A stretch of DNA of 64,000 nucleotides, from IMG/VR virus record IMGVR_UViG_3300005563_000031, positions 41,785 to 105,784 of that record; one strand, written 5' to 3'. The stretch comes from a virus. Of the stretch, positions 1 to 64,000 are shown one piece after another. The translations under genes and the position numbers were made by a program. The notes beneath the pieces are model-generated. The model had not been told where the DNA came from. It ran no database searches and saw only the letters and a list, made by a program, of their open reading frames with translations. Numbering within the stretch: the first letter of the stretch is position 1; every line of letters begins with the position of its first letter.

Positions 1-13
1 CTTCCTCGGCCTG

Positions 14-268
14 TTGAAACAAATGCAGGCGAGCCGCAAATTCACCACCAATATGCGGGTGAACTTAGGCCTCGAGGGCGGGTACATGGGCGTGTTTGTT
101 ATCCGCCTCGCGGAGTTGGTAGATGCAGAAGGCAAGCCGTACGGGCAGCAGCCGCAGGATGAGGCGAAAGCGGTGCAAGAGACTTACGAGCAGATTGCGA
201 AAGAACGCGGCGATGTCGCGCCGTTGCCCGAAGATGTACAAAAAGCCATAAACGAGGGTCGTTGGTAA
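14..268 (+). CDS. hypothetical protein (possibly 5'-truncated)
   Basis: ORF at the window edge, overlapping the next ORF's start. Confidence 0.5.
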   Translation: MKQMQASRKFTTNMRVNLGLEGGYMGVFVIRLAELVDAEGKPYGQQPQDEAKAVQETYEQIAKERGDVAPLPEDVQKAINEGRW

Positions 269-567
269 TGCTGTCAATCACTGAAATCATGTCCGCCAAA
301 GCCTACCACGAGCGCGGATTGCCGCCGGGGGCGATGCGTCGGTGGGCCTTTCTCGTAACGCCCGAGGAGTTGGCAAGCCTCGTCGACGAGTGTGGGAAGC
401 GACCGGAATTGGGGCTAACACTCGAACCGCAGCAAGCGGCTGATATTAAGGCCGGACGCGCAGCGCTGCATGTTAACGGGCTGATGATCATCCCGGAGTT
501 GATGTCGCCGGAGGACTCCAGCGCGCAGTTTGTCAGCATGATGGATCTTCCGCCGGGCAGTGCATGA
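262..567 (+). CDS. hypothetical protein
   Basis: ORF coupled to neighbours (ATGA overlap at 564-567). Confidence 0.6.
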   Translation: MVMLSITEIMSAKAYHERGLPPGAMRRWAFLVTPEELASLVDECGKRPELGLTLEPQQAADIKAGRAALHVNGLMIIPELMSPEDSSAQFVSMMDLPPGSA

Positions 568-881
568 ACACGTGGGTAGTATCGATTGGTATGCTTGTGT
601 GCTGGGCGATTATTTGGTTCGTACTGCGCCCCTTTGTACAACAGGAGTTAGCGCGGCGAGCCTCGCGCCACCATCGCCCGCAGCCGCAGGAGCTGTGGTT
701 GCAAGACCACGACATGCTGCTGTACATCACAAACGTAGGTCCGAACGGTGTGTCTATCGCCTACTACAACGGGCGAACGATTGAACAGTGGACGGATAGC
801 TGGGGGGACTGGGAGCGGCGCTTACACGCGCGCACAGTCATTTTTACGGGCAAGAAAAGTTTGCTCGCTCCCGGCGCTTAA
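564..881 (+). CDS. membrane-anchored hypothetical protein
   Basis: N-terminal hydrophobic helix; ATGA coupling. Confidence 0.65.
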   Translation: MNTWVVSIGMLVCWAIIWFVLRPFVQQELARRASRHHRPQPQELWLQDHDMLLYITNVGPNGVSIAYYNGRTIEQWTDSWGDWERRLHARTVIFTGKKSLLAPGA

Positions 882-889
882 GGTATAGC
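861..889 (+). promoter_or_regulatory. candidate sigma70 promoter
   Basis: TTGCTC-17 nt-TATAGC upstream of 908. Confidence 0.35.
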
Positions 890-907
890 TCAGGAAGGTA
901 AAAGAAA

Positions 908-2143
908 ATGGAAAAATGGGAACGGGAGGCTAAAACCTTCGCAAAATGGTGGCACACGGGACAGTACCGTAAGTATACCAACGACACCGTGCCGTACTAC
1001 CTGCACTGCGGTGCGGTTGCGCGGTTGCTGAAAACACACGTACCTAGCGCGACGCGCGAAATGATTATCGCAGCGTGGTTACACGACACGCTCGAGGACA
1101 CGGATGTTACGGCGCTTGAAATCTACAATACCTTTGGCTCCGTGGTGCTACAGCACGTCGAGGATCTTACCGAGCGTAAGTACCCCGGCTGCGGTCGACG
1201 CGAACGCAAAGAGCGGGAACTCGCACGACTTTCGCAAGTCTCGATTGGATCTAAAACTATTAAGTTAGCTGATCTACTCGACAATGCGAAGGATATACTC
1301 GAGAAGGACAAGGATTTTGCGGTGGTGTACTTGCGCGAGAAACGCGACTTACTTACCTACGCGCTAAAGGACGGCGATCCGGTGCTGTGGGCGTTGTGCG
1401 ATCGCGTGGTGGAAGACGGTTTAAAACTGTTGTCAGAATTTAAGGGGATTTCCAGCATGAAAACGGGCTTAACAGATATCACGTTAATTGTCGATAGATC
1501 CGGATCGATGAATAAGATTTACAATGACACCATTGGCGGTCTCAATTCCTTTTTGCAATCGCAGCGCGCCGTGGAAGGCGAGGCAGTGTTTTCTGCCGTA
1601 CAGTTTGATGATAAGTACGAACAGGTCGTGACAGGCATCGACATACAACGCGTAACGAATTTCACGCCTGGGTATGACTTTATGCCACGCGGTTCCACAG
1701 CACTGTACGATGCGCTGGGACGCACTATTACGGCTATTGGCGCGCGGTTGAAGGCGTTGTCTGAAGAGGCGCGGCCTGAACGCGTAATGGTCGTGATCGT
1801 TACCGACGGCAAAGAGAACGCGAGCGAGGAATTTACCAAGAAGCAGGTGTTTGATATGATTAAACACCAAACCGACGTGTACAAGTGGGACTTTACCTAC
1901 ATCGGCGCAAACCAGGATTCCATGCAGTCTGGAGCTGCTATCGGCATCGCTGCGAGCAAAACGATGGATTACTCGCATACAGGTGTAGGCGCACGGGGTG
2001 CCTTCGCTGCTGCATCTAACTACACGCACAGTTTCCGGGCCGCCCCAACCCGCGAGGCTGCGAGTGCGAGTGCATTCACGGCCGAGGATCGCAAAGCGGC
2101 GGCGGGCGATAGTGCGGGACTTAAGCCGGACAGTACCGTTTAA
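908..2143 (+). CDS. HD-domain (SpoT/Mesh1-like) hydrolase fused to vWA domain
   Basis: H-x-GQ-x-RK, PYxxH, AAWLHDTLEDT and IKLAD motifs; then DRSGSM (MIDAS), PRGSTALYDA, VIVTDGKENAS; internal SD+ATG at 1457. Confidence 0.85.
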   Translation: MEKWEREAKTFAKWWHTGQYRKYTNDTVPYYLHCGAVARLLKTHVPSATREMIIAAWLHDTLEDTDVTALEIYNTFGSVVLQHVEDLTERKYPGCGRRERKERELARLSQVSIGSKTIKLADLLDNAKDILEKDKDFAVVYLREKRDLLTYALKDGDPVLWALCDRVVEDGLKLLSEFKGISSMKTGLTDITLIVDRSGSMNKIYNDTIGGLNSFLQSQRAVEGEAVFSAVQFDDKYEQVVTGIDIQRVTNFTPGYDFMPRGSTALYDALGRTITAIGARLKALSEEARPERVMVVIVTDGKENASEEFTKKQVFDMIKHQTDVYKWDFTYIGANQDSMQSGAAIGIAASKTMDYSHTGVGARGAFAAASNYTHSFRAAPTREAASASAFTAEDRKAAAGDSAGLKPDSTV

Positions 2144-2185
2144 TAACACCCGCACTCCTCCTCTCTTATCATAGAAGGGTAACGT

Positions 2186-3691
2186 ATGGTCACTGCAGTA
2201 AAGGTACAAGGTAATGCGCTCGTAGACGGCGACGGTACGCCGCTACAGCTGCGCGGTGTAAACTGTTCGGCGCTCGAATTCGTGGCGATCCAATACGCCT
2301 CCGCATCCCCCAAAACCAACTTCGATAACTGGGGCGGCCAAAAGCCGAATCTCAGCGCTGTCAAGTCCTGGGGCGCCAACAGCATCCGTGTGCCTCTCAA
2401 CGAGCAAAGTTACCTTGGACTCGTATGCACTGACCAAACCGGTGCGCAACTTTTGGCAGATCCGGGCGGTAACTACCGCAGTGCTGTGAAAGCGATCGTG
2501 GACAGTGCGACCGCATTGGGGTTGGCGGTGATTTTGGACTTGCACAAGAACACCGCCAACTTCACACCGGCCGGCGCCAGTACGGCAGTGCCTGGCTTGT
2601 CCAACACGAGCGGACAGTCGGAGATGGCGGATGCCGACCACAGCTACGACTTCTGGTCGGCGGTTGCGAACGATTACAAAACCTACCCCAACGTGCTGTT
2701 TGACCTCTTTAACGAGCCGCATATTGACAATTTCCAAAATCCCAGCACTTTCTCACCAAACCCCGGCACTAGCTTGCCGGCAGGACTGAACACCGAAGCG
2801 GCATGGGCGTGGGCTGTGTGGCGCGACGGGGGCACCGGTAAGCTGATCTACGCCAACAACCAGACCTACTCGCAGAACTATGCCTCTGCCGGCATGCAGG
2901 CCATGTTGGATGCCGTGCGCGCGACCGGCGCCACGAACATATGCATGGCGGGCGGGGTATCGTGGGCGCAAGACCTTGCGTTGTGGACGCAGTTTTGTCC
3001 CATCGATCCGATCAAACAACTGGCGTGCTCGTGGCATGCGTACCCGAGCCAACAGAACCCCGCCTACCCGAGCTATCCGCCGGGCACGTGGTGGGGGCAG
3101 CCGAAGGGCTCGTTTGATTACGCAGCCGACATTCTCGCCGCCGGCTACCCGATCATTATCGGCGAAACAGGAGACGATCCCAACAACCAACTCATGCCTG
3201 TACTGTTGCCGTGGGCGGATGCGCACAAAGTATCTGTTACCGCGTGGACATGGGATGTGGGGTGGGGGAATGATTCACTCATTGCGGATGCGAGTGGCAC
3301 ACCTGTAAACACCGGCATCGCGTACAAACAATGGCTTCAAACGCACACCTCCGGAGGTACTCCTGTGTCCACTACCCAAAATGCAGCCCTGTCGATCGCC
3401 TACAACAGCGTGGCCGGTTTCCCGGCGGGCAGCGTCGTTGACCACATCAACGTTGCACTTACGGCGAAAAACAACACCGCCAACACCCCGCCTGCCAAAA
3501 ACGTCGCGCCCGGCACTGCCAATGTGACCTTCACAGGACTCGCACCGGACACGTACCAAATTGCCGTGCAAGCAATGCCAGCGACGGGCAGCGGGTTTGG
3601 CACGCCGGCAAGCGGCTCGATTACCATTACGCAAGTCAACACCACTATCTCGTTGTCGCTGCCAAGCACTGTCACTGCTACACAGCCGTAA
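2186..3691 (+). CDS. GH5 (cellulase-family) glycoside hydrolase with C-terminal Ig/Fn3-like domain
   Basis: LRGVN, WGANSIRVPLN, VILDLH, FDLFNEP (acid/base), SWHAY, PIIIGETG (nucleophile), AWTW. Confidence 0.9.
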   Translation: MVTAVKVQGNALVDGDGTPLQLRGVNCSALEFVAIQYASASPKTNFDNWGGQKPNLSAVKSWGANSIRVPLNEQSYLGLVCTDQTGAQLLADPGGNYRSAVKAIVDSATALGLAVILDLHKNTANFTPAGASTAVPGLSNTSGQSEMADADHSYDFWSAVANDYKTYPNVLFDLFNEPHIDNFQNPSTFSPNPGTSLPAGLNTEAAWAWAVWRDGGTGKLIYANNQTYSQNYASAGMQAMLDAVRATGATNICMAGGVSWAQDLALWTQFCPIDPIKQLACSWHAYPSQQNPAYPSYPPGTWWGQPKGSFDYAADILAAGYPIIIGETGDDPNNQLMPVLLPWADAHKVSVTAWTWDVGWGNDSLIADASGTPVNTGIAYKQWLQTHTSGGTPVSTTQNAALSIAYNSVAGFPAGSVVDHINVALTAKNNTANTPPAKNVAPGTANVTFTGLAPDTYQIAVQAMPATGSGFGTPASGSITITQVNTTISLSLPSTVTATQP

Positions 3692-3954
3692 TGGGTCTTC
3701 GAACGACCGTTGCAGGATTGGAACAGTGGGCAATCTTGCGCGACGTGTCACTGGATTTGCCCAAGCCGGGTGTGCTCAAAGCATGTCCGTTTTGCGGGCA
3801 TCCGGCCGCATTTGCTGACAATAGCAAGCGCTACCAAGGACACGACAAGTACGTTATTGCCGTGTCCTGTTCCAACACGAGCTGCGGTGTGGTGACGCCG
3901 GGTCACTACACCACACGAGAGACTGCGGCCGAGGCGTGGAACCGGCGCGTGTAA
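3691..3954 (+). CDS. Lar-family restriction alleviation protein
   Basis: LKACPFCG...CSNTSCG...AAEAWNRR. Confidence 0.8.
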   Translation: MGLRTTVAGLEQWAILRDVSLDLPKPGVLKACPFCGHPAAFADNSKRYQGHDKYVIAVSCSNTSCGVVTPGHYTTRETAAEAWNRRV

Positions 3955-3975
3955 CAATTCGGTGACATTTGGTGT

Positions 3976-4051
3976 TGGATCACCCGGATGGAATCGAACC
4001 ATCATGTACGATGTTCAAAGCATCGTTGGGATACCAGTAACCCACAGGTGA
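3976..4051 (-). tRNA. tRNA-Gln(TTG)
   Basis: cloverleaf, loop CTTTGAA, encoded CCA. Confidence 0.9.
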
Positions 4052-4054
4052 AAA

Positions 4055-4189
4055 ATGAGTCGATTTGAACGTGTGGTGATCCAACTGCTGATCATTATCG
4101 CTAATAGGGTAGCGCGCAGTGCATCACCTGCAGACAGAATAAACATCGATCACGACGGGTGGCCGATGTACGGCGACAAACCCTTTTAA
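4055..4189 (+). CDS. 44-aa hypothetical protein antisense to the tRNA array
   Basis: ATG..TAA fills the spacer between the two Gln tRNAs; AGGTG upstream. Confidence 0.45.
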   Translation: MSRFERVVIQLLIIIANRVARSASPADRINIDHDGWPMYGDKPF

Positions 4190-4190
4190 A

Positions 4191-4266
4191 TGGATCAGGC
4201 GGTTGGAATCGAACCAACGTGAACTGCGTTCAGAGCGCAGTGGGGATGCCAGCAACCCACACCTGA
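4191..4266 (-). tRNA. tRNA-Gln(CTG)
   Basis: cloverleaf, loop CTCTGAA, CCA. Confidence 0.9.
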
Positions 4267-4274
4267 GAATTTCT

Positions 4275-4457
4275 ATGACAACAGAGAAAACTGCTATTTG
4301 CGGAGCGATCCGGCCTCAAGAAAAGCCTACGTGCCGACGTTCGCAAAAGATTGGCGGGCCGCGCTATGTTTGTGGACGCGAACCGAAGCACGAGGGGCCG
4401 TGCGGCTGCTGGCGGTTTTTGTCGCAGGTCGCTGCTGCGAAATTGGCGGGAAGGTAA
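4275..4457 (+). CDS. small Cys/His-rich hypothetical protein
   Basis: MTTEK...CGREPKHEGPC; occupies the Gln-Trp spacer. Confidence 0.45.
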   Translation: MTTEKTAICGAIRPQEKPTCRRSQKIGGPRYVCGREPKHEGPCGCWRFLSQVAAAKLAGR

Positions 4458-4515
4458 GGAGTTGCACCCTACTTTTGGGGTTTGGAGTCCCATAGCTCGC
4501 TCCGAGCACCGACCC
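4444..4515 (-). tRNA. tRNA-Trp(CCA)
   Basis: loop CTCCAAA, CCA; two acceptor mismatches; T-loop TGCAACT. Confidence 0.8.
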
Positions 4516-4523
4516 GTGAAACT

Positions 4524-4886
4524 ATGCCTATCTACGGTAGTCTAACACTACGCGCACGAATACTGGCAAACGATGAGCCGGCGTGGTTGAAAAAGCACGC
4601 ACGCCGCGATTACATCGTGCAAGTACATCTTGCCACACCACGCTGGTACTCGCGTAAAGAAGTCGTACGGCTTAAGCAGAAGGCGCACGAGCTGTCGAAA
4701 GCGAAACGACGCAAGTACGTACTGGACCACATCATCCCCCTCACACACAAGCGCGTATGCGGTTTAAACGTACACCACAATATGCAAATCATCGATGCCG
4801 GCACGAATGCGCGCAAATCCAATCACTGGTGCGAGTGGCACGGGGAGTTATTCGCGGAACCTGAGCAGTTTCCACTGTTTCGATAG
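4524..4886 (+). CDS. HNH endonuclease
   Basis: ATPRW...DHIIPL...VCGLNVHHNMQII...NARKSN. Confidence 0.8.
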   Translation: MPIYGSLTLRARILANDEPAWLKKHARRDYIVQVHLATPRWYSRKEVVRLKQKAHELSKAKRRKYVLDHIIPLTHKRVCGLNVHHNMQIIDAGTNARKSNHWCEWHGELFAEPEQFPLFR

Positions 4887-4887
4887 C

Positions 4888-4972
4888 GTGCCGGGCGCCG
4901 CGTGCCCATCGGTGCTAGGAAGTTTTGTGGCCCGCAAGCGGGGAAGATTCCTACGACGGGACGCCCATGCAC
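4888..4972 (-). ncRNA. rod-like structured RNA candidate
   Basis: nested helices GGGCG/CGCCC, CCCGTCG/CGATGGG, TAGGAA/TTCCTA, CCCGC/GCGGG. Confidence 0.5.
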
Positions 4973-4974
4973 TC

Positions 4975-5063
4975 TGGCGGAAGGCAGTGAACTCGAATCA
5001 CAAACGCTTATCGCGTTCCATCCGCTTTCCAAGCGGCTCGAGGCCCTGCCTCGTTTACCTTCC
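4975..5063 (-). tRNA. tRNA-Ser(GGA)
   Basis: long variable arm, G73, CCA. Confidence 0.9.
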
Positions 5064-5068
5064 AATGT

Positions 5069-5157
5069 TGGCGGATACCGTAGGAGTCGAACCTACACGG
5101 CCCGTTAAGACCCTAACACCGCTTTCAAGGCGGGCGAGCGCGCCAGTGCGGGTATCC
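5069..5157 (-). tRNA. tRNA-Ser(TGA)
   Basis: long variable arm, loop CTTGAAA, CCA. Confidence 0.9.
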
Positions 5158-5165
5158 GAAAAGTA

Positions 5166-5223
5166 GGTGAGGCCCGGTGCAGCGGATAGCACTTGGACAG
5201 GTGCGTCCACACCGGGGGTCACC
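5166..5223 (-). ncRNA. structured RNA candidate (hairpin with possible pseudoknot)
   Basis: GGTGA/TCACC, CCCGGTG/CACCGGG, TGGAC/GTCCA; loop GCAC complementary to downstream GTGC. Confidence 0.45.
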
Positions 5224-5231
5224 GAGCAGCT

Positions 5232-5275
5232 GAACCGGAACTGCGCTTGTTCCTTACTGGCCTTTCGGCCGGTTC
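5232..5275 (-). ncRNA. three-way-junction RNA motif, copy 1
   Basis: GAACC-[GGCC GAAA GGCC]-AGTAA-[GGAAC..GTTCC]-GGTTC; 22 nt identical to copy at 6119-6140. Confidence 0.65.
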
Positions 5276-5292
5276 GTTTGCGAGTATAAGGG

Positions 5293-5383
5293 CACTTGCG
5301 CGCGGGTGCAGTCGCTTACTGCACCTTGCGTCACGACCAACGCGCAGCAGGAGCGACACTGCCGCCATGGCGTCTAGCAAGTG
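5293..5383 (-). ncRNA. multi-branch RNA with kissing loops
   Basis: closing stem CACTTGC/GCAAGTG, four internal hairpins, complementary loops TCGCT and AGCGA. Confidence 0.55.
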
Positions 5384-5388
5384 TTTTC

Positions 5389-5476
5389 TGGCGGATGGCA
5401 ATGGAGTCGAACCACAAGCGCTTGCGCACTCCATCTGTTTTCGAGGCAGTGCTGACACCGTGTCAGTTTACCATCC
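5389..5476 (-). tRNA. tRNA-Ser(CGA)
   Basis: long variable arm, loop CTCGAAA, CCA. Confidence 0.9.
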
Positions 5477-5490
5477 GTAAAATCTAAGGC

Positions 5491-5567
5491 GGTTAGGTTT
5501 AAGTAGGGGGCAAACCCTTACCCGGCGCCGGGCCCAGCATCACCGCAAGCCCCTACCAGTCTTGACC
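5491..5567. ncRNA. structured RNA candidate (strand uncertain)
   Basis: GTAGG(GG)/(CC)CCTAC closing stem; CCCGG/CCGGG and GGG/CCC hairpins. Confidence 0.35.
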
Positions 5568-5589
5568 AGCAAGTACCGGTAGGAATGTT

Positions 5590-5678
5590 TGGCGGAAAGC
5601 AGTGTACTCGAAACACACACCCGTTAGGATGCCCTCTGTTTAGCAAACAGGTACGAGCGCCTGCCCGTTTTACTTTCC
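5590..5678 (-). tRNA. tRNA-Ser(GCT)
   Basis: long variable arm, loop TTGCTAA, CCA. Confidence 0.9.
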
Positions 5679-5684
5679 GTAAAT

Positions 5685-5763
5685 TGGTCCCCGCAGCAGC
5701 TTGGGGAGCTGCGACCGTCCGGTTAAAAGCCGGATGCTCTTCACCCGTGTGAGCTATACGAGG
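5685..5763 (-). tRNA. tRNA-Lys(TTT) with non-canonical T-loop
   Basis: loop CTTTTAA, all stems intact, CCA; T-arm GCAGC-TCCCCAA-GCTGC. Confidence 0.8.
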
Positions 5764-5769
5764 AATGTT

Positions 5770-5845
5770 TGGTGCTCAGTGATGGAGTTGAACCATCTAT
5801 CTCCGCGTTACGAATGCGGCGCATCGCCGGCAATGCTTACCGAGC
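5770..5845 (-). tRNA. tRNA-Thr(CGT)
   Basis: loop TTCGTAA, CCA. Confidence 0.9.
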
Positions 5846-5945
5846 TTATCGGAATAAGAAGACTGTACCAAACATGCTCGCACCATCGGCAGCAAAACAC
5901 CGCGCGCCATCCTCGTAGTCGTTTGCCGCACTGTCTGCAGTTCAT
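5808..5945 (-). CDS. 45-aa putative zinc-finger protein
   Basis: MNCRQCGKRL...FCCRWC; 3' end overlaps tRNA-Thr. Confidence 0.35.
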   Translation of the reverse strand: MNCRQCGKRLRGWRAVFCCRWCEHVWYSLLIPISSVSIAGDAPHS

Positions 5946-5959
5946 GTTGGAATTATACA

Positions 5960-6034
5960 TGGAGCCCCACGTTGGACTTGCGCCAACCCTCGCTACTTAC
6001 AAGGCAGCTACACCGCTATCTGTGTTTGTAGGGC
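5960..6034 (-). tRNA. tRNA-Thr(TGT)
   Basis: loop CTTGTAA, CCA, T-loop CGCAAGT. Confidence 0.85.
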
Positions 6035-6042
6035 GAAAAGTA

Positions 6043-6087
6043 CCGCCGAGCCCCTGTGCACACGCAGGTATTGGAAAGGCCCGGCGG
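6043..6087 (-). ncRNA. bulged hairpin RNA candidate
   Basis: 10-bp stem CCGCCGGGCC/GGCTCGGCGG, 9-nt bulge, apical hairpin. Confidence 0.4.
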
Positions 6088-6099
6088 ATTTTGCAATTA

Positions 6100-6140
6100 G
6101 AACCAGACGCTGGCGCCTTTACTGGCCTTTCGGCCGGTTC
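6100..6140 (-). ncRNA. three-way-junction RNA motif, copy 2
   Basis: same core as 5232-5275 with a different but still pairing P3 (AGGCG/CGTCT). Confidence 0.65.
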
Positions 6141-6159
6141 AATATGCATACTAACATGT

Positions 6160-6235
6160 TGGTGCCTCACCGACGAATTGCACGTCGCGCCTCATCTTTA
6201 CCAAAGATGCGTTCCGCTCGCAGAACTTGAGAGGC
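6160..6235 (-). tRNA. tRNA-Thr(GGT)
   Basis: loop TTGGTAA, CCA. Confidence 0.9.
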
Positions 6236-6242
6236 AGTAAAT

Positions 6243-6316
6243 TGGCCTCCACGGTTGGACTCGAACCAACAACAGCAAGCCTTCGGAGGGCTCGCGCCGT
6301 ATCCGACGGCGTGGAG
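6243..6316 (-). tRNA. tRNA-Arg(CCG)
   Basis: loop CTCCGAA, short D-arm, CCA. Confidence 0.85.
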
Positions 6317-6323
6317 TTTAAAG

Positions 6324-6397
6324 TGGCACCCCCGGTTGGACTCGAACCAACATATCTGCCGTTCGTAGCGGCGGATCCTTGTTCCGAAGGCAGGGGC
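6324..6397 (-). tRNA. tRNA-Arg(ACG)
   Basis: loop CTACGAA, CCA. Confidence 0.85.
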
Positions 6398-6409
6398 GTA
6401 GAAAACTGT

Positions 6410-6474
6410 CCGGCGGCAGTAGGCGCGAGTACGGCTTGCGCTTTCGCCGCGCACTTACCTTAAAGGCCTGCCGG
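6410..6474 (-). ncRNA. structured RNA candidate
   Basis: CCGGC/GCCGG closing stem; apical CGGC-GAAAGCGCAA-GCCG. Confidence 0.4.
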
Positions 6475-6482
6475 TATGGCCG

Positions 6483-6653
6483 TTACACCGGTTTGTAAAG
6501 GGCTTGGTAGTAAAATAAATGGTTTAGCGTGTCTGAACACAGGCGCTCGCACACTGCCACACCACCGGCCAATAACCACCCTTTGTTTAGGTAGTCAGTG
6601 ACTTCGTTATTAAAGTACTGCAAGTTTGTGTTACTTACTACGATGTATTTCAA
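6483..6653 (-). CDS. DUF1737-like small protein (56 aa)
   Basis: TTG start; KYIVV...FNNEVTDYLNKGWLLAGGV...YYQAL resembles DUF1737; absent from the ORF track. Confidence 0.65.
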   Translation of the reverse strand: MKYIVVSNTNLQYFNNEVTDYLNKGWLLAGGVAVCERLCSDTLNHLFYYQALYKPV

Positions 6654-6656
6654 TGT

Positions 6657-6752
6657 TGGTACTCGATGTAGGATTTGAACCTAACCCGTTGCAGCCAGTC
6701 CGACCGCTCTCGCACGCTTATAAGGCGCACCCGCACACCAGTGCTATCGAGT
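6657..6752 (-). tRNA. tRNA with TAT anticodon (Ile) and long variable arm
   Basis: acceptor ACTCGAT/ATCGAGT, loop CTTATAA, ~27-nt variable region, A73, CCA. Confidence 0.8.
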
Positions 6753-6764
6753 ATTGCTCCTTTC

Positions 6765-6840
6765 CGAGGGGCGGCGGGCAGTGTAGTTAGCGACGCTACA
6801 CTGAGTTGGGAGCTACCCAACCAACCCCGCAGGCCCCTCG
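6765..6840 (-). ncRNA. three-way-junction RNA with kissing loops
   Basis: CGAGGGGC/GCCCCTCG plus GCGGG/CCCGC; hairpins GTTGGG/CCCAAC and CAGTGTAG/CTACACTG; loops TAGC and GCTA. Confidence 0.6.
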
Positions 6841-6850
6841 TACTTCTTTG

Positions 6851-6927
6851 TTGCGGTAGCTGGACTTGCACCAGCCTTAAATCGGCTTATGAAACCGTGG
6901 CGAAACTACCTTCGACCATATACCGCA
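6851..6927 (-). tRNA. tRNA-Met/Ile2(CAT), no encoded CCA
   Basis: loop TTCATAA, acceptor TGCGGTA/TACCGCA. Confidence 0.8.
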
Positions 6928-7099
6928 AAATTGTGCCCGCTTCGCTTTTCATTTCGTGGCAACGGACTAACACGCGGTGGCACCTATCAGCTCCCTACAT
7001 GCATGCAACGCATTTGGGCGGGGATGGAGGCAGGGGTTAGGGAATGCGCATGTCTAGAATACGCCAATACACCTAAAGCCGTACCAACACCCCCATACC

Positions 7100-7174
7100 T
7101 GGTAGCGGGAGAGGGATTCGAACCCCCGACCTTCTGGTTATGAGCCAGACGAGCTACCTCTGCTCTATCCCGCA
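7100..7174 (-). tRNA. tRNA-fMet(CAT)
   Basis: loop CTCATAA, 1:72 mismatch, CCA. Confidence 0.9.
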
Positions 7175-7183
7175 TCAAACAAT

Positions 7184-7239
7184 GCCGCGTTCCTCTTATA
7201 TACCGGATACGCGGCCAACCCGGTATTGCAATTCGAGGA
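7184..7239 (-). ncRNA. H-type pseudoknot RNA
   Basis: S1 ATACCGG/CCGGTAT, S2 GCCGCGT/ACGCGGC, loops 4/2/9 nt, purine-rich L3. Confidence 0.6.
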
Positions 7240-7314
7240 GGTGCTGTTGGGACTATCCTACAGGAGAACAAAGGACAGACCGGACTTATGGACGCTACGT
7301 GTCCCAACAGCACC
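7240..7314 (-). ncRNA. RNA closed by a perfect 14-bp terminal stem
   Basis: GGTGCTGTTGGGAC/GTCCCAACAGCACC around a 47-nt loop. Confidence 0.55.
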
Positions 7315-7344
7315 GACAACCGAACTATACAGCGAACTTTGAAT

Positions 7345-7419
7345 TGGTGCCTCGAGAAGTGCTCGCACCTTCGTATCTGGGTTTTCAGGCCAGCGCTACT
7401 CTGTCTCAGCTATCGAGGC
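7345..7419 (-). tRNA. tRNA-Phe(GAA)
   Basis: loop CTGAAAA, CCA, atypical T-loop. Confidence 0.85.
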
Positions 7420-7425
7420 AAATAC

Positions 7426-7511
7426 TGGTCCTCACGGCTGGACTTGCACCAGCACGCCGGTTAAGGCACAGCGTTCTCAACACTGCGTGTCTGCTGTTTC
7501 ACCACGCGAGG
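7426..7511 (-). tRNA. tRNA-Leu(GAG)
   Basis: long variable arm, loop TTGAGAA, CCA. Confidence 0.9.
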
Positions 7512-7518
7512 AATAGTT

Positions 7519-7767
7519 TCAACGGATCGTTTCAATAGTCTTACCATCCTCGTTCATAATGTAGGCGACGTTGTAGGAACAGGACTGGTCCATTCCCACT
7601 GTTACCTCTGTAGTTTCACCCGGTGCGTCGCCGCACTGTATAACCGCGCACAAGTTTTCCTTGTACGTTACGTGGACGGCTTTCGCCTCACGCACTGATA
7701 TCGCTTCTGTGTATGAGGGCTTAGCGGGCGCTTCTGGCCCGTACTTATAGAATTTTACTGTCAACAT
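7519..7767 (-). CDS. hypothetical protein
   Basis: ORF fills a tRNA spacer; C-terminal AYIMNEDGKTIETI. Confidence 0.75.
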   Translation of the reverse strand: MLTVKFYKYGPEAPAKPSYTEAISVREAKAVHVTYKENLCAVIQCGDAPGETTEVTVGMDQSCSYNVAYIMNEDGKTIETIR

Positions 7768-7797
7768 AGTCTACTCGTCCTACTACTGCTAAGAAAC

Positions 7798-7881
7798 TGG
7801 TACCTCTGGTGAGAGTTGCACTCACACACCTTGCGGCGCCGGAATTTGAAGCCGGTGCGTCTGCTGTTCCGCCACAGAGGC
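7798..7881 (-). tRNA. tRNA-Leu(CAA)
   Basis: loop TTCAAAT, variable arm, CCA. Confidence 0.9.
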
Positions 7882-7887
7882 AAAAGT

Positions 7888-7964
7888 TGGTATCCCCGGC
7901 GGGAGTTGCACCCGCAGTTGAACGGATTTTAAGTCCGCTGTGTCTGCTATTCCACCACGAGGAT
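7888..7964 (-). tRNA. tRNA-Leu(TAA) with short variable loop
   Basis: loop CTTAAAA, 77 nt, CCA. Confidence 0.85.
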
Positions 7965-7967
7965 GAA

Positions 7968-8038
7968 TGGGCACCCACGGTTGGAGTCGAACCAACGCTG
8001 GTAGCTTAGGAGGCCACTTTCGTTCCGCCGACGTGGGT
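7968..8038 (-). tRNA. tRNA-Arg(CCT)
   Basis: loop CTCCTAA, shortened D-arm, 3' end GCCCA. Confidence 0.75.
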
Positions 8039-8039
8039 A

Positions 8040-8201
8040 TCACAGATGAACAGTACCTGCGACTACGGTAATGGCGAGGATAAGGCAGATCAGCAGCACC
8101 GCAATGTGCAGCAGTGGGCCCGGTTTGCCTATCATCGACATGATCGTGATGATCGCAGCGGCGATCAAAAATACGAGAACGAGAATTGCAGCAGCACTCA
8201 T
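8040..8201 (-). CDS. 53-aa two-TM membrane protein
   Basis: AAGGAG SD; two hydrophobic helices. Confidence 0.7.
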   Translation of the reverse strand: MSAAAILVLVFLIAAAIITIMSMIGKPGPLLHIAVLLICLILAITVVAGTVHL

Positions 8202-8259
8202 GTTGGAAACTCCTTTTCTAACACGGGTGGGCGGTAGCAAGTAACGCTCCCGACACAGC

Positions 8260-8332
8260 TGGCACCCTCGGTTGGAGTCGAACCAACAGTCTGCGGCTTA
8301 GAAGGCGCGCTACCGATCCGGCCGGCGAGGGC
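8260..8332 (-). tRNA. tRNA-Arg(TCT)
   Basis: loop CTTCTAA, CCA. Confidence 0.8.
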
Positions 8333-8338
8333 GAAGGG

Positions 8339-8410
8339 TGGAGCGGAAAATGGGAGTCGAACCCATCAGCGGCGTCGTTGGCAACGATACCTCACACCAT
8401 GTGCATCCGC
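8339..8410 (-). tRNA. tRNA-Gly(GCC)
   Basis: loop TTGCCAA, U73, CCA. Confidence 0.85.
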
Positions 8411-8418
8411 ATGTTCAG

Positions 8419-8556
8419 TTCTTTCGTCCGTCCCACTGTTGCATTATGGGCAACCACCCGAGAGGATTTGCCGCTACCTCTGACATCTCCCACTTAAAGG
8501 AGGGAGCGCTCTGGTGCTCTGAGCTACGAGTGTTATCAACAGTCGCCACGAAAGAA
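8419..8556 (-). ncRNA. stalked tRNA-like RNA 1 (core 8454-8533)
   Basis: D-arm GCTC/GAGC, 10-nt anticodon loop, 11-nt T-loop, no CCA; flanks pair ACTGTTG/CAACAGT and TTCTTTCGT/ACGAAAGAA. Confidence 0.7.
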
Positions 8557-8558
8557 TT

Positions 8559-8634
8559 TGGTGCATGCTGTTGGATTCGAACCAACTGCCTCCCGGTTAT
8601 CAGCCGGGTGCGCATCCGTATGTGCCTCGCATGC
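8559..8634 (-). tRNA. tRNA-Ile(GAT)
   Basis: loop CTGATAA, CCA. Confidence 0.9.
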
Positions 8635-8643
8635 GAAATAGAT

Positions 8644-8744
8644 GTGGGTATTTGTCCGGCACCCACCGAGCCGTGCGGCTATTGCAGCGTAACCGCGACA
8701 CCTCCAGCGCTTGCATTGGCACTGGACCGGGCCGTTAAAGGTGT
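8644..8744 (-). ncRNA. multi-hairpin RNA candidate
   Basis: TCCAGTGC/GCGCTGGA, AGCCG/CGGCT, GTGGGT/ACCCAC, ACACC/GGTGT. Confidence 0.35.
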
Positions 8745-8856
8745 AGTGAAGTAGGATGTTTGGATTTGCACCAAGACCTCTGTTATTCCGCACGTCTGCG
8801 GATTCGACAGTGCTCTTCTATGACTGAGCTAACACCCTACATATTCACTATACCTT
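8738..8856 (-). ncRNA. stalked tRNA-like RNA 2 (core 8752-8839, no anticodon loop)
   Basis: 8-bp acceptor, 4-bp T-stem, D-arm; anticodon arm replaced by long hairpin; flanks pair TAGTGAA/TTCACTA and AAGGT/ACCTT. Confidence 0.7.
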
Positions 8857-8861
8857 GAAGT

Positions 8862-8936
8862 TGGTCGGAGTAGTAGGAATCGAACCTACCTTGTCGTGCT
8901 CCCAAAGCACGCGATCAGCCACTGACCCACACTCCG
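8862..8936 (-). tRNA. tRNA-Pro(TGG)
   Basis: loop TTTGGGA, C1-G72, CCA. Confidence 0.9.
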
Positions 8937-8993
8937 ATGGCGAGTGTCTCTCCGCTCCTGTCACGCCTGGATCGCCCGGCGTTCGGCATTGGC

Positions 8994-9071
8994 TGGTGCG
9001 GGTAGCAGGATTTGAACCTACGGCCCCGTGCGCCCGAGGCACGTGCTCTGACCAGACTGAGCTATACCCAC
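8994..9071 (-). tRNA. tRNA-Pro(CGG)
   Basis: loop CTCGGGC, CCA; G1-C72 instead of C1-G72. Confidence 0.85.
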
Positions 9072-9081
9072 ATGTTAGAAT

Positions 9082-9158
9082 TGGAGCACCCGGCCGGACT
9101 TGCACCGACGATTTTAACGCTTTGCAGGCGCCTGCATTTGCTGCTCTGCCACGGGTGC
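9082..9158 (-). tRNA. tRNA-Cys(GCA)
   Basis: loop CTGCAAA, U73, CCA. Confidence 0.9.
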
Positions 9159-9162
9159 GTGT

Positions 9163-9236
9163 TGGAGGGTCGTAATGGAGTCGAACCATTTATGGAGTCC
9201 GGTCACAGCGGAGTCCGGCTACCGAGCCAACGGCCC
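9163..9236 (-). tRNA. tRNA-His(GTG), atypical
   Basis: loop CTGTGAC, CCA; no G-1, U73. Confidence 0.75.
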
Positions 9237-9243
9237 ATTGTTT

Positions 9244-9327
9244 GTGCCTTCCCGCGCACGGCTTGCGGCCGGTCGATCGCGTGGCGCGAGTCACGGCGCA
9301 CTCCGAGGTGCGCTGGGCTTGATCGAC
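9244..9327 (-). ncRNA. structured RNA candidate
   Basis: GTCGATC/GATCGAC, GCGCAC/GTGCGC, CGGC-CGCAA-GCCG. Confidence 0.45.
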
Positions 9328-9332
9328 AAAGT

Positions 9333-9420
9333 TGGTACCTCTGGAGGGAATTGCACCCCCATGCCGTTTTACGGGCGCTGCGGTCTGAACGCAGTGTGTC
9401 TTCTGTTTCACCACAGAGGC
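9333..9420 (-). tRNA. tRNA-Leu(CAG)
   Basis: long variable arm, loop TTCAGAC, CCA. Confidence 0.9.
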
Positions 9421-9429
9421 AAAATGAGC

Positions 9430-9561
9430 ATTAGGACAGTGCGCTGGTGCCGCGTTGGCATTCGCGCAAACCTCCGTTAGACAGCGCTATCTAACATCAT
9501 CGATCCTGCTTTATACAGCTTGCATAGCCCCACTCGATATGGGACACGGCACTGTCCTAAT
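9430..9561 (-). ncRNA. 132-nt multi-branch RNA closed by a perfect 13-bp stem
   Basis: ATTAGGACAGTGC/GCACTGTCCTAAT; internal hairpins; loop ATCGA complementary to TCGAT. Confidence 0.6.
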
Positions 9562-9562
9562 T

Positions 9563-9637
9563 TGGTAGACCGTACGGGATTCGAACCCGCCTAACATGCT
9601 TGAAAGGCACGTTGCATCACCGAGACGCATACGGTCC
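9563..9637 (-). tRNA. tRNA-Glu(TTC)
   Basis: loop CTTTCAA, CCA. Confidence 0.9.
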
Positions 9638-9648
9638 GTAAAATTTAA

Positions 9649-9789
9649 GTGGCTCTGGCGCATAGGGGTACTCGTGTGAGGCGCATGCGCCACTGGCGGA
9701 GACAGGTACCTGGCACGACTTACGCACCGTTGCTGCGTCGTAACCTGCGCTGGCTTGCCAGGCGAGAGCGGTCTGTGCGGCAGAGCTAC
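9649..9789 (-). ncRNA. ~140-nt structured RNA candidate
   Basis: GTAGCTCTG/CAGAGCCAC, CCTGGC/GCCAGG, ACGAC/GTCGT, TGGCGCATG/TATGCGCCA. Confidence 0.5.
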
Positions 9790-9812
9790 TAAGTATACCG
9801 CACGACAAACAC

Positions 9813-9890
9813 TGGTAGACGTGACGAGACTCTAACTCGTTAGGCTACGGTTGAGAACCGCACTGCGCGAGACACTTTGCATTCACGTCC
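9813..9890 (-). tRNA. tRNA-Glu(CTC)
   Basis: loop TTCTCAA, CCA. Confidence 0.85.
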
Positions 9891-9898
9891 ATAAAAAT

Positions 9899-9970
9899 TG
9901 GTGGAGCTGTCGGGAGTTGAACCCGCAGGGTTTCCTTGCAAGGGAGACCCGTTGCCCGCAACACAACCCC
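9899..9970 (-). tRNA. tRNA-Ala(TGC)
   Basis: G3:U70, loop CTTGCAA, CCA. Confidence 0.9.
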
Positions 9971-9986
9971 GTGGTTCTTTGGTCTA

Positions 9987-10053
9987 GCCCAACATCTGAC
10001 GGCTGGGCAGGCGCACATAACAGCAACGTCACCGGTAATTAACTGCTACATGT
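9987..10053 (-). ncRNA. two-hairpin kissing-loop RNA candidate
   Basis: TAGCAG/TTGCTG and GCCCAGC/GTTGGGC hairpins; loops TGACG and CGTCA. Confidence 0.5.
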
Positions 10054-10072
10054 TGATCGCTTTTCGACTTAC

Positions 10073-10148
10073 TGGTAGGCCGCCAGGGATTCGAACCCTG
10101 GACCAACTGGTTAAGAGCCAGCTGCTCTTGCCGCTGAGCTAGCGACCT
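10073..10148 (-). tRNA. tRNA-Lys(CTT)
   Basis: canonical cloverleaf, loop CTCTTAA, CCA. Confidence 0.95.
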
Positions 10149-10156
10149 ATAAAGTT

Positions 10157-10244
10157 ACGCTTCCGGTCATCTGCGCCGAATATCCCGTGGGCTAGTACCC
10201 ACATGCTACAGGACATGGACGGGCGTACAGAGCCGGACTTGCGT
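10157..10244 (-). ncRNA. stalked two-hairpin RNA with possible pseudoknot
   Basis: ACGC/GCGT, TCCGG/CCGGA, TCTG/CAGA, CGCC/GGCG; loop TCCTG vs CGGGA. Confidence 0.5.
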
Positions 10245-10246
10245 TC

Positions 10247-10337
10247 TGGTGCGTCGCGGATGGAATCGAACCTCGTGCCCTAAAGGGACCTGGTTTACAG
10301 CCAGGCGAGCGGCCACCACTCCTTACTTGCGCAACGC
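10247..10337 (-). tRNA. tRNA-Tyr(GTA)
   Basis: loop CTGTAAA, long variable arm, CCA. Confidence 0.85.
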
Positions 10338-10342
10338 ATGGT

Positions 10343-10414
10343 TGGTACCCGATGTGAGGATTGAACTCACTCCACCAACTTTGTAGGAGTCGGCGCCGTC
10401 CCAACGGTCCGGGC
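10343..10414 (-). tRNA. tRNA-Val(TAC)
   Basis: loop CCTACAA (C33), CCA. Confidence 0.8.
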
Positions 10415-10420
10415 ATAAAC

Positions 10421-10648
10421 AAAAAGGATGACAATAGGCGTGCATCAGACGCCTCGTTTTACGTCACGGCTCGCGCCGCTTGGCTAGCTGCTCGCAGGTG
10501 GTCCGTAGACCACCATTTTCGTCACCGCTTCTACCAGCGGCTCCTCGAACGTCGTTAGGCCGACTACCCAGCCAATTCTCGTATCCTCAAAAATCGTTGA
10601 CGACCTATTTTTTATCGTGGTCAGCCGTCAGTGTTTTCCAGTCCTTTT
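10421..10648 (-). ncRNA. ~230-nt large structured RNA candidate
   Basis: terminal AAAAGGA/TCCTTTT, ACGGCT/AGCCGT, TTGGCTGG/CTAGCCAA, GGTGGTC-TACG-GACCACC, AGGCGT/ACGCCT, CCGCT/AGCGG. Confidence 0.6.
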
Positions 10649-10720
10649 TGGCGCCTCCAACGGGACTCGAACCCGTCACCCACTCGATAGACAGTCGAGT
10701 TTCACCCCAGGTGTAGAGGC
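10649..10720 (-). tRNA. tRNA-Asp(GTC)
   Basis: loop CTGTCTA, G73, CCA. Confidence 0.85.
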
Positions 10721-10736
10721 AGGTTCTAACACTTAG

Positions 10737-10810
10737 CTGTAGGCCTGGGGCTCGAACCCAGCGCATCTCCGTTAACAGCGGAGCCTACACGCCCGGTGCA
10801 GTTGCCTACA
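10737..10810 (-). tRNA. tRNA-Asn(GTT), no CCA, acceptor extended by leader-trailer stalk (10725-10823)
   Basis: loop CTGTTAA, G73; flanks TCTAACACTT/AAGTGTTAGA. Confidence 0.85.
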
Positions 10811-10825
10811 GCAAAGTGTTAGATT

Positions 10826-10899
10826 TGGAGCGGACGGTGGGAATCAAACCCACCTCATTGCGTTGGAAGCGCAAGGCCCAGTCACTAGACCACGCCCGC
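10826..10899 (-). tRNA. tRNA-Gly(TCC)
   Basis: loop CTTCCAA, U73, CCA; first tRNA of the operon. Confidence 0.9.
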
Positions 10900-10919
10900 T
10901 CAAACCTAAATGTCAACCG

Positions 10920-10934
10920 AATTGTTAAAGAACG
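10920..10934 (-). promoter_or_regulatory. boxA antitermination element
   Basis: CGTTCTTTAACAATT, close to rrn boxA TGCTCTTTAACAATT, 20 nt before the first tRNA. Confidence 0.7.
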
Positions 10935-11017
10935 TCCGGTGATTTAGTTTGGGGGTGTTGGAAGGAGAGCGGTTGCTTTCCTTTTTGGCCCCCGTCCTGC
11001 ACCGGGGGCAGGAGGGA

Positions 11018-11146
11018 TTAGAGCTTGGTACCTTCGAGTCGGGGCGCTGTTGGCATAATATTCCAACTATCGCGCCCAAACGTCGCCGCGACGACACATT
11101 GCTGCGCCGGATAGGCTAGACGTGAAGGTACTAAGGATCTAAACAT
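11018..11146 (-). CDS. leaderless 42-aa leader peptide of the tRNA operon
   Basis: MFRSLVPSRLAYPAQQCVVAATFGRDSWNIMPTAPRLEGTKL; ATG 6 nt after the -10 box. Confidence 0.6.
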   Translation of the reverse strand: MFRSLVPSRLAYPAQQCVVAATFGRDSWNIMPTAPRLEGTKL

Positions 11147-11152
11147 GTCTAT

Positions 11153-11182
11153 ATACTAAATTCGATTCGATACACATTGCAA
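11153..11182 (-). promoter_or_regulatory. sigma70-like promoter of the tRNA operon
   Basis: TTGCAA-18 nt-TAGTAT, just downstream of a terminator. Confidence 0.65.
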
Positions 11183-11192
11183 GTACTTTCGT

Positions 11193-11222
11193 AAAAATGC
11201 CGGGAGTGGTCAGCTCCCGGCG
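11193..11222 (-). terminator. intrinsic terminator ending the late operon
   Basis: GCCGGGAG/CTCCCGGC hairpin followed by ATTTTT. Confidence 0.7.
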
Positions 11223-11233
11223 AAAGTTACGGA

Positions 11234-11368
11234 CGTATAGCGCAGTGGAAAACCTCGAGAACAACAACACCGAAACTCGAGGCCCATGGTCTGTGCGCGT
11301 CAACATCCGGCAGTCGACACCTACAAGGGAGGTCGTAAGTGTTTTACCGACTGCATTACAACTATACG
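11234..11368 (-). ncRNA. ~135-nt branched RNA candidate
   Basis: CGTATAG/CTATACG, GCAGTCG/CGACTGC, CCTCGAG/CTCGAGG, GCGCA/TGCGC. Confidence 0.5.
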
Positions 11369-11372
11369 CGCG

Positions 11373-11672
11373 TCACCAGTAGTAAACGTGTGGCCGGCGG
11401 TAGCTCGGGAAATTAAGGCTGTCCGGATCGCGACCCAGCTCGATAAGCCGTTCAAGTTGATTTGACCGGATACGCGCGGGGCGAATGTGCATCGTGCGAT
11501 TCCACTCGCCGGAGGGCTCGGTCATAATTTGCAAACGCTTGTTGGGGTGTTGCTCATAGCGATACACATCCGGACGATACCAACACGGACGGTAGTAGCC
11601 GTAAGCAATGAGAATACGCACACGATGTGCACGTGCAACGCGCTGCTGCCAGCGCCGTAAGGATCGCTTCAT
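11373..11672 (-). CDS. Arg-rich hypothetical protein ending RPHVYYW
   Basis: GGGAG SD; basic ORF. Confidence 0.75.
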   Translation of the reverse strand: MKRSLRRWQQRVARAHRVRILIAYGYYRPCWYRPDVYRYEQHPNKRLQIMTEPSGEWNRTMHIRPARIRSNQLERLIELGRDPDSLNFPSYRRPHVYYW

Positions 11673-11721
11673 GTCGAAAGACTCCCGTTAGGTTATCTAA
11701 TTCGACATGAAGTTCTCCTCA
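11668..11721 (-). promoter_or_regulatory. 3-codon uORF within a start-sequestering hairpin
   Basis: GAGGAG-ATG TCG AAT TAG; inverted repeat TTCATGTCGAA/TTCGACATGAA covers both ATGs. Confidence 0.6.
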
Positions 11722-11771
11722 TAGTGGTTCAAAGGTCGCAGTTTCAACGAACGCCTGCTAAGCGCAATCAA

Positions 11772-12218
11772 CTATACCGGATAGGCGCCGGTGAGCAAAT
11801 AGTTAGCAAGCCGATTCGCGCGCTTTTCATGCACCTGCGTGCGCCACTTGCTGTTCAACAATTCGTCGTGCGCCGCCTTCCAGTTATGGAGCCGGATCGC
11901 GGCTCGCGTATCGACAAATCCCAGCCACCTCCCCGCACCCATGTTGAAACACAATTCAACCACCGCGTTGCGCCGACAATCCGTATCCAAGTACGGCCAC
12001 TCCGGTGTCCGCTCCGCGCCCGCGAGTGCCTTCTGTAAATCCACTGTACGCCAATTATCCGCTTGCTGTTGGGTGATCGTGTACCCACTCCACTGTAGCA
12101 TGGGGTCTAGTCTGTGTCCCCACCCGACGGTCCACCATCCTTCGGTGTCGACATAGGCGGTAAGTTCGCACCGCTCGCTGGTGTTGATATCCCTAATAAG
12201 CCGTGCATCGAAGTCCAT
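11772..12218 (-). CDS. endolysin, GH24/T4-type lysozyme
   Basis: E...AYVDTEGWWTVGWGH, FNMG, ELLNSKWRTQV..RA.RL. Confidence 0.9.
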   Translation of the reverse strand: MDFDARLIRDINTSERCELTAYVDTEGWWTVGWGHRLDPMLQWSGYTITQQQADNWRTVDLQKALAGAERTPEWPYLDTDCRRNAVVELCFNMGAGRWLGFVDTRAAIRLHNWKAAHDELLNSKWRTQVHEKRANRLANYLLTGAYPV

Positions 12219-12454
12219 TTTCCATCCTTGCCCCGGAACCGAGCTTCTGGACGTGGGGTGTGGTGAATTACTTTCCGTGTAACAATTTCAATCGAGTGGT
12301 ATTGTGGATCCAACTGCCCCTCAATCGGCTCGTGGTCGGGCGGTGCGTTATTGCGTGCAAAAGCCTGCACCTGCTCCTCGTTCGCATGATTCGTGCTCAC
12401 GAAACTGTCGTGAATTACGCCTGTGTCTTTATGGTAAAAATGAAAGTGTCTCAT
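12107..12454 (-). CDS. hypothetical protein (tail-fibre-assembly-like position)
   Basis: ATGA-coupled to J; 3' overlap with endolysin. Confidence 0.55.
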   Translation of the reverse strand: MRHFHFYHKDTGVIHDSFVSTNHANEEQVQAFARNNAPPDHEPIEGQLDPQYHSIEIVTRKVIHHTPRPEARFRGKDGKWTSMHGLLGISTPASGANLPPMSTPKDGGPSGGDTD

Positions 12455-15400
12455 CGAATTACAAACTCTATATCTACGACCACCGAGCCGTAATTAATTG
12501 TTTGACTGCCGGAGGACGGTACTACAATGGCAGTGCCGCCTGTGATGAAATTATAAAAGCCCGCTTTATACGTAAAGGGTAACATGGCTTGCAAAGTAAT
12601 GGATTGGACAGCGCCGCTGCCGGTGGGAACGACTTGCAGGGGTGTAAAGAACGCGCTTTGGGCGACAGCGGGATCATTGCCTACAATGGGCGATCCGGTC
12701 GGGGAGTTAGACCACTGCCGCAGCCCCCACACACCCATTTTTATATCACCAAACGTACCTGCTACCTGCGCCGCGTTCAGTGTCGCGGTAATGATCATCG
12801 TACAGTCGTAATTGGGAGCGGGTGTTGCGTTGAGATACGAGAAGTACCACGTGCCCGCCGGATTCGTTACACCGGTGGTGGTGGTGGAAACGCCACCCGA
12901 AGCAATGAGCGTGGCCGCGTTATTGCGAATTTGTACGGTATCTTGGAAGAGTGCATCCGGTGTAGGACCGTAGTCCACGGAGTTAATAGCTGCGCCTACA
13001 GCGTAGAAACTCGTATCCAAATACACTGCCGAGCCGGTCGGTACGCCCAGTGACGCACCGGTCGCTGAATCTAGTACCGATCCATTTTTCAAAAATCTGA
13101 AGGTAGTCCCGTCCCACGTCACCCCCAGCACATCGGTTGTGAGGTAAGCAGCGCCCGCCGTAACGCCTGTTCCATTTTTGAAAATGTAAAGGGCACCGCT
13201 TACTGTACAATCAATCGCCGCTGTAATTGTGCTGTAACCAGAATCAAGTCCCGGCCTTACCCCCAATCCCACCATTACGTCCGTTAACGCACTTACCTTC
13301 CAAAACACGTGCGCTGTAGGATATCCCTCAAGCGAATACACATCCGCATTCCAACCCGCCGTCGTGTTGGCAAGGTTTTTAGCAAATGTGACCCCATTTA
13401 CTGACGTGCCGTTGCGGGCAACAAAAGGAGTGGGGGTGGCTGGATTCAACAATCCAAAATAAACGTTGTCGAATACGAAGTTGGGCGAGTTCAACGAACA
13501 ATCAAAATACAGCGACTTACCGGGAGCCGGTATTGTTCGCCAATTAATGTTGTCGGCAAAGTAGGTAACAAATTTACCGTCGTACCGTATCTCGAGTAGC
13601 GTGTCGGTAGTAGCGGTAATGGGAATCGTATCAACCAATCCCCCATTTTCATAGATTTGGTAAAATCCACCCGACACGTACCACGCGTAATCCAGTGACG
13701 CGAAACTCTCATCGGTAAGGGGGTCTGAATTTAACCCAAACATGCCGTACAACATAGGCGTGCGCGTAACCACCCGAGCAACACAACCGCCCGAAAGCGC
13801 ATCCTCGCTATAGCAATCTGAATCCCATGCGGCGGCGGCGTTTAACTTCTTGTAAATTTGATTGCCCGTGCATACCGCGCTGTTGCGCGCCACTAACGGC
13901 AAAGCGCCCGGTGCTTCGAGCACACCTGCGTTCTGCCCTTGGAAAAAGCCCTGGTATGCAACTTCCTCTGACAGCGAGCGTACGCCTCCACCAAACAAGT
14001 TGAATGAAACAAACTTAGCCCAGAACGGCAGCCCCGCGTAACCGGGATCAAAAGCGAGCCGGAAAATGTCCTGGTCAATAACGGCAAAATTGCTGCCCGC
14101 CGGATGCGCAACAGTGTTCGTACTACCGTATTTACCACGCCGAAGGTATGTGAGCACAAACGCGTTGTCACCTAACGCCTGGGCCGTCTGATAGGAAATA
14201 ATTTCTCCATCCACGATGCACGGTGTTAGAATATTGTCCGCATCCGCCCGTGTACCTGAAGTCATTGTTAGAGGGCTAGACTGAAGTAATTGCACCGACA
14301 CGCTGTTGGCGGTATCGGGGTCATTCCCCGCTGGTAGCAACTGCGTCGTCGTGCCATAACGACTTGGCGCATCCACCACACCCACACGCCAATACGTGAT
14401 ATTGTCGAGCGACAAGTACACCCCGCACCCGCCCCATTCGCCCCCCGCACCGCCTACCGCAATCCCCAGCTCATACCCGTTTGAAGCGGGCGCCGCGAGC
14501 GAGGGCGGGAATGTGAACATGTAGGGTTTAGCAACAGGTCCCGGATCACCTAAGAAGTTCTGCACGTAGGCTTGTGCAAATTGATTGTTGTAAAGGGGCG
14601 CGGCGGCCGGACCAACAACCATTTCCTCCGCGATAATTTCAATCGTGTCATCAGGATTGTCGGTAACGTCCGTAATGCGCACGAGCTGATTAACAATGCC
14701 CATCCGGCTATCGTTGATCGCTATAAGGTCCATCGGCTCAAGCAAACAAAAATCCGCCCGCAACTTGAAAGCAAACGTATTGCGGATGTACAGATTGCGG
14801 TTACACATCAACGTGGCAATTTGATGCGCAACTGCTCGGTTCTTAATCAAATGCAGCGAAACAGCAGACTGCACCCGCAAGCCGTTTGTTGCGACGTCCA
14901 ACTCGTCGCGATACTCCGCAATGGCCGTGTTGTATTGGTTTGTGCGATCAAGGAATTCTATCCGCCAACAGTTAAAGGTCTGATTGGCAGGGATAATAGA
15001 CACCGTAACGGGCGCCGAGGTGCCGGTGTTAGGATCTATCGCATAGTCACTGTCGTCAATCGAGTAAAGTGGTGTTAGATTTGGAGTATAGGTAACTCCA
15101 TTACCCGTAATCGCCGTATCACCATATGGAACAAATCGCAAGCCTGTACCCGGCGACCACACGCAGTTGCTATTAGTCGCTTGCAGTACTTCGTTGATAA
15201 AGTCCTGCGCGGCACGCTGCTGCTGTTCACAGGCTGAGAAAAAGAAGTTGTTGGCTGTGCAGTAGGTTTGGAACTGATCACTATCTACCGGAGCAAGATA
15301 AGGGAAATTCGCCCCGTGATTGGGATCTGTGCAATAGTCAACAAGAAACACCGCCGGATGCGCATCCATTGTGCTTGTGTAAAGGCACATACCGGATACT

Positions 15401-15876
15401 TCAAACGTGTAATTCGGTAATCCAGCCGAACTCCCAAGGTCTAAGTTCGGCGCTGCAATGTAGGCGGAGTGGTCATAGGGCAGTGCGTGATCAAGGTGGT
15501 GTTGGGTCATGTACGACCACGGTGCTTGTGCGCCAGCACCGCTAAAAAACACCATATTCTGTGCGGCCAACGTCGTTACGCTTTGGTTGTTGAAAACCGC
15601 CGTAACGGCCGGCACCGGTCCCTCGCACAACAAACCCATGACCGAAGCGCTGTAGTCGTAGGAACTCGAAGTCTTTGACCCGCCGCCCTTGCCGCCTTGC
15701 TGTTGAGAAACGGGTGTTGCGGTGAAGTCAACATAATCAATCAAAATCATCGGCAACCGGTCTGTACCGTACAACAACGGAATGCAATTGCCGTAGGAGG
15801 ACTGGTTGATCTGGATTGAATTGAGCCGAGTAGGTGCTTTACTTTGCGGCTGTTTAGAGGAGAAAATGCCGCCCAT
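12451..15876 (-). CDS. tail tip/host-specificity protein (J-like) with C-terminal repeated beta domains
   Basis: SSYGNCIPLLYG, GLLCEGP, LPNYTFEV, LRRGKYGS; follows NlpC. Confidence 0.85.
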   Translation of the reverse strand: MGGIFSSKQPQSKAPTRLNSIQINQSSYGNCIPLLYGTDRLPMILIDYVDFTATPVSQQQGGKGGGSKTSSSYDYSASVMGLLCEGPVPAVTAVFNNQSVTTLAAQNMVFFSGAGAQAPWSYMTQHHLDHALPYDHSAYIAAPNLDLGSSAGLPNYTFEVSGMCLYTSTMDAHPAVFLVDYCTDPNHGANFPYLAPVDSDQFQTYCTANNFFFSACEQQQRAAQDFINEVLQATNSNCVWSPGTGLRFVPYGDTAITGNGVTYTPNLTPLYSIDDSDYAIDPNTGTSAPVTVSIIPANQTFNCWRIEFLDRTNQYNTAIAEYRDELDVATNGLRVQSAVSLHLIKNRAVAHQIATLMCNRNLYIRNTFAFKLRADFCLLEPMDLIAINDSRMGIVNQLVRITDVTDNPDDTIEIIAEEMVVGPAAAPLYNNQFAQAYVQNFLGDPGPVAKPYMFTFPPSLAAPASNGYELGIAVGGAGGEWGGCGVYLSLDNITYWRVGVVDAPSRYGTTTQLLPAGNDPDTANSVSVQLLQSSPLTMTSGTRADADNILTPCIVDGEIISYQTAQALGDNAFVLTYLRRGKYGSTNTVAHPAGSNFAVIDQDIFRLAFDPGYAGLPFWAKFVSFNLFGGGVRSLSEEVAYQGFFQGQNAGVLEAPGALPLVARNSAVCTGNQIYKKLNAAAAWDSDCYSEDALSGGCVARVVTRTPMLYGMFGLNSDPLTDESFASLDYAWYVSGGFYQIYENGGLVDTIPITATTDTLLEIRYDGKFVTYFADNINWRTIPAPGKSLYFDCSLNSPNFVFDNVYFGLLNPATPTPFVARNGTSVNGVTFAKNLANTTAGWNADVYSLEGYPTAHVFWKVSALTDVMVGLGVRPGLDSGYSTITAAIDCTVSGALYIFKNGTGVTAGAAYLTTDVLGVTWDGTTFRFLKNGSVLDSATGASLGVPTGSAVYLDTSFYAVGAAINSVDYGPTPDALFQDTVQIRNNAATLIASGGVSTTTTGVTNPAGTWYFSYLNATPAPNYDCTMIITATLNAAQVAGTFGDIKMGVWGLRQWSNSPTGSPIVGNDPAVAQSAFFTPLQVVPTGSGAVQSITLQAMLPFTYKAGFYNFITGGTAIVVPSSGSQTINYGSVVVDIEFVIR

Positions 15877-16325
15877 TAAAAGGGACTCCAGTAGCTATGG
15901 AACCACGGCGCCATCATGCGCTTCTCACAAAACTCAACTCGTCCCGCGCGCCGATGCGCGTGAATGATGTACTCCTCACCCACTGCAATCGCCCCGTGCG
16001 ACGCGTGCCGACCAAACTTGTACATCAGCACGTCGCCGTCTTGCGCCAACTCCACTTTGTGCGCCCACTTCTCGAGGCCTGCCATATACAGTTCCTCGTT
16101 CTGGTGTAAGTGCCAATTTGGGCTGTAGGGGCGCGGATCGTAAGCGGAATCAACTACACCGATGCTGCTATAAACACCAATTAACAACATGGCGCAGTCC
16201 ACCGCGCCCTTATCACCCTTTACGTAACCACAATCCACATACGGTGTATTGAGCCAGCTAAAAGCCTCGGCCACCGCTGCTTTACGCAGCTTATCAACTT
16301 CAAGCTTTGTACGTCCTTGCGCCAT
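15876..16325 (-). CDS. NlpC/P60 tail assembly peptidase
   Basis: WLNTPY...GAVDCAML...HGAI...IIHA. Confidence 0.85.
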   Translation of the reverse strand: MAQGRTKLEVDKLRKAAVAEAFSWLNTPYVDCGYVKGDKGAVDCAMLLIGVYSSIGVVDSAYDPRPYSPNWHLHQNEELYMAGLEKWAHKVELAQDGDVLMYKFGRHASHGAIAVGEEYIIHAHRRAGRVEFCEKRMMAPWFHSYWSPF

Positions 16326-17283
16326 TCGCCCCTCCAAACGGACTCCCCGTCTTCGGTCCCCCCTGACCACCATAATCTTGGCGCGAGCCTTGTATAACGT
16401 TACCGCCGTCGTACAGTGTTTCTGGAACCGGAATGTAAGGATAAGACCTATTTCGTTTTAGATTGTTGAATTTGACGGTACAGGTAGGAATTGTCTTATC
16501 ACAACCAGGCAATGCTGTGAACCCCACACCCGCCACCGGTGCAGACGGCAACGGGTATGGCAACGTAAACACACCACCCGATCCCTGGTACGCCTTAACA
16601 TTACGCGAGATACCCGCCAACACACCGGTCGTAAACGTAATACGCCCGAGGGTGAAGTAATCGTCCGGCTGCGTACTGATGTTGGTAACTACATGCAACG
16701 TATCGGAACCGGCGAGCACAACGTCTACATTGGTGTAATTAGCCGGCGATAATCCACACCCCGGATCAAACAGCGTGTGAATACATCCAGGAGCAAGGAT
16801 GTTGGGCGGCATTTGCACGTTCAACATCTCGATATCGGAATTGACCGTGACAACAGCTGAGAAACGATCGATTGTTATCTTATTAACGCGCCCCTGGAAC
16901 CACGGCGTTGCACCCGGTGTCGTGTCCTTGAAGTCGTTAAGAAACATCTTAGACCAGGTAATGCGCGCGCCGTCGAGGACGCGTTCTTTGCAGGCCTGTA
17001 GAAACGGAAATCCTCCAAGCAACACCGGGGCCACCGGCGAGTCTGCTTGCGGGGAAAACGTAATATCAACCGACTGCACCTGTAGTCCCAAACTCTGTGT
17101 CGTCGCACCGCGCGTAATAGTAAGCCCGGTTTGGTATAGTTGATTGCCAAAGGGCATTGGCAACTGTGTTGAGGTGAAGTAGTACACCTGCTTACCGCCT
17201 GCCAGCGTAATGGTGTACAGGTCTGCCCGCTTGTACTGACCCGCGTCCAGTATTTCCCTTGCTGCAACAGAGGCTTGCTTCAT
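16300..17283 (-). CDS. DUF2163/BR0599-family tail hub protein
   Basis: CIHTLFDPGCG and PGCDKT..TC..KFNN Cys motifs. Confidence 0.85.
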   Translation of the reverse strand: MKQASVAAREILDAGQYKRADLYTITLAGGKQVYYFTSTQLPMPFGNQLYQTGLTITRGATTQSLGLQVQSVDITFSPQADSPVAPVLLGGFPFLQACKERVLDGARITWSKMFLNDFKDTTPGATPWFQGRVNKITIDRFSAVVTVNSDIEMLNVQMPPNILAPGCIHTLFDPGCGLSPANYTNVDVVLAGSDTLHVVTNISTQPDDYFTLGRITFTTGVLAGISRNVKAYQGSGGVFTLPYPLPSAPVAGVGFTALPGCDKTIPTCTVKFNNLKRNRSYPYIPVPETLYDGGNVIQGSRQDYGGQGGPKTGSPFGGANGARTYKA

Positions 17284-18719
17284 AGTATCACGCTATGGAA
17301 TTTAAGCGCCTGTAGACTCCAGAATGTTGACATGAACTGTTCAGGTGCGCTGATATCCTCATCAAACCGACAGTTGTAATAGAATTTTCCGGTCCACGTC
17401 AGCGTATGCCCACTGGCCGGCGGCGAACCGGGAGAGGGGAAAGTGACGATGCCCGTCGGACCTACCGAATAGTTTGCGGAGCTGACGAGCACACCGTTGT
17501 CGTAGATCTGGATCGCGGGAGTGGGTTGTACGGCTTGTACGATCTCAAACCCGAATGGGCCGTCTACGTTGTTATTGCCAGCAATGAGCTGGAATGTGCG
17601 AGTAATGCCGTCACCTGTTCCAAACGGGTACGCGGTGACAGAATTAAAAGCGCTGTCCTCATACAAGAACGTATTCGTTTGTCCTTGCATTTGGTTAAAC
17701 AAGCCTACAATCTTACGCAAATCGTCAATTGCCGCAGCCCGGTCCAACAACTCATAATTCAACTCCCACTCCACAATCGGGTACTGCGAGTAGGACAAGG
17801 TCGAGGTTTTGCCGGTGACCGCCTTTTGCACTGTCGTGCGCCACACGTAGCTACGCGCCCCCTCCCACGTCAACCCCTTAATGTTCTGTGGGAATACACT
17901 TGGATTACCTACCGACAAACTACCGTCAGACAACGTAAAGGTAATCGTGCTACCTACAACAAGGTTGGTACCTGCAATAGGGAATTGCGCCAAAATCGTG
18001 TTGATGAGCTGCGCCGACGGCAACGTGTTGGTAGAGATCGATAAACCGAGTGCTGCTACTTGAGGGCTAGCGACACTCAACAACTGCCCAACAAAATTCG
18101 GTAGCGCGTTCGCTACCGAGATCGTATCTACAATGTCTGTGAACGAGCCAAACGGGTCACTAATTCGAGTTACAAAACCAAAGGTTCCAAACGCACTCGT
18201 GCTGCCCGTAACATGCCCTGCGCTCGTCATGGTCAAGCCGGGAGGTAGTGCACCGGAATGGATAGCAAACGTGACTAAATCCCCATCCGGATCCACAGCC
18301 ACAAGTTGAATGTCTACCGTTTGGTTGAGCGTAAAGACTGTATTAGGAAAGAACGTAGTGCCCTGGCCCCCGGCCGGCTGGGGCGGTAGATCGTTAATTG
18401 TCAGCGTGCCCTCACCCGCTAATGTGCGAGTGCCCACATAGTAGGCATCAACAGTAACTGTTTGGCGGGAACCGTCTTTGAACGCGTTGTACTCGTAGAC
18501 ACCGTTTTGGTCTACACGCAGGTCATAGTTACCCGGTGCAGCTTGCATGCTCGTAATAAGCACGTCGTTCGCGGAGGGCGTCGGTGTGAGGCGCGGTACG
18601 AGGGAATCAGCGCCCACAGGAACAGAGCCGACCACGCGCGTAGTCTTCCGACCGAGCAATGTGCGCCCGGCCATGCCGTGCGGCAGTGTTAGATAGCCGG
18701 TGTACAGTCCATGTAGCAC
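17280..18719 (-). CDS. DUF2460 (Dit-like) protein with N-terminal Ig and PASTA-like domains
   Basis: C-terminal FLYED..GTGDG...TWTGKFYYNCRFDED; SGALPPGL Ig repeat; LPNFVG..Q.P.AGT PASTA-like. Confidence 0.8.
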   Translation of the reverse strand: MLHGLYTGYLTLPHGMAGRTLLGRKTTRVVGSVPVGADSLVPRLTPTPSANDVLITSMQAAPGNYDLRVDQNGVYEYNAFKDGSRQTVTVDAYYVGTRTLAGEGTLTINDLPPQPAGGQGTTFFPNTVFTLNQTVDIQLVAVDPDGDLVTFAIHSGALPPGLTMTSAGHVTGSTSAFGTFGFVTRISDPFGSFTDIVDTISVANALPNFVGQLLSVASPQVAALGLSISTNTLPSAQLINTILAQFPIAGTNLVVGSTITFTLSDGSLSVGNPSVFPQNIKGLTWEGARSYVWRTTVQKAVTGKTSTLSYSQYPIVEWELNYELLDRAAAIDDLRKIVGLFNQMQGQTNTFLYEDSAFNSVTAYPFGTGDGITRTFQLIAGNNNVDGPFGFEIVQAVQPTPAIQIYDNGVLVSSANYSVGPTGIVTFPSPGSPPASGHTLTWTGKFYYNCRFDEDISAPEQFMSTFWSLQALKFHSVIL

Positions 18720-18732
18720 AGTAACGTCCTTG

Positions 18733-19500
18733 TTACATGATAATTATTGTATCGCCCGAAGCGAGCGCTGCAGGTAATGCAGTTGTTGTGAAGCGCCGCC
18801 CGGCAGTTCCTGTGATATCCGTCAATATAACACCAACCCGCTTCAACATGCCCGTCGATGTCGTAACTAAAAAACCTTTGTTAGCATAAACAGGTGTGGA
18901 ATCAGTCTCCGTAATATCAGAACACTCGAATTGCGTGGTTGTGGGTGTAAAGCTCGCCGCACTCACAGTCCCCGTCGTACGCCCTGCCAGCTCGAGATAC
19001 AGTTTGGTTGCTGCGGGACCGTTGCCATTGATCTGCGTAACGTTAACGGGCAACACCCCGCCTGCCGCCGAAATAATCACATCGCCAATCGATTCGATGT
19101 CGACCTGTGCAGACAAGTCGATGATGAATGATTGCGGCGAGCAATTAGAACCCGAGGCTTGCACTGTTACTATCAAATAGTTGGCATTAGACGGCGTCAA
19201 CGCCGTGTTCAGCAACTGCAATTCGTACATGCCAGGATGGTTTGTCATATCAACCGGACCAAACCGACACGAGGCGGCAGCCGGCGCCACGTAAGTACCA
19301 GCAGTCGCAATGGACTGGATCGCGGACCCTGTGTACGAAGTACCCGCCGCTGCGTTGTCCGCAATCACCGAAATACGCAAACCCGATGTGGCGTTGGTTA
19401 GTGTGTTGAGCGTGCCGCCTGTGGTACTGCTGTTATCCATGAGGATAAAGCGAATTACTGCATTTTGGAACGCACCGTTGATACGTGAAATAAGAGACAT
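18733..19500 (-). CDS. virion structural protein
   Basis: T/A/G-rich ORF in tail module. Confidence 0.7.
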   Translation of the reverse strand: MSLISRINGAFQNAVIRFILMDNSSTTGGTLNTLTNATSGLRISVIADNAAAGTSYTGSAIQSIATAGTYVAPAAASCRFGPVDMTNHPGMYELQLLNTALTPSNANYLIVTVQASGSNCSPQSFIIDLSAQVDIESIGDVIISAAGGVLPVNVTQINGNGPAATKLYLELAGRTTGTVSAASFTPTTTQFECSDITETDSTPVYANKGFLVTTSTGMLKRVGVILTDITGTAGRRFTTTALPAALASGDTIIIM

Positions 19501-19506
19501 AATCCG

Positions 19507-20739
19507 TTAGCCTCCAACAAATCCGCCTGAGAAAATACCCGCCGGCAACATCATGCCACCGGTGCCTCCGCCTCCACCCGTAATGTTCATCGTGAAGAGG
19601 TTCGTATCTGCAACCGCCGTACTCACGGTGTTGTTCGTAGCTCGGAAAAAACACAGCGCGTTTGTCGCATTCGCTACCGGAGTGCCTGAGAACACGTTGC
19701 TCGAGATGCTGAGACCAGACACTGTGAGCGAATTCACAGGTAACGTATAAATCTGTGCACCACTCGAATAGGTCTGGTCGGCGGCAACAAGAATTGTGTT
19801 TGCGGTGGCATTTGTTGCCAGCACGCGCGTTGGTGTGCCGCCGGATGTAACTTTGATGTAGCCGTTAACAGTAATTGACGCAACCGACACAACGGCAATT
19901 TCACGCACCGCTGTACCGGCACTCGAAGTCGTCGTAGCCGCAGTGGCTGAACCTAACTGCTTAAGCGTCGCAGTGTAGGCGGCTGTCACCTCATCAAACA
20001 ACGGCAGCGTGCCGCTCGTACCGAGGTTAATCGAGCTGATCGCTACACCTACAGTGTAGTTCTGCGTGGGGATCGTCGTACCCGTCATGAACGTTTCAAT
20101 AGACGGATCGCTCGTACCGGCACCAATCGTGGCAGAGGGTGTTAGGTCGTTGCTGCCTATCTGGTCTGCAACCGGTGTTTCCGCCACACCTCCCACCGTT
20201 GCGAGCTTCCAATAACTCACCACACCTTTAATAGCGCGCGGATTGCCGCCGCCGCCAAGGTATGCCATTTCAGCATCCGACAACGCGCGAGCCCACGCGG
20301 CCATGTGTGCAGCTTGCCCGCCAATACCGAACGCGAAGTCACTCGGCCGCCCGGATACGAGCAACGCGGCCATCGCGGCGGGGGAAACAGTGGTACCGGA
20401 TGTTCCCTTTACCGTACCGTTAAGGTAGGAGGCGGCGGAGGAAGTCGACGCAAACACGGCGCCATAATGCTGCCATGTGCTCGTCGTAATCGCGCTCGTG
20501 AGTGCCTGGTTAGCACCGCCCGAGGAACTGCGGTAGGCACACAGTTTGTTGGAAGCACTCGTGACATCCAGCAAAATGCCAAAGCAGTTTGTCTCACTGT
20601 TACTGCCGCCATTTAACTGGAACAAGCGCCGGCCCTGACCGCCGGCGTTGTTGGTCCACATAACGAGCGTTAGCGGTACGGCGGTAGCAGGAACCGAGCT
20701 ACTTGAAAGATGTAGTGTGCCTGAAAATGTTTGTGACAT
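19507..20739 (-). CDS. LamG/ConA-like lectin-domain virion protein
   Basis: TWQHYGAVF...YLNG...WARALSDAE. Confidence 0.75.
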   Translation of the reverse strand: MSQTFSGTLHLSSSSVPATAVPLTLVMWTNNAGGQGRRLFQLNGGSNSETNCFGILLDVTSASNKLCAYRSSSGGANQALTSAITTSTWQHYGAVFASTSSAASYLNGTVKGTSGTTVSPAAMAALLVSGRPSDFAFGIGGQAAHMAAWARALSDAEMAYLGGGGNPRAIKGVVSYWKLATVGGVAETPVADQIGSNDLTPSATIGAGTSDPSIETFMTGTTIPTQNYTVGVAISSINLGTSGTLPLFDEVTAAYTATLKQLGSATAATTTSSAGTAVREIAVVSVASITVNGYIKVTSGGTPTRVLATNATANTILVAADQTYSSGAQIYTLPVNSLTVSGLSISSNVFSGTPVANATNALCFFRATNNTVSTAVADTNLFTMNITGGGGGTGGMMLPAGIFSGGFVGG

Positions 20740-20770
20740 GTGCTTTCCCTAGCAGTCGTATCCCTGTTTT

Positions 20771-23491
20771 CTACGGGCTCGTATCCCAATTGCCCGGCGG
20801 CAATTTGTTAGTCCCACCGTTATTGCTGTTGACCAAACTAATCATATCGGTGTACTTCATACAGAACCGCGTTGCGTAAACCCAGATCATCACCTGACAC
20901 CCAAGCCCCGTATGCGCCGGTCGACTACCCGAGGCGGGGATTGCAATCCGAGTCATCACATCATTCCAAATAGCTTGGAAGTTGTTGTTGGTTGAAGTAC
21001 CGAGCGGCGGCGGGCAGTTTGCGCCCGTACCGGCACCGATGCCAGGACCTTCCGTATTACCTATCAAAAACACCGTGTCTCGAATATCGCCCAATGTGCC
21101 TGTAAGCCCCGTAAGCACGTTGAGGAACGTCGTGTACCACGCGTTGACATTCCCATGCACACCAAACAATGGGGTATCCGGTCCACCGTACCCAAACTTA
21201 GCGGGGTAAGCGTTCTGCAACGTAGTAACAAGGGTTTGGTTTGCAGACGCATCGGCCGTGCCGGCCATGTACGAAGCCGGACACCAAATAAGTCCTTTGT
21301 AATTGGTGTTAGCCGCCATCGTAAGATGCATGTTGATAAAGCGGGTGTTGTAGTTGGTTTGGTCACAAATCGCGTGCCCATTAATATCTACAACAGCCGC
21401 AATCGACTCGTCACCCGTAGCGATTATGTCAACTCGATTATCGGTATCGAGGTCGTGTACGGCTTGCAATACCCCCGCCCACATCTCATCGAGCGCATTC
21501 CATATCGCCACGTTGTCATAATCAAGCTGTTCGCGTGCGTTGGAATTGGTCTGGAAGAACAACTTCATCCAGTTCGTCGGCATCCAAGCGGGCCAGTAGC
21601 TCGAATCGGGCATCTTCATCTTGCCGAGGTAATACGTAGATCCCACCGCTCCCCAACTGCCGGTAATCGTGACGTTGTTGCCTGAGATCGCAGTGACGGG
21701 CTTAAGCGAGCCACCCGTGTTGCACTGTAACCACCCCGAACCCACCGACGTGGTGCCGTTCGGAGTAAGGGTAGCGGTGCTACCTGCAACTGAGGCAATC
21801 GTGCCTGACTGCTGGGATGGAAACGCGCCTTGCCAGAACTTAATAGTTAAATAAATCTTCTTCGACGTTATCGCCCGCAACCGGCCGAGAATATCCGATA
21901 GGTAACTTCTGAAGTTGACAAACGTTTGCGCACCGCTCGTAAGCGTGGCGTCTGAAATAGAAACCCACGGGAATATGATAACAACACGGTTGAACAAATT
22001 AGCCGTGTTGGCAATGGTCGGAAGCGCTACATTGAGCTGCGTGGACTGATTTCCCGGCCAGGCATCGTGATTGTCGAACCAGAACCCGTGCCCCGGATGA
22101 ATTTTCGTACCGTTACCCCCGCCGCCGCTCGCCGGTTGTTTCGGTACGATGGGTAAATTGGGGCTAAGATCGGATACGTTGTTATTCGCATCGATCGCGC
22201 GCAATTGCACGTTTACAGCGGAAGCGGACACGGCCGTAAATGTCGTATTGTAGGATTGTTTTGTGGTCGTTATGCCCACTTCCTCAATATTGGCACTAAC
22301 AGCATTGCCAGCAGAAGTAGAGGTGAGGAATAATCCGACATTTACCGTCGCGTTCATCGTAACGACTTGCGTCGTGATCGACGTGCTACCATTCTCAGTT
22401 AACGAGTAGGAGATAGTCAGCGTCTTATTATCCGCTGCACGAATGATCTTAACGTAAACGGGACCTACGATAGGCTGACCGTTCGAATCATTGACAACCG
22501 TAACAGGCGTAGTGGTCGCAGTCCCCGCCGTAACGCGTGTGATGACTTTTAAGCCCACTGTGCCGTCCGATGGACCCATGCCCACCGCACACAATCGCCC
22601 GCCCGCTACGGCTGTCTCATGGATGATGATGCCCGCCAGCGCATTCGTAGCTCCGCCCGCCGTGTAGTTGTCAATCTGCGCAACGAGCTGAAATGCTCCC
22701 GTAAACTGCCCGAAGTTGAGGAACAATATTTGTTCGCTTGTCGTGGCTGTAATGCCTGTGCCGGCGCACGACAGCTGCCACACCTTGCCGTTTTGGTTGT
22801 ATCCGGGAACTGCCGGGCTCGTAATGTTGCCAATGTTCACGCCCGTCGGACCGCCGAGCGGGTTTGATACCGTAACGATAGGACTCGGGGGTGCAACGAC
22901 GTTACCGCCTACGAGCACATCGACGTGTGCGCTGCCCGACGGGGAAGCGCCGGGCGGTGCAATGTCACACGGTGCATCAAATGTTAAATTGATACTGTAA
23001 TCCGCTGTGCCTTGCGAAGCCACAATAGTAGTTGGCGTCGTAGGCGCAACTGTATCAGTTACAGGCCCCGTATTAACAACGTTGAAGCTAAGAAGCGGCG
23101 ACAACTTAGCCGTAACACCATTCGTTACTGCAACGAGCTGAAAACTACCCGCAACGGGTAACGTGCAACTGTTTGTCAGCTTGTAGGGATCTACACTCGT
23201 GCCGCTACCGCTGATTGCAAAACCGGACGGGCGCGGCAAATCGCCCGTCGCATGTGCAAAGCCAAATTCAAGCGTGGTGGGTGCGACTGTAGGTAAGTCG
23301 ATGTACGGCGTAAGATCAATGGAAACGGGCACGCCCACTTGCAACGCGCCGAGCTGTACGTTTAAGTTGGTGCTCGTCGTCCCGTCCCACGTTACAAACT
23401 GATCGGAATTATCTGCACCGGTAAGGAAATCGCTCCGTATATAGCCTGTGGGAGTAAGTACAATGGTTTCATTCTGCAGTCCAAAGCTCAC
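20771..23491 (-). CDS. large virion protein: Fn3-like + lectin-like + putative glycoside hydrolase barrel
   Basis: GTG start with AGGGAG; DTVAPTTP..RAIDANNNVS; VGLFLTS lectin; HPGH/GDES/GGPD motifs. Confidence 0.7.
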   Translation of the reverse strand: MSFGLQNETIVLTPTGYIRSDFLTGADNSDQFVTWDGTTSTNLNVQLGALQVGVPVSIDLTPYIDLPTVAPTTLEFGFAHATGDLPRPSGFAISGSGTSVDPYKLTNSCTLPVAGSFQLVAVTNGVTAKLSPLLSFNVVNTGPVTDTVAPTTPTTIVASQGTADYSINLTFDAPCDIAPPGASPSGSAHVDVLVGGNVVAPPSPIVTVSNPLGGPTGVNIGNITSPAVPGYNQNGKVWQLSCAGTGITATTSEQILFLNFGQFTGAFQLVAQIDNYTAGGATNALAGIIIHETAVAGGRLCAVGMGPSDGTVGLKVITRVTAGTATTTPVTVVNDSNGQPIVGPVYVKIIRAADNKTLTISYSLTENGSTSITTQVVTMNATVNVGLFLTSTSAGNAVSANIEEVGITTTKQSYNTTFTAVSASAVNVQLRAIDANNNVSDLSPNLPIVPKQPASGGGGNGTKIHPGHGFWFDNHDAWPGNQSTQLNVALPTIANTANLFNRVVIIFPWVSISDATLTSGAQTFVNFRSYLSDILGRLRAITSKKIYLTIKFWQGAFPSQQSGTIASVAGSTATLTPNGTTSVGSGWLQCNTGGSLKPVTAISGNNVTITGSWGAVGSTYYLGKMKMPDSSYWPAWMPTNWMKLFFQTNSNAREQLDYDNVAIWNALDEMWAGVLQAVHDLDTDNRVDIIATGDESIAAVVDINGHAICDQTNYNTRFINMHLTMAANTNYKGLIWCPASYMAGTADASANQTLVTTLQNAYPAKFGYGGPDTPLFGVHGNVNAWYTTFLNVLTGLTGTLGDIRDTVFLIGNTEGPGIGAGTGANCPPPLGTSTNNNFQAIWNDVMTRIAIPASGSRPAHTGLGCQVMIWVYATRFCMKYTDMISLVNSNNGGTNKLPPGNWDTSP

Positions 23492-24093
23492 AGCAGTATG
23501 CTCCCTATAACAATAGGTTGATCCACCGACCACCAGTTATTCATAAACTGGCTAATAGGCAGCTTATCTTGTGTAAAACGACAGCGGTAAAAGAAACCAC
23601 CCGTCCACGTTATCGCGGCATTGTTGGCAGGAGCTGAAGCAAACGTGATAATGCCCGAAGGACCCACGCTCGCTGAAGTAATCACACCATTGACTTTGAA
23701 TACAGGCGTGCCGTTAAAATTCTGAATAATGTCGGCCCGGCCCGGCCCGCCCGCATTATGGAAGTTGGCAATTGTTTGAAAGTCCTTGTTGCTCCCGTCG
23801 CCCACTCCCATCGGCTCGTCTACCACGGTGTTGAACGTAGGATCATTGTAGAGAAAGGAATCAAACTGGCCGCCATGTTGGTTAAAAAACCCGGTAATTT
23901 CCTTGTAGTCGGAGGGTGTTTGGTCGTCGCGTAATAAATCGTAGGTAAACTCCCACTCGTACAATGCGTATTGCTGCAATGAAAGCGTAGCCGTTTTCGT
24001 CGACAAGGCGTTGGCGACCAACGTATTCCATTTCACACGCCGCACAACGGGGAATTCCAACCCCCGCAATACCGGGTAAGCTAAATTACTCAC
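23488..24093 (-). CDS. DUF2460 distal tail protein (Dit)
   Basis: follows TMP; FLYNDP..GVGDG..TWTGGFFYRCRF. Confidence 0.85.
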   Translation of the reverse strand: MSNLAYPVLRGLEFPVVRRVKWNTLVANALSTKTATLSLQQYALYEWEFTYDLLRDDQTPSDYKEITGFFNQHGGQFDSFLYNDPTFNTVVDEPMGVGDGSNKDFQTIANFHNAGGPGRADIIQNFNGTPVFKVNGVITSASVGPSGIITFASAPANNAAITWTGGFFYRCRFTQDKLPISQFMNNWWSVDQPIVIGSILL

Positions 24094-26555
24094 CTACGGC
24101 TCCCAAACTTGTTGCGATTGTTGGCTTCTTGTATGAGCCCTACGAGATCACCGCGCTTCACAAGTAAATGGTCGTCACTTACCGCTTGCGCGTTAATCGA
24201 GAAACCGCCCCGACTGCGCGGCTGTCGCCCGTTTGGATTATTGTCGCCGCCTGAGGAATAGCTGTTAACGAGGTTTGTGAGTCCCTCATTAAAGCGCGCA
24301 GGAAGAATCTTCTCGTCCTTGTGCACTTCTGCAATCATATCGTGCGGCACTTCGTAACCGCCGGCAGCGGAGGCGAGTGCTGCGTAACTCAACGCCTCCG
24401 CATATGTCGCCGCCCCCACTTCAGGCGCCAACGCCCAACCGTAAATCGGAATAGCAGCCACAGAACCCATGGCCGCCGTCGCGGCTACGGCGGCATTAGA
24501 AGCGGCGGATGCGGAAGCCGTCGTATCCTGCACAGCTGCCACGATGATGTATTGTGCAATCGCTTTCACCGCCCACTCTACAAACATCTCGATCAATGCA
24601 TCGATAACCGCGCGCAAAATATTGCGCATGCCGTCGGCAAACGTCATCGTGCCCTCTATCATGCCAGACAATGACGACGACAACGAGGAACGCAGCGCGT
24701 TCGTTAACGTACTCCATTCTTGCTCAATTCGTTTAGCCAACTCCTGGCGCGAACGCAACACAGATTGTTTGTAGTTGTTCTCAGCTTTTATGGCCGCCTG
24801 AGCTGCCGCGTTCTGTGCCTTTAAATCATCGCCCGCAAGTGCCTTAAGCGCAGCCGCGTTGCGTTTTTCGGCCGCGAGCTTCTCATTAGCCAGCGCGATT
24901 TCTTGGGAGTAGGCTTCGCGCGCTGACAGTTCCTGCGCGGCGTAGGCGGATTTAACAGCTACCGTCTCAAGACTCAAATCGTTGAGGCGTTGTTCGAGTT
25001 GGTTTTTGGAACTCTCTTCCAACAACCCCGTTGCCTCATCGATATCGTCAACCGCGCTTTGTAACTCGCGTTTCTCTTCGGTAGTAAAGTCGATATCCGA
25101 CTGCAATCGACCGTTGTTGACTTGTTGCTGAATATTCAGCATCTGGTCTTCGGTCGACTCAAAGAAACGCTTACGTTCCTCTTGTAACTCGCGCTCCGCT
25201 GCCAGCACCTGTGTATTTGCCGCCCGGACCGCCGCTACGTTTCCTGTGTAGGTCGCTGCCACATCCGTTGCATATTTACGCAACGCAGACAGCCGCGCCT
25301 CGGTGCCCGCTTTAAACTCCGCAAGCCCCGCCGCCTCACTCGCCAACTCCTGCGCTGACAGTGCCTTTCGTACTGCACCGCCTTTCTCATCGGCCACTTC
25401 CTTTAATGCTTCAGCCGCTTCGTGTTGGGCGGCAGACACTACTTCGCGCGATGCATCAGCCGCAGCGGCGCGCTCCTTGTCTGTCATCGCAGCTTGGCGA
25501 CGATCCGCATCACGCCCAGCCGCTGCTTCTTTAGCGGATTCCTCCGCTGCCAACTGCGCCGCAAAACCGGTATCAGTTTTACCGCTACCCTCACCCCCAC
25601 CACCTACACCTGCTTTCTTATCCGCTTGCGCTTCATCCTCATGCACGAGGTGCGAGAGATCTAACTCACCCAAATCCTTTCTAAAGTCGTTAAGCCCCCG
25701 CAAACCCTGACCAATAAAAACTAACGTTTTTTCCCAAAAGTTAGTCATCTGCGTTTCGAGGCGCTCATACTCGGCGTGCATTTTCTTAAGGTCTGTGATC
25801 TGCTCCTCTGTCAGACCATTAACCGCGCGCATCTTCTCACTAACACCCGCTGCGGAACCATCAAACTCCTTAAACACCTCCGCTGCGAGCGCGCCACGAA
25901 TACCGAAGACTTCGAGGATGGCATTGGTTTCCTCGGTGGAAGTTCCCGCCTCCTCCATGCGCCGATGGATGGTTTCGAGCGCTTCAGCGGTCCCGAAGGA
26001 ACCGTTTGTGATCTGCTCGTTTGTGATACCGAGCAAATGCAACTTGTCTTGTGCTTCCGCTGCGCCGTTGCGTGCTTGCTGCAACATCAACACGAGCCGG
26101 TCGACTGCCCGATCAACTACGCCCATCGACACGCCCGTTTCCTCAGCCGCTGCCGACAGCGCTTGGTACTGGTCAGTCGTTATGCGCGCGATGCTGGCCA
26201 TATCTTCCATATGGTCAGCACGTTCTGTTAATTCTCCTATCTTCTCAACCAACCGCTCAACGTACTCGTAGATAAACGCAAAGCCGGTTATTTCCTTCAA
26301 CTCGTCAAAGTCGCGCTTAATCCCCTCCAGCGTCTCGCCGATGTTGACGCCTTCCTCGTGTATGTGCTCAGCCGCTTCGTGTACTTCCTCCGCCACGTGC
26401 TGCTGCGACTCGGCCACTTTTTCAGAGGCCGCCGTCGCGCCTTCAATCATCTTCGAGAACGCTTCGTCGGAGCTATCCTTTACCTCGCCAAGCGCACTGT
26501 TGATCCCGCTAAAGTCGGCGGTCCAGTTAGTTTGGATATTATCGTCTGCTGCCAT
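24090..26555 (-). CDS. tape measure protein
   Basis: long Ala/Glu-rich helical ORF after chaperones; SAAGGYEVP..VHKDEKILP. Confidence 0.85.
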   Translation of the reverse strand: MAADDNIQTNWTADFSGINSALGEVKDSSDEAFSKMIEGATAASEKVAESQQHVAEEVHEAAEHIHEEGVNIGETLEGIKRDFDELKEITGFAFIYEYVERLVEKIGELTERADHMEDMASIARITTDQYQALSAAAEETGVSMGVVDRAVDRLVLMLQQARNGAAEAQDKLHLLGITNEQITNGSFGTAEALETIHRRMEEAGTSTEETNAILEVFGIRGALAAEVFKEFDGSAAGVSEKMRAVNGLTEEQITDLKKMHAEYERLETQMTNFWEKTLVFIGQGLRGLNDFRKDLGELDLSHLVHEDEAQADKKAGVGGGGEGSGKTDTGFAAQLAAEESAKEAAAGRDADRRQAAMTDKERAAAADASREVVSAAQHEAAEALKEVADEKGGAVRKALSAQELASEAAGLAEFKAGTEARLSALRKYATDVAATYTGNVAAVRAANTQVLAAERELQEERKRFFESTEDQMLNIQQQVNNGRLQSDIDFTTEEKRELQSAVDDIDEATGLLEESSKNQLEQRLNDLSLETVAVKSAYAAQELSAREAYSQEIALANEKLAAEKRNAAALKALAGDDLKAQNAAAQAAIKAENNYKQSVLRSRQELAKRIEQEWSTLTNALRSSLSSSLSGMIEGTMTFADGMRNILRAVIDALIEMFVEWAVKAIAQYIIVAAVQDTTASASAASNAAVAATAAMGSVAAIPIYGWALAPEVGAATYAEALSYAALASAAGGYEVPHDMIAEVHKDEKILPARFNEGLTNLVNSYSSGGDNNPNGRQPRSRGGFSINAQAVSDDHLLVKRGDLVGLIQEANNRNKFGSRR

Positions 26556-26556
26556 G

Positions 26557-26796
26557 TTAGATAGACACCGGTTTGCTTCTTACATCGCACCCGCCCAATA
26601 AGCTCGACAGCTCATTGAACTCCGAGGCGGTAAATTCCGGCACTTGTTCACGCGGACCGCGCGCCGGCTCATACTTGCCTCTCTTATTGCGCCCTCCAAC
26701 ACCCAGCACAAACGCTTCCACCATTAAGTGCAGCGGCGGATGCTCGCGCCAAAATTCAACCATCGACCAAAACCGGGGGAAAGTCATTTTATCCAC
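26557..26796 (-). CDS. tail assembly chaperone GT-like (frameshift extension)
   Basis: frame open back to ~26876; WTWEEVDKMT motif. Confidence 0.7.
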   Translation of the reverse strand: MDKMTFPRFWSMVEFWREHPPLHLMVEAFVLGVGGRNKRGKYEPARGPREQVPEFTASEFNELSSLLGGCDVRSKPVSI

Positions 26797-26852
26797 TTCC
26801 TCCCACGTCCAGTTAGTCGCCGCAATGACCGTGTTGTAGTAATAGCCCCAAT

Positions 26853-27197
26853 CTAGGGGCTCGTAGGGCGCGATTCATCTCCCTCCTTTTTGCGCAATCC
26901 ATTGGCTGCCGTGAGGGCTTCGAAACAGCGCTTGATGTTGCGTGTATCGAGCGCGTCCATAAACTGGTCAAGTGTGATTGAGGCATCAGCGCGCGAAACA
27001 CTGGCGTGCAACAACTTGCCGAGCGCCTCTTGCCACTCGGGGGAGCCGGGATTTGTACCCCCAAACACAAGATCCCACTCTTTGCGCAAGCGGCGCATCG
27101 CGCCCCAACTGATCGGATAGAACACAAACTTGTGTCCAAAGCCGAGATTCGCCTCGACACCCTCGTCGAGGAACGTATTTTGTTGTTGTGTATCCAT
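26853..27197 (-). CDS. tail assembly chaperone G-like
   Basis: position between tail tube and TMP. Confidence 0.75.
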   Translation of the reverse strand: MDTQQQNTFLDEGVEANLGFGHKFVFYPISWGAMRRLRKEWDLVFGGTNPGSPEWQEALGKLLHASVSRADASITLDQFMDALDTRNIKRCFEALTAANGLRKKEGDESRPTSP

Positions 27198-27226
27198 CTA
27201 ACCGCCCCTGAGAGGGCCTCCTAAGT

Positions 27227-27970
27227 TTAGAACTGCGACAAAGACAACTTCCCAAGGTTGTTGGCCGCGTTCGTGAAGCACGAGAAATCAAACTCCGGGA
27301 TCGACCAATCTGTGTTCTTAAAGTCAAGCGCCAGCTTGTCGCTGATGCACTGGTACAATTCGAGCGTCAGTTGGTTGCCGTTAAACGTGTTGTTCAACAC
27401 CAACTTGAAGATTGGCGCCGTACCCATGAGCTGGTTCGCGAGCAATGCGCTATAGCCGCCGGTCGCGGTCGTGTAGGTATAGGAAATGAGCACGACCTGC
27501 CCGGTGTCCACCGAGGCAAACGTGTAGACACCCGTCGAGGCGTTCACGGAGTACTGCCCAGTGATAGGGCCGCTCGCGACACGCTGCAACACGACACCGG
27601 TGGCGGAGTTGACTACGCCACCATCATCCAAAAATACACCGCTACCGGGCGGCGCGATCGTAACCTGGAATGGCGTCGTGGGAATCGGGTGCGATTCCGA
27701 CACCGCCATGTTGGAGACACCGGCCACCGGAGTAACACCAAAATAGATCTGGTTGAAGAAGTTAGCCGAGAAGCTCGCCGCCTTTGCCTTGCCGGAGACC
27801 TTCGCCGGACCACGACCGACCGCCACCGGGTATTGGTATTGTCCGGTCAGCTCTTTGTTGGTCGTGCTGAAGTCAACCGAGATGTCCTGCAGCGTTCCGA
27901 ACTGCTGCGGCGTGCCACCACTGGAGGGCAACGCGAGGACCGTGCCTGCTCCAAATACAAACTGTCCCAT
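27227..27970 (-). CDS. major tail tube protein
   Basis: FGTLQDISVDF..KEL.GQYQYPVAVGRG; synteny. Confidence 0.85.
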   Translation of the reverse strand: MGQFVFGAGTVLALPSSGGTPQQFGTLQDISVDFSTTNKELTGQYQYPVAVGRGPAKVSGKAKAASFSANFFNQIYFGVTPVAGVSNMAVSESHPIPTTPFQVTIAPPGSGVFLDDGGVVNSATGVVLQRVASGPITGQYSVNASTGVYTFASVDTGQVVLISYTYTTATGGYSALLANQLMGTAPIFKLVLNNTFNGNQLTLELYQCISDKLALDFKNTDWSIPEFDFSCFTNAANNLGKLSLSQF

Positions 27971-27996
27971 ACATCACCATCCTTGGTTAATCAAAC

Positions 27997-28458
27997 TCAC
28001 TGTGGAGATTGGATCTCCACAGGCATCCTTGCAATCGCCTGGCTTTGCGACAAGAAACCTAGCGAGATTTCCGCCGGACCGCTCAACGAGCAGTAGTTAA
28101 CCAGACCGCCTAGCGTGTTCTTTAAACCGATACACGGATTCACGCCGCCGTTAGGACCACCGGGGCCAATCATGTATTCGACCCCATCCATTATCACGGC
28201 AAGATCGCGTCCGCCCTGTTCCAACGAATCCGTCCACCGCACGTACACGTACAAGTCAACGGACAACGTGTAGAGTACAGGAAAACCGAGCTTGTAGACC
28301 GCATTTTCGCGCATCGGTACAACATAAATTGCCGGCTGTTGGTGCGCCGTAACCCAATCTACGAATCCGCGACTAACAACCTGTACATTGTAGGGCGGTT
28401 TGTTGACCAGTTCCGCGAGCTGCGCAGTCAACGCGGTATAGATCGCATCACGACGCAC
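27997..28458 (-). CDS. tail terminator/completion protein
   Basis: GGAGGT+GTG start; synteny. Confidence 0.7.
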   Translation of the reverse strand: MRRDAIYTALTAQLAELVNKPPYNVQVVSRGFVDWVTAHQQPAIYVVPMRENAVYKLGFPVLYTLSVDLYVYVRWTDSLEQGGRDLAVIMDGVEYMIGPGGPNGGVNPCIGLKNTLGGLVNYCSLSGPAEISLGFLSQSQAIARMPVEIQSPQ

Positions 28459-28957
28459 CAATAACCTCCCGCGTCGCTGCGCGCAGTTTCGATTCCACAG
28501 CAGCTTTGTTCTCATCCGCTGAGGTGCGCAGGAAGGAACGCTGCGGGAATGTAGCTTGGTGTGGACGCACAGCCACAAGTGTTGGTATCATCGGACGACC
28601 AAACGCCATTGTTTGCGTCCGGAAGTGGCCGGGAATGTTGAATACGCCGCCGAACTCGTGCACGCCCGCATAAGGTATTCCCTTAACACCCACTTGTCCT
28701 ACAATCTGCTCGTCGGTCTCGGACACAATCTGCCCGGTTACGGCGCGAGAAAGTGCACCCGTACGGTGGTTGAGTACCTGCCCTTGCAACTTGTTGAGGC
28801 GCACGTATTCAGAAACGCGCCGCATCTCACCCTCAAGCGCCGCACGCACGTGCTCTTTCATCGCGCCGTAGATGTTAGGACCGCGAGCCAGTGCCTCCTC
28901 ACGCCCAATCAATGTAAACGTAACATCGCCGGCCGTAATGATTTGTTCTGAAGCCAC
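28448..28957 (-). CDS. neck/virion morphogenesis protein (HK97 gp10-like)
   Basis: RTGAL..PYAGVHEFGG..PQRSFLR. Confidence 0.8.
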   Translation of the reverse strand: MASEQIITAGDVTFTLIGREEALARGPNIYGAMKEHVRAALEGEMRRVSEYVRLNKLQGQVLNHRTGALSRAVTGQIVSETDEQIVGQVGVKGIPYAGVHEFGGVFNIPGHFRTQTMAFGRPMIPTLVAVRPHQATFPQRSFLRTSADENKAAVESKLRAATREVIGAS

Positions 28958-28959
28958 GG

Positions 28960-29604
28960 CTACAGCGCCCAGCCCGCTTGATCTTTATAAGGCTGCAACA
29001 TAGCGAGCGTACGGTTACTCATGCCCCAATTTAAGTCGCCTGTGTCAAACGTCGTCGTTTCGCCCGCGAGGGCGTTGGATTTGAGCAGTAAATTGTTGGA
29101 CGAGCGCATCACTTCCATTACGTACTGGCAACAGGCCTGCGCCAACCCGCCTGGCACATTATCAACACCGTTGTAGCCTGCCGTGTAGGCAATCGACAGC
29201 GCGCCGGGGTTCATCGTTTGCACACCAAAGAACTTAATCGCACGCGGCTCCAAGGTGTCTTCCACCCACGCACCCCAATTACCACCCATAACTTGGTCGG
29301 GTGTTATGATCGGGATACTATTGCCGCTACCGGTGCTGATTGAGGTGATCGATACAATCGGGTAATTGCGTAGCACGAGCGTCCACATGCGGTCTTGGAA
29401 AAAGCGCCGGGCCGCGCCGCCGGTGAAACGCAGTTCAGAAAACGGCAGAACTTCGCCTAAATTCGCACGCGAGCAATGTCGGCCGATGAGTTCGCTGCAT
29501 CGACCGATGAGGACTTGAATCTGCTTATCGTCAGCGGTGGCTTTGTTGTTTCCGGCGTAGGCCCACGCCTTTACAGCGTCCACCGTTGTGAGCGGTGCAT
29601 ACAC
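28960..29604 (-). CDS. head-tail connector (adaptor) protein
   Basis: LTT..VK, YPIVSI, YTAGY..VP..LAQAC, LQPY. Confidence 0.8.
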   Translation of the reverse strand: MYAPLTTVDAVKAWAYAGNNKATADDKQIQVLIGRCSELIGRHCSRANLGEVLPFSELRFTGGAARRFFQDRMWTLVLRNYPIVSITSISTGSGNSIPIITPDQVMGGNWGAWVEDTLEPRAIKFFGVQTMNPGALSIAYTAGYNGVDNVPGGLAQACCQYVMEVMRSSNNLLLKSNALAGETTTFDTGDLNWGMSNRTLAMLQPYKDQAGWAL

Positions 29605-29607
29605 ACG

Positions 29608-30006
29608 TTACTCGTTATTAGAGCCCGCTGTAGCCAACCGCACCCGGCCCCCAGCCGATGTACCGGCCGGCGCCGAAGTCTGCACGTTGGCAAGCTGCGC
29701 GCGTGCGGCATCGTTGAGCCGCTCCTGCTGTGCCTTGCGCGCCGCTTCGAGGTTCTTGCGCTTCGTCCCAAGGTCATTTTCCGCCGCTTCGAGCTGCTGG
29801 TGCAGTGCGTTCACCGCGCCCTCTTGCTGGTCGACTTCATCCTCGAGGTCCTGCAAGCTCGGCGCGCGGGTAGCGCCGTGCGAATCACGCAGCATGCTGA
29901 AATGCTGATCGGGAATGAGGAAACAGCCTTCCGCGTCCGGATTGTAAGTAACACCCTCGAGAGAAATTTGGTTATGCCCCTTAGGCATCCGAATTCGTGT
30001 TGACAT
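29608..30006 (-). CDS. hypothetical coiled-coil head-associated protein
   Basis: ORF after MCP. Confidence 0.7.
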   Translation of the reverse strand: MSTRIRMPKGHNQISLEGVTYNPDAEGCFLIPDQHFSMLRDSHGATRAPSLQDLEDEVDQQEGAVNALHQQLEAAENDLGTKRKNLEAARKAQQERLNDAARAQLANVQTSAPAGTSAGGRVRLATAGSNNE

Positions 30007-30038
30007 CTTGTTGGTCCTACTTTTGGCGATAGCAAAAC

Positions 30039-30097
30039 TAAAAAGAGGGCGGAAGGGTACTAGCTATCGCCAGAAAACTAGAACTCGCCTTCCGCCC
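30039..30097 (-). terminator. terminator downstream of MCP
   Basis: GGGCGGAAGG/CCTTCCGCCC followed by TCTTTTT. Confidence 0.6.
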
Positions 30098-30139
30098 AAC
30101 TCTCAGGGGACCACCCCTACTCCCACTCGCAGACAGCTA

Positions 30140-31750
30140 TTAGCCGTCACCGATGCCAGCCAGGATTCCGAAGGCCGGCGGGAAGTAGTTCTGCAGAACC
30201 GTGTGCAGGTACACGCCGTACTCGTACCGACGAGTGCGCAGGGGCCACTCGATTTGGTAGTAGTCGCGCAACACACGATACTGCAGGACATTGTTGACGT
30301 TGCTCAGCGGGTACGGCAACACGTCAGTGTAGAACAGGATCAAACCCGGCGGTACGTTCGGGTGCAAGTGGATTGGAATGTCCTTCGCGCCCGACATGCT
30401 GTACTTGTTCATGTAGGACTTGACCATGTAGCCGCCGGCCACCACGCCCTGCTGCGTGTCGAACACGAAGCGTGCGTTGCTGCTGCCGCTATTCGGGCCA
30501 ACGAGGACCTTGCTCGAGATGTTTTTCTGCTCCTGTGAGCTGACGTACATGTCGGTTGGTGACAACCGGTAGGTATCCCAGAACCACTTAAGGATGCGGT
30601 CGATCTCGACGATGCCGCCGAGGCCGTCTGCCGTGAGGAACGAACCAACGTACACGCCGGTCGTACCCGAAACGGCCGAAGTCGGCATCTGTGTCCACGG
30701 GCCGGGGCTCGTAGGCGTGCCGAGGATGGTGACGTTCGGCTGGTAGGTCGCCAGCGCGCACATCGAGAACAGGCCGTCGAACGCGTTCGAGTTCTGCGAG
30801 AAGTCGACCGCGTTGGCAACCGCGCCGCCGTAGCCGGGGATACTGTTGACAGTCTGCGTGCCGCCGTTCGCCGTCGCAAGCGCGGTGATGCTGTAGTACG
30901 GCACTGTCGTGATCGCACCGAGCACCTCAACACCGGCACCGGCCGTCACCGCCCAGAACCACGCATACGCAACCGCACCCGGCACGGCCGTTACGGAGGC
31001 GTTGATGATGCCGGTCGCAGTCGCAGCGAGCGTTGCCGCCGCCGAAACTTTCGCACAACCTGCGTTGTAGGTCTGGTTTGGTGTACCGTCGGCCGTGGTG
31101 AAAGTGATCTGCCCCGGCACACCCCCGGCTACCGTCGAGCGGCGGTAGCCGTCGAGCGTCAACGCCATGCAGCGCACGCTGTAAGATGTCGTGGAAACCA
31201 ACCCTCCGACGGGAGTAGCCGCCGCTGCCACCGCGAGAGACGGTGTTGGGGTAATGGTAGCAAGGGCTGCTGTTCCGAGACCGCCCAGTGTGAGGATTTC
31301 CTCTTCGATCATCACCGACCACAACAGGTTGCGCACCGACAACGCCTTGAGGTCGTCGAAGCCCTGCGCAGCGAGGTCGGCGCCGAAGGTCACGTAATCC
31401 TCGAGGCCGAGCTGCTTGTAGGCCGCGATGAAGTCGCGGGTCGTGGTCTGCGTGAACGCATTCCGGATACCGTCGGCAATCGCTCCACCAATCATGTTGG
31501 AGTTGATGCCGGTGATACCGCGCCAGTTGGCCTGAATACCACCCTTACCCGAGGTGCGCGGGATCTTGTTGCGCAACGGAGTAATGACCGGAACGAGCGT
31601 TTTCGCACCCAGCTCCAAGTCGTAGTAGTTGATGCCTGTGGTCGCCCCACTCGGCATGTTCCAGAAACCGGTCGTGTCCTTCCGCAGGGCATCGGGGTTA
31701 TTTACCGCGTAGTCCTGCAGTTGGGAAAACAACTCTGCAATCTTGTCCAT
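30140..31750 (-). CDS. major capsid protein
   Basis: follows protease and scaffold; strong codon bias; PLRNKIPR, DYYQIEWP. Confidence 0.85.
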   Translation of the reverse strand: MDKIAELFSQLQDYAVNNPDALRKDTTGFWNMPSGATTGINYYDLELGAKTLVPVITPLRNKIPRTSGKGGIQANWRGITGINSNMIGGAIADGIRNAFTQTTTRDFIAAYKQLGLEDYVTFGADLAAQGFDDLKALSVRNLLWSVMIEEEILTLGGLGTAALATITPTPSLAVAAAATPVGGLVSTTSYSVRCMALTLDGYRRSTVAGGVPGQITFTTADGTPNQTYNAGCAKVSAAATLAATATGIINASVTAVPGAVAYAWFWAVTAGAGVEVLGAITTVPYYSITALATANGGTQTVNSIPGYGGAVANAVDFSQNSNAFDGLFSMCALATYQPNVTILGTPTSPGPWTQMPTSAVSGTTGVYVGSFLTADGLGGIVEIDRILKWFWDTYRLSPTDMYVSSQEQKNISSKVLVGPNSGSSNARFVFDTQQGVVAGGYMVKSYMNKYSMSGAKDIPIHLHPNVPPGLILFYTDVLPYPLSNVNNVLQYRVLRDYYQIEWPLRTRRYEYGVYLHTVLQNYFPPAFGILAGIGDG

Positions 31751-31819
31751 GTGTCTTCCTTGACTTCCTAACGTATGGGAGGCGAAAGTGCCTCCCGGTC
31801 CTTTCGGCCTACGCGGGCC

Positions 31820-32932
31820 TTATTTCGCTACCAAACCAAGCGCGGCGAGTTCGCCGTTCGGCACAAACACGCGCTTGGCATGAATGGCCTTAATAACAGT
31901 GCACGTATCGTTGTCCTCCGGCTTGCCGTCGGGGCGGTTGTTACGGAAACGACCGTCCTCGTCCGCAGCGTGCCGGGTGACACCCTTTTTCAACTCGTCG
32001 ATCTGTCCGATGACCGACGTCACCTTCTGTACGTCGCCGCCCTTTCCAACAGTCATCAACGCAGGAGCAACACGAGGAATCACGGGAACCTCCGGAGCAG
32101 CAGCGGGAACGACAGCAGTCGGTTGCGGACCAACAGCCTTCGAAACGGCTTCGTTGATCATCGCCACCAACTCGCCCTTCGTCAATTCGATCTTTTCGGA
32201 CTTGCCGAACATCTCACGAGCCTTTGACTTCGCAGCCTTTGTCTCGTCGTCGTCACCGTCCATATCGTCGTACCACGCCGGCTTGGCTTTCGCCTTCACC
32301 GCGCCCACAGCGGACGGGTTCGGTGCCTCCGCGTTGTTCGTAGCGTTCGTGGACTCAGCCGGCATCGAGGGCGACGTTACTGACGCACCGCGCTTGTTGC
32401 CTTCCGAGGAAATCGCGTCCTTCTGTACCTGCGACATAACATCACCATCCTTTGGTGTAGTGTCGGTTTTCACAACCGATCCAGCGGGCAAGGCAACGGC
32501 CTTACCATCCATTTGATTCGTAGCACACTGCGCGCCGAGCTTGCTCAACGTGTCGTGCGCCGTTTGCAACAGTGCAAGGTCATCAGCGCTATTACGCGCG
32601 CCGCGCTTAGCGAGTGCAGTTTCGATGCCCTGGAGCGACTTCACGAGCGCATCCTGGGGCGACAGATCAACGGTAGCGGGTGCAGCGGGCACCTCGTACG
32701 CGTCAAACTTCGTGAGCAAACTGCTCGCAGCGGTTTTGATCGATTCCTGCGTGCTGCTTTGTGCGAGTGTCGTAAGGGTCTTCACGACCGGCAACAGCGT
32801 CTCGGCGTTGTACTCGCCTTTCAGCTCGAATTCCGGCACAGCGGAAATATCTTCAAACACGCGCTGTTGGTGCTTGGCGAGGAATCCAAGCATCGTAGCG
32901 TCATCCATGACGGCCACTTTGTCCATTACCAC
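31820..32932 (-). CDS. scaffolding protein
   Basis: between protease and MCP; KRGARNSADD. Confidence 0.7.
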   Translation of the reverse strand: MVMDKVAVMDDATMLGFLAKHQQRVFEDISAVPEFELKGEYNAETLLPVVKTLTTLAQSSTQESIKTAASSLLTKFDAYEVPAAPATVDLSPQDALVKSLQGIETALAKRGARNSADDLALLQTAHDTLSKLGAQCATNQMDGKAVALPAGSVVKTDTTPKDGDVMSQVQKDAISSEGNKRGASVTSPSMPAESTNATNNAEAPNPSAVGAVKAKAKPAWYDDMDGDDDETKAAKSKAREMFGKSEKIELTKGELVAMINEAVSKAVGPQPTAVVPAAAPEVPVIPRVAPALMTVGKGGDVQKVTSVIGQIDELKKGVTRHAADEDGRFRNNRPDGKPEDNDTCTVIKAIHAKRVFVPNGELAALGLVAK

Positions 32933-32935
32933 TCC

Positions 32936-34198
32936 TTAGTGCAACACGTGTCCGTGTGTTGCGGGGACCTGCATCTTAACAGTTTTTCCACTGTTCCACT
33001 GCATGTGCGCTTGGGCCGCGTTGATGTGGTGCGCGGCCAGTTCCTTGTTGTCGAGTTCCAACTGTTCCTTCGCGGCGGCAGCGTGCGCGGCAGCGGCGTT
33101 GAAATGTTCCTCGACATCATTCGTTGAAATCGCTTGGTGGCTCGAGGCAATCGCGGCACCGGTCGCTGTCATCGCACCCGCACCCTTATCCGGCGCAGCC
33201 GCCTTGGATACATCGTCGGGCGAGCTACCGCCTCCGATACCACTGCCACCTGCTATTTTCATGTACTGGCGGTGGAAGCTCGCAGCCTCCGTGTGGGCCT
33301 CGATCGCTGACTTTGCGTGCGTGTCGTTTTCATCCGGTGTGCCGTGCAACGTCGCAGCAGCCGTGTGTTTGATCCACGCGGTTTTGTGCGCCTCGGGAGT
33401 CCCGGATTCAATTGCCTTCTGTGTCGCTTGCTGCGCTTCGGTCGCAGCATTGACGCTGCCCGAAGTCGTCTTGCGAGCAAACGCGAACGCGCGCCCAGCA
33501 GCTGCGAGCGCTGCAGCGGACCTTTCACTACCGGCGTGACCTGCGTTGTTGAATCGACCTTGCTCGCCACGCGGCAGCACTTCCTTTTTCAACTCAACAC
33601 GCTTAATGCCGTGTTTAACCAGTAGGTCAAGGCCTGCTGTTTTTCCGCCATCCGTGGCGGTCCCTTCCATGGGCAGCATGAGCGATGGTGCAAAGGGCAC
33701 CTCTATGTCGCTCCCGTCGGCCTTGTGAACGGTAAAAAACTTCGCAGCCGGCACACACGGTCGGTCGACAATGGAGATCTCGGCGGGGTCTGCGGTGTAG
33801 CGCTGGACCATTTTGCCGTTTACAACATCAGGCCACTTCTTCGTGTACTTGCCGCCGATGCTGAAACCGGAGTAGGTTCCAGAGGTAACTTTCTTCCACT
33901 CCTGATCGTCGGTGATGTGCGCTGTAACATCGATCGCTTTTTCATGATCGAGGAACTGGATGTCTTTGAGAATACCGGCGGCAACGCTTCCATGCATCGC
34001 GCGAACGTTCCCTAAGCTCTTACCGCCGGTATCCGAGAACACCGAAGCCGACCACTGTTGGAAATTAGGCTTGCTCGTTACGTAATCGAACACTTCCCGG
34101 TCGCGATCTACCATCTCCTGCGTAGCCCGACCGGTCACGGTGCGGGTTACCTCGTCCACTTTCGTGATGCGAGCGAAGATAGGTTGAATGATTTCCAC
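32936..34198 (-). CDS. prohead protease with C-terminal Ala/His-rich extension
   Basis: RAMH, YSGFSIGG, EISIVDRP. Confidence 0.85.
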   Translation of the reverse strand: MEIIQPIFARITKVDEVTRTVTGRATQEMVDRDREVFDYVTSKPNFQQWSASVFSDTGGKSLGNVRAMHGSVAAGILKDIQFLDHEKAIDVTAHITDDQEWKKVTSGTYSGFSIGGKYTKKWPDVVNGKMVQRYTADPAEISIVDRPCVPAAKFFTVHKADGSDIEVPFAPSLMLPMEGTATDGGKTAGLDLLVKHGIKRVELKKEVLPRGEQGRFNNAGHAGSERSAAALAAAGRAFAFARKTTSGSVNAATEAQQATQKAIESGTPEAHKTAWIKHTAAATLHGTPDENDTHAKSAIEAHTEAASFHRQYMKIAGGSGIGGGSSPDDVSKAAAPDKGAGAMTATGAAIASSHQAISTNDVEEHFNAAAAHAAAAKEQLELDNKELAAHHINAAQAHMQWNSGKTVKMQVPATHGHVLH

Positions 34199-34336
34199 TA
34201 ACGCCCCATTTATCTACTGCGTCCGGCAGTGTTAGATTAGGCAGTCCGTTACCTGATGGAGCGGCAGTATAGATGGAGTTTCGAAAAAACAATACAGGTT
34301 TATGTAATTTTCGTGTAGTAATCCACTTACAACACG

Positions 34337-34618
34337 CTAGGGCTTTTGCGCATTACGTTTGGTAGCGTTGTCCAATGCGTCGAGAAATGCTTCAGCGAGC
34401 GATATCTCGGGCTCCACATAATCAGCAACCCACTCATCGTCGTGTATCAAACCGGATTTAACCGCTTGTTGGTATACGGGCAGCGTACGAAAATGATCGA
34501 GCTGCTTGAGTGGCACTAACGCAAAAAACTCGCGCGACTTATAAGGCGGCAAGTCCCATGTGTGCTTTACCCAATCTGCGTTCTCAACAGAATTGTCCAA
34601 CTCAACTACATCTACCAT
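34337..34618 (-). CDS. small protein, candidate immunity partner of the MuF toxin
   Basis: starts immediately after the MuF stop. Confidence 0.6.
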   Translation of the reverse strand: MVDVVELDNSVENADWVKHTWDLPPYKSREFFALVPLKQLDHFRTLPVYQQAVKSGLIHDDEWVADYVEPEISLAEAFLDALDNATKRNAQKP

Positions 34619-34619
34619 C

Positions 34620-37600
34620 TCAATAACCGCCCTTGTACTTCGCGTTCTCTTCCAACTTCGCTTGTATGTAAGCACTCACATTACGCGCTGGTGTCTTATA
34701 GGAGCCGTGTGCATTAACTTCTAGAGCGTCTGTTGACAACTCAACCGCTTTCATATCTCTGTGCGCCAATACGACTACTTCGTGCTCATTCGAGCAACCG
34801 TAGCCAGTACGGTAACTACCAATTACTTGCGAAGCGGGCACACGCGTAATATACACATTGCCACTCCCTCCAAAGCCACTAGCAACACTTAAGCTCGTCG
34901 AGAACGAGCTCATTGGTTGCAACTTAACATTCCGGATGGACACCGCAGCTGCAGGGTCAATGTGCATGCCGCGCGCAACATACAATTCCGTAATGCCGCG
35001 CGAGGCCAACCACGATTGCGTGTTGCGATACATACCGGCCACAAATTCTTTTAAACCCTCGTGCATTACAGTTGCAGGCACTTTATCTTTATAGTCATTG
35101 AGGTAAGTGCCCGACACGGCTGATGCAGCATGCGTCATCAACGTTTCTGTAGATCCGTGCGATTGCAACGAGCCTAGCGCCGAAGTTGCAATCTCATTAT
35201 CTTTCATACCAAACACTTCTTTCGCCGCTAATTGCATAGCAACGGAAAGATCGTTGCTATCACCGGACGACGCAGCCCATGTTTGTACTAACTTAGCCTC
35301 AAGTGAATAGCCACCGCTCGAATCACTTTTAGCGTAAGCCTCTTTGAGCGCTTGGAAATTGGGACTGTCCTTTAATTCCCCCGCCAACTGTTTTTCAACC
35401 GATATCTTGTTACCTTTTGCATCCAAACTGTCCTTAGACAGCGCATTGTGTAGTTTCTCAAGACCTTCCGAGAAGGCGGATTTGCCCGACAACACATCCT
35501 TCGTATCAGCAGCAAACTCGTGCACACCAATCGGTGCTACCCCCACCGCTGTGTCAGTGGGGATGCCTCGCGAGGATTCGGCACTTGGTTTACCAACACC
35601 TTCGCCTAAATGCGCGCTCGAAGTTACTTCGCTCGAGGAAATAGGTTTACCCGATGAATACAACGTGCCGGCCTTTTCCGCAGCCGTATCATTCTTCCAC
35701 TGCGCGTAAGCAGCGGCGTTAGACATGCCCTTATTCAAATTCGCAACAAGGTTCTTATCCGCCTGGAACACTTGTTGTTCTTTGGGTGTTGATTTATCCC
35801 CGTGCGCTGCGTACTGCCACTCCGCCATCGCTTGCGCTTTGGTGTCTTTAAATGCCTTTATATCCGCTTCGGTGCCCGCCGACATATTCAAAGTAACCAA
35901 CGCCACGTTTAATTTCGCAGCGTACACCTTGTCGTGCTCGGCGTTGGAGGAGGGTTGTACGAGGTGCGGTAGGTCCTCATACCCGGTCACAGGCTTAGCG
36001 GCTGCTTCAGGTTTTGCAGCCGGCACATCCTCTTTTGCACCCGCAACATGGCCAACACTTGTAGTGATAGGTTTCGCAGCACCCGCCGTACTCTTAACCT
36101 GATACGAGCCGTCCGGATTTTTCGTAATCTCGAGCTTCCCATACTTACCTGCGTACTTGTCAGATTTGAGGTCTGAAAGCGCGGTTTTGAGGTTCGAGAG
36201 ACTCGCGCCGGTTGCGTGCTGCAATTCGTCGAGTGTGAAGCTATGTCCTGAGGACAATAGCTCGTGCACACCACCCTTAGCACCTGCAACAGTCGTGGCA
36301 GTGGGTTTTGGCCCCTTATCGCTACCTTTGTCCTTCTCCCCGCCACCCGTGCCATCCGTGTACTGGTTGCCGTGGAACGGATGCCCATCCACGTCGCCTT
36401 TCATAACATGCGTCGACAAATAAACCGGCTGCGAGATATCCCCGCGCATCCACTCAATAAACGCACCCCACGACAGCGACGATACAGGACCTAACTTCCA
36501 GCCAGCTTGGTAACTGCCAAGGTATGCTTGTACAGCCGCTTCTTTCGAATCGTACCCTAACAGGACCTTATGCTCATCAAATGTACCATCGAGTTTGAAC
36601 TGGTCTACTATGTAGACAGTGCCAGCCCACTCGTGGTCGGTGCCCGGTCGCACGAAAACATCCAGATGATCTCCATCCGCTCCTGTTGTCCGATTGAAAT
36701 AGCCGTAATGCGCTTGTATCTCAGTCCAACCCGGCTTGCGCGGGGTCCCCGCCGGATTTTCGATCGCGATTGGCAGCCCACCGACGACGATGTGCCCCAT
36801 CTTGTAGTTACCTGCGCGACGCTGCGCGCTAGTTGGTTCGGGGTGCGCGTTACGTGGCGACAGTGCAGCCTCATGGGCTTTATCATCTATCGGGTATTTG
36901 GTCAGCCCCGAAAGCGCTTTCGCTGCTGACGTTGGTGACTCGGGATCGTCTGCCAGCTCCTCGTCGTCGCCGGCTTCATGTCCTTCGCCATAATCGCTTC
37001 CAGTCGGGTTGATTCGAGGAAGTGTCTCGCTCTGGTCACGCTCGATTCCATCGGGGTCACGACGTGCACGGAGACGTTCCAACCGTGCGAAGATATCGCG
37101 TACCGCCTTGTGTAGTTCGCCGGAGGAAGGCTTACCAACAGCGCACCTGTCGCATTGGCTAAGACCGGCAGCCTTATCAACGGCCCCGCCGTCGTCTCCC
37201 TCATCGGGGCCGGCGCCGTCGTCCCCACCGTCATCGTCATCTTCCTCGTCTCCACCGGCTAAGTTAGATACCCAGTCGCACCAGCAATTTGGGTGGCCGG
37301 GTGGATAGTCGTAATCGTCGTCGTCGACAAAGTTATCATCTATATCAACCCAACCCGCTTCTGCTGCTTCCGAGCAGTAACAATCCTCATCCGGATCATG
37401 GTCCGCCGACAGTAACCATTTCTTTTTGGTCGCACCGCCGGCTTTCATCGGCTCCACGCGCCCGTAACTGTGTGCGAATGCCAACTCTGTGTGCGCAATC
37501 ATATCTGCACGTTGCGGGCTGAAAGCGTAGTTGGCTTGTAACTCCGCTGAGAATTCCTGCTTGCTCCATCCCTCCGTAAGCGCGTCCTCAATCGTACCGC

Positions 37601-38072
37601 GTACTTTGTCGCGAGTGGCTTCAGAGAGCTGCGTAATCAATTCCCCGCCCCGCTCCTCCGCGTACGCAACTGCGTCCTTATCGAGCACCTCAAGGATGTC
37701 TTTAGGATCTTGTGAGAAGGTCGTGATACGCTGCACTTCGGTGTAACCCGCTTTCTTAAAAGCTTCGATTACATCGGGTGTCAACACACCCTCCACGAGC
37801 GCAAAGTCCTCATCAGCAATAGCAGCTAGAATCTCCGCAACTTGCGAAGCGGGCACAACCGTGCCCATTTGCGTGACAATAGAACCGTCGGGCTGCAAAC
37901 CGGGAGTGGGCGTACTGTCATCGTCGCCCTCAGCCTTACCTAACTTTGGATGCGGTCCTGCACCCGCGAGCGCTGCGCGCACGAGTGGAAACAGCTTGTC
38001 CGTCAAACGCTCGCCGAGCGCTGTGAGCTCGCGGTTAAGGTTCTGTTTTGTAGACGGCGCGGCCAAGAGCAC
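34620..38072 (-). CDS. MuF minor head protein fused to InPase-like and C-terminal ADP-ribosyltransferase-like domains
   Basis: RADMIAHTE..KKWL..PPGHPNCWC (MuF); GNYKMGH..HYGY..DGDHLDVF..FDEHKV (InPase); VARG/SSFSTS/NEHEVVV (R-S-E ART). Confidence 0.8.
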   Translation of the reverse strand: MLLAAPSTKQNLNRELTALGERLTDKLFPLVRAALAGAGPHPKLGKAEGDDDSTPTPGLQPDGSIVTQMGTVVPASQVAEILAAIADEDFALVEGVLTPDVIEAFKKAGYTEVQRITTFSQDPKDILEVLDKDAVAYAEERGGELITQLSEATRDKVRGTIEDALTEGWSKQEFSAELQANYAFSPQRADMIAHTELAFAHSYGRVEPMKAGGATKKKWLLSADHDPDEDCYCSEAAEAGWVDIDDNFVDDDDYDYPPGHPNCWCDWVSNLAGGDEEDDDDGGDDGAGPDEGDDGGAVDKAAGLSQCDRCAVGKPSSGELHKAVRDIFARLERLRARRDPDGIERDQSETLPRINPTGSDYGEGHEAGDDEELADDPESPTSAAKALSGLTKYPIDDKAHEAALSPRNAHPEPTSAQRRAGNYKMGHIVVGGLPIAIENPAGTPRKPGWTEIQAHYGYFNRTTGADGDHLDVFVRPGTDHEWAGTVYIVDQFKLDGTFDEHKVLLGYDSKEAAVQAYLGSYQAGWKLGPVSSLSWGAFIEWMRGDISQPVYLSTHVMKGDVDGHPFHGNQYTDGTGGGEKDKGSDKGPKPTATTVAGAKGGVHELLSSGHSFTLDELQHATGASLSNLKTALSDLKSDKYAGKYGKLEITKNPDGSYQVKSTAGAAKPITTSVGHVAGAKEDVPAAKPEAAAKPVTGYEDLPHLVQPSSNAEHDKVYAAKLNVALVTLNMSAGTEADIKAFKDTKAQAMAEWQYAAHGDKSTPKEQQVFQADKNLVANLNKGMSNAAAYAQWKNDTAAEKAGTLYSSGKPISSSEVTSSAHLGEGVGKPSAESSRGIPTDTAVGVAPIGVHEFAADTKDVLSGKSAFSEGLEKLHNALSKDSLDAKGNKISVEKQLAGELKDSPNFQALKEAYAKSDSSGGYSLEAKLVQTWAASSGDSNDLSVAMQLAAKEVFGMKDNEIATSALGSLQSHGSTETLMTHAASAVSGTYLNDYKDKVPATVMHEGLKEFVAGMYRNTQSWLASRGITELYVARGMHIDPAAAVSIRNVKLQPMSSFSTSLSVASGFGGSGNVYITRVPASQVIGSYRTGYGCSNEHEVVVLAHRDMKAVELSTDALEVNAHGSYKTPARNVSAYIQAKLEENAKYKGGY

Positions 38073-39732
38073 CGCGCGCTTTAGTGGTGTTGTACCAATT
38101 CGTCGCCTTCTTGTAGCGAAAGGGGCCAGCCTTCCTCAGGCCGCCTCCTTTATCGTGTTTGGTTGGTGACAACGGCTCCGCCGGCCGGTGGGTGGTAACA
38201 TCGACGTTACCGAGATCTGGTTCACGCTCCTGGTCCGCTTTCGCGTTGCCGAGCGACTCGCGTGGCAGCAGCTTGGCGGGCTTGGACTTGGGCGCCGGCC
38301 CAATCGGCTCACCCGTTTCCGGATGTGTGGCTTGCGGCGGCCCGTGATCCATTGGTGCAGGCGTCGGAGGCGGCGCTTGCAAGTTAGGTGCGGTGCCGTC
38401 GACATACATCGACACCGGGATGGGACCTGAGGCAAGGAAGATCATCGGCGCCACACCAAGCGGCTTAAGGCCGTCGCGCTGGCGGATCTCATCGATACCA
38501 ATAACACCCTTCGACAACTTTAGATCGTCGATTTGGGCCTGGGTATGGGGATCGTTTTCCTCCTCCATATCCCATCTAAACTCGATGCCATCCAACTTCA
38601 TCGTTTGCGCAAGGACGAAGTCCATGATGTCTTTCATAAACATCAAGGTGGGCGCCAAGCCCTCATCCCGCGCCGTATCCTCTGCGGATTCGGCCGTGGC
38701 CCTATTTACTTGCGCAATAAAGGGTGTTGGGGCGATGCCGAAAAGGAAACAGAGGATACGCGCGATCCATTCGTCGAAGGGCGTTTTTAACAACGCCTCC
38801 TCAGACGTAAACTCCTTCATGTTCTTCGCCGCTTCGCCGGGCACAAACCAAATCTTGCGCCGTGCTCCGGTATCGCCCGCGAGGATGCTGTCGAAGGTTT
38901 CTTGAAACTGTTTGATTGTTTGTGCAGGCCACGTTTCAGGCACGCCCACAAGCGCTGCCGGCACGTTGCCGTCAGTGAAAAACTGCAGTTGGCTTGTTTC
39001 ACGACGCAGACCAATCTGTATCGTCACGAGTGCCTGTTCCACTTTACCGAGCCCATACACACGATCGCTCGCTGGATTCGAGATAAAGTACAGCAACTCG
39101 TCTTTGAGGAAATCCGCTGTTGGAATGCCGTGCAGGACTTGCTGGTAGGCGGGGAACGGGGGCTCTGGCGTACGGCCTGACTCGTCAATCACGAGTTTGA
39201 TCGTAGCGGGGTCAATGCGCTCGAGGCGCAACAGCTGCTTACCCTCATACACCGGCCACACCGCGATGGCATCGAGGACCAACATGTCCTCAATCAACGA
39301 CCGCAGCCACACATTCCAGCTCATGCGCCCGTCGGGATAGCGGAGGAACTTCTGCGCCGCCGCACAACGCTGTGCCAGTGCATCCGCGAGCGCCGTGTCT
39401 TTCTTCGCCGCTTGTGCAGCCGCATCGGTTGGTGTAATCGACCAGCCGAAGGTTACAATTTGATCTTTGCGCTTCTCGATAAGCAGGCGAAGGATGTCGT
39501 AGTACTTCGCAAAGTTGCGCAGCGTTTGAAAATCGATGCCTGAGTCGCGGCGCGGGCGCGTCGCAATGTTATAGCCGGTAAGATAGTCAAACCGGCGACC
39601 AGCCGTGTCTTGCTGCTGCGGAATTGGCGGGTTCTGCGGGGAGAAGTAGCCGCCTTGCAGGCCGTAGGTAACAGCTTGTGTTAACCGCTTCGTGAAGCCG
39701 GTCGGGGCCAATGACCGCACATCGTAGGCCAT
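38035..39732 (-). CDS. portal protein
   Basis: IDPATI, YQQV, VYGLGKVE, FFTDGNVP, NRATAE, IDEIR. Confidence 0.9.
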   Translation of the reverse strand: MAYDVRSLAPTGFTKRLTQAVTYGLQGGYFSPQNPPIPQQQDTAGRRFDYLTGYNIATRPRRDSGIDFQTLRNFAKYYDILRLLIEKRKDQIVTFGWSITPTDAAAQAAKKDTALADALAQRCAAAQKFLRYPDGRMSWNVWLRSLIEDMLVLDAIAVWPVYEGKQLLRLERIDPATIKLVIDESGRTPEPPFPAYQQVLHGIPTADFLKDELLYFISNPASDRVYGLGKVEQALVTIQIGLRRETSQLQFFTDGNVPAALVGVPETWPAQTIKQFQETFDSILAGDTGARRKIWFVPGEAAKNMKEFTSEEALLKTPFDEWIARILCFLFGIAPTPFIAQVNRATAESAEDTARDEGLAPTLMFMKDIMDFVLAQTMKLDGIEFRWDMEEENDPHTQAQIDDLKLSKGVIGIDEIRQRDGLKPLGVAPMIFLASGPIPVSMYVDGTAPNLQAPPPTPAPMDHGPPQATHPETGEPIGPAPKSKPAKLLPRESLGNAKADQEREPDLGNVDVTTHRPAEPLSPTKHDKGGGLRKAGPFRYKKATNWYNTTKARGALGRAVYKTEP

Positions 39733-39744
39733 GCGTAAATCCTT

Positions 39745-40236
39745 CTACTGCAGTTGAATGGCGACGAGCGCGGCATTCCGTCCATTGTTCGGGGAGATTG
39801 TACCGGCATTAGACAAGTGTGCATAGTCAATCGAGCTAATGCGGTGCCAGTTAAACTCGTAGGATAATCCTAGATTAAAGTTTGTGTGAGATCCATTAAG
39901 CGTGTCAATTCGCTGAACGTATGCTGCTCCGATGTTGGCACATACGTTCCAACGACACGTGCGCAAGCCTGCGTGCCAGTCCCAGTTGTTGCTCGTGAGT
40001 CGGTTCTCGCCCCACAACAAGGTGCCCGCATAAAAATCCAGTTGCGGGCCCAGCGCGTGTCTCGCATCGATTCCAAGTACCGGTGCGGCGCCGCCGGGGC
40101 CAAAGGCGGATCCTCCGCGTAAGTAAACGTGCGTATCCTCAGCATGGGCGCTCCGAATAAACCAAATCACGAGTATCGTGATAAACACGATGACGGCTAT
40201 GTAGGCCCCGCCCCGATTACCAATTGGAAAGCGCAT
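39745..40236 (-). CDS. PagL-like lipid A deacylase (outer-membrane beta-barrel)
   Basis: signal peptide; C-terminal HLSNAG..PNNGRN. Confidence 0.75.
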   Translation of the reverse strand: MRFPIGNRGGAYIAVIVFITILVIWFIRSAHAEDTHVYLRGGSAFGPGGAAPVLGIDARHALGPQLDFYAGTLLWGENRLTSNNWDWHAGLRTCRWNVCANIGAAYVQRIDTLNGSHTNFNLGLSYEFNWHRISSIDYAHLSNAGTISPNNGRNAALVAIQLQ

Positions 40237-40260
40237 GCCGCACGTCCTTGTGTGCTTTAG

Positions 40261-40443
40261 TTATTTGGGCGGGTGGATTGTAGGCACTTCTACAACAGAT
40301 ACAACTACACGTGTTGGAACAGTGATTTTGATAATGCGAGAATGGCGGCGTTTCCACCACCACTCCCACAGTTTGCGTGCAATGAAGCCAAGGACGCCGC
40401 TAAGTACGCTCGATAACACGTACCCCCACAGCGTCGAGTGCAT
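40261..40443 (-). CDS. small single-TM protein
   Basis: hydrophobic N-terminus then basic patch. Confidence 0.5.
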   Translation of the reverse strand: MHSTLWGYVLSSVLSGVLGFIARKLWEWWWKRRHSRIIKITVPTRVVVSVVEVPTIHPPK

Positions 40444-40772
40444 TACTGCACCGTGACGCTGACGGCGGACGGCACGGTGATGCTGACTGTCGTCGGGCCG
40501 CCGCCTGTGCCTTGCACAGTAAAGGCCTCCGATACAGCGGGCGCGCCGAGCACGTTGCCGTTACTGTCCTGGCGCGCGACAGATACGGTGTAGGTACCGT
40601 CGGGCACGGAGGGGAAGGTCACGATGGCTGAGGTATCGCCGGGACCGGGTGCGGCGGATTGCTGGGTAAGGACGTTGTTAGAAGCATCAATCAGCGAGGC
40701 AATAAGGCCTCCTGCAATGGTGCCCGCTGCAAAGTCTTGCGGCGTAAGAGTAATGGCGACTACTGCATCCAT
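40443..40772 (-). CDS. small Ig/Fn3-like protein, paralogue of the GH5 C-terminal domain
   Basis: colinear similarity to the 3365-3691 product. Confidence 0.7.
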   Translation of the reverse strand: MDAVVAITLTPQDFAAGTIAGGLIASLIDASNNVLTQQSAAPGPGDTSAIVTFPSVPDGTYTVSVARQDSNGNVLGAPAVSEAFTVQGTGGGPTTVSITVPSAVSVTVQ

Positions 40773-40850
40773 GTATAGCTCCAAAGGAAGGTTAGATTAG
40801 ACAAGTCTACAGGTAAGAACCCGTGCTTAAGCCTGTGCAGTCTAACACCG

Positions 40851-41183
40851 TTACTGGGTACGAACGGGAAGGATTGCGCCCATCACGAGCACTTTCTCTA
40901 CATTCGACGTCAGCACCTCGACCACAATGTCGTAATCCACCCCGTCGAGCCCGTCTTTAACCGGCACAAACACGACCTTGTTGGTCGCATCGAAACTGGC
41001 CGGGCCGTTAAAAATGTTGGTAGGTGTCGGATCACCCCCAGTATGGTTGCTGTAGTCCACGCGCACGGTAACAATCGGCGTGCCGGTAAGTGTTTCGAGC
41101 GCAGCAAGACCTTGCGTAAAATCAAATGTCAACGGCAACTTCTCAATCGGATCTTTTTCGTCAAAACGTTGTTTAGTTGGCAT
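40851..41183 (-). CDS. fibre-adaptor-like structural protein
   Basis: KDP.E..PLTFDF motif; follows the repeat protein. Confidence 0.65.
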   Translation of the reverse strand: MPTKQRFDEKDPIEKLPLTFDFTQGLAALETLTGTPIVTVRVDYSNHTGGDPTPTNIFNGPASFDATNKVVFVPVKDGLDGVDYDIVVEVLTSNVEKVLVMGAILPVRTQ

Positions 41184-41187
41184 GTAC

Positions 41188-43539
41188 TCAGTCCCTTGAG
41201 AACCAATCCGAATTTCCAAAGTACGCTATGCGCTTTAACTTTGGCATCGCTGCCACAAAACCCGGAACCGGCACAAAAAGACTCGATGCCAACACGGCAG
41301 ACGCGTAGCCGTTAAAGGTAATCGAACCGGCGCCAGGTATAATGGTAACCGGCGCAATCATAACAGGGGCTGCGCCCGTTAAGCCAATCGTACCGGCATT
41401 CGGCGTAATTCTCGTATCTGAAAGCGTTGAAACCGCTACGACTTGTCCGGTAATCAACAAATTACCAACACCCGGAACGAGTCGCGTATCCGCTACGCGA
41501 ACAACAGGCAAGCCGGTAATCGCGATAGTGCCGGCATTCGGCGTAATCGTCGTAGCACTACCAAGCTGCGGCGCTTGGCCTGCGAGAACAATGGTACCTG
41601 CGACGGGCGTGATAACTACAGGCGCCATAACTTGCGGCGCGTTACCTGCCAGCGTAATCGAACCCGCATTAGGTACGATAACGGTTTGGCCGCCGAGCTG
41701 CGCCAGCTGTCCTGAGATCGTAATAGAGCCGGTCGCGGGAGTAATCGTTACTGCCACGCGCGTCGTTGGGATTTGCCCGGTAAGGGCTATAGCGCCCGCC
41801 GCCGGACGCAACGTTACAGACAGCAACAATGCCGGTGCCGCCCCGGACAGCGTAACGCTGCCGGTGCTGGGCGTAATGAGGATTGCCCCACCGATCTGCG
41901 GAGCTTGCCCGGTAAGGGCTATAGCGCCCGCAGCGGGCGTAATAATCGTGGGCACGAGTAGTTGCGGTACGCCCCCCGCCAGCGTAATCGAACCCGTATT
42001 AGGTATGATCAGCGTTTGGCCGCCGAGCTGTGGCGGAGCGCCGCCGAGCGCAATCGAGCCGGTCAGCGGCTGTAGAAGCGTTCCTACGATGCGCGTGGGC
42101 GCTTGGCCTGCAAGAACGAGCGCAGCACTACCCGGCTGCAGCACCGTACCTGTACTTAACTGCGCCGCTTGACCTGTGATAGCAAGTGAGGCAGCGGCGG
42201 GCTGCAACACTGCACCTACGATTCGCTGCGCAGCTTGTCCCGTTACCGCAATGGCGGCTGCCGCCGGTTGAATAGTAGTGCTTGAGATTGTCTGCGCCGT
42301 CTGTCCTACTATCGCAATCGCGCCACTCGACGGTTGCAGGAACATATCCGCCACGCGCTGCGCACTTTGTCCGGCAAACGCAATGACACCCGCCTGCGGC
42401 TGGATTAGCGTATTGCGAATCTCTGTAGGCACTTGGCCTGTGAGCGTAATGCTGCCAGCCGCAGGCGTGATGGTGGTGTTGGCCGACACCGTAACCGTCG
42501 GTGCATAGCCTGTAATCGTGATGTTACCGGCGGCGGGGGGCGCAACCGTCAGTGTTTGAATCGAAATAAGACCTGCAAGAACGAGCGCGCCCGCATTAGG
42601 TGTAATGGTCGTGTTGGTATTATTGGTAATAGCGGGCGCTTGGCCTGCAATCGAGATAGTACCGGCGCTCGGTTGTAAAATCGTGCCTGATACAACGGCG
42701 GGCGCATTACCTGCCAGCGTAATCGCGCCGGTATTAGGTACGCGAAGTACGCGAGTAACGAGGGGTGTTTTGCCTGTGATGGAGATCGCACCTGCACTAG
42801 GTGTGATCGTTGTGTTGCTCGGTATGGTGGTGGGTGTTTGCCCCGTGATCGTGATCGCGCCCGCATTTGGCGTAATCGTTGTGCCGCTCGTAGCTTCTTT
42901 GAAGAAGGCGGCGAGCGATGCGAAGTTGTTCGAACCGCCACTATTCGAGAACGTAGCCGCAATCGCTGTCAGCGCGGTGTAACGCTTACTCTCAGAAACG
43001 GCTGTATTGCTGATTGTGAAAGTCCAGCCGTTGATTCCAGCAGTAAAGCCTGTTCCCGCTGCAGGCAGGTTAAAGTTAGAAGTACACACGCCCAGCGCCG
43101 ACAAGAGCCCCGGCTGAGTGTTGGGCGCGGCCGTGCCGGTTGTTACGTTGTCAGTGCCGTTGCCCAGCCCCGTTTGCAGTGCCGTTTTGTGCTGGGCGTC
43201 GTAACCAGAGGTGCCGCCGATCTCGCGGATCCAGATCGCAAGAAACCCAACCGAGACGTTAGGAGTTATCGTAACAGTAGGTGTGCCAGCCGCAGTATTG
43301 TCGAACTTGAAGTGTGCGAGCCGCTGTGTGTCACCGTTTTGATCGATCGTATCAAGCGCGGTGCCGTACGATCCATTAACACTGTCAGAACACGTGAACG
43401 ATGTTGCAGTATCGACAGCGGAGCAGAACACATGGATCGAACTGCCTGGAGTAACAGCGCTCGAAAACGCCAACTGAATGTTAGCTGCATTGGCTGAGTT
43501 ATTCGACGCCTGCCGCTCTTGGAGGACGCTGATAGTCAT
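41188..43539 (-). CDS. repeat fibre protein (~23-aa repeats)
   Basis: more than 20 copies of I-x-P-x-x-G-x-I-x-L-x-G-x-x-P. Confidence 0.8.
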   Translation of the reverse strand: MTISVLQERQASNNSANAANIQLAFSSAVTPGSSIHVFCSAVDTATSFTCSDSVNGSYGTALDTIDQNGDTQRLAHFKFDNTAAGTPTVTITPNVSVGFLAIWIREIGGTSGYDAQHKTALQTGLGNGTDNVTTGTAAPNTQPGLLSALGVCTSNFNLPAAGTGFTAGINGWTFTISNTAVSESKRYTALTAIAATFSNSGGSNNFASLAAFFKEATSGTTITPNAGAITITGQTPTTIPSNTTITPSAGAISITGKTPLVTRVLRVPNTGAITLAGNAPAVVSGTILQPSAGTISIAGQAPAITNNTNTTITPNAGALVLAGLISIQTLTVAPPAAGNITITGYAPTVTVSANTTITPAAGSITLTGQVPTEIRNTLIQPQAGVIAFAGQSAQRVADMFLQPSSGAIAIVGQTAQTISSTTIQPAAAAIAVTGQAAQRIVGAVLQPAAASLAITGQAAQLSTGTVLQPGSAALVLAGQAPTRIVGTLLQPLTGSIALGGAPPQLGGQTLIIPNTGSITLAGGVPQLLVPTIITPAAGAIALTGQAPQIGGAILITPSTGSVTLSGAAPALLLSVTLRPAAGAIALTGQIPTTRVAVTITPATGSITISGQLAQLGGQTVIVPNAGSITLAGNAPQVMAPVVITPVAGTIVLAGQAPQLGSATTITPNAGTIAITGLPVVRVADTRLVPGVGNLLITGQVVAVSTLSDTRITPNAGTIGLTGAAPVMIAPVTIIPGAGSITFNGYASAVLASSLFVPVPGFVAAMPKLKRIAYFGNSDWFSRD

Positions 43540-43546
43540 ACGTCTT

Positions 43547-44329
43547 TTACGCCCCCTTCAGCGCCATACCGATCGAGACATAGCTCTCGGCGGCCTTTTT
43601 GGAGGTGTAGGTCATCGCTCGCGTACCCAAATTACTGCTGTACAGGTATTCGGGCTGACACGCGGGACCAACAAACGAATTCTCGATACCGCTCCAATTC
43701 GTAGTGCCGCTGTTGACCGCTGTAAATCCTGTGCCGCAGTTCGGCGAACCCACACCGCCGCCGTTCGCTGTGTTTTGATCTGTGCCGTTGAGGCAATGTC
43801 CGATTAAAATGCCTGCATTCGAGCCGCCCGCAATATTGCCTGTGGTAAGGAAATCATTTGCCGTAGTCGTTGCTGTCTGCACGCTCCCGTTCCAATCAAG
43901 CGGCGCTTGATTCGCCAGCCCCGACCACTCCATAATCAATAAACTTTGCCACTCGAGATACGGAAAAGTTGCCGTAATCGTTTGCGCCCCTCCCACTGTA
44001 ATGCGCGGCATAAAAAAGGCGTACACTGACATGTTGGCGGAGGCATCGAGATCGTCTATGCGGCCCGTGGCTGAGGGGAACGTGTTGCCGAGGTTATCGG
44101 TGAAGGACACCGTGCCGCCGGGATTCGTTGCGGCATTGAAATGGCAGACAAGGATAACAAGAGAATTGCCGACCGTGATGTTACCCGGCAATGAGATTGT
44201 GCGGGTCAAACTCTGCGAGTTATCCGGCGGCGAGGCGGTATTTTGCCCCGGCCACCGGTTATCTACCTGCTGTACTAACGCGGGCTGCGCAACGACCGGC
44301 GGCAGGTTGTAGGCAATATTCCAGCCCAT
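43547..44329 (-). CDS. virion protein paralogous to the fibre N-terminal domain
   Basis: T.G.S....., DNLGN/DSVNG, EWSG/EIGG, GTGFTA shared. Confidence 0.7.
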   Translation of the reverse strand: MGWNIAYNLPPVVAQPALVQQVDNRWPGQNTASPPDNSQSLTRTISLPGNITVGNSLVILVCHFNAATNPGGTVSFTDNLGNTFPSATGRIDDLDASANMSVYAFFMPRITVGGAQTITATFPYLEWQSLLIMEWSGLANQAPLDWNGSVQTATTTANDFLTTGNIAGGSNAGILIGHCLNGTDQNTANGGGVGSPNCGTGFTAVNSGTTNWSGIENSFVGPACQPEYLYSSNLGTRAMTYTSKKAAESYVSIGMALKGA

Positions 44330-44423
44330 CACGACTAACTCCAATAGTAGGCGAACGTGCATAGCGCATCACTACGCACGCCTCCTACCTAACCCACAGA
44401 CTTAAGAGGCGTGCGCCGCCTAC

Positions 44424-44888
44424 TTAGGCCATCGTGAAGATGCCGGCCGTGGCCGGAGCAATCGTCAACGTGTTGGGGCTGGAGATCGTGAACGCGGCTG
44501 TCGACAGCGTGCAAAAGCACACCACCTTACCCGCGCCCGCGCCGGTGGAATTGCGAATGCACGCGTACTTGATGTTGTTCAGCGCGCTACCGCTCGCCGT
44601 GAACACAAGGCCCACAGTGGAGTAGGTGAACTTCATCTGCTTCGCGGATGCACCCACTGTCCACTGCGCGGTCGCAGGTACAAGGTTGCGCCCTCCTACC
44701 GCGTAGCCGCCCCGCGCGGAAATCTCACCTACTGCGGACGCAAAGGTGGAGATCGCGAGGCCTGCAAACACGGCAGACGCGCTCGCACGGTGCAATGACA
44801 TTTTGTAGACGCCGGCACCGAGGGTAATCGTGCCGTTGCCCATAAAGCGCTTGGCTTTGTTAAAAGCCTTCCATGTACCAGCAGCCAT
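44424..44888 (-). CDS. small structural (decoration/fibre) protein
   Basis: GEIS..GGYAVGG..L; C-terminal GIFTMA; high-expression codon bias. Confidence 0.75.
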   Translation of the reverse strand: MAAGTWKAFNKAKRFMGNGTITLGAGVYKMSLHRASASAVFAGLAISTFASAVGEISARGGYAVGGRNLVPATAQWTVGASAKQMKFTYSTVGLVFTASGSALNNIKYACIRNSTGAGAGKVVCFCTLSTAAFTISSPNTLTIAPATAGIFTMA

Positions 44889-44928
44889 GTGTCAAACCCC
44901 TTCCTTGGGTTAGGATGAAAGAAATGTA

Positions 44929-45135
44929 TTATGCCATCGGAGGCACAGTGGTACCGGCTCCGTTCGCCGTGGCCGTCCATTTATCGCCGTCAAATAAATA
45001 CCATTTGCCCGTGTCCGTTTCGAAGAACACGTCGTTTATCTTCGGGGGATTAGGTTGCGTGTTGTGGACTGGCTTCGTATCGGCCGCGAGTCCTTGCCAC
45101 AACTGCGTGCTGAGCGGTCCAACTGTGATCGTCAT
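44929..45135 (-). CDS. hypothetical protein
   Basis: GLAADTKP..FFETDTGKWYLFDG. Confidence 0.65.
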   Translation of the reverse strand: MTITVGPLSTQLWQGLAADTKPVHNTQPNPPKINDVFFETDTGKWYLFDGDKWTATANGAGTTVPPMA

Positions 45136-45153
45136 TGCCCTAACATCCCTGTG

Positions 45154-46650
45154 TTAATCTAACTGAAACTCCGAGGCCGTCGCGAGCGCGGCGGCCGTAT
45201 TGATAATCTCTGCGATCAACCCGTCGCCGCGTACGTCCATGTCGATATGCTCACCAATCACACGCATGAGGTCCTGGAACTCCTGCGCCTGACTGACCAT
45301 CCATGGATGGCAGTAAAACACCTTGGCCCCGCATGTTACAGGAGTTACGTGCTGACCGTCGTTTTCTTTCTGCTCGTAGGCGTGGTGTGTAAATGCGTGG
45401 CGATCTTCCATCTCACGAAGGCAGCTATCGAACCCAAATACGTGGAATTTGTGATAGCCGAGCATAAGTAGGAGTGAGAATGCACGCAGGACAACCGTGC
45501 TTCCAGTCGGAACGACGTAGTAAGGCTCGTTGCGCGCGTTAAGGAGGGGGATGGAGGACTCCATGCCCGTATGCCAGAGGATAACCTGATCAAAGGGGAG
45601 GGCTTCGAGGACATTCGGGTGTACCTGGGAGGACATAAGATACCAACAGTGGTTGATCACCGGCAGCACAAAGCGCTTGTTGTGCTCGCGCGCATCAACC
45701 ATTACCTGTGCGGACGGTAACAAATCGTGTTCCAATGCCCACCTGTAGGTATTATTCACGGTTACGAGCTTAGCGCCGGAGGCGCGCAATGCCTTTATCT
45801 CATCCACATAGTCATTCAACGACGGGCCGCCGGCTAGCAGGATAACTTCGCAATCATTCTGTTGGAAGGGCCGCGCCTCGCGGTAGCCGCGCTGCACGTT
45901 CGCACGCATGTTGGCAAGGCAGGTGGCTTCTGTGACATTCAACTCGCCCGTTTCCACAAACCGTTTCGCATCCTGCCAGGCGGATACGTAGAAAATGCAG
46001 CTAACGGGATTGCGGTTATTATCAAACTGCGTTTCCGTGTAGTGTGTCACGACACCAAACTGCGACAGCTTTTTGGCCCACCAGTCGGGCGGCTGCACGG
46101 TCATGTGCAATGTTTCTCCAATCATCTCCCCGCACGAGTCGTCGACGGTGGAGATCTGGAAAAACACGTGCTGCGCGGACATGAGGATGTGGTTGAGCAC
46201 GGTGTCAACTTGATCGGTAGGTATGTGCTCCATTACATCGGTGCAGTAGCCGTACTTGGCTTTGTAGGGGATGGGCTGGCTTAAGTCTGCGACCGCAAAG
46301 TTAAGGACCTTTACGCCGTCCTCCGGTGTTATCTGCGTCTGCATCGCTTCGAGCACTTGTTGGTCGAGGCAGTTTGGTGCGAAGTCGAGCATCTGCACCT
46401 TATAACCCATCGCCGCGAGCATCCACGCGCCGCGCCCGGTGCCGGCGCCAAAGTCAATTATGGTCGCACGCTCTGTAGGCTTGACCACTTGCATGAACTT
46501 CGGGATGAGGTGCTCGCCGGGCGCAAAGGCGCGGTACTCGGGCTTCTCCCACATGTCCTTGTACTTCTTGCGTTCGGGATTCAACTGCGCCACTCCGATG
46601 GTAACCACGGGTGGATGCCCCACCATTCCAACTTCGCCGGCGGTTGTCAT
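45154..46650 (-). CDS. class I SAM methyltransferase fused to DUF115/Maf-like domain
   Basis: IDFGAGTG, CTDVMEHIP; AGGPSL, TVN, MVDAR, GSTV, FGFDS. Confidence 0.8.
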   Translation of the reverse strand: MTTAGEVGMVGHPPVVTIGVAQLNPERKKYKDMWEKPEYRAFAPGEHLIPKFMQVVKPTERATIIDFGAGTGRGAWMLAAMGYKVQMLDFAPNCLDQQVLEAMQTQITPEDGVKVLNFAVADLSQPIPYKAKYGYCTDVMEHIPTDQVDTVLNHILMSAQHVFFQISTVDDSCGEMIGETLHMTVQPPDWWAKKLSQFGVVTHYTETQFDNNRNPVSCIFYVSAWQDAKRFVETGELNVTEATCLANMRANVQRGYREARPFQQNDCEVILLAGGPSLNDYVDEIKALRASGAKLVTVNNTYRWALEHDLLPSAQVMVDAREHNKRFVLPVINHCWYLMSSQVHPNVLEALPFDQVILWHTGMESSIPLLNARNEPYYVVPTGSTVVLRAFSLLLMLGYHKFHVFGFDSCLREMEDRHAFTHHAYEQKENDGQHVTPVTCGAKVFYCHPWMVSQAQEFQDLMRVIGEHIDMDVRGDGLIAEIINTAAALATASEFQLD

Positions 46651-46657
46651 GTTTGTG

Positions 46658-47320
46658 TTAGGTCCCTGGAATAGTGAATACGTGCGGATAACCCTGTGTC
46701 GACGAAACGCGCCCTATTGAGCCGTACGGCAGCGAGCGCATGCACTCAAAGTCATAGTCCTTCAATATCGCCCGTGACACTTCAACAATCTTCAACAATT
46801 TCTCGTGGTTGCTTTTCTGTCCCAACACCGCCTCGCGCCGCGACTGTAGCGCGATCGTAAGGAAGTCGCGCTTGCCTTTGTACTTCAGTTTGTTAATCTG
46901 ACGGGCAAGGCGCGCCGCAACCTTCTCACCTTCAAATACAGCCGCCGTCGCGTTTGTTTCAAGTGTGTAGAACAAACTCTCGAGGTGGGCGAGGAGGTCG
47001 GCGGTGTTGTGATCGTTTTTCGGGTCACTCGCCCATGCGAGGACGTTCTCAGTGAGCAGCCCCTCCGCATTGCTAAGGATTTCTCGATCCTCACGGTTAA
47101 ACTGCGGTCCGCGCGCATCGTACTCCGCTCGCTGCGCGACATCGGAAAGCACGGCATACGCTTCCTGGACTTGTTTGAAATGCGCTTCCGCATAGGGCTC
47201 TTTGTTGTAATCGGGGTGGTACTGGCGCGCTTTGATACGCCACGCTTTCTTAATCTGTTCCGCTGTCGCATCGCGTGCTACACCAAGAAGCGCATAGAAG
47301 TAGGGTAGTTCCTCGTCCAC
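46658..47320 (-). CDS. DnaJ-domain protein
   Basis: LLGV..IKKAW..YHPD..AYAVLSD..RAEYD. Confidence 0.85.
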
Positions 47321-47324
47321 GTCG

Positions 47325-47516
47325 TTAGTTTCCGGGTGAAAAGTTATAGAACCCGACTGCTAGGCACACGATGCCCGTCACAAGTGTAATGAGGCTGAGC
47401 CGACTTTGCAGACGTGTTTTGGCAATAATCCAAAAGAAAAATCCCAACAGCAGCATACAGGCGCCGTAGATCATGCTGGCGCCTGCATAGAGTTGAAACT
47501 GCGTTTCAAATGGCAT
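47325..47516 (-). CDS. small two-TM membrane protein
   Basis: two hydrophobic helices. Confidence 0.55.
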
Positions 47517-47517
47517 T

Positions 47518-48096
47518 TTACACACTCGGCGCGTCAATCGCTTTTTCAGTGCCGTCGGGATACCGAAAGATCGCGCGATTGTTGATAAGCACGACACTCG
47601 TTGGGAATATAGGCGCGGGCTTCGGGGGCGGCTCGACTGCTTTCCAATACTTCGAAGGTGCCGTTGTTATGGGTGGCTTACCCGCTTTCTCTCGCGCCAA
47701 TGCACGCTGTGTGATCGCAGCCATCACACCGGCGCTCGTCTCCGTTTCCCACTTATCAGGATCCAGTGACACGGTCGTCCTGTTCGTCGTGTAGAAACCC
47801 TTCCACACAAACTCCGCATGCGGGCGATGCATACGACAGTGGTAGCAGTAGGCGCCGCCGTAGAACCACGGGTCGGTAGCATACGTTTGCGCAATTACCC
47901 CATCCATGCGTGTTGACTTGCCGCACTCAAGGTGCACGTACTCCTCGTTGTAGGGGCGGATGTAGCCCTTAGCCAACTCTTTATCATCTAACACGAGGTA
48001 CGCCTTCGCTTGGTCGGTCGGTTCGGTATCGTGGTGGCGGTGTAAATCAGAATGGGCAGGATCCGTTGTCAGCGTCATCATTACTCTCCTTTGCAT
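47518..48096 (-). CDS. hypothetical Zn-binding protein
   Basis: HLECG..TYA.DP.FYG.AYC..C. Confidence 0.7.
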   Translation of the reverse strand: MQRRVMMTLTTDPAHSDLHRHHDTEPTDQAKAYLVLDDKELAKGYIRPYNEEYVHLECGKSTRMDGVIAQTYATDPWFYGGAYCYHCRMHRPHAEFVWKGFYTTNRTTVSLDPDKWETETSAGVMAAITQRALAREKAGKPPITTAPSKYWKAVEPPPKPAPIFPTSVVLINNRAIFRYPDGTEKAIDAPSV

Positions 48097-48376
48097 CGGC
48101 TGCGGCAGCAGCCTCCATTTCCACTATGTAATCGGGTTTATGACCAAACCAACACCCCACGATGCCCGTCGCGAGGTAGTAGCTTTCGCTCGCCATGCTG
48201 CCGCGCCGATGTGGGCCACCATTGATGTTCCAAAACCACCCCGAGCAATAACAGTTCGCTTTCGTGCGCCGCGCTCGCACAGCGGGCGTAATGGGACGTT
48301 TGCCTTTAGTGGGCTTGGCACTGGGACTGCGCTTCGTACGTCGCTGTGTGCGCTTGTGCGTTCGTTTGCGGGCCAT
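48047..48376 (-). CDS. hypothetical protein
   Basis: CYC..PHRRGS motif. Confidence 0.5.
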   Translation of the reverse strand: MARKRTHKRTQRRTKRSPSAKPTKGKRPITPAVRARRTKANCYCSGWFWNINGGPHRRGSMASESYYLATGIVGCWFGHKPDYIVEMEAAAAADAKESNDDADNGSCPF

Positions 48377-48605
48377 CGGTCGTCCTATACCGGCGCAGAC
48401 TGGGTGTGTACTCGTACACGTAGCTGTAACAGCGCAGTGGATACGGAAAACAAACAATGGGAGGCAATTCGTACCACGCGTATGTCATCGCGCGTAAGTC
48501 ACTGCCGTAATACTCCTTTGAAGATATGTAGCGCAACCACCAAACACCCAACTTCGCATTCCAAGTGTAACGCGGTTTAGGTAACAGAGGTACGCGCGGG
48601 TTCAT
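48306..48605 (-). CDS. hypothetical protein
   Basis: ATGA-coupled ORF. Confidence 0.4.
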   Translation of the reverse strand: MNPRVPLLPKPRYTWNAKLGVWWLRYISSKEYYGSDLRAMTYAWYELPPIVCFPYPLRCYSYVYEYTPSLRRYRTTDGPQTNAQAHTATYEAQSQCQAH

Positions 48606-49048
48606 ATCAACTTTACGCGGGGTGTAGGAACGGGGGCGGCCAGGGGTTCCTGTAAAGCCACACGCTGGGTTTTTGGTAATCGAAGAAACTTAGGGAGTTC
48701 CTTAAGCACCACACGTTGTACTGCCAGTCCCATCGGTAAATTGGCCGCACTTTCGCGTTCAGACTTGCGGGCGTGTAGGACAATCTCCCTCCCCAACGGA
48801 CTTAAGTCCGTCCAGTCTCGTTGCCGTTCCTCGTGCGTGAGCGGCAACAGTATCTGTAGTGCGATGCGCTTTGTCACAATTACTGAGGTGCTGTCGCATA
48901 CAAATGCTGCCACGTTGGTTTCAACATACGCCGTATAACTGCAGGCAGCACGTAAATCATCGCACGCACGTAATCGCAACAGTCCTCCTGCGAACGCAGC
49001 ACTGCAGAGTGGCCTTTGTAGGTAATGGGCAGCTTGCACAGCATGCAC
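48602..49048 (-). CDS. hypothetical protein (start uncertain)
   Basis: ORF in tightly packed minus-strand run. Confidence 0.4.
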   Translation of the reverse strand: MHAVQAAHYLQRPLCSAAFAGGLLRLRACDDLRAACSYTAYVETNVAAFVCDSTSVIVTKRIALQILLPLTHEERQRDWTDLSPLGREIVLHARKSERESAANLPMGLAVQRVVLKELPKFLRLPKTQRVALQEPLAAPVPTPRVKLI

Positions 49049-49132
49049 ACGTTTTCAACCGGGTGGGGCATGCGCTTGTGCTCAAAGCAGGTACAGGTTT
49101 TCACGCACCCAGCTCCAGAACGAGTTGGTATC

Positions 49133-49420
49133 TCACTGATCCTCCGCCTTAGCCCACTCTTGCGGGTCACGCGCATCGTCGAGCAACACCGGCTTTCGCG
49201 TGTGCAACAACTGCGGTTGCAGCGGGTGCCCAAAGGACAGCACTTGCTGCCATATGCGACCTAACACGAGCAACTGCAACCGCTCCTTCCAGTTCAACCG
49301 CCAACAGAAGGTAATAATCTTCTCAGGCGTCCCGCTGTCGACGTGGGAGGGCAGCGGGCGATACTGCGGCTGGTCCTTCGCAATCGTTATGTTGACTTCG
49401 GGGAAGGTGACGGGTTCCAT
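49133..49420 (-). CDS. hypothetical protein
   Basis: AKDQPQYRPLP..CWRL.WKERL..G.IW..F..PLQP. Confidence 0.75.
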   Translation of the reverse strand: MEPVTFPEVNITIAKDQPQYRPLPSHVDSGTPEKIITFCWRLNWKERLQLLVLGRIWQQVLSFGHPLQPQLLHTRKPVLLDDARDPQEWAKAEDQ

Positions 49421-49605
49421 TGGTCGTAATACCTTTGTAAGCACGTCGTGCTACAGAAATGTCGGTTCGGAGGCAATTCCTCGAGCGCCCTAAAGCGCGG
49501 CACCTCGTAATCGGGGTGGTACTGCAACACCACTTCAATATACTGCTCGTGCATCTCGCGTTGGCACTGGTCGCAGTGAACAACCGTGTGGTAAACAATA
49601 CTCAT
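49387..49605 (-). CDS. small Zn-finger protein
   Basis: CDQC..HFCSTTC. Confidence 0.6.
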   Translation of the reverse strand: MSIVYHTVVHCDQCQREMHEQYIEVVLQYHPDYEVPRFRALEELPPNRHFCSTTCLQRYYDQWNPSPSPKST

Positions 49606-49794
49606 TCACAAGTCCGTGCATTTCGCGTCCTTGCGATTAAACAGCTTGGGACGCAGGGTGGATTTGGGATCAATGCCATTCATAAGCAGCAGTTTGTCGA
49701 GCACGACCGGGCGCACGACGGGCGCCGCTTGCGCGGTCTCGGACTCGTCCACGACGAGCTTGCCATCCTTCCACACTTCTTTGTAAACTTTCAT
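49606..49794 (-). CDS. hypothetical protein
   Basis: abuts neighbouring ORFs. Confidence 0.55.
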   Translation of the reverse strand: MKVYKEVWKDGKLVVDESETAQAAPVVRPVVLDKLLLMNGIDPKSTLRPKLFNRKDAKCTDL

Positions 49795-50088
49795 TCAGAT
49801 ACCCTTCTTAACTAACCCGTTTGAATCGGGCAGGGCGGGGAGCGGTGACAGCACGTGCCCAAACGCATGCATGCTGTTGGCAAAATGCGCATCAGCCCAT
49901 TTCTGCGTAGCTTGCACCGCACGTTCTAAATCCTCGAGTGTTGTGTCTGAAGTCATAGAACGGCCGCGCATTCGGCTAACGTAATTGTGTGCGACTGCGT
50001 GTAGGTCTCGAATTTCAATCGAGCACATCGGACACGGAGCGCTGCCGTCAAACGGGGGATCTTTTATTTCTTCCATTCCACTACCCAT
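49795..50088 (-). CDS. hypothetical protein
   Basis: abuts neighbouring ORF. Confidence 0.55.
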   Translation of the reverse strand: MGSGMEEIKDPPFDGSAPCPMCSIEIRDLHAVAHNYVSRMRGRSMTSDTTLEDLERAVQATQKWADAHFANSMHAFGHVLSPLPALPDSNGLVKKGI

Positions 50089-50130
50089 CCTTGCTTTGGC
50101 TAACCGCGCTGCGTATCTAACACATCCGAC

Positions 50131-50550
50131 TTATCGGTCATCACGCACCTTGTACTTGAATGCCTCAAACTGCACACCGCGCGAGGCTGCATGACCTTCG
50201 AGGTATTGTATGTGGCGCAGCGCACGGGCCAACTCCTCATGCGCCGTGTACTTGTCGCCGATTTTTTCTAACACCAGCTCAGCCACGCTATTGGCATACG
50301 AAAAATGCAGGTCCTTTACGTCCTTTGCCTGCAACAGCTCCATACCACTAATGGTGAGATGCACGCATGGCGTATGCAACAACACACCTCGAAGGGCCCA
50401 TGCATTCGTGTCGGCGCGTTGCCGTTCATTATCTAACGCAATCTTAAGCAACGTCTTATCGCGCTCTAAGCGTTCGGTCGCAAAGCGAAGTCGACGCAAG
50501 ACTTCTGTTTCTATATCGTTGGCTCGGCTCATAGCGTCACTTCCTGCCAC
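50131..50550 (-). CDS. hypothetical protein
   Basis: ORF in minus-strand run. Confidence 0.6.
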   Translation of the reverse strand: MAGSDAMSRANDIETEVLRRLRFATERLERDKTLLKIALDNERQRADTNAWALRGVLLHTPCVHLTISGMELLQAKDVKDLHFSYANSVAELVLEKIGDKYTAHEELARALRHIQYLEGHAASRGVQFEAFKYKVRDDR

Positions 50551-50824
50551 GTGCGGCGACGTTTACAACAGCGACACGCGTACACAGAGAGCGTAACACC
50601 CCAGCACAGCGCGACGTTTTCGATCTCTTTATCACTATGTCCAACGATGCGGCACCATAGTTGACGCCAGAACATGCTTTATTCCCTAAACCAAACTAGT
50701 CCCACGCCTACCAACAAAACTCCCAGGATAATCATTATGCCGTATGGCAAAAAATTATCCTCCGGGCGCACGCTACACCCGCCCGCGATACCGCCTACCA
50801 GCAACGCGACACCGAACAAAGTTG

Positions 50825-51481
50825 TCATAACCGCGTGTAGCCAGCCTCAAACTCTGTAGCCGGCGAAAACGATTGATACCCGCCCTCATACTGCACCCAG
50901 TACCCGCCTACTTTCGGCTCGTGCTTTTTAATGTAGGCATCGCTTACTACGAAGGAGGCGTAGTAGTTGTCCTCGGGTGTAATCAACCACACCTCATCTT
51001 TGTTGGTCGAGGGATCGTGGATGTCCGCTATTTTGAGCGCCCACACTTTCTTGTGGCACTGGTAGCGCGGCAGTGGTGTCATGCAACCCTCCGCGCCAAC
51101 ACGAATTGGAACGGTGGGCGGATTCGGATCGCCCCGCGTGATCGCAACCATATCGCCTAGTGTTGCGTTGCCGGCTTTCGCACGGCGCTTCGCATCCTCA
51201 AACTCGCGATTCACAGGAACAGACTGCGGAGCGGGCGGGCCCCCGGCCGGGCGCGGGCTATCGCTTACTGCTTTGACATTGCTTTTGGTCGAGCCCTCTG
51301 TAAGGCCCTTGGATGCGTTCTCAAACTCGCGATTCACAGTGGGGCCTCCGGGGCAATTAGGATAGTTTATACAGACACCTGCCGTCGCTCCGCAGTACGT
51401 GCAGCAGAGAGGATCCTCACCGAGCCGTTCAATCCAACGGCGCAATTCCTCGCTCGTCATGTTGAACAGTGTTTTGATCAA
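50825..51481 (-). CDS. composite hypothetical protein with conserved phage C-terminal domain
   Basis: YQCHKKVWALKI..PKVGGY.V.Y..GY.SFSP..FE.GY. Confidence 0.7.
   Translation of the reverse strand: MIKTLFNMTSEELRRWIERLGEDPLCCTYCGATAGVCINYPNCPGGPTVNREFENASKGLTEGSTKSNVKAVSDSPRPAGGPPAPQSVPVNREFEDAKRRAKAGNATLGDMVAITRGDPNPPTVPIRVGAEGCMTPLPRYQCHKKVWALKIADIHDPSTNKDEVWLITPEDNYYASFVVSDAYIKKHEPKVGGYWVQYEGGYQSFSPATEFEAGYTRL
51197..51339. repeat. 20-bp direct repeat
   Basis: CTCAAACTCGCGATTCACAG at 51197-51216 and 51320-51339 (encodes VNREFE twice). Confidence 0.85.
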
Positions 51482-51678
51482 ACTTCACTCCATACACCGC
51501 GTGTTAGATAGCCGTGCCAACTACCGCCACCGGTAATAAGGATCGACGGCGCTACGGTAATTGTACCATCCTCGTGCTCGACCACCTCGTGTCGCTTTAG
51601 ATTACCGTGCGCACCGTCTGGCAACGAGGCATTAACTGGCGAGCAGCACATCCATGCCCCCATGCAGTCGCTTTTCAT
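51478..51678 (-). CDS. DUF6527-like protein
   Basis: GTITVAPSIL..WHGYL..GVW. Confidence 0.65.
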   Translation of the reverse strand: MKSDCMGAWMCCSPVNASLPDGAHGNLKRHEVVEHEDGTITVAPSILITGGGSWHGYLTRGVWSEV

Positions 51679-51761
51679 GTATTCGCCCGGCTGTAGCTTG
51701 TACCACAGTGGCTCCCCGTTGTTGTGTGTCTCTTGTTCCTCGAGATCGCGTCGCCGCTTAC

Positions 51762-52067
51762 CTAACACGATACCATCCTCCCCTCTCGTATCCATCCGTG
51801 CCAGTTGCCAATCGAGTTGACGGAGGGCAACAGGGTAGGCTTTTGTTCGTTTCGATCCCAGTCCCACGAATGTCCACCATTTGTGGCCGGCGAACGCAAC
51901 GGCCGTATAGGTAGGTGTGCTATGTGGCCGCCGGGCAGTGCGCAAATCATCCATTGTTGGTTTTCGTCGTCCGTATAGAAATAGTAATCGCCCGGATCGA
52001 GATCGTACACACTAAGCGCGGCCTTCTCTCGCGGCACCAACTTCATGTTGATAGATTCCGTGTTCAT
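51762..52067 (-). CDS. DUF6527-like protein
   Basis: WDWD.N..KPTL.PSV..WHGWIREG. Confidence 0.7.
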   Translation of the reverse strand: MNTESINMKLVPREKAALSVYDLDPGDYYFYTDDENQQWMICALPGGHIAHLPIRPLRSPATNGGHSWDWDRNEQKPTLLPSVNSIGNWHGWIREGRMVSC

Positions 52068-52348
52068 ATGCCATACCCGCCGGCTGCTGCGAGATCGGGG
52101 TCGACGTACTGCGTGCACAATTTCTCCAATGGTGCCAACAACTCGCCAAGGTAGTAACGTGCAAACGCAATGGACAGCTGCTCGTGGGTACGCTCGACCA
52201 CCGCATGCGAACCAGTAAGTGTTTCGTTGAACACATCGGCGTCTGCCTTGTTGGTAAAGATACCAACGGGCACGAAATCATCGAACGTGACGGGGATGTA
52301 CTGGTATGCTACGTGGTAGCTAGGCGAGTGTGAAGCTTTCATGGACAC
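52064..52348 (-). CDS. hypothetical protein
   Basis: coupled ORF. Confidence 0.55.
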   Translation of the reverse strand: MSMKASHSPSYHVAYQYIPVTFDDFVPVGIFTNKADADVFNETLTGSHAVVERTHEQLSIAFARYYLGELLAPLEKLCTQYVDPDLAAAGGYGI

Positions 52349-52640
52349 TTCCTTGTGCTAGCTGCCAGCGCTCGGCTTCGCAATAGTGCGCACTCGTAAA
52401 GAACCCGTTGCAATAGCCGCAATAGTGCATTACAGGGTGGCTATGCGTGCGACCTAACCCAACCGGCGCATCGCATGCCGAGCATTCAAACGCCGTGTCA
52501 CACAAACACACATTTAATGGATAGGAGGAATAGGCAATCACGTCCTCATCCCACACAGATGCCGGCTTTCCTACTGCCAGCGGCACAATGGTCGCAACGC
52601 CTGCGCCAAAAGCTAACTTAAACAGGTCGCGTCGATTCAC
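52320..52640 (-). CDS. protein with twin-arginine-like signal and Cys/His-rich tail
   Basis: MNRRDLFK + hydrophobic stretch; AAGGAG SD. Confidence 0.65.
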   Translation of the reverse strand: MNRRDLFKLAFGAGVATIVPLAVGKPASVWDEDVIAYSSYPLNVCLCDTAFECSACDAPVGLGRTHSHPVMHYCGYCNGFFTSAHYCEAERWQLAQGSVHESFTLA

Positions 52641-52812
52641 TGCGCAATCTCCTTTGTTAACTCACGCGCGTATGCTTCAAGGTGCGGTGCGGAGTACTGC
52701 ACTGATAATTGTCTTTCTTTGCAGTGCCTAACCTGCTCCATAATAGATTCCACTTTGCCGGTTGGCAAGTGGTCGCGCATGAGTAGGTAAAGGAACTGTG
52801 TTAGACGTTCGT

Positions 52813-54528
52813 TCATTGCGGTTGTGCCCCCATAAGATATGCCGTGTGTACGATGTTGTGTTGTGCATCGGCCTCAGCTTCAGCCTTACGTTGCGCTTCC
52901 TGCAAGCGTTTGTCCACGCCATAGTACTCAAGCAACCCACGGGCGCCTGGGCGCAGGAAGAGGAACGTTAACAACTGCGTAAAGGCGTCCACCTGGTCGT
53001 CGTGCTTCGCCTTCGGGAAGTTATAGAGCTCCTTGAGGAATATCGGCACCCATGCTTCGGGCTGGCCGGTCTCAGGATCCAGCGGAAAGAACACGCGATT
53101 CGCTTCCCAGTACGGCGTAAGTGGCCGGGCGCGAGCGGGCTTGTCGATGTTAGTTTCAATCGGGACGACGGGGAACTTGCCATCGTTTTGGTATTCCTGT
53201 ATTAGCTGCTGGCCGGAGGCTTTGTCCTCGATCAACAGTGCGCTTGGGTTAACGACGAGCGAGGTAAGTGCGACCTGTTCCTTAAGCTGCGTGTACCGCC
53301 ACTTGTCGCGGATCACGTTGTTGATAAACACACCGCGATCAAACTCCCATGCCTCGAGCAATACGGAGTAATCGTTTTCCTCTTTGTCTTTGATTGCGCT
53401 ATCGATCGACAACATACGCTGTACGATGACACCGACGGGCAGCTGCGAACGGTAGATAAACTGCGCGTGGCCTTTCGTAAAAATCTCACCTTGCAGCATA
53501 CTGGGGCGCTGCTGGTGTTGACCTTCGAAACCGCTTTGGCCGAGGACGATGCGATCGCTATCGATGACATCCGTTGGAAAGCGCGCCTCGAACATGAGGC
53601 CATTTGTAACGGGCGTTTCAACTTTGGTCTTGTGATCAACAAAACCCCAGTGTGCGCCAACCGCAGTACCTTGCTCGTCGAGTGTTTTGTAGTATTTGCG
53701 CGGGTCCGTCCACCCGAGTGTCGTCGTGTGGCGCGTGTCTTCCTCTTCCTGCTCCCACATCTGCGGGATCTTAAGCAGCTCCCATGTAGCGAGGCCGTCA
53801 CGCTCTAACACATGGCCCGGTAGATCATCCTCACGCAGCCGTTGCCCGATAATGCAGCGAGTGCTAGTCGAGGGATCGGCCACGCGGTTCCAAAACGCGT
53901 TATCCCACCACCGGTTAACTTTGTCGACTTCGGGCTGTTGGAACGCCTTACGAGCATCCAAAGCATCGTCAACAAAGAGGCCCATAAATCGATGGCCAGT
54001 GACACCGGCTCCGGTAGTGAGTGCGAGGCGCTCACCGGTTTTCGTATTGCGGTAGTACAGCTTCTCGTTCTGGTCACGCGAGAACTTCCACTGTATGTCA
54101 AAAGTTTCCTTGTACCACTTTGATTCGAGCACCATGCGGCACTTACCGCTGTCGCGCGACTCGATGCCGGGGACCCCTGATGCAAAGCAACCGCGATACC
54201 ACGGCTTCCACGTCCACATCCACGGCACGAGGCAGATACTAACAATAGTCGACTTCATGCTGCCGGGGGGCACGTTGATGATTAGGTTGCGCTTACCTAA
54301 CGTGCCTTGCATGAGGGCTTGCACGTGCTCGCAAATAACATCGAGGTGCCAGTTCCAAATAAGCGGGGTGGCCGGCTCGATTATTTTCCAAGCCTCCTTT
54401 ACAAACAACGCGAAATTGCGCCGCATGCGCTCCGCTGACACCCTGTACAGCGGCGGCAGGTGCACGTTGTGTTGGCGCGCTACGTGCAAAGGCGGCGGCG
54501 GGGGCCGGTTTAAGGCAACACGTTCCAT
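52813..54528 (-). CDS. terL: terminase large subunit
   Basis: INVPPGSMKS (Walker A), LFVDD, QRL..DL, IEDKASG, FP.AKHDDQVDA. Confidence 0.95.
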   Translation of the reverse strand: MERVALNRPPPPPLHVARQHNVHLPPLYRVSAERMRRNFALFVKEAWKIIEPATPLIWNWHLDVICEHVQALMQGTLGKRNLIINVPPGSMKSTIVSICLVPWMWTWKPWYRGCFASGVPGIESRDSGKCRMVLESKWYKETFDIQWKFSRDQNEKLYYRNTKTGERLALTTGAGVTGHRFMGLFVDDALDARKAFQQPEVDKVNRWWDNAFWNRVADPSTSTRCIIGQRLREDDLPGHVLERDGLATWELLKIPQMWEQEEEDTRHTTTLGWTDPRKYYKTLDEQGTAVGAHWGFVDHKTKVETPVTNGLMFEARFPTDVIDSDRIVLGQSGFEGQHQQRPSMLQGEIFTKGHAQFIYRSQLPVGVIVQRMLSIDSAIKDKEENDYSVLLEAWEFDRGVFINNVIRDKWRYTQLKEQVALTSLVVNPSALLIEDKASGQQLIQEYQNDGKFPVVPIETNIDKPARARPLTPYWEANRVFFPLDPETGQPEAWVPIFLKELYNFPKAKHDDQVDAFTQLLTFLFLRPGARGLLEYYGVDKRLQEAQRKAEAEADAQHNIVHTAYLMGAQPQ

Positions 54529-54676
54529 GTGTTAGGTATACGTTATCTAATTAAATTCACAATAGCCCATTGCCAGTACGCCTCTAGCGCGGTGTTACCA
54601 TATCCTCGGTGTAGGTAAGCGGGCGCAACGCAGACCCACTGCCCGCCCACACGCGATATGTGCGGACGGCGCGCGT

Positions 54677-55180
54677 TCACATGCGCAGCGAGTCTGGAAA
54701 CCCGTCCTTGCGCACGCGCTCAACGACACGCCATACAAGGAGCGCATGTTCCGTGCTCATGCTGTCCACCGCGTCCGGCCACTGTCTACGCTCACTCATC
54801 GAGTACAACGCCTCAGACAGCGCGCGCTGGTTAATATCGGGTAGTGGTTGTTCTTTGATATAGTTAAGGAGTTCGCTCATGTTTGATTTCCCCTGTTCGC
54901 GGTTGCTATCTAATCGTTGTTTGAACGCTTCGTCGTACCACAACATGTTGTCATTGTGTGCGCGCGCATGCTTTGCATTTGGCTCATCACAAAACAAGAT
55001 AGTCGCATTGTGACAATGCCGCTCGATCCACGCACGACGCAGTAACCAAAAACACCCGAGGAACCCGCTGCCGGGTATCGGGAAATACCACTTAACCCGC
55101 AGCAAGTCATAACTACACCACGCAAAGAACACGTCAGCAATACCAAAGCCTGCAATCGCCGTCCACCATACTTTATCCAT
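54677..55180 (-). CDS. membrane hypothetical protein (possibly two fused ORFs)
   Basis: two TM helices; internal SD+ATG at ~54880. Confidence 0.5.
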   Translation of the reverse strand: MDKVWWTAIAGFGIADVFFAWCSYDLLRVKWYFPIPGSGFLGCFWLLRRAWIERHCHNATILFCDEPNAKHARAHNDNMLWYDEAFKQRLDSNREQGKSNMSELLNYIKEQPLPDINQRALSEALYSMSERRQWPDAVDSMSTEHALLVWRVVERVRKDGFPDSLRM

Positions 55181-55811
55181 GTACGTTCTCCGGAGCGGGT
55201 AATGCAACAAACTCGCCGGGCAGTGCTTGCAACGGCGCCTCTTGTGGTAACGCCTTGGCGATGATGACTTCGAGCCAACCGAGTTCCTCATCCGTTAACC
55301 GACTGAGATCGAGATTGTTGAGTGTGACACCGACCGGGCCTGTGTCCACTTTGATGTTCTTGTTGGTTGTTTCCAGTCCCAGCAATTTGTGCTTGCGCTC
55401 GAGGACATTGAGGATCACGGTCGCGTTTTTAGTGATGTCCCGGTCCTTCCAGTGCGACACGAGTAACGCGTCTAACCGGGCCAACTCGATATTACGCCAC
55501 TCCGCTTGTGTGTGCTCTGTGTGTTTCTCGATATCGGCACTGTACTCGCGCAACAGTTCGTAGACGCGGTTGGCGGTTAACTGCAATACGTCGGCTATGT
55601 AGGTAACCGGATGGCCCTCAAGTCGCAGGTCCCACGCTTGTTGGCGGCGCTCCGCCACAGTCAACTCGCGACGAGGCTTTAACACCGGCTGCTCGTAGGG
55701 GGTCGCTACGTTTAATTTGATCCTTGGTGTTGGTGTGGGGGGATTGTTTCCCCGACCAACCTTGGCTCGCGGGCGCCCGGCGCGGGGCGACAAACCAGCA
55801 TCCTTTGCCAT
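55173..55811 (-). CDS. terS: probable terminase small subunit (HTH)
   Basis: RRQQAWDLRL.G..IA..L; ELARLD.L; KLLGL; DLSRLTDEEL; upstream of terL. Confidence 0.75.
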   Translation of the reverse strand: MAKDAGLSPRAGRPRAKVGRGNNPPTPTPRIKLNVATPYEQPVLKPRRELTVAERRQQAWDLRLEGHPVTYIADVLQLTANRVYELLREYSADIEKHTEHTQAEWRNIELARLDALLVSHWKDRDITKNATVILNVLERKHKLLGLETTNKNIKVDTGPVGVTLNNLDLSRLTDEELGWLEVIIAKALPQEAPLQALPGEFVALPAPENVHG

Positions 55812-55885
55812 TGTCTACCTACAGTTATAATCTTGGTGCATCCCCTAGATAGCGGGCGAGTATACGCGCAGTGTGCGTCAAAAGC

Positions 55886-56125
55886 CTAGTAGCCTAACTC
55901 ACGCTTTAAATTTCTCGCTGCGTTACCAAAGACCTTTACAACCTCCGCGCGCCCCTCACCCGACAAACACACGCACAAACACGGCATTTCATGTCCATTC
56001 GGGAATAAGCGCGAGGGCGGTAGTTTTTTCTCACCTGTGCCTTTGCACATGCACTGTGGATCAGGTGTGTTGATTACCTTATAACGCGGGTACTTCGCTT
56101 TAAGACGTTCCACAATGTTATTCAT
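55886..56125 (-). CDS. hypothetical Cys-containing protein
   Basis: C.CKGTG..CLC.C. Confidence 0.55.
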   Translation of the reverse strand: MNNIVERLKAKYPRYKVINTPDPQCMCKGTGEKKLPPSRLFPNGHEMPCLCVCLSGEGRAEVVKVFGNAARNLKRELGY

Positions 56126-56342
56126 TCCGATACCTATCCCATATCGCGCGCATCGTGTAGTGACAGTAATCGCACACCACTATCTTGCACCCCGCCACAC
56201 GCACCACGTTCTCATTGCCGCGCACACCCCCATGCAATCCCTTACATATCTCACACCGGTCCTTTAATCGCCTATACCACCATTGCGGCAGTATCCACAA
56301 TAGGACACTATCCCATAGCGCTTGCAACTTCTGTTTAAGCAC
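56118..56342 (-). CDS. small Zn-finger protein
   Basis: CEIC..GGVRGNEN..CDYCH. Confidence 0.6.
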   Translation of the reverse strand: MLKQKLQALWDSVLLWILPQWWYRRLKDRCEICKGLHGGVRGNENVVRVAGCKIVVCDYCHYTMRAIWDRYRNE

Positions 56343-56510
56343 CCCGTGCGCGTCCCATTAGAATGCCACACGCGCCCACAGCGATCAATTCAAAATACGA
56401 ACGCTCGATAGCTGCGTGCCAATTGGGGATTGCTTGCCATGCCTGATAGGCGAAATTACTAGCACACAACGCCGCTGCAATCCCTACGTATGCGTAGTAG
56501 CCGTAGTGTT

Positions 56511-56714
56511 TCATACTCGTTCCACTGCTTTTGATTTGTACTCGCGTCGATAGTGCACTTGTGCTTTTTGTGATGCGTCGTACACCGCTTTCGCAGCTTC
56601 CGCCATATGCAAAGCGAGCGTTTCCGCATGCAGCTCGTGGTCGCTTTGCGAATCCACGTGCTCTAAGAACTCGTCCATTTGTGCAACGAGCATGCCGTAA
56701 TGTTGGCGTTTCAT
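56511..56714 (-). CDS. hypothetical protein
   Basis: AGGA SD, ORF. Confidence 0.55.
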   Translation of the reverse strand: MKRQHYGMLVAQMDEFLEHVDSQSDHELHAETLALHMAEAAKAVYDASQKAQVHYRREYKSKAVERV

Positions 56715-56734
56715 TTTATTCCTGTAAGTTTGCG

Positions 56735-57232
56735 TTAAGCTTCCAACGCCCGTATCCGGCGCGCAATCTTCATGCAATGTTTCTCAACCGTACTGCGCGC
56801 TAACTTTAGTCGCTGCGCGACTTCCTCGAGCGACAGCCCCTCACTACGTAGTAGATATACGGCGCGAACGGGTTTCGACAGCTTATCTAGCATAGCAATG
56901 CGGGCCGCGATCGAATCCATTGCGATCAAACAATTTTCCGGGTAATCGTATTCCAGCCGCTCGTCCTCGACCTCGCTTTCGTACTGCACCCACTTTAATT
57001 TATCGGCGCGATCAATGGCTAGGTTTTTGGCGATCCGAAATAGAAAGCCTTTCGGTTTTTCAATTACCTGCACCAACTCCTGTTGGTATGCGCGAATAAA
57101 AGTTTCCTGCGCGATATCCTCCACATCCACCCCCTGTGTGATGCAAAAGATGCAGCGCTTTAACGAGGCATGGTTTTCAATAAACGCACGAGTAACGGGC
57201 GTTACGGCTGCATTGTTACCCGCGTGTGGCAT
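56735..57232 (-). CDS. ECF-type RNA polymerase sigma factor
   Basis: EDIAQETFIRAY..FLFRIAKNLAID (region 2); EGLSLEEVA..L..STVEKH (region 4). Confidence 0.85.
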   Translation of the reverse strand: MPHAGNNAAVTPVTRAFIENHASLKRCIFCITQGVDVEDIAQETFIRAYQQELVQVIEKPKGFLFRIAKNLAIDRADKLKWVQYESEVEDERLEYDYPENCLIAMDSIAARIAMLDKLSKPVRAVYLLRSEGLSLEEVAQRLKLARSTVEKHCMKIARRIRALEA

Positions 57233-57234
57233 TT

Positions 57235-57675
57235 CTAGCAGTCAGACGAGGAATAGCCCGCATAGGTTGCAGTCGGTGGCGGATCCGTTTTGAGGAACCG
57301 AATGTAGTGTTTGATCTCTCGAATTACGCACGCCACTGAACGGTTCGAACCGTCGTAGAAAATGGACCGCGTGCCTTCCTCACCAAAAAACTCGCCCACA
57401 CACCCAGAATTAAATTCAAGCTCCCACACCTTAATGCGCCGCAAATAATGAAAATCCATCCGCAATCCCCGACGGCGGAACCACGGATCTAGCGCGCAAT
57501 GTCCCGCTGCGCAGGCAACCGTACCGCACTCGTTTTTCTCCCCCCACCACCCCATCTGCCAATGTTTGCGCCGCTCGTGCGGCGTTAAACGCTTAAGCAC
57601 GCGAATAGCATTCTCCCACCGCTCAATTTTTTCCGTAAGCGGTAAACAATCAAACAATTTGATACGCTTTTTCAT
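57235..57675 (-). CDS. hypothetical protein
   Basis: CGTVACAAG motif common in phage proteins. Confidence 0.7.
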   Translation of the reverse strand: MKKRIKLFDCLPLTEKIERWENAIRVLKRLTPHERRKHWQMGWWGEKNECGTVACAAGHCALDPWFRRRGLRMDFHYLRRIKVWELEFNSGCVGEFFGEEGTRSIFYDGSNRSVACVIREIKHYIRFLKTDPPPTATYAGYSSSDC

Positions 57676-57971
57676 GTTGCACTCCCACTGCGGCGTTGGA
57701 TGTCGGCAGCGATTTCCTTTATCGCATTACACCCGCAATCGCAATCACGCTCCAAGCCGCGCAGCGCACGACACAGGGGTGTGTGCGAGCTGAATTTAGC
57801 CGCTTGTACGAGCGCATCACGTAACGCGACAATCTCGCAAGCAGCTGTCATAGGTCCGTCTTGCACGTCGACGTACAAACGACGGGCGCGCAGCATCTGC
57901 GCTGTGTTGAGATCGCGCTCAATAACAAAGTCGCCGCCCGTGCGCGTAAGCCGTTCTCGTTGTGTCAGCAT
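57672..57971 (-). CDS. hypothetical protein
   Basis: H..C..CDCG motif; ATGA coupling. Confidence 0.55.
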   Translation of the reverse strand: MLTQRERLTRTGGDFVIERDLNTAQMLRARRLYVDVQDGPMTAACEIVALRDALVQAAKFSSHTPLCRALRGLERDCDCGCNAIKEIAADIQRRSGSAT

Positions 57972-58002
57972 AGGAAAACTCCGATGTAGGAAGATTTTGG
58001 TA

Positions 58003-58731
58003 TTATTGCAATTCAAAATTCGTAAACGCCACACTACTCGGCGAGCCGCCTACAGGTATTGCGTAGGTAGGCACAAACAATTCCGCATCCAACGTCAACA
58101 GCCACGACTCCCATCGTGCTTGTTTTGATTTTGGTATTACATACCACTGTGAATTGTTATCTACTACGAGTACGTAGGGTCCTTTATGCATAACCTGCGC
58201 AATCGCCGCATGGTCGCGGCGCGAATACGCTTCATTCTGCACTTTCAACTCCGTCACCGATTCGCGTGCTTCGTGTAACGCATCGAGCAGTGCTTGTACA
58301 AGGTAGCGCGGCACGGCGTTGATATCGATGAGGTGCTGTACTCGGTCGGTACTAAGATCAACCGCGCGCTGATCTACTACCGACTGCAGATTAAAAGTGG
58401 TTACGGATTTATCAAACTTTATTCGCCGATGCGGAAGGCAGCGCAATAACTGCGCCTCAATCGCTTCCTTTGCCGCGTACTCCTCATCGCCCGGCGACAC
58501 ATCGGCAGCAATGGCCTCACACGCGCTACACAGATGCAAGCCGTGTACAACAGCCGGGGTTAGCTCTGGGCCTGTGGCGCTGCGTACCTCAACCGCACCG
58601 CGTAATGCGTCCTCTGCCTCATCAAACAACGCCCACCCCTTCGGCCGCATGTGCGCTAAGTCGAGCGGAACCTCCATTTTCTTACCGCAGCCGTCGCATT
58701 CAAACGTTGCCACAATCGATTTGAGGGACAT
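58003..58731 (-). CDS. hypothetical Zn-binding protein
   Basis: CDGCG..HLCSAC. Confidence 0.6.
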   Translation of the reverse strand: MSLKSIVATFECDGCGKKMEVPLDLAHMRPKGWALFDEAEDALRGAVEVRSATGPELTPAVVHGLHLCSACEAIAADVSPGDEEYAAKEAIEAQLLRCLPHRRIKFDKSVTTFNLQSVVDQRAVDLSTDRVQHLIDINAVPRYLVQALLDALHEARESVTELKVQNEAYSRRDHAAIAQVMHKGPYVLVVDNNSQWYVIPKSKQARWESWLLTLDAELFVPTYAIPVGGSPSSVAFTNFELQ

Positions 58732-58738
58732 AGACTTT

Positions 58739-58942
58739 CTACTCGTATCGTGTTTTCGTGGTAAGATAAGACTTGCCCGGCAAGCAGCTGGCACGCGGCG
58801 CGTTCGCATCGCGTACCACTTGCTCCATACGTGTCTCGGTGTCGGCGGGCGAGTCCTTCGAGCACGCCTCGAGTATTCCAATACCTATAACCACTGCGGC
58901 GTACACCGCAGCCGTTTTAGTTGACATCAGTACTCGCTCCAA
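58739..58942 (-). CDS. small putative membrane/lipoprotein
   Basis: hydrophobic stretch + LEAC. Confidence 0.4.
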   Translation of the reverse strand: MERVLMSTKTAAVYAAVVIGIGILEACSKDSPADTETRMEQVVRDANAPRASCLPGKSYLTTKTRYE

Positions 58943-59021
58943 AACTCGATGTGGCGCAGGGTGCGCAGCGCGGCCCGATAGCGAGCACGTCGCCAGCGCT
59001 TATAGGCTTGCAGTAGGCGTT

Positions 59022-59384
59022 TCATGCTTCAGTTATACTCTTAGGTGTCGGTTGCGGCAGCGGAATCATCAAAAGAAACGCTGCTTTGTAGATGTTGCTA
59101 AGCGTCACGCCCGGCGGCGGATAAACGCCGTTGTCAACTGCCTTCTTAAACTGCAGCCACACGGTGCGCAATTCTATAGCTGCTTCATACTCGGCGCGCG
59201 AGGGCCAGCATTTGCCGGGACTGGAGTAAATGCCGCCATCGACTTTCATTGCCACACGGTCGCAGCGCATGCCGTTACTAAGATGCAGCCACTTGCGACC
59301 AACCTTCGTTATCGTAACGTCCTGCGGCAGACCACTACGCACAAGGGAATTGGGTACAAACAGCACTGTGTCTCCGACGTTCAT
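59022..59384 (-). CDS. small beta-barrel (SH3-like) hypothetical protein
   Basis: VGDTV..ITKVGRKW; AAGGA SD. Confidence 0.7.
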   Translation of the reverse strand: MNVGDTVLFVPNSLVRSGLPQDVTITKVGRKWLHLSNGMRCDRVAMKVDGGIYSSPGKCWPSRAEYEAAIELRTVWLQFKKAVDNGVYPPPGVTLSNIYKAAFLLMIPLPQPTPKSITEA

Positions 59385-59394
59385 GTTGTTGTCC

Positions 59395-59766
59395 TTACTT
59401 GAGTTTGAATTCGTAGCCAATCGTAATCGTGGTCGTTTCGCGCGGGCCGCAAAGGCCACCCGCACACGAGTTGGAGTAATCGTCGCTCCAACTACCGTCC
59501 GGATGCACCGTGTGTTGCTGACGAAAACCGCCGGGGGAAATGTTGTAGTGTTCGCCGAGATCGACAAATACGTGCTTGTACTTCCATTCCGCCGTAACAC
59601 CTACCAACTCCGCACCGAAGTGGGTTTGGTTACCTCCGAAGTGTTGACCAATGTGACTGATGTGCTGTACTTCGGGGCGGATAGTGTTAGGTTCTAACCG
59701 CTCACATACGGCACATCCTGGCAGCACTGCGGCTGCTGAGATGAGGGCGAGCACCGTGGATTTCAT
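59395..59766 (-). CDS. putative outer-membrane lipoprotein
   Basis: lipobox LPGC; C-terminal alternating IGYEF. Confidence 0.65.
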   Translation of the reverse strand: MKSTVLALISAAAVLPGCAVCERLEPNTIRPEVQHISHIGQHFGGNQTHFGAELVGVTAEWKYKHVFVDLGEHYNISPGGFRQQHTVHPDGSWSDDYSNSCAGGLCGPRETTTITIGYEFKLK

Positions 59767-59785
59767 GTTTTGGTATTAACTCCGA

Positions 59786-60127
59786 TTATTGTTTAGGAAT
59801 GGGCGAGACGGTGTAGGGAATCTTGCGCTTATCAAGCAGCTGCATGTGCGCCAGTGCAGCTTTAGCATTGCGGTGTGTGCGCACGATGTCGCCGCACTTG
59901 ATAGTAAGAGAAAACGGCTCGCACTTAACTAGGGCCGCTTCATTAAAACAAACAAGGTTGCCGTAGCCGTAGAATTTAACAAGGTACTGTGCTGTCGTTT
60001 TGGCATCGGGATTCGCGCGACGGGCGCGCACTTGTCCTTGCGCACCGGCTTTGATCTCAGGCACATCCTCGCGCGGCGTAACGACGCGCACGGTGTTACC
60101 TTTCTCGAACTGGTAAAACGATTTCAT
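59786..60127 (-). CDS. hypothetical protein
   Basis: C-terminus paralogous to the 60124-60303 product. Confidence 0.6.
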   Translation of the reverse strand: MKSFYQFEKGNTVRVVTPREDVPEIKAGAQGQVRARRANPDAKTTAQYLVKFYGYGNLVCFNEAALVKCEPFSLTIKCGDIVRTHRNAKAALAHMQLLDKRKIPYTVSPIPKQ

Positions 60128-60303
60128 GTAGCAGCCCTCTTGCATTTAAGCGGCGCGCACTTGGGCTCTTTGCGCGGCTCGGTTGCGTCCGGCGTTACGG
60201 TGTATTTGATCTGCTTACGATCGAGCATCATTGTGTGCCCGAGCGCAGCGTCTGCGCTCTCAAACGAGCGGACGGCATCACCGTATTTAATTAGAATGGC
60301 CAT
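60124..60303 (-). CDS. hypothetical protein
   Basis: IKYGDAVR..AAL.H..LD.K.I.YTV.P shared with the downstream gene. Confidence 0.6.
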   Translation of the reverse strand: MAILIKYGDAVRSFESADAALGHTMMLDRKQIKYTVTPDATEPRKEPKCAPLKCKRAAT

Positions 60304-60308
60304 ACTGC

Positions 60309-60941
60309 TCACCGTGTTGGTTTGGGATAGAGCTTCACAGTTTCCGCAAGCGCGTGAGGCCTGAGGATGTTCGCAATACGACACGCAGCGCGAAAGGCGG
60401 CCGTGGCGAGTCCTGCGAACGTACCCGAGCACACGGAGTAATACACATCCTCGGCCTCATCCGCGTTTTGGATAACGAGTTGGTGTTTGTCCTTAGCGCG
60501 CTTCGCTACGATGTAGGTATGCGATTCGAGCGGGCGATCATTTTCCTCGCCCATTTGCACCGCGTTCTCTGCGTCCTCGTACGCTCCCATCTCGCACTCG
60601 GACAGTTCCTCGCACAGTGCTTTCGACAACCGAATGACGATCGGAAACATGTTGCCGGTTGGGCTTATTCGCCGCACCGAACGGGGATTGGTCCCGTCCC
60701 AATCGGCCGTAAACGCAACCTCACACACGTTTTCTAATCCGCTCGTAATGAGAGCATTGAAGGCTTTAGGACAGCGGTAGTAATAAAACTTGCGCCCGTC
60801 AAGCAAGCCTACTTTGGCCGACAAGTATTCTACTTGCGAGCTTTCGCGGTAGACACACAACGTGCCTTTGAAGTTGAACCGCTTAGGGGCGGTGCCGGGG
60901 GCATACTGGCCGCCGCGTCCCGGTATGGCTGTACTTTTCAT
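60309..60941 (-). CDS. hypothetical protein
   Basis: AAGGAG SD. Confidence 0.7.
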   Translation of the reverse strand: MKSTAIPGRGGQYAPGTAPKRFNFKGTLCVYRESSQVEYLSAKVGLLDGRKFYYYRCPKAFNALITSGLENVCEVAFTADWDGTNPRSVRRISPTGNMFPIVIRLSKALCEELSECEMGAYEDAENAVQMGEENDRPLESHTYIVAKRAKDKHQLVIQNADEAEDVYYSVCSGTFAGLATAAFRAACRIANILRPHALAETVKLYPKPTR

Positions 60942-60943
60942 GT

Positions 60944-61261
60944 TTACTCCTTTGTGTCCGCTTCGAGCACGAATTTCAGTTGCTCGAGGAGCACGCGCCG
61001 ATCAGCGGCAAAGTCCGTCACCTGAGGCGCAGTGGGCTTGTACCCGAGGTCCTCGTCCGTTTTCATCAAAGACGGCGGGATCGAGAACACCGTATTCCAC
61101 TTCAAGTCCCGCGCGCTCCACACGCTCGCAATAGCGTGACTTTGGGTTTTATACGAGTCCGTACGGATATCAAGCTGCACCTTGTACTCGTTGAGCGTGC
61201 CGGTTTCCTTGTAGTACACCGATTGCCCTTTACCCGTAACGGCTTTGTAGCTTGATTTCAT
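60944..61261 (-). CDS. hypothetical early protein
   Basis: first gene after promoter; GGAG SD. Confidence 0.75.
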   Translation of the reverse strand: MKSSYKAVTGKGQSVYYKETGTLNEYKVQLDIRTDSYKTQSHAIASVWSARDLKWNTVFSIPPSLMKTDEDLGYKPTAPQVTDFAADRRVLLEQLKFVLEADTKE

Positions 61262-61300
61262 CGCGGAACTCCGGTTTGGTTGTGAACTCGACTTGCAGAT

Positions 61301-61329
61301 AGTATATAGACTAATTATCTAATCTGCAA
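61301..61329 (-). promoter_or_regulatory. strong sigma70 promoter (copy 1)
   Basis: TTGCAG-17 nt-TATACT. Confidence 0.8.
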
Positions 61330-61500
61330 GCCGAGATTTTGGTTTTAGAAATGTGGAAGAGGCAGGTGCCAGTAGTACACCGTATGCCCGCGTTTAGATT
61401 TTCCTAAACTCCAAGCTACCACCACGTGCCCTTTTTGACGATGTTTGCGCGCCGACTGCCCGTGGCACCAACCGCAAGCAATTCTGTAAGTTCTCATGTC

Positions 61501-62322
61501 TTACCACCCCATTTTGCCGGCGCAGATCGGCCCGATACCGCGCGCTACCGAATCCTCATCCTCGAGCTTGCGACCGCACACCCCGCAGCGCCCCACGAGC
61601 TTGCCGTAGGCACGGCTCGCTGCACCCGGATCCACTGCGATCGCCCGCAGCGTGTCCTTAATATCGCCCTCGTACATGCCGCCCGGCCGTTGCTTGCCGT
61701 AGCGCTTGCCGTGTCCGTACTCGGCACCATCTTTGACAAAAATCCACCCACGCCACTTGCCGGCCTCTTCTGCGTCGAGGACAAGGTTGTCGATGCGCAC
61801 TTTAAGGCGGGTTTTCTCGAACGTGAGTGGGTCCGCGTACATGCCGGAGGGCACGTTGCGCAGGTCGACGGCGAGCAAATCAGCTTCTTCCATCGCAAGC
61901 GTCGCCGGGTTATCGCCTTGCGAGGCGATATACGCCTGCTCCGGGTCGGCTACGAAGGCGACCGGCTGGGGCAGGTTTTTGCGAACGGCTTTAATCTGCC
62001 CCTCGGAAAGGAAGCCGTTGCGCTGGAAGTACGCGGCGAGCGACTTGGCGAAGCTGTTGTCGCGCTGGTCGGCGTGCCCGATCCACTTCATTACGTCGAC
62101 GTGCTGTGCAACAAATTCGGTGGCCGCTACGACCTTCTGCGGGTCCTTCAGCCACGCGCCCCCACCCGTAGCCTGGAGCTTGTGCTGATAGCCGTACTGC
62201 GGGCGCCGGGTAGTCCTTGCGGCGTACTGTGACTGGGCATCGAGGAACGACGGGCGCGCAGGCTGCGAATTTTCGAGGTACGCAAGCGCATCGGGTGACA
62301 GGTGCGACAAGTCGTTTGACAT
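61501..62322 (-). CDS. DUF6011-domain protein
   Basis: YG...GRCGVCGRKLED..SVARGIGPICA; LSEGQ. Confidence 0.8.
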   Translation of the reverse strand: MSNDLSHLSPDALAYLENSQPARPSFLDAQSQYAARTTRRPQYGYQHKLQATGGGAWLKDPQKVVAATEFVAQHVDVMKWIGHADQRDNSFAKSLAAYFQRNGFLSEGQIKAVRKNLPQPVAFVADPEQAYIASQGDNPATLAMEEADLLAVDLRNVPSGMYADPLTFEKTRLKVRIDNLVLDAEEAGKWRGWIFVKDGAEYGHGKRYGKQRPGGMYEGDIKDTLRAIAVDPGAASRAYGKLVGRCGVCGRKLEDEDSVARGIGPICAGKMGW

Positions 62323-62365
62323 GATGCGGAACTCCGGTTTAGGTGAATACTGCTCGACTGGGAAT

Positions 62366-62394
62366 AGTATATAGACTATCTATCTAGGATGCAA
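62366..62394 (-). promoter_or_regulatory. strong sigma70 promoter (copy 2)
   Basis: TTGCAT-17 nt-TATACT. Confidence 0.8.
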
Positions 62395-62617
62395 GCGGAG
62401 ATTCTAGAGACATTTTACCGCCGGCAAAAGGAGGGTGCCGGTCGCGCGAAGAGGGAGCGGTTAAGCGGAGTTCCTATGCAAAGCGCATACGGCGTTAGCT
62501 TAAATCGGTTCCTCGCCACCGGCCGTCGCGGTTTGTTTGGAGGCGGATGAACGGGAGACCTCCGGGCCACTCACGACTAACGCCCCGTACTTACACACAC
62601 GCCAACTGTACGCGCAT

Positions 62618-62863
62618 TTAACCCTCGCGCGCAAAGTCATGCGCACGAATGAGGCGCGATTCGGCAATCGAAAACCTAACATCCCGACTCAACAAAATAC
62701 GGGTCGATGTCGGTTCAATGCCTTTCGAAATATTGATTTGCAACACGCACGACAAGCCCGCATTCTCAGCGCGCTCGATCGCCGCCTGTAACATACGCAA
62801 CTGGCGCTGCAACTCCTCGTGCGCGCCGCGTGCCTCGATCTTATCCTCTTCAAACGTACCCAT
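62618..62863 (-). CDS. hypothetical protein
   Basis: GAGGAG SD. Confidence 0.55.
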   Translation of the reverse strand: MGTFEEDKIEARGAHEELQRQLRMLQAAIERAENAGLSCVLQINISKGIEPTSTRILLSRDVRFSIAESRLIRAHDFAREG

Positions 62864-62879
62864 GTACACCCGTTCTCCT

Positions 62880-63149
62880 CTAAGAAAGCTTCGTGCCCGG
62901 CGGCGGCCCCGCAAGCAGCTGCGTAACGTGTGCTTCGAGCGAATCTGCAATGCGTCGCAGAATATCGGGCATCTGTTGCATCATTTCAATTGTTAGTTCC
63001 GAGGCAATGCGCGCTCGCAAAGGAACTTCCCTAGTCGGTACAATAAACACGAGCAAGCCCGCGCACCCGAATTCCGCCCGGATGCGCTGTACGATGGGCA
63101 TCGCTTCCTCATCACGACCAAACATTAGCCCACTCTCTACCTCATCCAT
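62880..63149 (-). CDS. hypothetical protein
   Basis: AAGGA SD. Confidence 0.6.
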   Translation of the reverse strand: MDEVESGLMFGRDEEAMPIVQRIRAEFGCAGLLVFIVPTREVPLRARIASELTIEMMQQMPDILRRIADSLEAHVTQLLAGPPPGTKLS

Positions 63150-63180
63150 TGCGAATCCTTTTAACTGGGTAGTAACACAA

Positions 63181-63492
63181 TCATCTCACCACGACGACTT
63201 TAAGCACGTGTTTGAGAATCCAGGCTTTCCATTTTGGCACGAAGTCAACGACAAGAACTCTGTTCTGTCGAGTCGCAGCGTACTTAAATTCGAGAACCTG
63301 CTCCATAAGCATCGTATCGTTTATACAGTCCGACGAGGAGCGCGCGCCGATGCGTACGCAGTGTTTACCTACGTACGCCTGCGTGTAAATGTGCTGTTCC
63401 GCACCTTGCGGTTCACGCCATTGCGGGGGCAACTTATCACGAGCCGGTGTTTTCACTATTTGTAAATCCCTACGAACGTACCAAAGACACAA
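63181..63492 (-). CDS. hypothetical protein (start uncertain)
   Basis: ORF in minus-strand run. Confidence 0.4.
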   Translation of the reverse strand: MCLWYVRRDLQIVKTPARDKLPPQWREPQGAEQHIYTQAYVGKHCVRIGARSSSDCINDTMLMEQVLEFKYAATRQNRVLVVDFVPKWKAWILKHVLKVVVVR

Positions 63493-64000
63493 GAAACACG
63501 AAAATCGCCGCCACTTCCATAAACGAAAGTACCGACATAGCAGTCGTTAAATGCACAAATCCAAGCACCAGCCACGCTAGATGACAGACGAGAATAGCGC
63601 TGGCGGCAACAAGTGTCGTGGTGCTCATGTTCGAACTATACCTAAGTAATCGAGCATGAAAGATGAAGTGAAACGATGCGGTGTTAGGGAGCGCGGCTCT
63701 GGGCGCTCCCTAACACGCTGCGGCGACAGCCGCAGCGGGCCTCGCTCACAGATCGGCCTGACGCGGCCTCTTGTCGCTCCTTGCCAGTCGCTCCGCTTAG
63801 GAGAAGATTTAAGATTCATTCTCACTTTCGTTCCATTCAGGAACAGGAGGGGAGGTGGCTGGCAATCCTCGCGTATCGCTCGAATTTCAGCCAGGACTTG
63901 CCTTGAATCTAGGCGCAAAGTCGTTGGTTGTTAGTCTATGCAGTTGCATAGAATTACGGAAAAATGCCTTAAAACTTGCTTTGATGAGCAAATAGTATTT

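Follow-up and report, generated by a model that had tools for sequence, protein, structure and literature searches.

Large phage tRNA arrays are now seen as counter-measures to host tRNA-cleaving defences and to codon mismatch, but annotation passes over the sequence that separates the tRNAs. In phage T4, rnaC and rnaD lie directly after the tRNA-Arg gene, at the end of an eight-tRNA cluster that includes a homing endonuclease gene. Their products, RNAC (species 1) and RNAD (species 2), accumulate, and their roles are still unknown (PMC3014915, PMC9697503). In bacteria, the spacer RNAs of tRNA operons, such as the 3′ETS of leuZ in glyW-cysT-leuZ, are freed by end processing of the tRNA precursor and can act as short, largely unstructured, Hfq-dependent sponges that base-pair with sRNAs (PMC8166272, bioRxiv 10.1101/2021.04.25.441314). 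GOLLD, ROOL, YrlA (Y RNA-like), and tmRNA share a genomic neighbourhood beside phage tRNAs, and in Rhodobacter phage RcXuper the tRNA region contains both a YrlA-like element and a tmRNA in two pieces.

The window analysed here is a 64,000-nt stretch (positions 41,785 to 105,784) of IMGVR_UViG_3300005563_000031, a 105,784-bp IMG/VR record of an uncultivated siphovirus. Judged from sequence alone, folds in the spacers of its tRNA array resemble T4 RNAC and RNAD, whose accumulation is proven. Both sets are non-tRNA elements encoded by the strand of the tRNAs, next to members of a phage tRNA cluster that has an endonuclease gene, and the stability of T4 rnaC (z −4.57) is about equal to that of the best folds here. 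On the other hand, there is no sequence similarity, and rnaC ends in a tRNA-like T-arm, CCGGGUUCGAAUCCCGG, and an acceptor helix, whereas the folds here have no T-arm. The two T4 RNAs stand at the end of their cluster, whereas six or seven units are scattered among about 40 tRNAs in the window. As with the glyW-cysT-leuZ 3′ETS, the folds could be freed by tRNA-precursor processing and have a function of their own; unlike the bacterial sponges, they are closed and highly paired and thus would leave little single-stranded sequence for pairing. GOLLD and ROOL are far larger than these folds, from which the tRNA-like module of YrlA is also absent. The locus is also comparable to rRNA operons under boxA antitermination, which are likewise long and untranslated, with a boxA-like head and self-pairing spacers that organise processing. 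In rRNA operons, however, the RNase III stalks arise from pairing of the spacers on either side of the mature RNA, whereas the helices here close the spacer itself; stalks of the rRNA type were found only at tRNA-Asn and one tRNA-like element.

Organisation of the tRNA operon

The main features of the operon are as follows.

10922–10934, minus strand: boxA-like sequence CGTTCTTTAACAA, which precedes the first tRNA by 23 nt, with two mismatches to the E. coli rrn boxA
3976–10899, minus strand: polycistronic operon of about 40 tRNA genes, the majority with an encoded CCA
7519–7767, minus strand: 82-aa ORF within the array, with five homologues (59–68% identity) in other metagenomic phages
4482–4886, plus strand: antisense ORF within the array, endonuclease VII/HNH-like (phrog_26577, E 1.7e-19)

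ARAGORN predicted 23 tRNAs, exclusively on the minus strand, and the count between 3976 and 10899 was raised to about 40 by combining Rfam, relaxed ARAGORN, and a T-arm scan. Besides the antisense endonuclease gene, which matches endonuclease VII (phrog_1035) weakly (E 7e-4), the operon contains three or four small ORFs and two tRNA-like elements of aberrant form. The homologues of the 82-aa ORF sit outside tRNA arrays in the loci examined.

No sigma-70-like promoter was found inside the operon by the promoter scan, against 4.3 expected, and the consensus scan for terminator-like sites gave 10, against 8.0 expected, which is the chance level. The tRNA array and its folds are a single transcription unit, without internal promoters or convincing terminators. 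As stated in the initial annotation, the folds are non-coding, non-tRNA elements on the tRNA strand of this unit. About one boxA match of this quality is expected by chance per window, so that for CGTTCTTTAACAA the position alone is suggestive. An anti-Rho bias was not seen in the composition of the spacers (C/G 0.99).

Stability and strand signals of the spacer folds

The initial annotation described about 15 different structured RNAs in 18 intervals between the tRNAs and interpreted them as a library of small RNAs (decoys, antitoxin mimics, or protein sponges). The intervals with stable folds are listed below.

10421–10648, minus strand: domain A, a 228-nt multi-branched fold with closing helix AAAAGGA/UCCUUUU, a UACG hairpin, and a GCGA hairpin
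10157–10244, minus strand: domain B, a long and irregular hairpin of 88 nt, with borderline stability
9430–9561, minus strand: domain E, a 132-nt five-way junction whose closing helix is a perfect 13 bp
7240–7314, minus strand: 75-nt hairpin with a perfect 14-bp stem
6765–6840, minus strand: 76-nt Y-shaped fold with a 13-bp stalk and two hairpins, Watson-Crick pairs only
6100–6140, minus strand: three-way-junction motif, copy 2, with P1 GAACC/GGUUC, P2 GGCC-GAAA-GGCC, junction AGUAA, and P3 AGGCG/CGUCU
6043–6087, minus strand: GC-rich hairpin (z −3.6) after motif copy 2, followed by TACTTTTC and tRNA-Thr(UGU)
5232–5275, minus strand: three-way-junction motif, copy 1 (z −3.7), with P1, P2, and junction as in copy 2 and P3 GGAAC/GUUCC
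5166–5223, minus strand: GC-rich hairpin (z −4.55) after motif copy 1, followed by TACTTTTC and tRNA-Ser(UGA)

The folding of each interval was compared with that of 200 dinucleotide shuffles, a check proposed in the initial annotation. Seven intervals (5166–5223, 5232–5275, 6043–6087, 6765–6840, 7240–7314, 9430–9561, and 10421–10648) gave z-scores of −3.5 or lower with none of the 200 shuffles as stable, and two (6100–6140 and 10157–10244) were borderline at about −2.4 to −2.5. This stable set, nine of the 18 with z-scores of −2.4 to −5.2, was grouped into six or seven units. The other nine (4888–4972, 5293–5383, 5491–5567, 6410–6474, 7184–7239, 8644–8744, 9244–9327, 9649–9789, and 9987–10053) failed the check, being shuffle-like over the 200 shuffles (z −1.9 to +0.4); three of them were classed as neutral and six as unsupported. 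When each interval was refolded with a flank of 110 nt per side, the nine stable intervals retained 100% of their pairs, with none to adjoining tRNAs, whereas 5491–5567, 7184–7239, 8644–8744, 9649–9789, and 9987–10053, five of the six unsupported intervals, retained 0–39% and paired across their borders. The description of the spacers as self-contained folds is therefore upheld by shuffling and context for half of the intervals and fails for the other half; the number of structured RNAs falls from about 15 to six or seven units, and a decoy library of 15 members has no support. The other spacers are probably ordinary filler. A z-score no better than shuffles is in itself weak ground for dismissing a fold, since that of T4 rnaD, a proven stable RNA, is only −0.83.

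The per-interval z-scores are inflated because the borders of the intervals had been placed at complementary ends. Whole spacers, which are independent of these borders, gave a mean z-score of −1.67 and reached −2.75 or lower in 7 of 19 cases, compared to 2 of 57 coding control pieces (Fisher p 6e-4) and 4 of 41 other intergenic control pieces (p 0.017). Strong structure was also seen in the unannotated spacers of tRNA arrays from two unrelated phages (mean z-scores of −2.9 and −2.6), although promoters within the spacers confound the T5-like comparison.

Domain A had a z-score of −3.97 (0 of 200 shuffles as stable), kept all its pairs in context, and carried both UNCG and GNRA loops. It was 16 kcal/mol more stable on the tRNA strand than on the opposite strand, with 8 and 3 G-U pairs, respectively. 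Domain E, which begins 1–2 nt past the CCA of tRNA-Glu and stops 9 nt short of tRNA-Leu, had a z-score of −3.95 to −4.5 and also kept all its pairs; its folding energies were −54.4 and −43.4 kcal/mol on the minus and plus strands, with 7 and 2 G-U pairs, respectively. Domain B was borderline (z −2.51, 4 of 200 shuffles as stable, all pairs retained in context), and its whole spacer scored −2.75 on the minus strand versus −0.61 on the plus strand. The 7240–7314 hairpin (z −4.7 to −5.2) was equally stable on both strands, its inverted repeat I13 being 100% complementary, and the 6765–6840 fold (z −4.6 to −4.9) was strand-symmetric, with its MFE structure making up 58% of the ensemble. These two folds and the GC-rich hairpins are perfect Watson-Crick palindromes with equal strands, so that a DNA-level or recent origin is possible.

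The twin motif contains a 22-nt exact repeat, present in two copies in the window against 0.00 expected. Copy 2 had a z-score of −2.4 and retained all its pairs in context. All five pairs of P3 are kept between the copies although four have changed (chance about 0.01–0.02), and this is the sole within-genome instance of helix compensation. From the sequence and the alignment, both copies share one layout, in which a GC-rich hairpin is followed by an identical TACTTTTC leader and a tRNA.

GNRA and UNCG loops, which had been pointed out previously, are indeed present: on the tRNA strand they account for 5 of the 13 tetraloop hairpins, compared to a single case on the opposite strand and to 9 of 229 in coding sequence (p 3e-4 versus coding; 2e-3 if the duplicate is counted once). 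The reported G-U preference for the tRNA strand does not extend to the array overall (72 vs 84) and is confined to 10413–10650, 9421–9562, 6928–7099, and 7175–7344.

The absence of known RNA families, also noted initially, was borne out by an Rfam covariance-model scan, in which only tRNA reached the gathering score in the window. GOLLD, ROOL, YrlA, tmRNA, 6S, SRP, riboswitches, and small ribozymes (Rfam 15) gave no match at E ≤ 10 in the 18 intervals or in a permissive scan of 3000–12000, and the same kind of scan, as a positive control, detected tmRNA and YrlA in phage RcXuper. The folds were also considered as tRNAs (RF00005) or decayed tRNAs and rejected: none of the 18 intervals had a tRNA-clan match at E ≤ 10 or a T-arm. 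Comparison of the array with cultured phages returned nothing outside tRNA genes among the matches listed, and domains A and E as separate queries gave no meaningful match. No homologue of the spacer folds was found in 50,697 phage records, IMG/VR, and 185,579 prokaryote genomes.

Possible roles of the folds

We give about even chances to the following reading. The array would be a single tRNA operon, long and untranslated, in a siphovirus of lytic type, and RNA-level shaping would have given six or seven of the longer spacers closed, thermodynamically dominant folds, most likely with a role in cis. In its favour are the stability of the nine intervals and of 7 of 19 whole spacers, the persistence of the folds in context, the GNRA/UNCG loops of the sense strand, the twin module, the single transcription unit with its boxA-like head, the T4 precedent, and the structured spacers of the two unrelated arrays. 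Each spacer would be freed by RNase P, which cuts at the 5′ end of the tRNA that follows, and by 3′-end trimming of the tRNA that precedes it. The primary role would be to keep a spacer of 60–240 nt from mispairing with tRNA precursors and to deprive Rho and RNase E of long single-stranded stretches in an untranslated transcript of 7 kb; the folds may also punctuate processing. Because a terminal helix would block 3′ exonucleases, they may survive as by-products, in the manner of T4 RNAC and RNAD. The strand-symmetric palindromes, the lack of an overall G-U strand preference, the lack of an anti-Rho composition, the promoters inside the T5-like spacers, and the inflated per-interval z-scores are points against this reading.

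If the spacers are selected folds, it may be asked how such a 7-kb transcript stays processable and safe from Rho and RNases, and whether phages supply further RNAs along with the tRNAs, a question posed by T4 RNAC and RNAD for about 50 years. The window contributes a small number of well-defined candidates and, in one motif, internal evidence of compensation.

A trans-acting role for 10421–10648, 9430–9561, or the twin motif is possible but unproven. Domains A and E, with five or six helices each, special tetraloops, and a strand-specific fold, exceed the needs of insulation, and both the accumulation of T4 RNAC and RNAD (PMC9697503) and the leuZ 3′ETS provide precedents for a library of small RNAs (decoys, antitoxin mimics, and protein or sRNA sponges) freed by tRNA processing and directed at host or phage targets. 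We consider such a library unlikely, as six or seven units were found rather than about 15, the Rfam scans yielded no target, partner, or family, the homologue searches above were negative, and the sequence offers nothing that separates a trans from a cis role. It is similarly doubtful that domains A and E and the twin module represent new structured phage RNA families, excised from the tRNA precursor and acting in trans during infection, for example by binding a defence protein, a host nuclease, or an enzyme of tRNA modification or repair. If trans action were true, the large tRNA arrays of phages would also serve to deliver accessory RNAs. Absence of any RNA-level function is rather improbable. 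The folds would then be chance structures of GC-rich filler together with young DNA-level inverted repeats. Such repeats could have been left as scars by recombination or by the insertion of a cassette, or could provide cruciform-type sites for the array's own endonuclease VII-like enzyme. The shuffle-like half of the intervals, the perfect 13–14-bp stems without G-U pairs and with equally stable strands, the endonuclease VII/HNH-like gene within the array, and the uniqueness of each fold, without known relatives, are consistent with this explanation. However, stable folds are commoner in the spacers than in coding and intergenic controls, the sense strand has an excess of GNRA/UNCG loops, the twin motif shows compensation in its third helix, and the tRNA-strand folds of domains A and E are 11–16 kcal/mol more stable than those of the opposite strand.

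The folds are very unlikely to be internal intrinsic terminators or attenuators that split the operon into differently expressed blocks. The earlier statement that the folds lack U-tails mostly agrees with the terminator scan, the exceptions being the two GC-rich hairpins followed by TACTTTTC. These hairpins (6043–6087 and 5166–5223), with the following UACUUUUC, and UCCUUUUUGUUUAU at the end of domain A suggest termination; on the tRNA strand, however, the consensus scan predicted no terminator site at the end of a stable fold. The predicted sites include 6118–6105 (minus strand), inside 6100–6140, and two plus-strand sites inside 10421–10648. The chance-level frequency of terminator-like sites and the lack of an internal promoter to restart transcription also argue against termination. 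Similar U-rich leaders stand upstream of many hairpin-free tRNAs, the U-runs are short and separated from the stems, and the majority of the folds are branched rather than simple hairpins.

Stability of the spacer folds in the tRNA array

The initial annotation had proposed that 18 intervals between the tRNAs of the minus-strand operon (3976-10899) form about 15 compact structured RNAs, and this observation was partly confirmed. Each of the 18 intervals was scored against 200 dinucleotide-preserving shuffles, and seven were clearly stabler than the shuffles (z -3.6 to -5.2, with 0 of 200 shuffles equal):

5166-5223, GC hairpin after copy 1 of the three-way-junction motif
5232-5275, three-way-junction motif, copy 1
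6043-6087, GC hairpin after copy 2
6765-6840, perfect palindrome
7240-7314, perfect palindrome
9430-9561, 132-nt five-way junction
10421-10648, 228-nt multi-branched fold

The intervals 6100-6140 (motif copy 2) and 10157-10244 were borderline with the same number of shuffles (z about -2.4 to -2.5), and the remaining nine of the 18 were indistinguishable from shuffles (z -1.9 to +0.4). The MFE z-score comparison that the initial annotation had suggested thus bore out half of its intervals. When each interval was folded with 110 nt on each side, including the neighbouring tRNAs, the nine stable or borderline intervals retained all their base pairs, with at most one pair across their borders, and five weak intervals (5491-5567, 7184-7239, 8644-8744, 9649-9789, and 9987-10053) retained 0-39% of their pairs and paired beyond their own borders. 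The shuffle and context tests therefore reduce the proposed RNAs to nine intervals; with each three-way-junction motif counted together with its GC hairpin, these amount to six or seven units. Between one-third and one-half of the elements first proposed are real and robust folds, self-contained and on the tRNA strand. The plus strand of the spacer 9649-9789 folded at -67.8 kcal/mol, much better than its tRNA strand at -50.1 kcal/mol, and the plus strand was likewise much the stabler one in 4267-4439, upstream of the plus-strand endonuclease gene.

Because the intervals had been chosen to end in complementary sequence, whole spacers were also scored. On the tRNA strand, the 19 whole spacers had a mean z of -1.67 (opposite strand, -1.38), and seven of them reached z <= -2.75. 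Coding pieces of this phage, matched for length, had a mean z of -0.52, with 2 of 57 at this level (Mann-Whitney p 0.005, Fisher p 6e-4), and other intergenic gaps had a mean z of -0.88, with 4 of 41 (Fisher p 0.017). The enrichment of structure in the spacers is real but moderate and is due to about one-third of them.

In the Rfam scan, tRNA was the sole family at threshold, and a permissive scan placed nothing in the 18 intervals, in agreement with the initial annotation, in which none had been recognised as a known riboswitch, ribozyme, tmRNA, SRP, or 6S RNA. As a positive control, a comparable permissive scan of the tRNA region of Rhodobacter phage RcXuper recovered a two-piece tmRNA and a YrlA-like element; therefore, the scan works on such regions. 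The RcXuper tmRNA (alphaproteobacterial type, 106-108 bits) and YrlA-like element (E 8e-6) are located at 3216-3749 of the analysed stretch (L070), within a 1.9-kb part of this region for which OP186293.1 has no annotated features. Hidden tRNAs in the intervals were rejected, with no Rfam match and no T-arm; no convincing small ORFs were found in the stable spacers; and an anti-Rho composition bias was rejected, as the spacers had no excess of C over G.

Signals at the RNA and DNA levels

An exact 22-nt repeat occurs at 5254-5275 and 6119-6140 (0.00 expected). Both copies of the motif contain P1 (GAACC/GGUUC), P2 (GGCC-GAAA-GGCC), and the junction AGUAA, and a third helix fills the exact gap to GGUUC. 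This helix is GGAAC...GUUCC in one copy and AGGCG...CGUCU in the other, and it pairs at five of five positions in both despite the differing sequence (chance about 0.01-0.02). Both copies are then followed by a GC-rich hairpin of differing sequence, the identical leader TACTTTTC, and a tRNA. The 22-nt motif had no matches in a DNA pattern scan of IMG/VR or in 185,579 prokaryote genomes, and a structure-style pattern gave 37 matches, a chance number, none of which had the helices.

The evidence for an RNA-level or a DNA-level origin of the folds points both ways. The twice-occurring motif with its differing but fully paired third helix counts for the RNA level. GNRA/UNCG loops, which had been noted in the initial annotation, were indeed enriched: the spacers contain 13 tetraloop hairpins, of which five carry such a loop when read on the tRNA strand and one when read on the opposite strand, compared with 9 of 229 tetraloop hairpins in coding sequence (p 3e-4, or 2e-3 with the duplicated motif counted as one). 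The tRNA strand folded better than its complement by 16 kcal/mol for 10421-10648 and by 11 kcal/mol for 9430-9561. The claim that G-U pairs favour the tRNA strand held for these two domains (8 vs 3 and 7 vs 2, respectively) but not over the spacers overall (72 vs 84). Some of the stable folds bear signs of selection on RNA structure. Against the RNA level stand the lack of an overall G-U preference and the perfect Watson-Crick palindromes (7240-7314, 6765-6840, and the GC hairpins), whose scores are equal on the two strands.

Organization of the operon and interpretation of the folds

ARAGORN called 23 tRNAs, every one of them on the minus strand. With Rfam, ARAGORN at relaxed settings, a search for T-arms, and inspection of the sequence, the count rose to about 40 in 3976-10899, most with an encoded CCA. 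The other features in and beside the array are as follows:

4482-4886, plus strand (antisense in the array), endonuclease VII / HNH-like gene (phrog_26577, E 1.7e-19), flanked by tRNA-Ser(GGA) and tRNA-Trp
5845-5944, inside the array, possible 33-aa zinc-ribbon ORF
6483-6653, inside the array, DUF1737-like ORF
7519-7767, minus strand, 82-aa ORF of unknown function, with five metagenomic homologues (59-68% identity), the closest of them on contigs of 1.3-2.1 kb
8040-8201, inside the array, 53-aa membrane ORF
8419-8556, in the array, aberrant tRNA-like element with a loose cloverleaf
8750-8840, in the array, aberrant tRNA-like element called by ARAGORN at relaxed settings only, with normal acceptor, D-arm, and T-arm, a hairpin replacing the anticodon loop, and no CCA
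10922-10934, boxA-like CGTTCTTTAACAA, 23 nt 5' of the first array tRNA
11221-11199, terminator upstream of the array

Internal promoters were rejected, with no sigma-70-like promoters inside the array vs 4.3 expected, and terminator-like sites there were at chance level (10 vs 8.0 expected). For these reasons, the simplest reading of the array is a single untranslated transcript of about 7 kb. The boxA-like sequence suggests possible rrn-type antitermination of this operon by its position only, as the match itself is no better than chance. A 20-nt inverted repeat (10725-10823, 95% complementary) lies on both sides of tRNA-Asn (10736-10810) and adds about 10 bp to its acceptor stem (leader-trailer duplex z -4.2). 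A general leader-trailer stalk was rejected; among about 39 tRNAs, only tRNA-Asn and the element at 8750-8840 have one.

The reading that we favour, with about an even chance of being right, is that the folds serve as structural elements of the operon transcript, in folding insulation, processing, and stability; once excised, they may survive as by-product RNAs like those of T4. In T4, rnaC (139 nt) and rnaD (119 nt) directly follow tRNA-Arg on the tRNA strand. Both build up late in infection, with unknown roles (PMC3014915, PMC9697503). T4 rnaC had a z of -4.57 and a 3' end resembling a tRNA T-arm, and rnaD had a z of -0.83; a poor z-score is therefore compatible with a stable RNA. The T4 cluster also encloses the homing endonuclease gene segB, which the endonuclease VII / HNH-like gene of the array recalls. 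Unannotated spacers are strongly structured elsewhere, with mean z of -2.9 in a T5-like array and -2.6 in RcXuper. The T5-like array was dropped as a clean control owing to repeated promoter sequences in its spacers. The fold sequences are new, and the kind of element has been familiar since T4.

That the folds are neutral or DNA-level palindromes is rather unlikely; the strand-symmetric palindromes fit this explanation, and the tetraloops and strand asymmetry of the two large domains speak for the RNA. A library of trans-acting decoys is unlikely. Spacers of bacterial tRNA operons can serve as sRNA sponges (PMC8166272), but those are open, pairing RNAs, whereas the folds of this array are closed. 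Internal terminators are very improbable, given the chance-level number of terminator-like sites.

Related arrays and genome context

Megablast and blastn searches of 50,697 phage records with the array gave tRNA-gene matches only, among the matches listed, and blastn with 10421-10648 and 9430-9561 alone gave none or chance-level matches. IMG/VR was scanned with the portal, the 82-aa ORF, an alignment of PolA, and the tail protein, the last both singly and as two alignments. These scans yielded no usable related array; the tail-protein relatives were distant phages of about 50 kb without tRNA arrays, and the PolA relatives had at most 34% identity. A DNA pattern scan of IMG/VR for the Arg-Arg T-arm pair gave no matches. 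With an alignment of the 82-aa ORF, a metagenome scan gave loci that lack tRNAs and are otherwise unrelated. In the homologue loci examined, this gene does not lie in a tRNA array, and three of these loci also carry a homologue of the 571-aa protein (52813-54528). Protein searches identified a true relative, a Logan contig of 103,995 bp whose PolA is 65% and whose tail protein is 58% identical.

The virus record (105,784 bp) is complete by CheckV, and the window covers its bases 41,785-105,784. The first 45 kb of the record carry replication genes on the plus strand (UDG-PolA fusion, clamp-loader-like ATPase, DnaB-like helicase, and SNF2 helicase), and the rest carries structural and lysis genes on the minus strand (portal, MuF-InPase fusion, baseplate hub, 1,141-aa tail tip protein, and lysozyme). 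The array sits at the convergence of the plus- and minus-strand transcription blocks. The closest cultured relatives are Brevundimonas siphoviruses (portal 41%, tail protein 36-37% identity); for PolA, all cultured relatives had at most 29% identity. Two plus-strand genes lie immediately outside the array, one for a cellulase-type protein of glycosyl hydrolase family 5 (2186-3691, E 5e-33) and one for a protein of the HD-domain / von Willebrand A kind (908-2143). The MuF-InPase fusion (34620-38072, minus strand) is a 1,150-aa protein that joins a Mu F-like head morphogenesis domain to an inorganic pyrophosphatase domain.

Follow-up and report, generated by a model that had tools for sequence, protein, structure and literature searches.

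A duplicated three-way-junction RNA fold in the tRNA array of a virus, probably carried on a mobile non-coding cassette

The tRNA arrays of phages are usually read as tRNAs plus junk spacers. In the array described here, two spacers carry versions of the same small fold, which raises the questions of whether this fold is a real, selected RNA and whether it is a property of the tRNAs around it or of an element that can occur without them. We analyzed a stretch of 64 kb (64,000 nucleotides; hereafter the window), which forms the final part of a 105,784-bp virus record (G000). Its gene content is that of a tailed phage, with a portal protein, a large terminase and a GTA-type tail protein. We found no cultured close relative of this phage, the best terminase match reaching 33% identity. 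The closest relatives lie on Logan contigs, P0002 with 69% and P0003 with 58% tail-protein identity. A single-protein search with the tail protein and a scan with a 19-mer from tRNA-Thr each returned 0 relatives of the window phage, and an alignment-based search for relatives returned 41 loci, none of which (0/41) contained a tRNA array and none (0/41) the element studied here.

The tRNA array lies on the minus strand at approximately 3976-10899 of the window. ARAGORN identified 23 tRNA genes, Rfam added more, and a relaxed ARAGORN run added four tRNA-Ser genes. The array is rich in stable hairpins followed by U-rich leaders, and such leaders precede most of its tRNAs anyway. A homing-type endonuclease gene also lies within it and is present as well in a second phage, G001, which is described below. 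The tRNA genes that flank the two spacers of interest are as follows.

5389-5476, minus strand: tRNA-Ser(CGA), upstream neighbour of the spacer with copy 1 (Rfam scan at E<=10 and relaxed ARAGORN run)
5069-5158, minus strand: tRNA-Ser(UGA), downstream neighbour of copy 1 (Rfam scan at E<=10 and relaxed ARAGORN run)
6160-6235, minus strand: tRNA-Thr(GGU), upstream neighbour of copy 2 (ARAGORN)
5950-6036, minus strand: tRNA-Thr(UGU)-like gene whose T-loop is unusual, downstream neighbour of copy 2 (manual fold and repeat families D1 and D12; missed by ARAGORN and by Rfam)

Both copies therefore sit in spacers that separate isoacceptors, Ser/Ser for copy 1 and Thr/Thr for copy 2. They are 865 nt apart and hence non-tandem, and repeat analysis showed that the other array spacers are unrelated sequences.

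A sequence-only reading of the window had noticed two copies of a three-way junction that share 22 identical nucleotides, and our analysis confirmed both their coordinates and their letters.

5232-5275, minus strand: three-way junction, copy 1, with P3 formed by GGAAC-AAGCGCA-GUUCC (covariance model R1, 45.3 bits, E 1.4e-11)
6100-6140, minus strand: three-way junction, copy 2, with P3 formed by AGGCG-CCAG-CGUCU, including one G-U pair (R1, 65.3 bits)
5254-5275 and 6119-6140, minus strand: identical 22-mer GAACCGGCCGAAAGGCCAGTAA, comprising the 5' strand of P1, the entire P2 and J2/3

Along the minus strand, copy 1 (5275 to 5232) reads GAACC GGCC GAAA GGCC AGUAA GGAAC AAGCGCA GUUCC GGUUC, and copy 2 (6140 to 6100) reads GAACC GGCC GAAA GGCC AGUAA AGGCG CCAG CGUCU GGUUC. 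Common to both are P1 (GAACC/GGUUC), P2 (GGCC-GAAA-GGCC) and J2/3 (AGUAA). P1 consists of 5 bp; P2 consists of 4 bp with a GAAA loop and is flush with P1; a 5-nt joiner then leads to P3, whose 5 bp are flush with the 3' strand of P1. Of the junction strands, J1/2 and J3/1 contain 0 nt and J2/3 is AGUAA. P3 differs in length between the copies, so that the arm spacing varies from 31 to 34 bp. The 22-mer (repeat family D16) occurs twice in the window when up to 3 mismatches are allowed, and 0 times in 100 dinucleotide shuffles.

The predicted minimum-free-energy (MFE) structure of the minus strand is the three-way junction in both copies, at -17.6 kcal/mol for copy 1 (z -3.5; 94% of the ensemble) and -16.5 kcal/mol for copy 2 (z -2.5), and the fold persists when the entire spacers are folded. 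On the plus strand, P1 is absent from the best fold of both copies. The MFE folds agree with the earlier observation that P3 differs in sequence yet pairs in both copies. The same reading had assigned the motif to the minus strand from a GNRA loop and a G-U pair. The G25-U34 pair in P3 of copy 2 is real. Across the whole 105.8-kb genome, a descriptor scan recovered the junction architecture at copies 1 and 2 together with two chance-level matches (shuffled genomes yield 0-4 such matches), and covariance model R1 found only copies 1 and 2.

Beyond the window, a structure-shaped pattern scan of IMG/VR returned 21 places, in one of which P2 is paired: L020:5766-5806. This locus was also the sole true relative in exact and degenerate pattern scans of IMG/VR, in which the other matches lacked P1, P2 or P3. 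It reads GAACC GGUC GAAA GACC AGUAA AGACG GAAG UGUCU GGUUC. Relative to copy 2, its P2 contains a compensatory double change from C-G to U-A, and its P3 contains two one-sided wobble changes, one from G-U to A-U and one from G-C to G-U. Two of the 22 positions of the otherwise invariant 22-mer differ at L020, and these two changes compensate each other. In a model-guided alignment of the three copies (1, 2 and L020), every pair cell (42 of 42) is paired. Both partners have changed in four pairs, of which one lies in P2 and three lie in P3; in slid-partner controls, pairing falls to 11-50%. P1 is constant in all copies and accordingly shows zero covariation. One further candidate, a weak R1 match at L075:7648-7695, falls within an 816-aa ORF and was dismissed.

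A fourth sequence was obtained from Logan contigs of soil run X5, in which a relative of the window phage keeps the copy-2 unit with 5 differences.

6116 C>T, plus strand: P3 G-U pair becomes A-U, the state found at L020
6146 G>A, plus strand: C-G pair of a possible outer helix (P0) becomes U-G
6096 A>G, plus strand: in an internal loop
6062 A>G, plus strand: in an apical loop
6075, loss of one U: in an unpaired run, giving the state found at L020

All five changes are structure-neutral, as judged for the junction by refolding, and the neighbouring tRNA-Thr carries seven changes in 76 nt. None of the sequencing runs listed as containing the stretch is an RNA run. The comparative set comprises four sequences from two lineages, and all four variants share the same MFE three-way junction on the sense strand only. 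Their G-U pairs are confined to the transcribed strand, and in both phages the element points the same way as the flanking genes. The core claim of the sequence-only reading was that the minus-strand RNA is selected for its fold, and it gains support from the compensatory P2 change at L020 and the P3 variant in X5. A lack of further instances had been named as a point that would speak against that claim; L020 and X5 now provide such instances.

The sequence-only reading had described the repeat as the junction. The junction stands as described, but the repeated unit is larger, with a long hairpin after the junction and a -10-like hexamer before it. Copy 2 and L020 align over 96 nt with 81% identity, which is the sole non-coding similarity between the two genomes. 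The additional parts of the unit are listed below.

6043-6087, minus strand: 3' domain of copy 2, an extended hairpin with a GC-rich base stem, the conserved unpaired UUUCCAAUAC and an inner hairpin; homologous to L020:5822-5860
5166-5223, minus strand: 3' domain of copy 1, an extended hairpin of the same build, weakly aligned with that of copy 2 (shared UCCAA, UGCAC and GGG.CUC)
6148-6156, minus strand: putative extended -10-like box TGTTAGTAT (TGtTAGTAT), ending 7 nt upstream of copy 2
5283-5288, minus strand: -10-like hexamer TATACT, ending 7 nt upstream of copy 1
6092-6095, minus strand: 3' strand (UGCA) of the possible outer helix P0, a weak pairing with 6145-6148 across a 4x4 internal loop
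5279-5281 with 5226-5228, minus strand: equivalent of P0 in copy 1, 3 bp, from the spacer fold

Between copy 2 and L020, the 3' hairpin contains two compensatory pairs in the inner stem, and the base stem and the unpaired UU(U)CCAAUAC are conserved. In the array, the hairpin ends 6-8 nt before the next tRNA, and the 5' end of the tRNA-Thr(UGU)-like gene lies 6 nt past the hairpin of copy 2. The terminator scan did not call the 3' hairpin, although a hairpin and a U-run are present downstream of the junction.

On the upstream side, the counterpart of TGTTAGTAT at L020 is TGgTATAAT, and the identities between copy 2 and L020 upstream of the junction cluster on the TG.TA..AT positions. No TGnTAnnAT other than TGTTAGTAT occurs on the minus strand of the array. 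At all three loci (3/3), GAACC is preceded at a distance of 6-7 nt by a -10-like hexamer, against a base rate of 0.9% at such spacing. A consensus promoter scan found 0 sigma-70-type sites in the array, and none of the three -10-like boxes (0/3) has a good -35. The X5 variant at 6146 retains the possible P0 pair as U-G. P0 conflicts with a transcript that starts at GAACC, because its formation needs an RNA start upstream of the -10-like box.

The record that contains L020, G001, is 51,270 bp long, 97% complete and has 0 tRNA genes. Here the unit separates the DNA-polymerase block from the next gene and heads a gene block. Apart from it, G001 and G000 share a small Cys-rich ORF, an endonuclease-like ORF and one 42-residue piece. 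A second DNA segment shared by the two genomes (154 nt) was considered as another RNA and proved to be the small Cys-rich ORF. G002 is a complete relative of G001 bounded by direct terminal repeats, and the DNA polymerases of the two are 73% identical; the unit is lacking throughout the G002 genome. In the pairwise alignment, approximately 130 nt present in G001 are missing from G002, with conserved blocks on both sides of the gap, and the gene-proximal box GTGACGTAGTTC upstream of the downstream gene is kept by both. The cassette is therefore dispensable for its neighbouring gene, given that G002 does without it. G000 thus has the unit twice, G001 once and G002 not at all.

Similar turnover is seen within the array. 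In the X5 relative, a different sequence of 102 nt takes the place of the whole copy-1 spacer (5163-5388), indicating that copy 1 at least is dispensable. This exchange breaks at the tRNA borders, and two more spacer-level swaps are found nearby. Since the array tRNAs are 95-99% identical while the spacers between them have been swapped, modules come and go and the tRNAs stay. Based on these sequence comparisons, the cassette moves between unrelated phages, and it comes and goes between close relatives. Its presence in a tRNA-less phage further indicates that the motif is a portable cassette, not a speciality of tRNA spacers. This qualifies the earlier proposal that the spacer RNAs are selected for structure, which holds for the junction motif and is less telling for the spacers generally, as the motif occurs in a phage without tRNAs. 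The recurrence of the fold, with compensating changes, as an inserted cassette in an unrelated tRNA-less phage suggests that it is probably a real and mobile small RNA. Overall, we consider it highly probable that the motif is a real and strand-specific RNA fold, maintained by purifying selection, that resides on a mobile cassette.

We further examined whether the junction belongs to a known family. With Rfam 15 (4227 models), the motif had no match at gathering thresholds, nor at E<=10 over the 8-kb array. Searches of 136-nt and 351-nt regions at E<=10 gave insignificant matches only (E of at least 0.22, far below gathering scores), namely a 12-nt GGUCGAAAGACC hairpin matching DUF3800-XI (E 3.4-4.5) and chance-level matches to models from eukaryotes or viruses. 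A blastn search of 50,697 GenBank phage records returned 0 matches, and one genome from each of 185,579 prokaryote species yielded no true match (2 chance matches). One metagenome scan returned 0 matches; a second returned at least 118, and among the matches listed none has the GAACC P1 plus P3. In the literature on structured RNAs in phage tRNA arrays, we found nothing specific.

Several known classes were considered and rejected. The minimal hammerhead ribozyme resembles the motif in being a three-way junction of approximately 40 nt with a GAAA sequence and short helices; however, its conserved core (CUGANGA, the GAAA strand and the cleavage-site H, which lies unpaired between stems III and I) is missing here, nucleotides are found on just one of the three junction strands, and the Rfam searches matched no hammerhead model. 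No tRNA or tRNA-like match was obtained by ARAGORN or Rfam at 5232-5275 or 6100-6140, where the loops are GAAA and CCAG, GAAG or AAGCGCA. REP- and MITE-type repeats occur in many copies per genome in bacterial chromosomes. The copy numbers of the unit in G000, G001 and G002, and its absence from the prokaryote genomes, do not fit such a repeat or any other interspersed repeat of a host. A protein-coding element was rejected because the copies differ by indels that break the reading frame, and because the ORFs that overlap them read across tRNA genes in antisense. A match to a known Rfam family or a REP-like repeat had been named at the outset as grounds for abandoning the motif; no Rfam family matched at E<=10, and the element has two copies per genome in the window phage and none in prokaryotes. 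As far as the sequences allow, the junction defines a new family of small RNAs, rare up to now, and the element is better viewed as a portable RNA cassette of phages than as a property of tRNA spacers.

How such a cassette works can be outlined tentatively. The mechanism that we put forward as plausible, and short of probable, is that a portable non-coding cassette of approximately 100-130 bp produces a predicted two-domain RNA that acts in trans. Transcribed from the minus strand of the window, this RNA would consist of the 41-44-nt junction, a 12-15-nt linker, the extended hairpin and a short U-rich tail. Its 5' end would lie at or near the G of GAACC and would be set by the cassette's own extended -10 promoter (TGnTAnnAT or TATACT), or alternatively could arise by cleavage of an array precursor in an AU-rich stretch. 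In the array, the 3' end may be produced when RNase P releases the following tRNA by cutting at its 5' end, 6-8 nt past the hairpin; we assign this role to RNase P because its processing of polycistronic tRNA transcripts in E. coli is established (PMC4176162). In the tRNA-less phage G001, the hairpin followed by AUUUUGU could instead act as a weak intrinsic terminator. The released RNA of approximately 100 nt would then act in trans. Because the 5' half of the junction is nearly invariant while P3 and the 3' domain are free to change, the near-invariant face (P1, the GAAA hairpin of P2 and AGUAA of J2/3) may be a recognition surface for a protein or another factor, with P3 and the 3' hairpin serving as scaffold and protection.

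In such a mechanism, the cassette would be an accessory "moron"-type small RNA gene with a status like that of RNAC and RNAD of phage T4. In T4, RNAC and RNAD have their genes within the tRNA gene cluster and mature together with the tRNAs; classic morons carry a protein gene. The two T4 RNAs are described as "RNAs of yet unknown functions" (PMC9697503), and like the cassette they are small structured non-coding phage RNAs. Unlike them, the cassette is found also outside tRNA clusters and moves between unrelated phages, the comparison having been made via the Rfam scan only, which gave no match. With phage morons and mobile promoter cassettes it shares the form of a short accessory unit that has promoter- and terminator-like ends, lies between operons and is absent from a close relative, whereas it would differ from classic morons in carrying structured RNA only.

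Of the possible functions, we favour a factor-binding RNA that acts in trans, followed by a promoter-proximal leader. The accessory trans-acting small RNA comes first because the cassette is dispensable both for the neighbouring gene, which G002 has without it, and for the array. A leader would fold on the nascent transcript and act in cis, either as a put-like processive antiterminator that lets RNA polymerase pass the many hairpin-plus-U spacers of the 7-kb array or as a 5' structure that shields the transcript from 5'-end-dependent decay, and we regard this as somewhat unlikely. It would explain why every copy begins 6-7 nt past a -10-like box, which places P1 at the extreme 5' end, and it is consistent with the abundance of stable hairpins and U-rich leaders in the array and with the G001 cassette standing first in a gene block. 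In HK022, two put RNAs of approximately 70 nt with two stem-loops follow early promoters and act over 10 kb (PMC9378689). The window phage also has two similar, sequence-sharing copies per genome, of approximately 70-100 nt with two predicted structured domains, placed after promoters (putative here) and containing no protein gene. The resemblance appears to be one of position and copy number only, given that put RNA, which as a nascent transcript binds RNA polymerase and suppresses termination downstream, consists of two long stem-loops in a V shape with a triplex, whereas the cassette forms a three-way junction, has no evident sequence similarity to it and belongs to another host and phage type. 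Moreover, G002 expresses the same downstream block without the cassette, from the conserved box that is also present in G001; a plain 5' stabiliser needs neither an invariant 22-mer nor a three-way junction; and the promoters are putative, the consensus scan finding none. We think it decidedly unlikely that the cassette is a module for processing or insulating tRNA precursors, whose closed fold would prevent tRNA misfolding and present sites to RNase P, RNase E or RNase Z and which would be functionless once released. The window copies do lie between isoacceptors (Ser/Ser and Thr/Thr), the spacers form closed domains, and only 6-8 nt separate the end of the 3' hairpin from the next tRNA. Nevertheless, the same cassette is inserted in a phage with 0 tRNA genes, a generic insulator has no need of an invariant 22-mer, the remaining array spacers are unrelated in sequence, and a relative that retains the same tRNAs has unrelated sequence in place of the copy-1 spacer.

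That the inverted repeats and conserved boxes constitute a DNA-level signal, whether a mobile promoter or operator or a site for recombination or an endonuclease, with the RNA fold as a by-product, has a slim chance of being correct. The -10-like boxes, the internal promoter-like pairs TTGCCA-17-AATACT in the L020 unit and TTGCAA-18-AATACC in copy 2, the homing-type endonuclease gene of the array that is common to G001, and the spacer swaps at tRNA borders are all compatible with it. Such a signal would not account for compensatory changes that preserve pairing instead of base identity, or for G-U pairs on one strand only, which become A-C mismatches on the other. The antisense strand does not adopt the junction fold. 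P3 length and arm spacing (31-34 bp) also vary, the X5 variant alters the first T of the putative internal -35, and the internal -10 of copy 2 lacks its final T. Very slim indeed is the chance of a small self-cleaving ribozyme, or of a riboswitch aptamer with the 3' hairpin as its expression platform. The sequence-only reading had suggested testing for self-cleavage and for protein or ligand binding, the three-way-junction architecture would suit such a function, and the order in G001 is promoter-like box, fold, hairpin with U-run, ribosome-binding site and ORF. We found no alternative antiterminator pairing and no Rfam aptamer, and G002 runs the same gene without the unit. The Rfam searches of 136-351 nt gave no such model at E<=10, the hammerhead core is absent with zero nt on two of the three junction strands, and in the array only tRNAs follow, leaving no regulatable gene. 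A functionless origin, as a decayed tRNA remnant or a chance by-product of local duplication, seems to us barely credible. The motif lies in a tRNA array and loosely resembles a tRNA that has lost its anticodon arm, with a 5-bp P1, an arm of 4 bp, a 5-nt joiner and a second arm of 5 bp that abuts P1, and 22 identical nt could mark a recent duplication. Against this, no tRNA or tRNA-like model matches at E<=10 and T-loop (UUCRANY) and D-loop sequences are absent, the unit is found with 81-88% identity in an unrelated phage and a soil relative with structure-neutral changes only, and we estimate the probability that closure by GGUUC and a flush 5-bp P3 would arise by chance in both copies at approximately 1e-4.

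A bolder conjecture, which we consider unlikely, is that the cassette represents a new class of horizontally mobile, promoter-carrying small-RNA gene of soil phages. Its junction would bind and redirect a host or phage machine, for example by making RNA polymerase terminator-resistant or by serving as a decoy for an RNA-targeting defence system or nuclease, and it would be traded between phages like a protein moron. Among RNA decoys, type III antitoxins are tandem repeats cut by a cognate toxin and CRISPR-repeat mimics resemble a repeat of the host; the two copies here are not arranged in tandem.

The finding is modest in scale, comprising four sequences. Its meaning is that one spacer module of a phage tRNA array is a discrete structured RNA, conserved through compensatory changes, absent from Rfam and exchanged between unrelated phages. 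Its size of approximately 100 nt makes it a compact experimental handle. The comparison with the soil run shows array spacers swapping as cassettes at tRNA borders, which offers a simple model of how such arrays evolve. Should the cassette prove to encode a small RNA that is autonomous, or a leader that modifies the polymerase, the accessory genes of phages would gain a type of "moron" made of RNA only.

Comparison of the tRNA array with a relative of the window phage, present among the Logan contigs of a soil sequencing run (X5), revealed spacer-level swaps at tRNA borders within window 5065-5685, and the tRNAs around the swapped spacers kept 95-99% identity. The differences in the X5 relative were as follows.

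Window 5065/5068: insertion, 143 nt added
Window 5163-5388: spacer swap, 102 nt in its place
Window 5553-5684: spacer swap, 135 nt in its place

The tRNA genes of the array include the following.

Window 4975-5678, minus strand: four genes for tRNA-Ser, with the anticodons gga, tga, cga and gct
Window 5950-6036, minus strand: tRNA-Thr(UGU)-like gene, from a manual fold

The four tRNA-Ser genes were detected by ARAGORN under relaxed settings only, and three of them were weak tRNA-Sec-like matches in Rfam. Neither ARAGORN nor Rfam detected the tRNA-Thr(UGU)-like gene, for which the manual fold gave a 7-bp acceptor stem, the anticodon loop CUUGUAA and a T-loop of CGCAAGU, in contrast to UUCRANY. 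Several tRNAs of the array share the T-arm GGACTTGCNCC, which corresponds to repeat family D12 of the window.

The array also contains, and is adjoined by, protein-coding sequences.

Window 908-2143, plus strand: HD-domain protein gene, with a sub-threshold VWA match
Window 2186-3691, plus strand: gene for a cellulase of glycoside hydrolase family 5 (E 5e-33)
Window 4482-4886, plus strand: 134-aa ORF, antisense to the tRNA array

The first two adjoin the array. The 134-aa ORF matched phrog_26577 (E 1.7e-19) and, weakly, endonuclease VII, and a homologue with 39% identity lies at 44706-44987 of G001, an unrelated phage. This ORF appears to encode a homing-type endonuclease and lies within the tRNA array. 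A small Cys-rich ORF is also common to the two otherwise unrelated phages, with 82% nucleotide identity (G000:C1:19408-19561 of the window phage, outside the window; G001 1672-1825).

Short sequence boxes were noted at the following places.

Window 11158-11182, minus strand: TTGCAA-18-TAGTAT, at the head of the tRNA array
L020:5865-5900 (G001 locus), L195:6509-6555 and L195:6791-6830 (a compared locus): repeated intergenic box GTGACGTAGTTCYTGA...GTCAGT, upstream of genes

The TAGTAT hexamer at the array head is the same as that in the box preceding the second copy of the three-way-junction RNA. The GTGACGTAGTTCYTGA...GTCAGT box, which precedes genes of both G001 and its complete relative G002, probably serves as a phage-specific promoter or operator.

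What the first reader, a model, noticed from the sequence alone, without database searches (positions are those of the whole stretch)
8419..8556. Stalked tRNA-like RNA 1 with enlarged anticodon and T loops
Seen: a cloverleaf (CACTCG/CGGGTG acceptor, TA-GCTC..GAGC D-arm, CTCCC/GGGAG stem with 10-nt loop TCCTTTAAGT, AGAGG/CCTCT T-stem with 11-nt loop) and no CCA. Leader and trailer pair (ACTGTTG/CAACAGT and TTCTTTCGT/ACGAAAGAA), mounting it on a long stalk. Stems are intact while loops are expanded, which argues against random decay. The loop resembles Lys (CTTTTAA) or could present TTA (ochre). Inference: a non-chargeable tRNA mimic or decoy, for example for tRNA-Lys anticodon nucleases.
Basis: partly seen in the sequence, partly recalled or inferred. 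Interest (0 to 1): 0.75.

Follow-up and report, generated by a model that had tools for sequence, protein, structure and literature searches.

The report
Stalked, disabled tRNA-like phage cassette
A 138-base insert between two tRNA genes of an uncultured soil phage folds like a tRNA standing on a paired stalk but cannot work as a tRNA; every relative found lacks it, so it is a recent, dispensable add-on with no demonstrated use.

Summary
On the minus strand, 8419-8556 fills the spacer between tRNA-Ile(GAU) and tRNA-Gly(GCC) in a ~7-kb array of about 38 tRNA genes in a 105.8-kb phage. It has tRNA cloverleaf geometry with a 6-bp acceptor, 10-nt anticodon loop, 11-nt T loop and no CCA. Its flanks pair into a 9+7 bp stalk (2 of 2000 shuffles as stable).

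It is tRNA-derived. ARAGORN and Rfam do not call it, but ARAGORN calls a tRNA once both loops are trimmed to about 7 nt.

The key result is comparative. A ~95%-identical relative in two soil metagenome runs lacks exactly 8411-8556. Six more distant metagenome relatives join tRNA-Gly to the next tRNA by 4-6 nt. No homologue turned up anywhere. The element is therefore a recent, lineage-specific, dispensable single-copy insertion.

It is one of three stalked, CCA-less modules in this array; none of 32 CCA-bearing tRNAs is stalked (p=6e-4).

I read it as a stalk-clamped tRNA cassette whose cargo is translation-dead, more likely a passenger or pseudogene than a purpose-built decoy. The anticodon-nuclease decoy idea is untested and unsupported. 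No RNA data exist. Earlier notes of this scan describe similar stalked, CCA-less tRNAs and stem-closed cassettes in other phages.

The parts
8419..8556 (-). Whole module: stalk plus tRNA-like head, 138 nt
   Evidence: The indel in the close relative spans 8411-8556, so the module behaves as one unit.
8548..8556 (-). Outer stalk, 5' arm (TTCTTTCGT); starts 2 nt after the CCA of tRNA-Ile
   Evidence: Pairs with 8419-8427; pair probabilities 0.43-1.0, eight of nine at 0.92 or higher; duplex 2/2000 against shuffles.
8537..8543 (-). Inner stalk, 5' arm (ACTGTTG)
   Evidence: Pairs with 8435-8441; pair probability about 0.97.
8455..8532 (-). tRNA-like head: 6-bp acceptor, D arm, anticodon arm, 5-nt variable loop, T arm
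   Evidence: The cloverleaf is the MFE of the isolated core. ARAGORN calls it a tRNA after loop trimming. Model R1 positions 25-102 hit real tRNAs.
8492..8501 (-). 10-nt anticodon-position loop TCCTTTAAGT. A CCT-CCT tandem at 8498-8503 straddles the stem-loop junction.
   Evidence: Read directly. Removing one CCT leaves the 7-nt loop TTTAAGT, which ARAGORN reads as anticodon TAA.
8466..8476 (-). 11-nt T-position loop TAGCGGCAAAT. It has no T at i with A at i+4, so the standard T-loop motif cannot form.
   Evidence: With this loop ARAGORN makes no call whatever the anticodon loop.
8435..8441 (-). Inner stalk, 3' arm (CAACAGT)
8419..8427 (-). Outer stalk, 3' arm (ACGAAAGAA); ends 8 nt before tRNA-Gly +1
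8559..8634 (-). Upstream neighbour tRNA-Ile(GAU) with encoded CCA
   Evidence: ARAGORN and Rfam at 46.4 bits.
8339..8410 (-). Downstream neighbour tRNA-Gly(GCC) with encoded CCA. Its 5' end (the RNase P site) would set the 3' end of the module's precursor.
   Evidence: ARAGORN at a relaxed threshold. Its 5' half is conserved in seven relatives.
8735..8859 (-). Sister module ('stalked tRNA-like RNA 2'): 5+7 bp stalk, 9-bp acceptor, no CCA, anticodon arm replaced by a long hairpin, T loop TGCAAAT
   Evidence: I5; z=-5.1. 8706-8854 is replaced by 31 nt in the close relative.
10725..10823 (-). Stalked, CCA-less tRNA-Asn(GUU): 20-bp helix made of the acceptor plus 13 bp of leader-trailer pairing, with canonical loops
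   Evidence: I1; z=-5.2. The relative L035 has an unstalked tRNA-Asn with CCA at the same place.

Best explanation
The element is a tRNA-derived cassette of a 'stalked, CCA-less' type that this phage lineage recently inserted between tRNA-Ile and tRNA-Gly in its tRNA operon.

Shown:
- It has a tRNA body.
- Its two flanks form a statistically significant 9+7 bp stalk.
- The stalk's outer end at 8556 is one boundary of the presence/absence indel; the other boundary (8411) lies 8 nt beyond the stalk base.
- It is single-copy and absent from all seven relatives found.
- It shares stalk and CCA-lessness with two other modules in the array.

Inferred:
- It is co-transcribed with the array, since no promoter or terminator match lies nearby.
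- 3' maturation of tRNA-Ile and RNase P cleavage at tRNA-Gly +1 would release a 140-147 nt RNA. The stalk would seal both ends against exonucleases, or could itself be a double-strand processing site of the RNase III type.
- The head cannot be aminoacylated or decode, because it has no CCA, a closed 6-bp acceptor, a 10-nt anticodon loop and an 11-nt T loop that cannot form the T-loop motif.

I judge the cargo most likely to be a disabled tRNA, a passenger or pseudogene. Its anticodon loop looks enlarged by a CCT slippage duplication. A purpose-built mimic is less likely.
For: Anatomy and tRNA ancestry:
- Helices and spacings as in a tRNA.
- Stalk significance: 2/2000 shuffles.

Comparative evidence for a recent insertion:
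- In runs X4 and X5, contigs about 95% identical in the flanks skip 8411-8556 and carry 4 other letters there. They also skip 8706-8854, which holds the sister module.
- Six metagenome loci holding the same tRNA-Gly have only 4-6 nt before the next tRNA. In L030 and L031 that next tRNA is tRNA-Ile, as in the window.
- The relatives' arrays are compact: 2.1-2.6 kb for tRNA sets that span 5-7 kb here.
- There is no second copy in the genome.

Class association:
- 3 of 4 CCA-less elements are stalked, against 0 of 32 CCA-bearing tRNAs (p=6e-4).
- L033 holds another stalked cloverleaf.

Other points:
- The CCT-CCT tandem sits at the stem-loop junction. Trimming gives a 7-nt loop that ARAGORN accepts.
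- No promoter or terminator match in 7900-9300.
- The net length difference from the relative is 142 nt, not a multiple of 3, so the overlapping ORFs are not coding.
Against: - No RNA data, so transcription, processing and stability are all inferred.
- All 36 base pairs are intact. Both enlarged loops sit exactly where decoding and elbow function would be abolished, which would also fit deliberate disabling.
- The 11-nt T loop is not explained by a simple duplication.
- The direction of the event (insertion here versus loss elsewhere) rests on parsimony over seven relatives. No donor was found.
- The stalk has two internal loops and is shorter than a classic RNase III substrate.
- The phage encodes no RNase III, CCA-adding enzyme or RtcB of its own, so all processing would depend on the host.
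Confidence: 0.45

Rival explanations
1. A purpose-built tRNA mimic. The stalk-protected, non-chargeable tRNA-like RNA accumulates during infection and binds a tRNA-recognising host factor, for example as an uncleavable competitor of an anticodon nuclease, a tRNA-modifying enzyme or a tRNA-sensing defence protein.
For: - Closed ends, no CCA and intact helices, with changes concentrated in the two functional loops.
- It belongs to a non-random class of stalked, CCA-less modules. One has its anticodon arm replaced by a hairpin.
- Phage tRNA arrays are known counter-measures to tRNA-cleaving defences such as PARIS and PrrC (review PMC11455837, listed, abstract only).
- Bacterial YrlA shows that stalked tRNA mimics exist (PMC4201824).
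Against: - No conservation: absent from a 95% relative and six others, and no homologue in any collection.
- The T loop cannot form the tRNA elbow motif.
- A catalytic nuclease is hard to titrate with a decoy.
- The loop is neither the Lys(UUU) nor the Lys(CUU) loop that the array itself encodes.
- The CCT tandem looks like a mutation rather than design.
Confidence: 0.25
2. A DNA-level mobile or recombination element of the MITE type. The 'stalk' is a pair of 20-23 nt imperfect terminal inverted repeats, and the tRNA-like interior is only cargo.
For: - One indel boundary coincides with the outer end of the inverted repeat at 8556; the other (8411) lies 8 nt beyond it.
- The arms read as one imperfect inverted repeat with a divergent middle.
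- AA stands both before the element and at its end, a possible 2-bp duplication.
Against: - Single copy in the genome, and no copy with the same arms in IMG/VR. Bacterial genomes were scanned only with a D-arm/T-loop pattern of the head, which found nothing.
- The two sister modules have unrelated arms.
- No transposase was looked for beyond the window's annotated large ORFs.
- The AA duplication is too short to be meaningful.
Confidence: 0.1
3. A working but unconventional decoding tRNA, for example an ochre or frameshift suppressor or a Lys or Leu reader. It would be matured by cutting the stalk and adding CCA post-transcriptionally.
For: - Complete cloverleaf. The loop contains TTT, TTA and TAA triplets.
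- The stalked tRNA-Asn in the same array has canonical loops and is the array's only tRNA-Asn. So stalked, CCA-less genes may be matured.
Against: - The 10-nt anticodon loop exceeds the 8-nt enlarged loop of a working tRNA described in PMC7609411.
- The 11-nt T loop has no T-loop motif, and the acceptor is 6 bp.
- Below every tRNA detection threshold.
- The phage has no CCA-adding enzyme.
Confidence: 0.03
4. A chance fold in an ordinary spacer, with no relation to tRNA.
For: - Whole-molecule MFE z = -0.76.
- No Rfam hit.
Against: - Exact tRNA junction spacings and the TAGCTCAG...GAGCG D-arm signature.
- An ARAGORN call after loop trimming, and reciprocal model hits to tRNAs at E about 1e-8.
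- Stalk 2/2000.
Confidence: 0.02

Closest known systems
Pseudo-tRNA / tRNA-like genes inside phage tRNA arrays
   Same: Lies in register with working tRNAs in one operon. Has a tRNA body with features that block decoding. Varies between close relatives.
   Different: All stems are intact, and it is mounted on a significant leader-trailer stalk whose outer end at 8556 is one boundary of the indel. It is not a truncated fragment.
Phage T4 stable RNAs 'species 1 and 2' (rnaC, rnaD) in the T4 tRNA cluster (from my own knowledge; no paper in the library was retrieved)
   Same: Small non-tRNA RNAs of about 120-140 nt encoded among phage tRNA genes. They are presumably released by the same processing, and are dispensable with no known function.
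   Different: The T4 RNAs are expressed and conserved among T4 relatives. This element is a single-copy oddity without expression data, and sequence homology could not be tested.
Bacterial Y RNA YrlA (Rfam YrlA; Chen et al. 2014, PMC4201824)
   Same: A tRNA mimic with D and T arms joined to a long stem formed by the RNA's two ends. It is not used in translation.
   Different: - No Rfam hit and no Ro60/TROVE gene in the phage.
- By my reading of that paper, the two ends of YrlA close the helix that leads into the anticodon-arm position, and the 'acceptor' is a closed hairpin; here the stalk extends the acceptor stem.
- The GNCGAAN0-1G motif lies near the 5' end in YrlA. Here a match (GACGAAAG) occurs only in the 3' stalk arm.
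RNase III processing stalks (leader-trailer helices around 16S/23S rRNA; phage T7 early sites with internal loops)
   Same: Leader and trailer of an embedded structured RNA pair into a stem interrupted by asymmetric internal loops, inside a long polycistronic precursor.
   Different: - The helices are only 9 and 7 bp.
- No cleavage data exist.
- The phage has no RNase III gene.
- The embedded RNA is tRNA-like, not rRNA or mRNA.
Phage tRNA variants that escape tRNA-cleaving defences (for example T5 tRNA-Lys against PARIS; review PMC11455837)
   Same: A phage-encoded tRNA-related molecule with an altered anticodon loop, in a large tRNA array.
   Different: The known cases are working, chargeable replacement tRNAs with a 7-nt loop. 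This element cannot be charged or decode, and nothing links it to a nuclease.

Membership tests
Canonical tRNA (Rfam RF00005) | Scores at or above the family threshold (29 bits), or is called by ARAGORN | tested here: not met
   No RF00005 match even at E<=10 on 161 nt. No ARAGORN call at default, ps80 or ps70.
Canonical tRNA (Rfam RF00005) | Cloverleaf with 7-bp acceptor, 7-nt anticodon loop and 7-nt T loop with the T54/A58 motif | tested here: not met
   The helix spacings are met, but the acceptor is 6 bp and the loops are 10 and 11 nt. Trimming both loops restores an ARAGORN call.
Canonical tRNA (Rfam RF00005) | Free 3' end with encoded CCA, as in the other tRNAs of this array | tested here: not met
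   GTTGCC follows the acceptor, and the trailer pairs with the leader. 32 other array tRNAs encode CCA.
YrlA / bacterial Y RNA | Match to the Rfam YrlA covariance model | tested here: not met
   No match at E<=10.
YrlA / bacterial Y RNA | Ro60 (TROVE) gene within a few kb on the same strand | tested here: not met
   No PF05731 match in the whole 105.8-kb record; the control genomes were detected.
YrlA / bacterial Y RNA | GNCGAAN0-1G motif near the 5' end (PMC4201824) | tested here: not met
   The only match, GACGAAAG, lies in the 3' stalk arm at 8421-8428.
MITE-like mobile element | Terminal inverted repeats | tested here: met
   Imperfect 20-23 nt inverted arms.
MITE-like mobile element | Multiple copies with the same ends | tested here: not met
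   One copy in the genome and none with the same arms in IMG/VR. A separate scan of bacterial genomes with a D-arm/T-loop pattern also found nothing.
Stalked, CCA-less phage tRNA cassettes (a class noted only inside this scan; unpublished as far as I could find) | tRNA body in a phage tRNA array, no encoded CCA, flanks paired into a stalk | tested here: met
   The association of CCA-lessness with a stalk in this array has p=6e-4.
Stalked, CCA-less phage tRNA cassettes (a class noted only inside this scan; unpublished as far as I could find) | Otherwise canonical, presumably working tRNA (7-nt anticodon loop) | tested here: not met
   10-nt and 11-nt loops. The sister tRNA-Asn at 10725-10823 meets this feature.
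RNase III processing stalk | Cleavage by RNase III; roughly two helical turns of double strand | not testable with these tools
   9+7 bp with two internal loops, stacked under a 6+5 bp acceptor/T helix. No cleavage data.

The most novel reading that the evidence does not exclude
Phage tRNA operons carry an undescribed class of exchangeable, stalk-clamped tRNA-body cassettes. Some are working tRNAs matured by an unusual route, others deliberately disabled. On this reading the element is a selected, end-protected tRNA mimic that binds or blocks a host tRNA-targeting defence or tRNA-handling enzyme during infection.
Probability: 0.2. Interest if true: 0.75.

Novelty: new variant of a known kind. 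Interest (0 to 1): 0.4.

Why it matters
If the element were a selected mimic, it would be a phage RNA-level counter-measure of a new kind, and a compact natural scaffold of a tRNA body on a protective stalk.

As things stand, its main value is as one data point for a broader and apparently unpublished pattern. Within phage tRNA arrays, CCA-less tRNA bodies are mounted on leader-trailer stalks and are gained or lost as discrete units between close relatives. That pattern bears on how long tRNA precursors are processed and how arrays evolve. It can be tested directly with an isolate or with a transcript made in vitro.

Tried and rejected
Searches for homologues that found nothing useful:
- IMG/VR pattern on the D arm plus anticodon stem returned only ordinary tRNAs.
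- IMG/VR pattern on the two enlarged loops: none.
- IMG/VR pattern on both stalk arms with any cargo: none.
- The tRNA-Gly anchor in IMG/VR and in bacterial genomes: none.
- A D-arm/T-loop pattern in bacterial genomes: none.
- blastn-short against the relatives and the own genome gave only chance words.
- Model R1 found tRNAs through its core but no true orthologue. One full-length hit in L033 (5374-5500) borrows its 5' arm from the neighbouring tRNA-Pro and is spurious.

Searches for related phages:
- The terminase and tail protein found no close phage.
- The cellulase neighbour found L002, a mosaic relative without a tRNA array.
- A pattern for the stalked tRNA-Asn found nothing.

Expression:
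- No RNA holder was listed for this DNA, so nothing can be said about expression.
- X2 and X3 had no contig over 8417-8548. I do not count that as evidence.

Isotype of origin:
- Within the phage group the nearest tRNA is tRNA-Phe of L030 (58 of 78 identities).
- An unrelated phage tRNA-Arg(CCU) scores higher (61 of 78).
- I therefore dropped the Phe-derivation and the compensatory-change argument built on it.

Other checks:
- No phage CCA-adding enzyme, RtcB or RNase III.
- A literature search for T4 species 1 RNA returned nothing.

Full report
**Context.** The window is the right-hand 64 kb of a 105,784-bp IMG/VR virus record that CheckV rates complete. The phage has siphovirus-type head and tail genes: portal, large terminase, tape measure and a GTA-like tail protein. 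It comes from a rhizosphere metagenome. No GenBank phage is close; the best terminase match is 33% identical. On the minus strand, 3976-10899 holds an array of about 38 tRNA genes. The finding fills the spacer between tRNA-Ile(GAU) at 8559-8634 and tRNA-Gly(GCC) at about 8339-8410.

**Observation.**
- The junctions are those of a tRNA: TA between the acceptor and D stem, one G between the D and anticodon stems, a 5-nt variable loop, and no gap between the T stem and the acceptor.
- The D arm reads TAGCTCAG...GAGCG.
- The departures are a 6-bp acceptor, a 10-nt anticodon loop, an 11-nt T loop and no CCA.
- ARAGORN does not call it even at relaxed thresholds, and Rfam gives no tRNA, tmRNA or YrlA match at E<=10 on the 161-nt stretch alone.
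- The tRNA ancestry is nevertheless clear. The cloverleaf is the minimum-energy fold of the isolated 78-nt core. ARAGORN calls a tRNA as soon as both loops are cut down to about 7 nt. A covariance model built from the element matches ordinary phage tRNAs through its core at up to 39.6 bits.
- The stalk is real. The leader-trailer duplex is -21.9 kcal/mol against -11.0 +/- 2.8 for shuffled flanks, with 2 of 2000 as good. Both stalk helices have pair probabilities above 0.9.
- The whole molecule is not exceptionally stable (z=-0.76). In context the acceptor helix competes with a small local hairpin.

**The decisive comparison.**
- Public runs were laid on 7900-9300. Two soil metagenome runs from one study, X4 and X5, hold contigs of a relative that differs at 27 of 511 positions in 7900-8410. 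These contigs go from 8410 directly to 8557 with four other letters between. They also replace 8706-8854 by 31 letters.
- The first gap is the finding plus the 8 nt that follow it.
- A scan of JGI metagenome contigs for the 5' half of the tRNA-Gly gave six loci. In all six, tRNA-Gly is separated from the next tRNA by 4-6 nt. In L030 and L031 that next tRNA is tRNA-Ile, as in the window.
- The short spacer is therefore ancestral, and the element is an insertion in the window's lineage, later than its split from a ~95%-identical relative.
- The net length difference of 142 nt is not a multiple of three, which rules out the overlapping ORFs as genes.
- The relatives' arrays are compact: 2.1-2.6 kb where the window needs 5-7 kb. 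This lineage has inflated its array with lineage-specific inserts.
- No homologue of the element exists in the relatives, in the rest of the genome, in IMG/VR or in bacterial genomes by any pattern I could devise.

**A class, not a one-off.**
- I tested every tRNA of the array for pairing between its leader and trailer. Only two stand out. One is the sister module at 8735-8859. The other is tRNA-Asn(GUU), whose acceptor continues into a 20-bp helix (10725-10823). Both lack CCA.
- Counting the finding, 3 of 4 CCA-less elements are stalked against 0 of 32 CCA-bearing tRNAs (p=6e-4).
- In relative L035 the tRNA-Asn at the same place has CCA, short flanks and a quite different sequence. So the stalked version looks like a replaced cassette.
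- Relative L033 holds another stalked cloverleaf with a Val anticodon.
- The three stalks in the window share no sequence.
- Two further spacers, 9421-9562 and 6753-6849, are closed by strong terminal helices (z about -3.9 and -4.0); a third, 10149-10250, is weaker (z -2.5). None of the three is tRNA-like.
- Earlier notes of this scan describe stalked CCA-less tRNAs and stem-closed cassettes in tRNA arrays of other phages. I treat these as leads only. Literature searches found no description of such elements.

**What the odd loops mean.**
- The missing GG in the D loop is not decay. In this array 8 of 9 tRNAs with G at T-loop position 55 lack GG, against 5 of 26 others (p=4e-4). The same T loops occur in the relatives. 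The element and its sister belong to this class.
- The 10-nt loop contains a CCT-CCT tandem across the stem-loop junction (8498-8503). Removing one copy leaves the 7-nt loop TTTAAGT. This looks like a slippage mutation, although a 3-nt tandem alone is weak evidence.
- The 11-nt T loop has no T at i with A at i+4, so it cannot form the standard T-loop. I found no simple origin for it.
- The isotype of origin cannot be assigned. Different trimmings give Lys, Leu or a stop-reading anticodon. The nearest tRNAs are tRNA-Phe within the phage group and an unrelated phage tRNA-Arg(CCU).
- The array already has tRNA-Lys(UUU) and tRNA-Lys(CUU).

**Mechanism.**
- Shown: the architecture, the significance of the stalk, the cassette-like presence/absence, and the class association.
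- Inferred: no promoter or terminator match lies within 7900-9300, so the element should be transcribed with the array. RNase P at tRNA-Gly +1 and 3' maturation of tRNA-Ile would then leave a 140-147 nt RNA. Its ends are held in the stalk, which starts 2 nt after the CCA and ends 8 nt before the next tRNA. That should protect it from exonucleases, or offer a double-strand cleavage site.
- The phage encodes no CCA-adding enzyme, RtcB, RNase III or Ro60.
- The head cannot be charged or decode.
- Because the insertion is recent, its intact stems say nothing about selection in this phage.

**Verdict.**

| Reading | Probability |
|---|---|
| Disabled passenger cargo in a stalk-clamped cassette | 0.45 |
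| Selected mimic or decoy | 0.25 |
| DNA-level mobile element | 0.10 |
| Working decoder | 0.03 |
| Chance fold | 0.02 |
| Unassigned | 0.15 |

The comparison with YrlA fails on every defining feature tested.

Noticed in passing
window 3976-10899 (minus strand), e.g. 7426-7511, 7798-7881, 7888-7964, 9082-9158, 9333-9420, 7345-7419, 6160-6235: A class of apparently working tRNAs (Leu x4, Cys, Phe, Thr-GGU) has G instead of U at T-loop position 55 and no G18G19 in the D loop (8 of 9 against 5 of 26 others, p=4e-4). The relatives L030-L035 show the same T loops. This is a co-varying, non-standard tRNA elbow.
   Followed up: partly
window 8043-8201 (minus strand): A 53-aa ORF with two hydrophobic stretches and a GGAG 8 nt upstream of its ATG lies inside the tRNA array. 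Eight of nine nucleotide differences from the ~95% relative fall on third codon positions, so it is a real gene under purifying selection. Its only database relative is 94% identical (P0001).
   Followed up: partly
window 8735-8859 (minus strand): The sister module has a 5+7 bp stalk, a 9-bp acceptor, a 4-bp T stem with loop TGCAAAT and no CCA. Its anticodon arm is replaced by a 4-bp stem, an internal loop, a 6-bp stem and a tetraloop. It folds very stably (z=-5.1). 8706-8854 is replaced by 31 nt in the close relative.
   Followed up: partly
window 10725-10823 (minus strand): The array's only tRNA-Asn(GUU) has canonical loops, but its acceptor runs on into a 20-bp helix with CTA in place of CCA (z=-5.2). 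Relative L035 has an ordinary tRNA-Asn with CCA at the same position.
   Followed up: partly
L033:4246-4357 (+): A relative's array holds a cloverleaf with a Val (UAC) anticodon, ACCA and a 7-nt T loop lacking the usual T-psi-C sequence, mounted on a stalk of about 13 bp. ARAGORN's default run misses it.
   Followed up: partly
window 9421-9562, 6753-6849, 10149-10250 (minus strand): Three further inter-tRNA spacers are closed by terminal helices (MFE z -3.9, -4.0 and -2.5) but are not tRNA-like. All long spacers of the array are missing from the more distant relatives.
   Followed up: partly
window 908-2143 (+) and 2186-3691 (+): Next to the array are a protein with an HD_4 (RelA/SpoT-type hydrolase) domain plus a weak VWA match, and a GH5 cellulase. 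The cellulase is 68% identical to one in an otherwise mosaic viral contig (L002).
   Followed up: no
window 5688-5763 (minus strand): tRNA-Lys(UUU) scores 41.6 bits with Rfam but is missed by ARAGORN's default run. Its T loop reads TCCCCAA, another non-standard T loop in this array.
   Followed up: no
window 8592-8608: In the laid contigs the anticodon-stem pair of tRNA-Ile at 8596/8604 changes from G-C to C-G on both sides. The contigs carrying it may come from other organisms.
   Followed up: no
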